DNA of 22,739 bases from Gammaproteobacteria bacterium (GTDB taxonomy: Bacteria > Pseudomonadota > Gammaproteobacteria > Eutrophobiales > Eutrophobiaceae). Position numbers and translations under genes: made by a program. Shown piece by piece: positions 1-22,739 of this stretch (positions are counted from its first letter, which is position 1; the number at the start of each line of letters is the position of its first letter). The stretch lies in NCBI GenBank assembly GCA_965222155.1, contig CBDCTH010000003.1, positions 1 through 22,739 of the forward strand. The letters are read 5' to 3'. Below the pieces are notes generated by a model. That model was not told where the DNA came from, did not search any database, and worked only from the letters and a program-made list of their open reading frames with translations.

Positions 1-1
1 G

Positions 2-193
2 TCAGGCAATCTCGCGCGATACGAGATCACGCTCTGCGAAGAAATAGAGCGCGATGACAACGACACGGTCTCTCTTCCCATCGGACGCGAGCCGTACGAC
101 GAGGACAGTGGCTACCTGCATGTCCACGGATGGCGAGTGCGCAGGTATGCTGACACGCAGGACGCAACGCATGTCGAGGAGGGAGGGATATGA
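2..193 (+). CDS. Partial (5'-truncated) acidic hypothetical protein ending ...RRYADTQDATHVEEGGI
   Basis: Frame is open from position 2 to TGA 191-193 and overlaps the next ATG (ATGA). Tail QDATHVEE also occurs at the end of ORF 2705-3004. Not in the ORF track. Confidence 0.65.
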   Translation, partial: SGNLARYEITLCEEIERDDNDTVSLPIGREPYDEDSGYLHVHGWRVRRYADTQDATHVEEGGI

Positions 194-453
194 TCTCAGA
201 GTCCATATTTTTGTTATGTGGGGACTCTTACGGCCTCAAGATCAAAGCGGCCTCCTGGGACGAGGCCATGGATAAGGCATTCATACACATGGTCGAGTCC
301 GACTATGGGGATGACGGGCAAGGGACGGAGCGGATCAGCTACAACGTGTACAAGCTGCCTGCCAGTGTGCATGGCGACTCCTACATTCCGCCGGCCGTCC
401 TGGATGGATGCGAGTCGCGGAACGGGACGTATGTCAGGGGGCGGGAGGCATGA
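190..453 (+). CDS. Small acidic protein, ASWDEA paralogue family copy A
   Basis: Motifs IKAASWDEA...ISY.VY.LPA...CES shared with the other copies; ATGA coupling at both ends. Confidence 0.8.
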   Translation: MISESIFLLCGDSYGLKIKAASWDEAMDKAFIHMVESDYGDDGQGTERISYNVYKLPASVHGDSYIPPAVLDGCESRNGTYVRGREA

Positions 454-659
454 CCTCGTCCACATTTTTTGTGAAAAGCGACTTTTGCGATTCCGCGTTC
501 AGAGCGTCCTCTTGGGACGAGGCCATGGATAGGGCAGCCGAATACGTGGCTAAATCGTACTACGGGGGTGACGAGCACGGGACGCAGCGGCCCACCTATA
601 CAATATATCGGCTGTCTGACGGATCAGACGGATGTGAGTCGCAAGAGGACGTGTTTTGA
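450..659 (+). CDS. Small acidic protein, ASWDEA family copy B (69 aa, MTSSTFFVK...)
   Basis: Start moved to ATG 450, which overlaps the stop of copy A after GGGAGGC; RASSWDEA, EHGTQR and CESQ motifs. Confidence 0.8.
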   Translation: MTSSTFFVKSDFCDSAFRASSWDEAMDRAAEYVAKSYYGGDEHGTQRPTYTIYRLSDGSDGCESQEDVF

Positions 660-689
660 GGAGAGGGGTTGGGTTCTGACATACATATC

Positions 690-696
690 TTATAAT
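690..696 (+). promoter_or_regulatory. Putative archaeal TATA box for PCNA (leaderless-type spacing)
   Basis: TTATAAT about 27 nt upstream of TTG 723. Confidence 0.45.
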
Positions 697-722
697 ACTG
701 GCTAATCTAGTAATATACAGTT

Positions 723-1457
723 TTGACATTTTCGGTAAAGACGGAAGGCTCCGACGGAATAAAGGCGGTCATGTCTGCGATCTCCACTCTGGTAGAGGAG
801 GCCACGTTTGTGGCCAATGCCGCTGGGATCACGTTCCGTGGCATGGATCCTTCACACGTGGGGCTGATAGACATTCTGTGGCCCAGTTCCGCCTTTGAGA
901 GGTATGAGTGCGACGGCGACATAAAATTTGGCGTGAGTGTAGACGAGCTCTTAAAGCTGCTCAAGCGGGCAGGCAAGAAAGACGACATTGAGATAAGCAT
1001 CTCAGAGAAAAATATGCTTTTGATATCGATGGGCAAGGACAAAAAGTATGAGATGCGGTTGATTGAGAGCTCCGTTACGGATTCGCCGCTGCCAAAGGTC
1101 ACCTTTGACGCAAGGATTGAGATTGATTCTAAGATGTTTAACAGGGTATTGGGGGATGTGCGTGTCATATCTGATTACATTGTCATATCCACGACAAAGT
1201 CGGGCGCGACATTCTCTGGGACGGGAAATATGGGTAAGGTGACAGTCGAACTGGGTGCGGATATAAAGAGTATCGAAGTAAAGACTGACTGCTCCGGGTC
1301 CTATAGCCTGGAATATCTCACTCCGTTGGTAAAGGCCGTGGGGGACACAGCCAAAATCATCACGTGTGAGTATTCAGAGGAACAGCCGCTTCGCATAGAA
1401 TTTATGATAAAGGACGTTAGAATCCACTTTTACCTGGCTCCCAGTGTAAACAACTAG
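723..1457 (+). CDS. pcn: Proliferating cell nuclear antigen (sliding clamp), archaeal type
   Basis: 244 aa with AISTLVEEATF, GMDPSHV, YSLEYL, PLRIEF and FYLAP, all typical of archaeal PCNA. Confidence 0.96.
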   Translation: MTFSVKTEGSDGIKAVMSAISTLVEEATFVANAAGITFRGMDPSHVGLIDILWPSSAFERYECDGDIKFGVSVDELLKLLKRAGKKDDIEISISEKNMLLISMGKDKKYEMRLIESSVTDSPLPKVTFDARIEIDSKMFNRVLGDVRVISDYIVISTTKSGATFSGTGNMGKVTVELGADIKSIEVKTDCSGSYSLEYLTPLVKAVGDTAKIITCEYSEEQPLRIEFMIKDVRIHFYLAPSVNN

Positions 1458-1491
1458 ATATCAGTCATGTATGTATGTACATGTTTATCTT

Positions 1492-1557
1492 TTTCTTAAT
1501 AACAATTCATAACATCTCCCACATTTCTTAATAACATTTCCCACATTTCTTAATAAC
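1492..1557. repeat. AT-rich direct repeats (TTTCTTAATAAC x3; 22-bp tandem TAACATYTCCCACATTTCTTAA x2)
   Basis: Copies at 1492, 1524 and 1546; tandem units 1510-1531 and 1532-1553. Confidence 0.85.
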
Positions 1558-1631
1558 TTTCCAAATTGCAGGCCCGTGGCATATTGCCAGATTATGATAC
1601 TATTGTCATACGCGTACAGTATATTACCGAT

Positions 1632-1746
1632 TTATTGACATTATTGACATTTATTTCTTGCTTTGTATATATTTTCGAAAAAAGAGAAAGACGTAAAACG
1701 CTAATTACAAAAAAGCATAACAAAACAACGTCAATAATGTCAATAA
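1632..1746. repeat. 17-bp perfect inverted repeat flanking an AT-rich spacer
   Basis: TTATTGACATTATTGAC (1632-1648) and GTCAATAATGTCAATAA (1730-1746); each arm is itself a tandem of TTATTGAC. Confidence 0.9.
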
Positions 1747-1807
1747 TGTTGACGTACTTGCCACAATAATATACTCACATCTACCAGGGGCCTGCAATCT
1801 TACCAGC

Positions 1808-2013
1808 CCCGGCGTACAAACAGGCGTATACTCTGACGTACAAACGCTCGGCGTATACCTGGGCCCGGCGTACAAACAGACGTATACTCTGGCGTACAAA
1901 CGCTCGGCGTATACCCGGCGTACAAATAGGCGTATACCCGGCGTACAAACAGACGTATACTCTGGCGTACAAACGCTCGGCGTATACCCGGCGTACAAAC
2001 GCCCGGCGTATAC
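1808..2013. repeat. Iteron-like tandem array, 8 units of about 22-25 bp (GGCGTACAAAC..GGCGTATAC)
   Basis: Eight CGTACAAA alternating with eight CGTATAC; no unique spacers. Confidence 0.92.
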
Positions 2014-2015
2014 AC

Positions 2016-2261
2016 CTACTTTACGCGCATAAAGTCGTCTGGTATCCTGTCAACCATCCTGACCACGTATGGATACAGTCTGGGATCCATCTCACGCACC
2101 AAGTATAGTTTTTGGCTGCGTATCCGGTTCGAGGACGTCCGGGCCCTGATCACGCCCAGCGTGCCCTCATACGCGGTGGCCAACAGCACTCCGCGATGGC
2201 CTTCGGCGCCAATGCAGAACTTGTTATCGTTCCCTTCGGGCGAGTCACGGGGGGAGATCAT
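2016..2261 (-). CDS. Hypothetical protein (81 aa, MISPRDS...)
   Basis: ATG 2261 overlaps TGA of 2258-2554; same ATGATCTC junction as the plus-strand array. Confidence 0.7.
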   Translation of the reverse strand: MISPRDSPEGNDNKFCIGAEGHRGVLLATAYEGTLGVIRARTSSNRIRSQKLYLVREMDPRLYPYVVRMVDRIPDDFMRVK

Positions 2262-2554
2262 TCCGCCCACCCCTCCAAATACGTCGCGTCCTGCGATTCG
2301 CACACATCTAGTATGTGTATCGCGACGTTACCTTGCCAGATCGGGGTCCCGGCAGGCAGCCGGTACACTGTGTAGCTGATCTGCTGCTCCTCGTATATGT
2401 CACCCGGGTGGTCGGATTCAGCCACATATTTGGCTGCTTTTTCCATGGCCTCATTCCAAGAGGCCGCTTTAATGCTGGAGCCGTAGGAGTCTGTTCGGAG
2501 AAGAAATATGGACTCATCGGCTGCGCTTGTGTGCTGTGCATGTGATTTCTGCAT
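2258..2554 (-). CDS. Small acidic protein, ASWDEA family copy C
   Basis: ESIFLL.TDSYG..IKAASWNEA...YTVYRLPAGT...CESQDAT; TATA about 25 nt upstream. Confidence 0.85.
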   Translation of the reverse strand: MQKSHAQHTSAADESIFLLRTDSYGSSIKAASWNEAMEKAAKYVAESDHPGDIYEEQQISYTVYRLPAGTPIWQGNVAIHILDVCESQDATYLEGWAE

Positions 2555-2707
2555 ACGTTCCTGTACACTGCCTGCTATATAAGGACATGTAACTTAATCT
2601 GCATAAACTGTGATACTATAGATATGGCTATAGTATCACATAGTATCACAATCTATAAATATTAAGTGACATATAGTTATATAGCAGGCAGTGTACAGGG
2701 AAATATG
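2552..2707. promoter_or_regulatory. Mirror-image divergent promoter pair (47-bp imperfect inverted repeat with 23-bp perfect core)
   Basis: 2552-2598 versus 2661-2707; core TTATATAGCAGGCAGTGTACAGG at 2677-2699 and its reverse complement at 2560-2582; each arm ends in the ATG of a paralogue. Confidence 0.85.
2609..2650. promoter_or_regulatory. 13-6-13 palindrome plus third half-site (operator or recombination site)
   Basis: TGTGATACTATAG-atatgg-CTATAGTATCACA (2609-2640), followed by a further TAGTATCACA (2641-2650). Confidence 0.7.
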
Positions 2708-3004
2708 GAAAAACTATCCAACCCGAACACGATCGTAACCGCAGAGCCCACATTTTTTGTGCGAACTGACTTTACGGGCATCACGATCAAAGCAGCCTCC
2801 TGGGACGAGGCTAAGATTAGAGCGGCCGAGTATATGGCCGAGTCCTATTACGGCGCCAACGAGCACGGGACACAGCGGATCAGATACACTGTATATCTGC
2901 TGCCCGCCGGAACCCATATCTGGAGTGAAGACTACGTATCGCCAGAGGTCCTGGAGCGATGCGAGTCGCAGGACGCGACGCATGTCGAGGAGAGAGAGGC
3001 ATGA
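2705..3004 (+). CDS. Small acidic protein, ASWDEA family copy D (99 aa)
   Basis: Start at ATG 2705, set by the mirrored promoter; IKAASWDEA, EHGTQRIRYTVYLLPAGT and CESQDATHVEEREA. Confidence 0.85.
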   Translation: MEKLSNPNTIVTAEPTFFVRTDFTGITIKAASWDEAKIRAAEYMAESYYGANEHGTQRIRYTVYLLPAGTHIWSEDYVSPEVLERCESQDATHVEEREA

Positions 3005-3180
3005 GCAAATACGCGAAAACCCTCAAGCCCTGCGACAAGTCGGATTGCCATTGCGACGGCATCGACCGGGCCGGCTGGCACGTCACCCTGGTAAAGATGG
3101 AGATGCCAAAGACTGAAGAGGGCATCCGGGGCATGGCCCGCGACTACTTCAGAGACCTCGGTATGGAGGAGGAGACATGA
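3001..3180 (+). CDS. Small Cys-containing hypothetical protein (MSKYAKTLKPC...)
   Basis: ATGA-coupled on both sides with a purine-rich SD-like run upstream. Confidence 0.7.
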   Translation: MSKYAKTLKPCDKSDCHCDGIDRAGWHVTLVKMEMPKTEEGIRGMARDYFRDLGMEEET

Positions 3181-3449
3181 TCTCTCCACAAGCAACACCA
3201 GACTGCCCTCACGGCGAGCACGAGTTCGTGTCCACCGTAGAGCACGAGGGCGGCCTGCGAGAGAATCCCGGCACCTGGGGGCACGGTGGCGCATGCGTCA
3301 TCCAGAGTCACTGCGTGCACTGCGGACTCCCGAGGACCGACGACTACTGGGACGACGCCGCCAACCAGCACGTTCCCGCTGGAATCACGTCCTACGGAGA
3401 GATCCCAGATGACTGGGATTGTGCACACACTGAGGAGGAGGAGGCATGA
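3177..3449 (+). CDS. Small acidic putative Zn-binding protein (C..H, ENPGTWGHGG, CxxCG)
   Basis: ATGA coupling; Cys/His pattern. Confidence 0.75.
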   Translation: MISPQATPDCPHGEHEFVSTVEHEGGLRENPGTWGHGGACVIQSHCVHCGLPRTDDYWDDAANQHVPAGITSYGEIPDDWDCAHTEEEEA

Positions 3450-3679
3450 TCTCTTCCTTCCACATAAGCGAAGCAAAGCCCACATTTTTTGTCGAGACCC
3501 GGCCGGATGGCTCTGGGATCCTCGCGTCCTCCTGGGAGGACGCGCTGGCCAAGGCGGCATGCAAGGGCAATCCCTATCATGAGGCCGACGATCACGGGAT
3601 GCCACGGATCAGCTACAGTGTCTACAGGATAGCTGTAGCCCTGCAAGATGGCATGCGCACAAAGGAGAGAGAGGCATGA
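3446..3679 (+). CDS. ASWDEA family copy E
   Basis: PTFFV, ASSWEDA, HG..RISYSVYR and EREA tail. Confidence 0.8.
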   Translation: MISSFHISEAKPTFFVETRPDGSGILASSWEDALAKAACKGNPYHEADDHGMPRISYSVYRIAVALQDGMRTKEREA

Positions 3680-3852
3680 TCCGTATCCACGAACAGACAA
3701 TGGCGGGATCCCGCTATCTAGTGGTCAGCGACTCTGGGCACTCCTGCAACTTCCGTGCCCTCTCCTGGGAGGGCGCGCACAGGCTCGCCATAAAATACCT
3801 GGGCGAGCACAATACACAGCCGATCCGATACTGGCTGGAGAGGGAGGCATGA
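3676..3852 (+). CDS. Divergent ASWDEA family copy F (58 aa, MIRIHEQT...RALSWEGA...IRYWLEREA)
   Basis: Translated by hand and absent from the ORF track; fills the gap exactly with ATGA overlaps at both ends. Confidence 0.75.
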   Translation: MIRIHEQTMAGSRYLVVSDSGHSCNFRALSWEGAHRLAIKYLGEHNTQPIRYWLEREA

Positions 3853-4061
3853 TCGCCAGCGCAACAACCAAGGCCCTCTATGTCGTCCTCGACGAGGCCG
3901 GTTGCGTTAGTCTATACTGGACCGCCTCCCGGGGGGAGGCACTGCGGCAGGCCGCAAAATATATCGCCGAGGGTGAATATGGTACCGACGCGTGTGACAT
4001 ACAGATGATCCGGTCCACCATATATCGGGTATCTGCCTGCCCGCAGGAGAGAGGGTATTGA
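3849..4061 (+). CDS. Divergent ASWDEA family copy G (MIASATT...ASRGEALRQAAKYIAEGEYG...IRSTIYR)
   Basis: Start moved to ATG 3849; AAKYIAE matches AAKYVAE of copy C. Confidence 0.7.
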   Translation: MIASATTKALYVVLDEAGCVSLYWTASRGEALRQAAKYIAEGEYGTDACDIQMIRSTIYRVSACPQERGY

Positions 4062-4345
4062 CCCAGATACAGTGGACGCGGTATGCCGGCACCTGGTGCC
4101 TATACGTTCCGAGAGTGTGCAACGTCGACGCGGGCGAGCAGGCGACGGTATATCGCCGTGACGGCACCGCGTCCCTGGTGCGGATCGGTCAGATCCTGGA
4201 GGACACCCCGGGATACCGCGTGCATGCGGTGGACACCGCCCCGCGACGATCCCGGTGCAGTGACTGCGGGTGTCCAATACAGGGCACATACGTGCGGTGC
4301 CGTGACTGCCACCAGGCGGCCCGTGACGAGTCGTTTGCGGATTAG
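4058..4345 (+). CDS. Hypothetical protein with C-terminal CxxC-x10-CxxC Zn finger
   Basis: TTGA overlap with the previous stop; CSDC...CRDC. Confidence 0.75.
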   Translation: MTQIQWTRYAGTWCLYVPRVCNVDAGEQATVYRRDGTASLVRIGQILEDTPGYRVHAVDTAPRRSRCSDCGCPIQGTYVRCRDCHQAARDESFAD

Positions 4346-4347
4346 CC

Positions 4348-4357
4348 TTTTTTTTTT
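4348..4357 (+). terminator. Archaeal oligo-T terminator
   Basis: T10 run 2 nt after the last stop of the small-ORF operon. Confidence 0.7.
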
Positions 4358-4423
4358 GCTTGGCCTGAGGATGTACCCGGGCGCTAATTGATATATTGCC
4401 ATCCGCGCCGATCGGTCTTAACC

Positions 4424-5059
4424 ATGATAATTGTCATTGAGGGCGGCGACCAGGCGGGCAAAAAGACCCAGTCCTTGCTGCTGTATAAAAGACTCAAGCA
4501 GCAGATGGCTACCAAGTTGTTCAGCTTCCCAGATTACACGACCCCTGTGGGCTCCAAGATCAAAGCGATACTAGATGGGAGCGGGCGGCCGGCCCCCAAA
4601 GAGATCCACCGCCTGATGGCAGAGAACAGGCGGGAGAAGCTAGTCGAGATCTCCGGCTGCCCGGAAGGCACGATACTGATCATGAACAGGTACACGCCCT
4701 CCAATATCGCTTACGGCCTGGCAAACGGCGGCCTGGATCGGGGTTTTCTTGAGGATCTTGACCGGGATATGCCAAAGCCGGATCTGGTCATACTACTAGA
4801 TATAGATCCGCAAAAGGCGTGTGACAGAAAAATGGCAAGGCGGGACATCTTCGAGAGCAATATGGAGCTTGCCGATGCCGTCAGACAGAAATATCAGGAT
4901 CTTGCACACGAGCAAAGCTGGAAGACCGTGGATGCCGTAGATACCAAGCAGGCCGTTCATAAAAAAATATTGGACATTGTTGCCCCCATACTGCATCTTT
5001 CGGACCGGCATTATGGTTTATTTACACATGACCCTACCAGAAAGGCATGCAAGCCATAA
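4424..5059 (+). CDS. tmk: Thymidylate (dTMP) kinase
   Basis: P-loop IVIEGGDQAGKKT, FPDY.TP.G, NRY..SN.AY and PDLVILLD; start moved to ATG 4424. Confidence 0.95.
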   Translation: MIIVIEGGDQAGKKTQSLLLYKRLKQQMATKLFSFPDYTTPVGSKIKAILDGSGRPAPKEIHRLMAENRREKLVEISGCPEGTILIMNRYTPSNIAYGLANGGLDRGFLEDLDRDMPKPDLVILLDIDPQKACDRKMARRDIFESNMELADAVRQKYQDLAHEQSWKTVDAVDTKQAVHKKILDIVAPILHLSDRHYGLFTHDPTRKACKP

Positions 5060-5940
5060 GTCTCTACAGCGGTGCGGGAGGCATGGATCTCGGATTCACA
5101 CAAGCCGGGGTCCACACAATCCTGGCAAATGATTCATGGAATATCGCCGCACAAACTTACCTAACGAACAGGCCTGGTGCTAACGTGCTGATAGGCGGCA
5201 TAGACCGGCACGCAACCACATTGATAGACACGGGGCGCCAAAACAGGGTTGAGATTGTGTTTGGAGGTCCACCGTGTCAAGACTTTAGCACTTTCGGCAA
5301 GAAAACTGGCGAGGGCGAGAGGGCAAACCAGACCGCCAACTTTGCGAGTGTCGCCCTCGCCATATCCCCGGATTGGATAGTGATGGAAAATGTCAACACC
5401 ATAACGTCGATCGGGAGCAGGCATATAGATATGATAAGCAAGCAGATCAAGGAGGCCGGGTACGGGATAACAGCGCAGGTGCTGAACGCGGTGGATTTTG
5501 GCGTGCCGCAGTTTCGGCGGAGATTCTTCCTGATAGCCAAGAGGAACGGGAGTGACAACGATCAAGAGTTAAAATCCCTGATAGACGGCGAGAAATGCGA
5601 CAGAAGAACGGTAAGGGATTATGATCCGTCAATAGACACGGATTACTATTACAGTCGCGGATGGAGCGGCAAGCGGGCGATATTCAGCGTGGACGAGCCA
5701 AGCCCGACCATATTAGGAGAGAACCGCCCGATACCGCCAAGTTACAAGATACACCATAACGACGCGACAGATGACTTGGGGCTGGTGCGACCACTTACCA
5801 CCGAGGAGCGCGCTTCACTACAAACCTTCCCAGAAACGTACAGGTTTATCGGCAACAAGACCGAGCGTGAACAGCAAGTGGGAAACTCAGTGCCGCCCAT
5901 GATGGCACGGGCAGTCGCCGAGGCCGTAAGGAAGCGATGA
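5047..5940 (+). CDS. DNA (cytosine-5) methyltransferase, orphan
   Basis: Motif I YSGAGG, IV GGPPCQ, VI ENV, VIII QFRRR, IX/X LQTFP and GNSVPP. Confidence 0.96.
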   Translation: MQAISLYSGAGGMDLGFTQAGVHTILANDSWNIAAQTYLTNRPGANVLIGGIDRHATTLIDTGRQNRVEIVFGGPPCQDFSTFGKKTGEGERANQTANFASVALAISPDWIVMENVNTITSIGSRHIDMISKQIKEAGYGITAQVLNAVDFGVPQFRRRFFLIAKRNGSDNDQELKSLIDGEKCDRRTVRDYDPSIDTDYYYSRGWSGKRAIFSVDEPSPTILGENRPIPPSYKIHHNDATDDLGLVRPLTTEERASLQTFPETYRFIGNKTEREQQVGNSVPPMMARAVAEAVRKR

Positions 5941-5961
5941 CATGCTCCATGGGCTGCACTC

Positions 5962-6885
5962 TTATCCATTCAGATCATGGCTTAAAATCAGAACCTCTCT
6001 TGAAGCCTTGTTGCTTGACATGCTGTAACTCCACTCTGGCTTGATCACGTGATAATCACTGTACATATCACGGATGTACGGGATGTCGTTGTATGACAGT
6101 ATCCATTTATCTCGACCATGGAGAATCTTGGCCAATCCCTCGTGATCAAACCCACGGTGCATGTTGCCGTTCTTTCCGTACAGATTGCAATTTTTGAGCG
6201 GATACGGCGGATCAAGATACAGCAATATATCCCGTGACCTGCTTATGGAGTCCTTAAAGTCCATCAATTCAACGGATATGTTTTGCACTCTAAAGTTCGT
6301 CACCCGTTCAATCGACGATTCCGTAAACCCGGGATGATTCGGCGACATCCCGCCCGAAAGCGTTATCCCCGAAAATGACGACCTGTTCAGGGCATAAAAT
6401 ATCGCGGCCCTTTCGTACTTATTATAATTTGACAGGGTTTTTTGTAATCGGTAAAAATCAGGTTTTGACAGTGGATAATACCCCCTTATGATCTCTGCCA
6501 GTTTTTTTGGGCGGTTTAGGATGCACTGCCAAAACTCTACTAACGGTTTAAAGTTGTCATAACCGTAAACACGTATACCGTGGTTTGCGCATGCCAGCTC
6601 CACTGACCCCCCTCCTAGGAACGGCGAAGCCATCTCTTGGGTATTGTCAGGAATGAAGTTAAGTATTTGCAACACGCCTTTTGATTTGCCGCCTGGGTAT
6701 CTTAACGGTGATCTGGATTTCAATTTCCCGGCCATCTGAAGTCTCATGGCATCTGTTGCACCAAGGCTACTGTATATGCGGTGGCATGCATCACATAACC
6801 ATAACAGGTGCTCGTTCGGGTAAATAAACCATGGATGGAGCCGCACGTTGCTTCGTTTGCATCTTTTGCAAGTACCGCGATTCAC
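5962..6885 (-). CDS. Dam/D12-class N6-adenine DNA methyltransferase with N-terminal Cys4 extension
   Basis: LRYPGGKS, PFLGGGS, LDPPY and LSYND; N-terminal CKRC...LCDACH. Confidence 0.93.
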   Translation of the reverse strand: MNRGTCKRCKRSNVRLHPWFIYPNEHLLWLCDACHRIYSSLGATDAMRLQMAGKLKSRSPLRYPGGKSKGVLQILNFIPDNTQEMASPFLGGGSVELACANHGIRVYGYDNFKPLVEFWQCILNRPKKLAEIIRGYYPLSKPDFYRLQKTLSNYNKYERAAIFYALNRSSFSGITLSGGMSPNHPGFTESSIERVTNFRVQNISVELMDFKDSISRSRDILLYLDPPYPLKNCNLYGKNGNMHRGFDHEGLAKILHGRDKWILSYNDIPYIRDMYSDYHVIKPEWSYSMSSNKASREVLILSHDLNG

Positions 6886-6968
6886 GGCAGCCTATCGTCC
6901 GGGTGATGAAACCATAGCTGGAGCCGCATGCAGCTTCGTTTGCGTCTTTTGCAAGTGCAGCGATTCAT
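6882..6968 (-). CDS. 28-aa mini-ORF, duplicated N-terminus of the Dam-like gene (MNRCTCKRRKRSCMRLQLWFHHPDDRLP)
   Basis: 83-bp-period tandem duplication; ATGA and GTGA overlaps at its ends. Confidence 0.5.
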   Translation of the reverse strand: MNRCTCKRRKRSCMRLQLWFHHPDDRLP

Positions 6969-7648
6969 GGAACGCGCATGCCTTTGCGTGGTATGAGCAC
7001 AGCGGAGTCAAATGCTCCCAGCCGCGCATGCAGTTGTAGTAACCACCATTTCGACTGGGACTTAAATTCTTGCACCGTGTCGGTGCCTTCTACACTGCAT
7101 AGCACGACGACCTGACTTATTTCCTTGCCCGTCAACTCCTTATACATGACGGCATATGCCGTTGCCTGTATATAATAATCGGTCATCCATCCTTCCGACT
7201 GCGGTTTCCTTTTTGTCTTATAATCCAGTATGGTGTCCTGGCCGTCGTATTTGCAGATCAGATCAGCAGTGCCTGCCATCCGGTGTACGTCTGAGTATAG
7301 TCTCATTTCAGTCCCATAAACAGTGCTAACCTTGTCTATATATGGCCGAAAATTCTTGTGATGCTGATTCACGAGCGGGCCGTATTCACAGTCCATATCC
7401 TGTGTTTTGCCTAGCAGGTATAGTTCATTCAGTTTATGGACACTTCGCCCGATCGTCCCGGCCCTGTTTTTGATACGATCCGCCTCCGCACTCCCTACGA
7501 GATCAATCCATTTCCGCAGCGAAGTCTTGGCGAACTCCGGCCTGGTGTGACTCAATATGGTCGTGATGCCCGGATATTGGTGTCCTGACGGCGTCTTATA
7601 GACGTGATCGTGCTGTCTTTTTAGAAGCGTGGGCTGCTCAAATTTCAT
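6965..7648 (-). CDS. PD-(D/E)XK phage-type exonuclease
   Basis: YPGITTILS, G..VH, AGTAD, ILDYKT and Q.TAYA; TATATATA about 25 nt upstream. Confidence 0.9.
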   Translation of the reverse strand: MKFEQPTLLKRQHDHVYKTPSGHQYPGITTILSHTRPEFAKTSLRKWIDLVGSAEADRIKNRAGTIGRSVHKLNELYLLGKTQDMDCEYGPLVNQHHKNFRPYIDKVSTVYGTEMRLYSDVHRMAGTADLICKYDGQDTILDYKTKRKPQSEGWMTDYYIQATAYAVMYKELTGKEISQVVVLCSVEGTDTVQEFKSQSKWWLLQLHARLGAFDSAVLIPRKGMRVP

Positions 7649-7711
7649 ACATTTGTATAATGTTCGTTATATATATACATATTGTTGTTAAAACTGTAAA
7701 AATTACATACA

Positions 7712-7795
7712 GGTGTCACGCCCCACTGATCCTGGCATGTACGCAAGGCAGTGCGAGGTAGTAGGTAGGTGTGGATCAGGGGGGACGTAAACACT
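7712..7795 (-). ncRNA. Candidate approx. 85-nt hairpin RNA (strand inferred)
   Basis: Terminal pairing GTGT..ACG-CCCC-a-CTGATCC with GGATCAG-GGGGG-a-CGT..ACAC; inner CGCA/TGCG stem; minus-strand TATAAAAA near 7818-7825 and T-runs downstream. Confidence 0.4.
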
Positions 7796-7849
7796 TACAA
7801 ACACTACATATACCGCCTTTTTATAGCTTTAATATGCCGGGCAGGTCGC

Positions 7850-7967
7850 TATGATATCCAGACTACGACACGTCTAGTTTACTTAGAAGATCATAATCTA
7901 GTGTATTCGCAACGGTAATCTTCCATATTTTAAAATCACCTGATTTTATGATATCCAGGCCACGACA
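7850..7967 (+). repeat. 21-bp direct repeat pair TATGATATCCAGRCYACGACA
   Basis: 7850-7870 and 7947-7967, 19 of 21 identical, upstream of the rightward operon. Confidence 0.75.
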
Positions 7968-7994
7968 TCAGGGTTTATTACATAGGACTTACCA

Positions 7995-8375
7995 ATGGAT
8001 GACATGATCCCAAAAAAGCACAGGGTTAACGCGGCGTTCCGCACGGGAGTCGACGCGCTGGAAGATCTGTGCGGATACGTGCTGCGCGGGAACGACGTGC
8101 GAGCTCACAAGCAGAAGGCAATCGTGGAACGATGCGTCACGGGCATAATGGATTGTCTGGCCGAAGTGCCTGCCACTCCCATGTATAGCCCGGAAATGGG
8201 CAAAGGTGGCCAAATGCTGCCCCTCTGCGGCTACTGCACGGAGAGTGACGGGGTAAATATAAAATCCTCAAAGTACGCCGATACGGACGAGCCGACGCAC
8301 CTTTGCAACAAATGCTGCACATCTACCACGGAGATGGCAGCGAGCAGCATAGACCTGACGCATTACCGGGGGTGA
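7995..8375 (+). CDS. Hypothetical protein with CxxC...CxxC Zn finger
   Basis: LCGYC...LCNKC; start could be ATG 8004. Confidence 0.7.
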   Translation: MDDMIPKKHRVNAAFRTGVDALEDLCGYVLRGNDVRAHKQKAIVERCVTGIMDCLAEVPATPMYSPEMGKGGQMLPLCGYCTESDGVNIKSSKYADTDEPTHLCNKCCTSTTEMAASSIDLTHYRG

Positions 8376-8415
8376 TGACATAACCACAAAAAGCAACACC
8401 ATACCCAGACGGGCC

Positions 8416-8565
8416 GTGAAGGGTCTTTGCAGTTGGTGCCATACGTCCAACGTTAGTATCGTGATACGAGGCGACCATAGCGTCTGCCTGCCGTGCATAA
8501 AAAAGTACAAGGGTATTAATGGATACCTCTCGTACCAGGCAGCCCAAGGCGGTCAGGATCGCTAG
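8416..8565 (+). CDS. Small Zn-finger protein (GLCSWCH...VCLPC); start uncertain
   Basis: Hand translation from GTG 8416; the frame is open further upstream to a GGTGA SD-like site that has no ATG. Confidence 0.5.
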   Translation: MKGLCSWCHTSNVSIVIRGDHSVCLPCIKKYKGINGYLSYQAAQGGQDR

Positions 8566-8613
8566 GTATACCGGCATGCGCCATTTTAATACCACGGGAT
8601 CAACATACATCTG

Positions 8614-8928
8614 ATGGCCGACATTAGACTAGACGAGACCACGCTGATCCTGACCGTCCCGGCAGACGATACCGAGCTTATGGTGTCTGACGTATCCGAG
8701 TCCCAAGACGGGAGAAAAGTCAAGAAGATCACGCTGGCAAACCTGATCAAGATACTCGACGGGCCGCAGAAAATGCAAATACAGACGAGCCATCCGGCCG
8801 TCCCCAACGGCTCCGATTACAACCTGATTTACGCTTATTCACCGGGCGTGGATCAGGACACGCAGGTATACGTGGCGCTCCGGCAGGCCGACGGCACGTA
8901 TACAAACAGCGAGGTGCGCGTTGCCTAG
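8614..8928 (+). CDS. Hypothetical protein, possibly virion/tail associated
   Basis: ADDTELMVSD...KKITLANL resembles motifs I associate with phage fibre proteins; overlaps the adhesin gene. Confidence 0.65.
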   Translation: MADIRLDETTLILTVPADDTELMVSDVSESQDGRKVKKITLANLIKILDGPQKMQIQTSHPAVPNGSDYNLIYAYSPGVDQDTQVYVALRQADGTYTNSEVRVA

Positions 8929-11524
8929 ATATGCCAAGATCGGCGTCGGGCATTATGCCGGGCAGTCATGGTACGACAAGCCCGAAACCGACTCTGACGC
9001 GGACGTGTCCAAGACGCTCCTTGAGCGTGACACCGGCAGGCACTTTATCCTATACGAGGGCGACTTTTGGAACTTCCAAAAGTATGAGGAGTCCATACGC
9101 AACGAGCCAAACTTTGATCATCAGCACAGGCCGTCCCAGCACCGGCAACTCGGCGACTCGCTGTCACGGGCCGTCCTGCGGTTTTGTTGGAGGCTCGACG
9201 GCGTTGACACCGACATTGACGACTTAAACTCTCTGTCACTCACCACCAACCCAAGCTGGCCCCGCTCAGAACTGTACCCGTTCCGGGGCGAAAAGTCATT
9301 CGCATTCAACGGCACGAACCACGGCGAGGTGTCGTATCCCGACTTTGACGCGACCGAGGGGTTTTTGATCGGGGGCTGGTTCAAGACGATCAGCGAAGCG
9401 GAGTCAACCATATTCAAGTATCGCGACGGCGCCGGCGCCTACGTGGAGGTGGCAATGAACACGACGGCAGGCAAGATAGAGGCCACCGTATCCGGGAGCG
9501 GCGGCAGGAACGCCGACGCGCCAGAAGTGGACATAACCGACGACAGGTGGCATTACGTGGGAGTGATGTACGACGAGCGAACGGGCGACACGTACCTCAT
9601 AATCGCCACACGATACGAAATAGAGTACTTTGCAAAATTCAAGGCGGGCGGAATGTGGAATTTCACCCCGGTAAACGGCAAGCTCGTGCTGGGCGCCGGA
9701 TATGACGGCTCCGCGACGGAGGACAATTTTATCGGGCAGGCAAAGAATTTCAGCGTGTACAAGCATCCTGACATTCACGTGCTAAAACACATCCTTGCCG
9801 GCGGCAGCGACGGTATCTCAGAAAATTCTACTTACACGCTGGTGTCAGATGTCAACGCCCCATACGCAAGTCATTTTGAGCTAGAACGCACGGCATCCGG
9901 CATCGCGGAGCACTGGCACGATTATGTCATAAATCTCGACGGCGGAGAGTATGACGTTATAATATCCGAGCAGCGGGGCCCCAATCAGGGCTCGTACGAC
10001 CTGTTTATCAACGGGGTAAAATACACGACTGCCAGCCGCCACTCCCAAACCAGAACGACACGAAGTTATGACGAATATCTCATACTGCGACACAAGGCCA
10101 TGCCGCGCGGGGCCACTCGCGTGAGGATCGTCGTGCACGGTGACATGTGCATATTCAACGAGATCTCGTTCCAAAAGGTGTCGGGCCCTGACACGAACAG
10201 CAGTGACTCGTTTTTCCTGTCCCCCAAGAATTTCAACCGCTCGAACCGCCTGTTCTTTTCGAATCCGACGCGCAACGCGCCTTACGGCCTGTCCACCACA
10301 TTCTTTGCCAAAAATGCGGACTCTTATCTGGAAGCGGACATGTATGCCGCCGAAGGCGGGTATCACTGCACACTGTCGATAAGGAATGGAAGCAACAGGG
10401 CAAAAGTGGCCATTATGATAAACGGCAAGACATGCGCCGAGCACGAACCGTTTGGAAAGACGGGTTGGGAGCTCGTCGGGTTTCACACGCACCTGAAAAA
10501 GGGGCATAACGTCGTCCGCGTGGCAGGAATCGGCACGAATGCCGCGAACTCAAAGTCTGACATCGGCGTGGGGCACTTTGCGGCCCACGCGAAAATGTAC
10601 GGCGGAATGTCGGATCGCGTGGTGATCAACCCGTGGGACACGGATATTGAGCACGTGGGTGCATCTGTAGTCGGCAGGCAGGTAGGAAACTATAGGTTTG
10701 GCGCCCAGACGCATTTTGACAAGGGAGACGTGGCGGCATACTATCGGTATTTCTCCGGCGGATGGTACGGCGTGGAGGGAACGGTAAACAAGCCTGTGAG
10801 CGGGAACAGCGGGGGACTCGACGTTTTGATCGACGACGCCAAGGTGCTAAGCGTGGCGAACGCGACCACATACGACTATAAGGAAAATGCCTTCGCAAAA
10901 GTTACGGCGGGATACCATAAGGTGTCGCTGAGAAATAATGATGCCGTGAACCCGATCGTGATAGGCGAGGTCGTCTTTGAGGCGATAGGCGTATTAAAAA
11001 ACGAGACCCCGCCGGAATTTGACAAAAAATACGTACCCATCGGGGCGGTCCAAACGCTCTTGGACGGAGAAGACGACATGTCCCTGATTTTGGGGGATAC
11101 AGACTACGGGGAAATCATAGTCAAGGTAAGCGCGACAGGCAGCGCGTCGAGCATCTTCGGACTTCTTTTGCGACTAAACGACAAGAAAACCGGCTACAAG
11201 TATCGGATCAGAATGGAGTCACCGATATACACGAGCCGCGCAACGTACTCAGCCAACGGCAAGGAGACTCGCCTTATGAATACGCAACTTAGCGGCACGT
11301 CAGCCCAAAAGGGATGCTGGGGGGACGTGCGCCTGCGCGTTGACGATTACGCCGGCACCAAGATAATAAGCGGCCTCCACTACTTTAATGCCTCGCAGGC
11401 GGGATATCAGGAGGGGGCGTTCCGGCTGGCCGGGGCGAAGGTATCAAAGATCGCGATATACAAGATCGGCAGCGCCACGATAAACGAGGGCGCGAGGATA
11501 GAGGTGTTTGGCAGTGACGTTTGA
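8921..11524 (+). CDS. Large adhesin/receptor-binding-like protein: LamG (ConA-like) domain plus three CBM-like beta-sandwich repeats
   Basis: FNG..GWFKT..DDRWHYVGVMYD..LGA..FIG (LamG pattern); repeated G.Y.(V/C)...(L/I).I(N/D)G...G.(N/H).V(R/S) units. Confidence 0.75.
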   Translation: MPRYAKIGVGHYAGQSWYDKPETDSDADVSKTLLERDTGRHFILYEGDFWNFQKYEESIRNEPNFDHQHRPSQHRQLGDSLSRAVLRFCWRLDGVDTDIDDLNSLSLTTNPSWPRSELYPFRGEKSFAFNGTNHGEVSYPDFDATEGFLIGGWFKTISEAESTIFKYRDGAGAYVEVAMNTTAGKIEATVSGSGGRNADAPEVDITDDRWHYVGVMYDERTGDTYLIIATRYEIEYFAKFKAGGMWNFTPVNGKLVLGAGYDGSATEDNFIGQAKNFSVYKHPDIHVLKHILAGGSDGISENSTYTLVSDVNAPYASHFELERTASGIAEHWHDYVINLDGGEYDVIISEQRGPNQGSYDLFINGVKYTTASRHSQTRTTRSYDEYLILRHKAMPRGATRVRIVVHGDMCIFNEISFQKVSGPDTNSSDSFFLSPKNFNRSNRLFFSNPTRNAPYGLSTTFFAKNADSYLEADMYAAEGGYHCTLSIRNGSNRAKVAIMINGKTCAEHEPFGKTGWELVGFHTHLKKGHNVVRVAGIGTNAANSKSDIGVGHFAAHAKMYGGMSDRVVINPWDTDIEHVGASVVGRQVGNYRFGAQTHFDKGDVAAYYRYFSGGWYGVEGTVNKPVSGNSGGLDVLIDDAKVLSVANATTYDYKENAFAKVTAGYHKVSLRNNDAVNPIVIGEVVFEAIGVLKNETPPEFDKKYVPIGAVQTLLDGEDDMSLILGDTDYGEIIVKVSATGSASSIFGLLLRLNDKKTGYKYRIRMESPIYTSRATYSANGKETRLMNTQLSGTSAQKGCWGDVRLRVDDYAGTKIISGLHYFNASQAGYQEGAFRLAGAKVSKIAIYKIGSATINEGARIEVFGSDV

Positions 11525-12149
11525 GCGGCATACCGGTTTTGTGACTACTGACACGCTGATGGGGGCGGTCTATGGATTCGCGCGAGAAAACGGAGTCATC
11601 TCATTTGAGACGGAGACCGGCAAGCCAGGCGGGGTCTCGATCATACTAGACGTAGACGACACCGTAATCGACGCGATCCAATACAAGAGCATCGAGGACT
11701 TGTTTATCGCCGGAAACGGCATAGACGACTACAACAAAAAGTCTCCCATGGACATCACGGAATTGCCGTCTGCCGGGATACGGATCATCGACGACGCAAA
11801 AGTGGCATACGAGGCCAAGCTCGTCGCGATGCAAAAAGTAGTAAACGACGGGAGCTGGGCGGCCACCATACATGAAGCGAAACTCCTAAACATACTCCAA
11901 GACAAGACGAGTCAGGCCATAGAGTCGTACCAGACGCAAGACAATTTTCAGAGACTCATTGACGTGTATAACACAATGCAGTGGAAGATTACCCTTCTGC
12001 GTCGGTATATGGCTCTGAAGAATCTAGACATAACTGATCCGGCAAACACCAGCCCATACAAGGGGTATGCCGATGACGAATGGGCCGTGCTGTACAAGGC
12101 GGTGCTAGACGGAGAATGGAGGGAACGCGACGTCTCAAAGCATCCATAG
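11508..12149 (+). CDS. Hypothetical protein co-transcribed with the adhesin
   Basis: 213-aa ORF overlapping the adhesin stop, with GAGGTG upstream of TTG. Confidence 0.75.
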   Translation: MAVTFERHTGFVTTDTLMGAVYGFARENGVISFETETGKPGGVSIILDVDDTVIDAIQYKSIEDLFIAGNGIDDYNKKSPMDITELPSAGIRIIDDAKVAYEAKLVAMQKVVNDGSWAATIHEAKLLNILQDKTSQAIESYQTQDNFQRLIDVYNTMQWKITLLRRYMALKNLDITDPANTSPYKGYADDEWAVLYKAVLDGEWRERDVSKHP

Positions 12150-12180
12150 ATTTTTATCCCAAAAAATCATTCCAGGCGTA

Positions 12181-12330
12181 ATGAATTGTAACACGTATAT
12201 CCTGTTCACGGGAGCAGTCGTTATACTGTTGCTTGTTGTCGGATATAATTGGTGTCGTGTTCGGCTAAACGGATGGAGGGAACGCGCCGTTTCAAAGCAT
12301 TTTTATCCCAAAGAAACATTCCTGGTGTAA
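12181..12330 (+). CDS. 49-aa single-TM mini-protein arising from a gene-junction duplication
   Basis: MNCNTYILFTGAVVILLLVVGYNWCRVRLNGWRERAVSKHFYPKETFLV; TAA overlaps ATG 12330. Confidence 0.5.
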   Translation: MNCNTYILFTGAVVILLLVVGYNWCRVRLNGWRERAVSKHFYPKETFLV

Positions 12331-13556
12331 TGGATATTGCAAATAGTACGATTGCCTTGCTCACAGGAATAGTCGTTATACTGTTGCTGTTTTCAGTAGC
12401 TGTTGTCGCGTTCGATCTGACTCCCGGCTGGGCCGTCTCTAACGTCAAGATAGTATACGTTGACGATCTGGGCAACAAGATAAAGCTGAAATTCGACGAT
12501 TCCGGCAGACTCCAAAGTTATGACTTGCGGATTGGAGACAGGCAATACGTCCAGTCCAACTCCACGCAGTCCACCATATCACTCGGGCAGACGACTGGCG
12601 AGACGTACGTCTACGTTTATGCCGAAGATCCGCCGGGCCTGCTGTTCCTGAAGAGCGAGCTGGTTGACGGCTCGTATCTCGTTACGGTATGGCACCAGGA
12701 ATCATCATATGCCGTAAAGTACATCTTTGACAAGCCAAGAACAAAGCAGGTAACGAGCAACGCTGACGGCGAGATGGCAGTTATGATGATTATCCAAAAC
12801 ACGAGACTTGTTGATAAGGTGGATCAGAAAATGAAGGAACTAAACCGCATGGAAAAGAACCTTAACGGCTTACGCTCGGACATATTGCTGATGCTCGACA
12901 GGGTTGATGCTGTTGAAAAGCAGGCGGCCGACGCGAAACTGCATTCGGAGGCAGTGCTTGCCCGCAGCGACGACAACCACGAGTCATTTCTATACCTGTA
13001 TAATTATACCCGTTTTACCCATAACCCGATGAATGAAAACGACTTGACGCAGGTTTATCAGGATATGCAAGGCTGGGGGGCAAAGAAGGCCGAATGTTAT
13101 GACGCGAGAGGCAAAGGAGGCGGCCTGTATGATAAATCAATGCAGGAGATCAAGGTGATCATGTATGATATGTGGAAGGCATGCACTTATGTTTTGGACG
13201 CGTATGAGGCATTCCACCTTCAACGCGATCTGATACATGCGGAGATATACCGGAACAGCACTGGCGTGATCACGTGGGAGCAATACCTGCGGCACTCGCA
13301 GGCAATAAGCGCGTACCAGGAGTATCTGCATATAAATATTATTGACGAGCGTCCCTTGAAGTCAGCCATAGAATTACAGATCAATGTGATAGAGCTTATC
13401 GAGAAGATGCTAGACAGTTCTCAGCTAAACGCGGGCAACCGCCAAGCCATGCATGACTGGGCTAATTGGCCTCCCACAATAGACAAGCTGATTCGGGCCG
13501 ACGGCACCAGTTATGAGCGTGTCAGCAAATCATATCCCGGGCCTGACCGCCCATGA
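12330..13556 (+). CDS. Secreted or membrane-anchored protein with central coiled coil
   Basis: Start moved to ATG 12330, giving an N-terminal hydrophobic helix (IALLTGIVVILLLFSVAVVAF); heptad segment VDKVDQKMKELNRMEKNLNGL. Confidence 0.75.
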   Translation: MDIANSTIALLTGIVVILLLFSVAVVAFDLTPGWAVSNVKIVYVDDLGNKIKLKFDDSGRLQSYDLRIGDRQYVQSNSTQSTISLGQTTGETYVYVYAEDPPGLLFLKSELVDGSYLVTVWHQESSYAVKYIFDKPRTKQVTSNADGEMAVMMIIQNTRLVDKVDQKMKELNRMEKNLNGLRSDILLMLDRVDAVEKQAADAKLHSEAVLARSDDNHESFLYLYNYTRFTHNPMNENDLTQVYQDMQGWGAKKAECYDARGKGGGLYDKSMQEIKVIMYDMWKACTYVLDAYEAFHLQRDLIHAEIYRNSTGVITWEQYLRHSQAISAYQEYLHINIIDERPLKSAIELQINVIELIEKMLDSSQLNAGNRQAMHDWANWPPTIDKLIRADGTSYERVSKSYPGPDRP

Positions 13557-13579
13557 ATGTGTAAACTAGGAAACAAGAT

Positions 13580-13777
13580 ATGAGTTGCAGGGGTATTTGT
13601 TCGAAACTGCGCGTATCCTTTAAGCCCGGCACCTCACCGTACGGCAGGGGGTACAAGAGGTGTCAGACTTGCGAAGTTTACCTTAACTGGAAGGGCATAT
13701 ATTGTCCTTGCTGTCGCAATCGCCTCAGAATGAAAGGTAAATACAAGAAACCAGATCACAAGAACCTGACTATATAA
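13580..13777 (+). CDS. Thaumarchaeal-type Cys-rich Zn-finger protein
   Basis: MSCRGIC...Y..GYKRCQTCEVYL.W.G..CPCC..RLR, a pattern I recognise from Nitrososphaerota small proteins. Confidence 0.85.
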   Translation: MSCRGICSKLRVSFKPGTSPYGRGYKRCQTCEVYLNWKGIYCPCCRNRLRMKGKYKKPDHKNLTI

Positions 13778-13843
13778 TCCTGTATTTTATTAAGTCAATT
13801 ACAAGATACATAAATATATATATAAAGCCGTATATACTGATAT

Positions 13844-13990
13844 ATGCAAACGTGGAAGAGAACATACACATGCCACAAGTGCCAAGGATCATGCGACGGC
13901 ACGCTTGGGACGCCGGATCCGATATGCGATGCATGCGCCCATAGGCTATACCCCGAAAACATGCGCAGACTATCCAATATATTGATATGA
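13844..13990 (+). CDS. 48-aa Zn-finger microprotein (RTYTCHKC...TLGTPDPICDAC)
   Basis: Hand translation; TATATATAAA about 20-25 nt upstream; paralogous to the next ORF. Confidence 0.8.
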   Translation: MQTWKRTYTCHKCQGSCDGTLGTPDPICDACAHRLYPENMRRLSNILI

Positions 13991-14160
13991 CAACACAAAT
14001 GAGAACATATGTATGCCATATATGCCTCGGACCGTGCAATAATATGCTTGGTGAGGGCGGACAATCAGCATATGCCCGCCGGGGGCCGCCAGACACGCTT
14101 GGGACACCGTATCCGATGTGCGACGCATGCATCTATAAGCTATGCTACGCTCGGTCTTAG
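13987..14160 (+). CDS. 57-aa Zn-finger microprotein paralogue (RTYVCHIC...TLGTPYPMCDAC)
   Basis: ATGA overlap; nucleotide repeat 13900-13936 versus 14094-14130. Confidence 0.75.
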   Translation: MTTQMRTYVCHICLGPCNNMLGEGGQSAYARRGPPDTLGTPYPMCDACIYKLCYARS

Positions 14161-14220
14161 AGATATGAGAATACTCGCGTTGACAAATATTTAATAATAA
14201 ATAGCCCCTAATTTGACAGT

Positions 14221-14691
14221 ATGACCATTACTACCGACGAGGTGATGCGCAATAGCATGCGTCTGCACGTGGCCGCGCTGGAAGCCGCATGCGCGCCTTT
14301 GACGCAAAACATGGATGACATCAGGACAGACACGTTTTTTTGGGCGCCGTCGCTGCCGATATTGGAGCGCGTCCTACGAGAGGACGCTCCGCAAGTCCGT
14401 GAGTACACGGAGGAGCTGTACGACTGTGATGATTTTGCGTTTACCCTAAAGGCAAAACTGGCCAGACAAGGAATAACCGCCGTCGGCGTGGTGCTGGACT
14501 TTTCCGGAGAGCATGCATACAACGTGGCAGCCACGCTAAACCCGAAACGGGACAAAAACGGGCGACTCACCACCACATGCGTGTACAGGCACTTTGATCC
14601 AGTCCTGATTGAGCCGCAGGGCAACAAGATAATAACCAAAGGGATCGGAGAAGGCCAATACAAGGCCGACATGGGGCTGGTGATATGGTAA
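14221..14691 (+). CDS. Papain-like cysteine peptidase, MOA C-terminal (Agglutinin_C-like) type
   Basis: DCDDFA...HAYN...IEPQ gives a Cys-His-Glu triad as in the Marasmius oreades agglutinin protease domain. Confidence 0.8.
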   Translation: MTITTDEVMRNSMRLHVAALEAACAPLTQNMDDIRTDTFFWAPSLPILERVLREDAPQVREYTEELYDCDDFAFTLKAKLARQGITAVGVVLDFSGEHAYNVAATLNPKRDKNGRLTTTCVYRHFDPVLIEPQGNKIITKGIGEGQYKADMGLVIW

Positions 14692-15206
14692 CAAAGCCCC
14701 CCAAGCCAAAAAAGTCAAAGCGTCGTCAAAGCCGCCCGCTCATATCCTCACTGATGGCGGCCCGGCAGATGGTCGCAAAACGCATGATACATGTGTCTCC
14801 GGCGGAGGTTCGGACCATCTGTAATATGCCCAACGTGGTCTTGCTTGATCGTGAGTATCGTACGGTAAAACGGGGAAAGCTGAAGAAGGTGCTGGCATGG
14901 GACAAGAGGAACAAGGACAGCACGGGACACACAAAAAGGTATTCTTCGAGGTACGCAGATGACATGTATGATCAGGACGATTACGCGTTTTCGCTAAAGG
15001 CGCGCCTTGCGGCAGTAGGGATATCATCCGGCGTGCTGATTGACACGACTGACTCCAAGACTGCCTATAACGTGGGCGTTCACATCTACGTGGTGACGCT
15101 TACCCGCAAATCGCGTGAAAAGGACTTGTCCATATGTGTGATAGATCCCATCGATAACAAGTTTATAGCGCCGCCCGTCGTCAAGAAGGGGTGGTGCATA
15201 TGGTAA
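14685..15206 (+). CDS. Apparently inactive paralogue of the upstream peptidase, with basic N-terminus
   Basis: YDQDDYAFSLKARLA..GI...TAYNV...IDP aligns with YDCDDFAFTLKAKLA..GI...HAYNV...IEP. Confidence 0.8.
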   Translation: MVTKPPKPKKSKRRQSRPLISSLMAARQMVAKRMIHVSPAEVRTICNMPNVVLLDREYRTVKRGKLKKVLAWDKRNKDSTGHTKRYSSRYADDMYDQDDYAFSLKARLAAVGISSGVLIDTTDSKTAYNVGVHIYVVTLTRKSREKDLSICVIDPIDNKFIAPPVVKKGWCIW

Positions 15207-15472
15207 TGGTGGAAATACCCGCCGAACTGCACATAGCCATACTTGCGGGGATCGTAGTGCCCGTCGGAACGGCTATCTGCGCACTGATATGGAAGATATT
15301 TGACAAGATAAAACGGATTGACCTGTTGGCGGCTCGGGTAAAGGCCATAGAAAAAGACATACTTGTCGGAATCGCTGACCATAACCGCATCTTTGTGAGA
15401 CTAGGCGACGTGGAAAAACAGAACGCGGGAATGGAGGCAAAACTGGACATACTGATCCGGCGTAAGATATGA
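15200..15472 (+). CDS. Small N-terminal TM plus coiled-coil protein
   Basis: Hydrophobic IAILAGIVVPVGTAICALIW followed by heptads; start ATG 15200 or 15206. Confidence 0.75.
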   Translation: MVMVEIPAELHIAILAGIVVPVGTAICALIWKIFDKIKRIDLLAARVKAIEKDILVGIADHNRIFVRLGDVEKQNAGMEAKLDILIRRKI

Positions 15473-16137
15473 TACACGCCAAAGTGACAAAAAGCTGGGT
15501 AATAACGATAATGTCCATATTGCCGGCGTTGTTGATGCCCTTTGTAAACGACATACTGCCGTTTGGGATGGTAGTCACGGAATCTGAGATACAACATTTT
15601 CTCATGCTGGCCCTGGGGATCGGCGGCATCGGAGCCGGGACTGCGGCGGTGAAGCGCGTCAGGCCGCGCCCCGAAACAAACGCCGCCAAGCCACAGGTCG
15701 ACACCTTTAGGCCGCCTGCCGGAACAAACACCGTCAAGCCACAGGCCGACACCTTCAGACCGCCTGCCGAAACAAACACTGTCAGGCCGTCGGGTATGTC
15801 CGTCCCGAGATTAGGGCCCGAGGTGGGGCCGAGCTCCGATTGGCTGCAAACCAACCTAAAACAGTCAGAAGAGGGGGCCATGCTGCCGCATGGTGAGCCA
15901 TATCTACACTTGAGGGTTGTCGGGGCAAAGACGTTTGTCTCCGGGGTATTAAGCACGATAAAGGGCAAGGCACTGTTGGTCGCGCAATCCGATCCAGATA
16001 ACGTGGAATTTATCAAGTTCCGAATGGCCCTTTCCGACAAAACGGCCATGCCAAAAGGCGAGTACGAGCTGAGATTCAAGTGTGACAGGGGAACTTCATA
16101 CGACATGGGCGGAACGTTGAGTTTTTGGATAATGTAA
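15469..16137 (+). CDS. Two-TM membrane protein with Pro/Thr-rich 16-aa repeat linker and C-terminal beta domain
   Basis: Two hydrophobic segments, then about 2.5 copies of RPPAxTNTVKPQADTF (48-bp unit, about 15660-15790). Confidence 0.75.
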   Translation: MIHAKVTKSWVITIMSILPALLMPFVNDILPFGMVVTESEIQHFLMLALGIGGIGAGTAAVKRVRPRPETNAAKPQVDTFRPPAGTNTVKPQADTFRPPAETNTVRPSGMSVPRLGPEVGPSSDWLQTNLKQSEEGAMLPHGEPYLHLRVVGAKTFVSGVLSTIKGKALLVAQSDPDNVEFIKFRMALSDKTAMPKGEYELRFKCDRGTSYDMGGTLSFWIM

Positions 16138-16376
16138 TGACGTCTGTTGAAAATTTGATCTGCGCCCAAAACATGGGATTCATTAGCATACCGGCTTTGG
16201 CGCCATATGTCAAATATTGTGGGGGCGTTACGTCCGTCAGCGCGCCGTCCATACCGCCGTCTATACCACCGGCCACACCGCCATCCACACCGCCCTCAAG
16301 CAGTCCGGCATACGGCGACGGCCGATCAAACACGTACACGGATGGCCGTGGTAACAGGTACGTTGAAGGGCGATGA
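16137..16376 (+). CDS. Small Pro/Ser-rich hypothetical protein
   Basis: TAATG coupling at 16135-16139; PPS/PPA repeats. Confidence 0.6.
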   Translation: MTSVENLICAQNMGFISIPALAPYVKYCGGVTSVSAPSIPPSIPPATPPSTPPSSSPAYGDGRSNTYTDGRGNRYVEGR

Positions 16377-16402
16377 CATGCGTATATAGGCATATGTGAT
16401 GC

Positions 16403-18853
16403 TTAAGGAGTCGTCGCGGTTATGTCTTCGTTCAGGTTAACGTCTATCGTGTTTCTGACTGATATGCCCATATAACCCCATACGGACACGCCGTCAGACA
16501 AAATTTTCCTTAAAGTGACCCTGTTGATTTTGGCAAAATCTCGGTAAAACTCGTTGCGGGTTATGTCCTGCGTGTGTCCCATTTGATCCTGCCACCATTC
16601 CCACCTTGACAGGACTTCACTCGCCGGAGTGCGGTCTGTCTTGTTTTGTATTATAAAATGCGCGGAAAATAGCCTTATCCTGTTGCCTAGGGCATCCCAG
16701 ATGCGCATAGTCCTTTTGTAATCAAGCGGCAATCTGGTCGTTCCGGTGGTTGCCATCGTATGGGCTATGCGGAGTATATGCGAGAGACAGCGTCCGTACT
16801 CTTCTTTTGGCACTTTTATGTTGACGTAGCCCTTTATCTCCTCTTTGGTGTGTCTCTTTCGTGACTCTGCCTGTATGATATGCGTCCTGTCGTATATGGC
16901 CTCCGCATCGTTCTTGTCGATGATCTCGTACAGCGTATTGGCGGAGAACATGACGCGGCTCCGGGGATAATACCTTTCTGGCTGCTCGTATATCGCCCTG
17001 TCAGTGAATCCTTCCTGGGATATGAACCTCTTTAGGGCCGATATCTGCTGCACACCTGTTGAGTGCATGTCACCGTCAACCAATAATCGCCCTGACGCGG
17101 CCCGTATCCTGGTGGTCGGATCAGACGTCAAGTCATGGATCGTGGAAAAATGCACCATATCCTCGCCAAACATATTCTGCACGAGCTTGATTATCTGGCT
17201 TTTTCCCGTACCCGCAGGCCCCAGCAGCCCGAGCTGAAAGTCTATGCCGTTATACGGGTATAGGCAGGTAGCGATAAAATCTTCCAGAAATGTGATATCG
17301 TCCGTATCCATCATGGCATTAAGGAACTTGCGTATCTCGGGATGCGGGCCGGGGCCGTATTGGTGCGGCAGCATATCCTGGCACAAGTCGGACGACTCGA
17401 ACCTGCCTTCGTGGAATTTGCCTGCCCGTATGTCATATGTTCCGTTTTGCATGCAGACCATGTGGCTTTTTGCCATTATGTCACGGGCATAAATGACGGG
17501 GCATATAGCCGCGATCTTGGCCATCACCTCTGAGACATCACTGCGCGTGACCTCGGGAAGCAGCCTTTCTATTTTGGCCGCAAGGAACTGCGTCGTATGG
17601 ATGGAATGACAGAATCCGTCAAAGTGAGACAGTCCGCCGGTGGCGCCCCGACGGGATATGTCATGCCTGGCTATAAGATATGCCGCGGCCTCACCGTACT
17701 GCTTTCTGTCCAGCGTTATGCTCATTTTTCGTCGCCCGTATTCGGCGCACATGTTTTGCCGCAGGTCTCGTACGAAATCATCCGCAAGTGCCGCCTGTAT
17801 CGCCTCGTCTAGCTCCTTTTTGCCCTCCTTGCGGACGTCTTTCCACCTGCCGAGCTCTGACGTAATCTCGCTTTTTCTCACCATGCCCAGACGCGACACT
17901 GCATATTTTACGAGCCATATGGCGCAGGAGACGGGGGAGTCGCCCGATCCGGCGGACGTCATCTCTTGGTACGACGCGTCCCGTTGGGCATCCTGTCCGG
18001 CTTTGACGTATTTTACGGCCTGTTCGGCAATGTCGTCTATTCGCTTGGCGCCGTATCCCGGCTCGGTATAACTGCTGGCAAACCATGCGGCGACTGTGCG
18101 AAAAAATCCGTCATCAAGATGCAGATCGGAGGTCCGCGCGGCAATCGAGTCCACGAACCGTAATATGCTCTCACTCCTATTGTGGCCCTTTGGCGTGACG
18201 CTCACGAGCAGGTCAGCGACGGATTTTTTTGACTTTACGATGCCGGGCATGGTGTCCATTTTGTCCTGTATCTTGTTTCCGTTCATTATACCCGGTATGT
18301 CAAGCCCGAGAAACCTGTATTGCGTACCGTCGACGTGGAGTGACGGCGCGCCAAACATCACGCCGTTTCCTATTTTTACCTCTATCGCGAGACCTGATTG
18401 TGATGCCGCCCGGGGTTGCAGACGGCTGTCGCCCTTTGTAAAGAACTCCCAATGGTAAAGGCCAGACTCTCCATGCGTCTCTAGCGCGTGTTTTTTTGAC
18501 TGTTCTTGCGGGTCTGGAAGCAGCCATGACACGGCAGCTGCATCATCCATGTCCACGCTGCAATATGTCAGGGATGGGTCACGATGCCATGCAGGGCCGG
18601 TTATGCGCATTATGCCCAAATCGAATCTCCCTTCGCGCTTCCATCGGTCGTGCAGATCTTGCGGTATGGGGGACTTTGTCCATTCCTGCCAAGGCTCCGG
18701 CAAGGCGTGTTTTGGGATTATCTTCCCCTTGTGCATCTGGCAGCCGTTGCTTGGGACGCAATTGATGCCCCAGACATAACGGTAATGATCGGCCCATTCA
18801 TTGGGCGTGCGGGTGGGAATGGCTGGGGCGGCGTCCCCGGTATTTTGCGTCAA
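16403..18853 (-). CDS. Bifunctional primase-polymerase (PrimPol/AEP) fused to D5/P4-like SF3 helicase
   Basis: N-terminal VDMDD, G.YH and APSLH.DG..Y; D5_N-like QNGTYD; Walker A GPAGTGKS and motif C FSAN. Start moved to TTG 18853, which overlaps the MTase stop (TTGA). Confidence 0.9.
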   Translation of the reverse strand: MTQNTGDAAPAIPTRTPNEWADHYRYVWGINCVPSNGCQMHKGKIIPKHALPEPWQEWTKSPIPQDLHDRWKREGRFDLGIMRITGPAWHRDPSLTYCSVDMDDAAAVSWLLPDPQEQSKKHALETHGESGLYHWEFFTKGDSRLQPRAASQSGLAIEVKIGNGVMFGAPSLHVDGTQYRFLGLDIPGIMNGNKIQDKMDTMPGIVKSKKSVADLLVSVTPKGHNRSESILRFVDSIAARTSDLHLDDGFFRTVAAWFASSYTEPGYGAKRIDDIAEQAVKYVKAGQDAQRDASYQEMTSAGSGDSPVSCAIWLVKYAVSRLGMVRKSEITSELGRWKDVRKEGKKELDEAIQAALADDFVRDLRQNMCAEYGRRKMSITLDRKQYGEAAAYLIARHDISRRGATGGLSHFDGFCHSIHTTQFLAAKIERLLPEVTRSDVSEVMAKIAAICPVIYARDIMAKSHMVCMQNGTYDIRAGKFHEGRFESSDLCQDMLPHQYGPGPHPEIRKFLNAMMDTDDITFLEDFIATCLYPYNGIDFQLGLLGPAGTGKSQIIKLVQNMFGEDMVHFSTIHDLTSDPTTRIRAASGRLLVDGDMHSTGVQQISALKRFISQEGFTDRAIYEQPERYYPRSRVMFSANTLYEIIDKNDAEAIYDRTHIIQAESRKRHTKEEIKGYVNIKVPKEEYGRCLSHILRIAHTMATTGTTRLPLDYKRTMRIWDALGNRIRLFSAHFIIQNKTDRTPASEVLSRWEWWQDQMGHTQDITRNEFYRDFAKINRVTLRKILSDGVSVWGYMGISVRNTIDVNLNEDITATTP

Positions 18854-19626
18854 TATAACCTCGCCTGCTTCTTGATTTTGGCTATCCTGTCCTCTGCCAT
18901 CTTGACGTATTTTGCCGACTGCTCTATCCCTATCCAGTCCAGGCCCGCCATCTCGGCGGCGACCGCGGTAGTGCCGCTGCCCATGAACGGATCCAGCACA
19001 ATCCCCTCCTTGGCGGCCCGAACGCACTTGGACGCTAATTCGACCGGAAACGGGGCCGGGTGAGGGTTCTTGAAATCCTGCCGAACTCTCCAAACACAGC
19101 CCATTCCGCTGACTTTAGGAGGCAGCCGAAACTTGGGCCCCGCGATAAAGTACAACACCTCGTAGTCGGGAAGGAAATGCGTGGGGTTGAAGTCTATCCC
19201 GCCGTGACGGTGCCATATTATTATCTGGCGTACAGGAAATCCGTGCGTTATATCGGAGCGATCTTGCAACAGGCCGCACATAGTGAGCCACTTGTGGTTG
19301 TAAAATATCGCGCCGTCGGGCCGCAGCAGCCGCATCATCTCGTTCAGACATTCGCGCTGCCATGCCACGTATTCGGCATGCGGCATGCAATCGTCGTAAC
19401 CGTCGTATCTTTTTCGCAACCCGGTCTTGGGCCACTTCTTGTTGCCGGATTTGGTGGTGACGCTTATGCCGCCGCTGCGGTTGTAAGGCGGGGACGTGAC
19501 TACCAATTTGATCGACTCGTCCGGCATCTGCCGCATTACATCAAGGCAGTCTCCGTGGACGACGCGCCCAATTTTCAAATCAATCATATGGGCGTGTGTT
19601 TTGAATTGAACTGACATGACTATCAT
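18850..19626 (-). CDS. Beta-class N4-cytosine/N6-adenine DNA methyltransferase, orphan
   Basis: GDCL, TSPPY, HPAPFP and DPFMGSGTT, with motif IV before motif I. Confidence 0.95.
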   Translation of the reverse strand: MIVMSVQFKTHAHMIDLKIGRVVHGDCLDVMRQMPDESIKLVVTSPPYNRSGGISVTTKSGNKKWPKTGLRKRYDGYDDCMPHAEYVAWQRECLNEMMRLLRPDGAIFYNHKWLTMCGLLQDRSDITHGFPVRQIIIWHRHGGIDFNPTHFLPDYEVLYFIAGPKFRLPPKVSGMGCVWRVRQDFKNPHPAPFPVELASKCVRAAKEGIVLDPFMGSGTTAVAAEMAGLDWIGIEQSAKYVKMAEDRIAKIKKQARLY

Positions 19627-19636
19627 TACCCAGATT

Positions 19637-19975
19637 TTATGTATGCTGGCTTGAGCGATTTCTTGACATTTTAGTCAAGAGCACCAACCGGCTAAATCGC
19701 TCGTCGTCTTTGATGTGTTGCATGATCGACACTAGCCTGTGGCATGTGTGACAAAGCAGACAAAACCTGCCGGGATCTGCAAGTATCACAGGATGCACGT
19801 ATTCTGCATAGTCATACCAGTTGGTAAAATCAGAGTGTTTTTTGTCTGTTCGCAGGTATACGATATGGTGAAACTGGAATTGTTTGCCGTATGCCTTGTG
19901 ACACACGTAACACCGATTATGGTATAACTGGGCCGCCTGCTGTCGGAGCCGTTGTATGTCATGCTTTCTAGTCAT
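19637..19975 (-). CDS. HNH-like Zn-binding nuclease
   Basis: CYVC...FHHI...LLCHTCH; the usual central Asn is not evident. Confidence 0.7.
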   Translation of the reverse strand: MTRKHDIQRLRQQAAQLYHNRCYVCHKAYGKQFQFHHIVYLRTDKKHSDFTNWYDYAEYVHPVILADPGRFCLLCHTCHRLVSIMQHIKDDERFSRLVLLTKMSRNRSSQHT

Positions 19976-20550
19976 GTGTCTTTATTTCTCCATATCTCCA
20001 GGATGCGACGTTTCGGACTGATTGTCTTTTTGGGTTGATTGTGCCGTTTATGGGCCGCGTAGTATTTGCGCTGGTATGCGGCGATCCGCTCTTTGTTTTT
20101 CTGGTAATACCCGTGTCCCTGCTCGATCATTTGTTTTTTGGTGTCTTGGTAGTACTTGCGGCGGTATTCGGTGATCCGTTTCTTGTTGATTTGGGCGTAC
20201 TTGCGCATATATTCGGCGAGCTGTTTCTTGTGGTCTAGGTAATACTTGTGCTGGTATTCGGCAATCTGTTTCTTGTGGCTTTGTTGATACTTGAGCATGT
20301 GTTTGGATATTTGCTCTTTGTGGGTCTGTCGGTACTTGTTCGCACGTTCGGCGATCTGTTCTTTGTGGGTCTGCCTGTACTTGCTCACATATTTAGCGAC
20401 CTGCTTCTTGTGAGTCTGGTGGTATCTTCTCCAATATTCGGCGAGCTGTTTCTTGTGGGTTCGGCGGTATTCACGTTGGTATTTGATTAATTGTTCCTTA
20501 TGTGTATTATAATACTTACGATTTCGTTCGGCTTTTTGTTGACGGTTCAT
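19972..20550 (-). CDS. Basic helical protein with ten tandem 15-aa repeats (HKxQ(I/L)xxYxxxYxxx)
   Basis: 45-bp periodicity visible in the DNA; ATGA coupling to the HNH-like ORF. Confidence 0.85.
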   Translation of the reverse strand: MNRQQKAERNRKYYNTHKEQLIKYQREYRRTHKKQLAEYWRRYHQTHKKQVAKYVSKYRQTHKEQIAERANKYRQTHKEQISKHMLKYQQSHKKQIAEYQHKYYLDHKKQLAEYMRKYAQINKKRITEYRRKYYQDTKKQMIEQGHGYYQKNKERIAAYQRKYYAAHKRHNQPKKTISPKRRILEIWRNKDT

Positions 20551-20578
20551 GTTACAAAAAAAAAGAAGGGATGCCCGA

Positions 20579-20914
20579 TTATTTCAGGGCGATTTGGTTG
20601 ACTTTGATGTGTCTGTACGTTCCCGAGCCGTCTATCTGCAACGGGATTTTTTGCCCAATCCATTTGCCGGAATCATTGCCAAACTTGCGCAAAAGCTCGT
20701 TGCTTGACATGGGGTTCATAGTCCATTTGGAGGGATCTCCGGGCTGTTGTCTGTCATATGTCACGGGCACTTGGTATTTTTTCTTTGTTACTCCGTCGTA
20801 TGTCAGTTCTACTTCTGTTACCTCACCTGCAATCGTGACCCAGCTTATTCCACGGTCTGCCAGGAATGCCGGTGTTAGGTAGTTTCCTTTTTCGACTTTC
20901 TCTTCTACAATCAT
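20579..20914 (-). CDS. Phage-type protein, putative ssDNA-binding (OB-like)
   Basis: N...L..KFGND...WIGQKI.L pattern; GAGGTGA SD upstream; heads the replication operon. Function is inferred. Confidence 0.6.
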   Translation of the reverse strand: MIVEEKVEKGNYLTPAFLADRGISWVTIAGEVTEVELTYDGVTKKKYQVPVTYDRQQPGDPSKWTMNPMSSNELLRKFGNDSGKWIGQKIPLQIDGSGTYRHIKVNQIALK

Positions 20915-21004
20915 TTTTTCGTATTCACCTCACTTGTTATGATGTATGTATTGTATATATGTCTTTTTATTTTATTATGCAAAAATAAAAGGACGGTACT
21001 TTCG

Positions 21005-21244
21005 TCACGCGGGCTTACTCATGCCGAACATATGGTTTTGATGGGTTTCTAACAGATTTTTCGCCCATGCTACGGCCACGTCATACTCATGCTGCTGTTT
21101 TTTTGTTGCCGGTTGGTTTGTCATGCACATATCTGCCAAAGTCTCGATGCATTCAGCGCATTCAACCTCCCATGGCCGATATGTATCGTATATCTCTGAT
21201 AGCTTAGTTATGTATGTCTTTAATTTCGGGATGTCAGTTGCCAT
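21005..21244 (-). CDS. Hypothetical protein (MATDIPK...)
   Basis: Start moved to ATG 21244, about 25 nt below TATATATA; T-rich run after the stop. Confidence 0.65.
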   Translation of the reverse strand: MATDIPKLKTYITKLSEIYDTYRPWEVECAECIETLADMCMTNQPATKKQQHEYDVAVAWAKNLLETHQNHMFGMSKPA

Positions 21245-21257
21245 GTATAACAAGAAC

Positions 21258-21599
21258 CTAACTGTCATATATATACATACGTGGATTTCGCTCCATGTTT
21301 GGATACCTGCCAAAGATCAGTTCTGCCTTGCGTAACCGTAGTTGGGCCCGTATGTGATCGGTCATCGTCCAGTAGGGATAGAACCATTTGCATGGGTCCA
21401 GGATAAAATCCGGACGAAACGTGCTGTTCCAGTCGATCTGCTTGGGTTCATAGAACCAATCATAGAACTCGTCTGCGTCTTCGCTCTCCCAACCCATGTT
21501 AAAAAACCCCACCGGATGCCCGGCTCGCACTATCGACTCAAGATCATGCGTGGTGATCAGGCCGGTAATAAGTCTGCGAACAATCTTGGTATACCGCAA
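21258..21599 (-). CDS. Hypothetical protein
   Basis: 113-aa ORF co-oriented with its neighbours; no motif recognised. Confidence 0.4.
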   Translation of the reverse strand: MRYTKIVRRLITGLITTHDLESIVRAGHPVGFFNMGWESEDADEFYDWFYEPKQIDWNSTFRPDFILDPCKWFYPYWTMTDHIRAQLRLRKAELIFGRYPNMERNPRMYIYDS

Positions 21600-21654
21600 G
21601 GCATGTGGTCAGATCAGCGGCGATGTTTAACTTAGCAGCGGCGGCAGGATTTTT

Positions 21655-22461
21655 TTAAATTGCTTGTTTTTCAAATCGTGCATTTTCGAACTGCATCTTA
21701 TATAATTTTTGTATAGTTTGCTTTGTCATGGGGTTTGGTTTAGGATATTCGCTATATGTTTTACCATTAATCGTTCTACCCCCTGATTTGGGTCTGACTC
21801 CGCCCCATTGTTTGAAAAACACTTTGACGTTTTGTTGTTTACACTGTTCAATTAAATTCTGAATCCATTCCTTTTCTACCGGCCTATAATGATGACCGCT
21901 TTCCCCTCCAATAATAGCCCAGTCTATTTTAGATAGATTTACTTTGTAGATCTCTTCTAAGAGCGGCTCAAAGCTGATGAACCTTACATGACATTTTACA
22001 TCACGCAGCTCCTGAATCCTCTCAGTGGTGTTATTGTTCTCAACACTGGTCCCCATCCAGATATGGTTGGGGATTTGAAAGCCAAAATACGACTTGAATA
22101 GTTCTGAAAATTCTGCCATTTTTTCAGGACGTTTTGTCAAAACCTGGTAGATGTGCCAATCTGCCTTAACCATCGTGTCAAAACAACTTGCAATAAACTC
22201 CATTTCGGCTTCCTCATGGAATAGATCAGACATGCTGTTTACGAAAATTTTGCGTGGCTTTTTCCACCTTAGTGGTAAGCCTACTTCGTCCTCATGCCGC
22301 GTAAATTGAAAATCATTTTTGTATTTCTTGATACCCATGGCCTTTAGTCTTTTTGACAGTGTTTCAGCATAACAATTTTTACAGCCCGGCGATATTTTGG
22401 TGCAGCCTGTGGTAGGATTCCATGTGGCTTCGGTCCACTCGATTGTAGAATTATTAGCCAT
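21655..22461 (-). CDS. DUF5131 / phage Gp37-Gp68 family protein
   Basis: IEWT..TWNP.TGCTKISPGCKNCYA, IFVNSMSDLFH, LTKRP, SFEPLL, IIGGESG and FFKQWGG. Confidence 0.95.
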   Translation of the reverse strand: MANNSTIEWTEATWNPTTGCTKISPGCKNCYAETLSKRLKAMGIKKYKNDFQFTRHEDEVGLPLRWKKPRKIFVNSMSDLFHEEAEMEFIASCFDTMVKADWHIYQVLTKRPEKMAEFSELFKSYFGFQIPNHIWMGTSVENNNTTERIQELRDVKCHVRFISFEPLLEEIYKVNLSKIDWAIIGGESGHHYRPVEKEWIQNLIEQCKQQNVKVFFKQWGGVRPKSGGRTINGKTYSEYPKPNPMTKQTIQKLYKMQFENARFEKQAI

Positions 22462-22633
22462 TGTAAATACCTAGTTCGGATTTAAAATTGGTCACTTTTA
22501 CTATACTGATTTTTACTATATTAAAACTTATCTAAAATGGTAATCGGATCATTGTGGCCATTACGCATAAGACGCATTTGCGTCGAAGTGCGCGGCAATG
22601 GTAAGAAATAATACCCCGGATCAAGCGTAGGAT

Positions 22634-22739
22634 ATGATGGGCAAGCGACCAGTAGTAGTACAAATCAACCCGGATGTCCTGAGGTGGGCTATGGCATCGT
22701 CAGGATGGGATGCCAGAGAGCTGTCCGAGAAGACCAAAA
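22634..22739 (+). CDS. Partial XRE-type HTH protein (N-terminus like ImmA/IrrE-HTH fusions)
   Basis: MMGKRPVVVQINPDVLRWAMASSGWDARELSEKTK, open to the window end. Confidence 0.6.
   Translation, partial: MMGKRPVVVQINPDVLRWAMASSGWDARELSEKTK

What the first reader, a model, noticed from the sequence alone, without database searches (positions are those of the whole stretch)
190..4061. Seven-copy, mosaic family of small acidic 'ASWDEA' proteins: candidate diversifying anti-defence/host-takeover array
Seen: paralogues at 190, 450, 2554(-), 2705, 3446, 3676 and 3849 share A(A/S)SW(D/E)xA...Y.AE..Y....RI.Y.(V/I)Y. Their similarity is patchwork. A and C share ESIFLL..DSYG. B, D and E share TFFV (CCACATTTTTTGT). 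B and D share EHGTQR. C and D share YTVY.LPAGT.IW and CESQDAT. Known: small acidic genes in promoter-proximal viral clusters often encode anti-CRISPR or other anti-defence proteins. Inferred: an uncharacterised family that expands and swaps segments by recombination, each variant hitting a different host target or allele.
Basis: partly seen in the sequence, partly recalled or inferred. Interest (0 to 1): 0.78.

Follow-up and report, generated by a model that had tools for sequence, protein, structure and literature searches.

The report
Split, multiplied viral protein domain family
An archaeal-type virus carries seven shuffled copies of a small, mostly acidic protein that elsewhere is the front half of a widespread, unstudied two-part phage protein; its role is unknown, perhaps countering host defences.

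Summary
Seven intact small genes (58-99 aa) at the stated coordinates are true paralogues: E, F and G score 28-45 bits against a profile built without them, shuffles at most 9.7.

They sit in operons with TATA-box, leaderless first genes and ATGA-coupled later genes, on both sides of a PCNA gene.

Sister contigs of the same assembly carry 10 and at least 6 copies in other orders.

Mosaicism is real across the family (protein PHI, triplet and AU tests). It is not detectable at DNA level among this assembly's copies alone.

New here: the family is the N-terminal domain of a highly acidic two-domain protein. The second part is a conserved Cys/His domain with an ENPGVWGHGGG motif. This protein has 556 clusters, all 'hypothetical', no Pfam, single-copy in phage-like contexts. 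In this window the Cys/His domain is a separate single gene (3177-3449), and only the N domain has multiplied.

No known fold or family matches.

The anti-defence role remains an inference, which I put at about 0.4.

The co-fold of the N domain with the Cys/His domain never ran because the queue was full.

The parts
2..193 (+). X1: ORF cut by the contig start. It ends in a family-like tail (DTQDATHVEEGGI) plus the RBS/ATGA junction to gene A. Not a family member by HMM.
   Evidence: (repeat D9: 156-193 is 87% identical to 2967-3004)
190..453 (+). Paralogue A (87 aa, pI 4.64)
450..659 (+). Paralogue B (69 aa, pI 4.29), short tail; start overlaps A's stop (ATGA)
723..1457 (+). PCNA sliding-clamp gene lying between the family blocks (context). 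A TATA-like box lies about 27 nt before its TTG start.
2016..2261 (-). orf81 (basic, pI 9.64), coupled downstream of C. Its N-terminus MISPRDSPEG recurs as the N-terminus of family member C2_Ca/P0016.
2258..2554 (-). Paralogue C (98 aa, pI 4.66), first gene of the leftward operon
2546..2713 (.). Divergent promoter region: 74-nt inverted repeat arms. An identical 23-nt TATA-containing stretch TTATATAGCAGGCAGTGTACAGG lies at 2560-2582(-) and 2677-2699(+). Central palindrome with ATAGTATCAC repeats. The TATA box lies 21-28 nt before each ATG and there is no Shine-Dalgarno sequence (leaderless type).
   Evidence: (I2)
2705..3004 (+). Paralogue D (99 aa, pI 4.74), first gene of the rightward operon
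3001..3180 (+). orf59, small Cys/His-containing ORF of unknown family, coupled by ATGA
3177..3449 (+). Stand-alone Cys/His (putative zinc) domain gene ('Cys90'). It is homologous to the C-terminal domain that is fused to the family's domain in relatives.
3446..3679 (+). Paralogue E (77 aa, pI 5.84)
3676..3852 (+). Paralogue F (58 aa, pI 8.0). A truncated form: P0017 carries the same head with a full tail.
3849..4061 (+). Paralogue G (70 aa, pI 5.18), the most divergent
4058..4345 (+). orf95, last small gene of the operon, with CxxC...CxxC; unknown family

Best explanation
Shown.
- The seven genes are free-standing copies of a small alpha/beta domain (three strands, a helix that opens with A-S-W-D/E-E-A, then strands). 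Elsewhere this domain forms the variable N-terminal half of a very acidic two-domain phage/virus protein.
- The C-terminal half of that protein is a strongly conserved Cys/His domain (P.EP.C..H ... ENPGVWGHGGG ... C.HCG ... TDTW).
- In this archaeal-type virus lineage the gene has been split. The Cys/His domain is encoded once (3177-3449), while the N domain has multiplied to 7 copies here, and to 10 and at least 6 on sister contigs.
- The copies lie in three transcription units around the PCNA gene and a repeat-rich region. First genes follow a TATA box with no leader. Later genes are translationally coupled through GGAGG...ATGA junctions.
- Copies are gained, lost, reordered and patched together, with breakpoints at the conserved about 20-27-nt gene junctions and inside the genes.

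Inferred.
- The copies are early-expressed binding modules aimed at host proteins, most likely defence or nucleic-acid-handling proteins. The acidic surface may mimic nucleic acid.
- They act either alone or as interchangeable partners of the single Cys/His-domain protein.
- Diversity of loops and tails supplies different specificities.
For: Family and split:
- 9 full fusions of the domain with the Cys/His domain were found (P0020, 29, 31, 39, 40, 41, 51, 54, 55). P0055 joins a near relative of these genes in frame to a domain 84% identical to 3177-3449.
- P0035 keeps only the relic DCPHGAH after the N domain.
- In the metagenome scan, 63 of 197 pattern matches encode relatives. 57 of the 63 loci hold exactly one N plus one Cys/His domain, 6 show the Cys/His domain only, and 0 have more than one N. 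The same two HMMs find four N (A-D) and one Cys/His domain in the window.
- 556 clusters match at E<=1e-5.

Domain properties: the N domain is less conserved than the Cys/His domain (mean consensus frequency 0.41 against 0.63). The family is very acidic (median pI 4.33; 49 of 56 below 5; median net charge -23.5).

Dynamics:
- Arrays differ between contigs that are 95-100% identical in the flanks. One copy on contig C2 is broken by a 17-nt duplication.
- Protein PHI is 0.60 against 0.86+/-0.04, with 0 of 2000 permutations as low.
- 6 of 17,880 triplets pass Bonferroni, including window genes C and D.
- AU tests reject the other half's tree.
- Contigs of other runs join paralogues at gene junctions and form D-head/A-tail and F-head/D-body chimeras.

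Real genes: orthologous copies give dN/dS 0.09 (A), 0.13-0.18 (B) and 0.05 (F).

Context:
- Identical TATA promoters on C and D, and an RBS inside the preceding gene's last codons.
- The window holds three DNA methyltransferases.
- Relatives sit beside DUF5131 plus a methylase, YqaJ/RecT/Dam, a resolvase, and mycobacteriophage L5 gp82 and GP88 families.
- In archaeal rudiviruses, small multi-copy early genes behind a shared strong promoter include anti-CRISPRs (PMC11065993: abstract and section 6 read).
Against: - No activity, target or expression is shown.
- No sequence or fold link to any known anti-defence protein. Pfam, PHROGs, NCBIfam and PADLOC give nothing at threshold. The best structural Z-scores, 4.5 and 4.8, are tied with unrelated folds.
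- DNA-level PHI among this assembly's own copies is not significant (p=0.72, 0.41, 0.95, 0.20). So recombination is demonstrated family-wide, not specifically inside this window.
- dN/dS is below 1 everywhere, so there is no positive-selection signal.
- E, F and G are not clearly acidic.
- The position around PCNA and a repeat-rich, origin-like region fits a replication role equally well.
- The protein-level PHI and triplet tests are adaptations of DNA methods, and neighbouring residues are not fully independent.
- The host is unknown: the assembly's main genome is bacterial and the viral contigs look co-binned.
Confidence: 0.4

Rival explanations
1. Replication or recombination accessory factors. 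The domain, alone or with the Cys/His domain, modulates the viral or host replisome, or recombination or nucleotide-metabolism enzymes, for example by binding PCNA, the primase-helicase or nucleases. The copies are sub-functionalised isoforms, not arms-race products.
For: - The copies flank the PCNA gene and a repeat-rich, AT-rich, origin-like region.
- The rightward operon runs into thymidylate kinase and a cytosine methylase.
- Single-copy relatives lie beside YqaJ/RecT, a resolvase, a dNMP kinase and DUF5131.
- Purifying selection acts on orthologous copies.
Against: - A core replication helper would not be expected to vary from 7 to 10 copies and be reshuffled between contigs that are 95-100% identical elsewhere.
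- I saw no PIP-box-like motif when reading the sequences, though I ran no formal scan.
- No similarity to known replication factors in the fold searches.
Confidence: 0.25
2. Largely neutral birth-and-death duplication. The conserved RBS-ATGA junction repeats promote unequal recombination, so copies come and go with little functional difference. Only one or two copies matter.
For: - A conserved junction repeat occurs at 6 places (D4).
- Joints in other runs fall at the junctions.
- One copy on C2 is frameshifted. F is a truncated form of a longer type.
- There is no positive-selection signal.
Against: - All seven copies here are intact and coupled.
- Orthologous A, B and F show dN/dS of 0.05-0.18.
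- Paralogues are old and divergent (23-49% identity) yet keep the core, which argues that several distinct copies are maintained.
Confidence: 0.17
3. Regulatory, antitoxin-like or superinfection-exclusion proteins: small binders that neutralise a toxin or nuclease of the virus's own or of a competing element.
For: - Weak structural resemblance to T4 Dmd antitoxin (Z 3.8 and 4.4).
- Small size.
- The basic orf81 is coupled to C.
Against: - Those Z scores are tied with many unrelated folds.
- No toxin family was detected among the neighbours.
- Ten copies in one array would be unusual for an antitoxin.
Confidence: 0.1
4. Assembly artefact: the mosaics and variable arrays are chimeras made when a metagenome assembler crossed between strain variants at repeats.
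For: - The region breaks into short contigs in other runs.
- Three variant contigs lie in one bin.
Against: - Mosaic blocks are diverged from their 'parents', not identical, and are seen in proteins from many separate assemblies.
- The same joints occur in runs of two or three studies.
- The ORFs stay intact.
Confidence: 0.03

Closest known systems
Unnamed two-domain phage/virus protein family: acidic N domain with an 'EA.S..EA' helix start, plus a Cys/His domain with ENPGVWGHGGG. 556 clusters, all annotated 'hypothetical protein'.
   Same: - HMMs built from that family hit A-D at E 2e-13 to 3e-9, and hit 3177-3449 at 3e-24.
- Close relatives are fused in frame (P0055, P0020).
- Acidity is shared.
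   Different: Here the two domains are separate genes and only the N domain is multiplied. 0 of 63 metagenome loci show more than one N domain, but most of those loci are short. The family has no Pfam or PHROG model and no known function.
AcrID1-family paralogues and other small early genes at the termini of Sulfolobus rudiviruses (SIRV2)
   Same: Several copies of a small protein family in an archaeal virus, each block behind a shared strong TATA promoter (PMC11065993, section 6 read). Here identical 23-nt promoter cores precede C and D.
   Different: - No sequence or fold similarity was found.
- No regulator of the Aca8 type was identified here.
- The genes here are in translationally coupled operons, not single genes.
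- Function is untested.
Acidic DNA-mimic anti-restriction proteins of phages and plasmids (Ocr, ArdA); named from memory, not from a call
   Same: Small, strongly acidic proteins encoded in early regions near DNA methyltransferases.
   Different: No sequence match and no fold match. The presence of a conserved Cys/His domain is not a feature I recall for those proteins.
Copy-number 'accordions' and multigene families of large eukaryotic DNA viruses (poxvirus K3L amplification, ASFV MGFs); recalled, not from a call
   Same: Expansion, contraction and recombination of host-interaction gene families within a virus lineage.
   Different: A different virus realm and different proteins. Here the amplified unit is one domain split off a two-domain gene.
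Pfam DUF4288 and DUF6894 (small domains of unknown function)
   Same: - DUF4288: weak local match over the strand-helix motif (C: E 0.0011, 19.6 bits; 4 of 28 members).
- DUF6894: Atlas structure row with TM 0.64 by the row, flagged 'under the bar'.
   Different: - DUF4288 is below Pfam's 27-bit cut-off, and hhalign against one DUF4288 protein gives probability 0.9%.
- DUF6894 never appeared in the hmmscans run at E<=1.
- Neither family has a known function.

Membership tests
Two-domain acidic N + Cys/His (ENPGVWGHGGG) phage/virus family (unnamed) | N-terminal alpha/beta domain homologous to the family's N domain | tested here: met
   An N-domain HMM built from 56 sequences (metagenome loci and fusions) hits D 2.3e-14, B 2e-13, A 3.7e-10 and C 3.4e-9. 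E, F and G are reached only through the narrower profile.
Two-domain acidic N + Cys/His (ENPGVWGHGGG) phage/virus family (unnamed) | Cys/His domain in the same polypeptide | tested here: not met
   None of the seven carries it. It is a separate gene at 3177-3449. The seven are therefore split-off derivatives, not full members.
Two-domain acidic N + Cys/His (ENPGVWGHGGG) phage/virus family (unnamed) | Strongly acidic | tested here: met
   A-D have pI 4.29-4.74. E, G and F are less acidic or not acidic (5.84, 5.18, 8.0). The family median is 4.33.
Anti-CRISPR / anti-defence proteins | Inhibits a host defence system | not testable with these tools
   Needs infection or in vitro assays. The host is unknown.
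Anti-CRISPR / anti-defence proteins | Sequence or fold similarity to a characterised inhibitor | tested here: inconclusive
   AcrIF9 Z 3.8 and 4.5, AcrIC9 Z 4.2, T7 Gp2 Z 4.1, Dmd Z 3.8 and 4.4. All are tied with unrelated folds, and no chain reached Z>=5. Foldseek found no match at E<=0.001. No anti-CRISPR sequence library was at hand.
Anti-CRISPR / anti-defence proteins | Immediate-early expression from a shared strong promoter, as used for archaeal viruses in PMC11065993 | tested here: inconclusive
   Identical TATA-containing 23-mers precede C and D, and a homologous promoter region recurs on C2. Timing of expression is unknown.
Pfam DUF4288 | Score at or above the gathering threshold (27 bits) | tested here: not met
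   Best score 19.6 bits (C). 4 of 28 members give any hit at E<=0.1. hhalign probability is 0.9%.
DNA-mimic anti-restriction proteins (Ocr/ArdA type) | Surface charge pattern that imitates B-form DNA and binds type I restriction-modification enzymes | not testable with these tools
   Only the net negative charge is shown.

The most novel reading that the evidence does not exclude
A combinatorial counter-defence kit. One conserved Cys/His-domain subunit (3177-3449) pairs in trans with any of 7-10 interchangeable, recombining N-domain subunits. A virus of ammonia-oxidising-type archaea would thus carry a shuffling library of specificities. The single-copy fused form in hundreds of bacteriophages would be a new, widespread anti-defence (possibly nucleic-acid-mimic) family.
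Probability: 0.15. Interest if true: 0.8.

Novelty: new variant of a known kind. Interest (0 to 1): 0.55.

Why it matters
- It defines an uncharacterised protein family with no Pfam or PHROG model: 556 clusters at 90% identity, carried by phage-like contigs of 32-71% G+C. It also gives the family a domain map.
- It shows a clear case of a viral gene being split, with only its variable domain then amplified and shuffled. That points to the N domain as the specificity module and to the Cys/His domain as the constant one.
- Almost nothing is known about early or host-interaction genes of viruses related to the spindle-shaped viruses of ammonia-oxidising archaea.
- The fused single-copy form in bacteriophages offers a tractable route to the function.

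Tried and rejected
Co-fold not run:
Each time the queue was full, so the trans-pairing idea is untested.

Searches for the narrow family outside this assembly:
- IMG/VR found none.
- INPHARED phages by tblastn with D found none.
- JGI metagenomes with the N-domain patterns found none.
- The genome-contig scan gave only a weak Burkholderia stretch (42% over 38 residues), taken as chance.
- Two alignments were too variable for pattern scans.

Other searches:
- Known-family scans (Pfam, PHROGs, NCBIfam, PADLOC) gave nothing at threshold.
- The PDB sequence profile search gave E>=0.16.
- ESM Atlas gave scores <=0.84 and rows flagged 'under the bar'; leads only.
- A HicB/UPF0150-like fold idea, recalled from the strand-helix 'T.EEA' pattern, found no support in any search.
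- Expression: no RNA holder was listed among the 13 runs.
- Host: no MCR; the AmoA search was uninformative because the control did not ring; no archaeal L31e. The bin is bacterial.
- Literature: two searches for a prior description found nothing on this family. One search returned 7 unrelated papers; two searches returned context papers only. This does not prove it is unpublished. Supplements were not consulted.
- Earlier notes of this scan held nothing on this family.

Full report
**1. What is there**

The window is a whole 22,739-base contig (C3) of a 12-contig assembly. Between 190 and 4061 lie seven intact small ORFs:
- A 190-453(+)
- B 450-659(+)
- C 2258-2554(-)
- D 2705-3004(+)
- E 3446-3679(+)
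- F 3676-3852(+)
- G 3849-4061(+)

They align over a common core. It runs: strand (TFFV), strands, a helix beginning A-(A/S)-S-W-(D/E)-E-A, a variable loop, then a strand (R)ISYTVY(R)LP. In the long forms a further variable loop follows, ending C-E-S-x-D-A-T-H/Y-V. Identity to A is 23-49%.

The divergent copies are real members. A profile built without any E-, F- or G-type sequence scores E 44.9, G 40.2 and F 28.4 bits. The maximum was 9.7 bits among the 494 that were scored of 600 shuffled copies. The other small ORFs of the cluster are not members.

A-D are acidic (pI 4.29-4.74). G (5.18) and E (5.84) are weakly acidic, and F is basic (8.0).

**2. Gene organisation**

C and D are the first genes of two divergent operons.
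- They are separated by a 74-nt inverted repeat.
- The same 23-nt sequence TTATATAGCAGGCAGTGTACAGG precedes both. It places a TATA box 21-28 nt before the ATG, with no Shine-Dalgarno sequence.
- This is the archaeal leaderless pattern as I know it; that reading is my own knowledge, not a tool result.

Every internal gene starts at an ATGA that overlaps the previous stop and is preceded by GGAGG-like purines. The shared C-terminal '(E)REA' of the proteins is therefore largely the next gene's ribosome-binding site.

The units are:
- X1-A-B
- PCNA (its own TATA-like box, TTG start)
- an AT-rich stretch with tandem and inverted repeats (1490-2015)
- orf81 and C, both on the minus strand (C is transcribed first, then orf81)
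- D-orf59-Cys90-E-F-G-orf95, which runs into thymidylate kinase and a cytosine methylase

**3. What kind of element**

The rest of the window encodes:
- three DNA methyltransferases
- a PD-(D/E)XK nuclease
- a D5-type primase-helicase
- DUF5131
- large ConA-like and lectin-like proteins

In the phage collection the primase-helicase is closest to two 'Nitrosopumilaceae spindle-shaped virus' records: 28.8% identity over 59% of the query (E 5e-61), and 22.1% over 84%. These records come from PMC10866085; I saw only its listing and two passages.

The assembly's main genome is bacterial: the bacterial SSU model scores 1584 bits. PCNA occurs only on contigs C2, C3 and C5, and no archaeal L31e is present. 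The three contigs are therefore probably co-binned viral DNA, and the host is not in hand.

The family is absent from the 40 related genomes searched; 1 of 41 has a match, and that one is the own assembly.

**4. Copy number and order vary**

C2 and C5 are variants of the same element. Nucleotide identity of C2 to the window is as follows:

| Window region | Identity to C2 |
|---|---|
| 7947-9775 | 100% |
| 5981-7870 | 96.7% |
| A-B-PCNA block | 95.4% |
| parts of the array | 70-88% |

Gene orders:
- C2: P-A*-B | PCNA | orf81, Ca, Cb (minus strand) | H-E-F-Cys90-I-G-orf95. That is ten family genes.
- C5: P-A-B | PCNA | orf81, Ca (minus strand) | ... J-F. That is six genes before the contig ends.

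A* on C2 is broken by a 17-nt tandem duplication.

The Cys90 gene sits before E-F in the window but after E-F in C2. Thymidylate kinase and the cytosine methylase are present only in the window.

**5. Mosaicism**

By eye, blocks recur in different combinations:
- P0003 has D's N-terminal half and C's loop (SDHPGDIYEEQQISY).
- P0008 has A's helix and loop and P0030's tail.
- P0032 has J's middle and Cb's tail.
- P0017 has F's head with an A-type tail.

Formal tests:

| Test | Data | Result |
|---|---|---|
| PHI on proteins | 27 long-form sequences, 72 informative columns | 0.60 against 0.86+/-0.04; 0 of 2000 permutations as low; also significant at windows 10, 15 and 20 |
| 3SEQ-like triplet test on proteins | 28 sequences, 17,880 ordered triplets, Bonferroni 2.8e-6 | 6 pass |
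| AU test | 20 long-form sequences, LG+G4 | N-half data reject the C-half tree (p-AU 0.0047); C-half data reject the N-half tree (6.5e-5) |

The passing triplets include window gene C (P0023 head x P0010 body) and window gene D (P0003 with a J-type loop).

Against this, DNA-level PHI restricted to this assembly's copies is not significant (p 0.72, 0.41, 0.95, 0.20). This is probably because synonymous sites are saturated (dS 0.45-1.3 between paralogues). So exchange is shown for the family, not specifically within this window.

Contigs of four other runs from three studies cover the region only in short pieces. They contain these joints:
- At gene junctions: 3004 to 3859 in X2 and X4; 3454 to 3859 or 3869 in X1, X2 and X5.
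- Inside genes: D body to A tail, 2904 to 400; F head to a D-like body, 3788 to 2873, with 40 other letters between; both in X1 and X2.

These were laid at 85% likeness, and some joints have short sides, so I count them as supporting evidence only.

**6. Selection**

Orthologous copies differ little and mostly synonymously:

| Copy | Synonymous : non-synonymous changes | dN/dS |
|---|---|---|
| A | 3 : 1 | 0.09 |
| B | - | 0.13-0.18 |
| F | 5 : 1 | 0.05 |
| G | - | 0.41 |
| Ca | 3 : 11 | 0.95 |

Between paralogues the ratio is 0.3-0.7. The genes are under constraint, and positive selection is not demonstrated.

**7. The wider family, the main new result**

A profile of the family finds only 23 representatives at E<=0.001 among 1.84 billion proteins, and 28 clusters in the 5.8-billion set. 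Several of these are longer proteins in which the domain is followed by a Cys/His domain homologous to the window's ORF 3177-3449.
- P0055 fuses a P-type copy in frame to a domain 84% identical to that ORF.
- P0035 keeps only a relic (DCPHGAH) of it.

Scanning metagenome contigs with patterns from the Cys/His domain gave 63 loci (of 197 pattern matches) that encode two-domain relatives. Their consensus is '...Y...DG....IEA.S.EEA...A..W...GDW....T.WV.V.V...P.EP.C....HDW.SP.E.VGG..ENPGVWGHGGGV.I.EVC.HCG..R.TDTWAQ...TG.QGL.SV.Y'.

A profile of these finds 556 clusters at E<=1e-5. Among the 120 listed, every name given is 'hypothetical protein' and none has a precomputed Pfam domain. Pfam and PHROGs give nothing at threshold for eight of them.

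With HMMs of the two domains:
- 57 of 63 loci have exactly one N and one Cys/His domain.
- 6 show the Cys/His domain only; some of these are cut by contig ends.
- None has more than one N.
- The window has four N (A-D) and one Cys/His domain.

Most of those loci are short, so multiplicity elsewhere is not excluded.

Properties of the wider family:
- The N domain is the less conserved half (mean consensus frequency 0.41 against 0.63).
- The family is extremely acidic: median pI 4.33, 49 of 56 below 5, median net charge -23.5 at a median 181 residues.

Pfam hits among the neighbours in 12 longer loci (18 of 117 ORFs had a hit at E<=1e-5):
- DUF5131 with an N6/N4 methylase
- YqaJ, RecT and Dam
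- a resolvase
- mycobacteriophage L5 gp82 and GP88 families
- a dNMP kinase

These are phage early, recombination and DNA-modification neighbourhoods, in contigs of 32-71% G+C.

**8. Structure**

D models at pLDDT 79.8 and pTM 0.70 as strand-strand-strand-helix-strands. The fused P0020 models at pLDDT 83.6 and pTM 0.72, with an all-beta second domain.
- Foldseek finds nothing at E<=0.001 in the PDB or BFVD.
- The exhaustive aligner finds no chain at Z>=5 (best 4.5 and 4.8).
- Small viral inhibitors (AcrIF9, AcrIC9, T7 Gp2, T4 Dmd) appear at Z 3.8-4.5, but level with FN3 domains and ribosomal proteins. I draw nothing from them.
- A weak WRKY-like row (Z 3.7) for the Cys/His domain is likewise only a lead.
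- DUF4288 fails its threshold, and a profile comparison also fails.

**9. Reading**

Shown:
- a real seven-member paralogue family
- its derivation by splitting the variable N domain off a two-domain viral protein
- lineage-specific multiplication
- turnover and mosaic exchange
- an operon architecture suited to co-expression

Inferred:
- The proteins are binding modules directed at host factors, most plausibly defence or nucleic-acid-handling proteins. The grounds are the acidity, the variable loops on a conserved core, the turnover, the methyltransferase-rich context, and the analogy with multi-copy early genes of rudiviruses (PMC11065993, abstract and section 6 read).
- They may work with the single Cys/His-domain protein.

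I put this at about 0.4. A replication or recombination accessory role comes next (0.25), then neutral birth-and-death (0.17). The evolutionary description itself I hold at about 0.9.

**10. Novelty**

Multi-copy, recombining accessory families in viruses are a known kind of thing. The protein family, its two-domain parent and the split-and-amplify route are, as far as my three literature searches and the family libraries show, undescribed. I did not read supplements.

Noticed in passing
window 1490-2015: AT-rich stretch directly after PCNA. It holds three copies of a 63-nt repeat, four copies of GGCGTACAAACGC.CGGCGTATAC, repeats of TTTCTTAATAAC, and 28-nt inverted repeats (1632-1659 and 1719-1746). 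It looks like a replication origin or another protein-binding array. It is conserved at 82-89% on C2.
   Followed up: partly
whole assembly G000 (contigs C2, C3, C5 against C12): The assembly's rRNA is bacterial, while PCNA occurs only on the three virus-like contigs and no archaeal L31e gene is present. The viral contigs are probably co-binned and may explain the 7.28% contamination figure.
   Followed up: partly
window 4363-5981: Thymidylate kinase and the C5-cytosine methylase are present here but missing from sister contig C2, where position 18123 joins directly to the equivalent of 5981. This is an indel of a nucleotide-metabolism and methylation cassette.
   Followed up: no
G000:C2:13517-13800 (L013:1828-2111): The C2 copy of gene A carries a 17-nt tandem duplication (GTCGAGTCCGACTATGG) that shifts the frame. 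It is either a fresh pseudogene or an assembly error.
   Followed up: yes
window 19972-20550 (-): A 192-aa basic protein made almost wholly of about a dozen tandem units of the type Y..(T/S)HK(E/K)Q(I/L)A.Y..KY. It has only a weak Pfam hit to ORF126-like.
   Followed up: no
window 14221-14691 and 14685-15206: Two adjacent paralogous genes with Lectin_C_term-like domains (E 8e-7 and 2e-6), next to large ConA-like and membrane proteins. They are possibly virion or adhesion components.
   Followed up: no
window 2016-2261 (-) and G000:C2:15660-15992: The N-terminus MISPRDSPEG of the unrelated basic orf81 also heads family member C2_Ca / P0016. A gene-junction recombination seems to have moved a start region between unrelated neighbours.
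   Followed up: partly
L041:7428-11962: A 32% G+C phage-like metagenome contig carries the two-domain gene between an adenylosuccinate-synthetase homologue (E 2e-126) and a dNMP-kinase-like gene. The pair recalls phage base-modification pathways.
   Followed up: no
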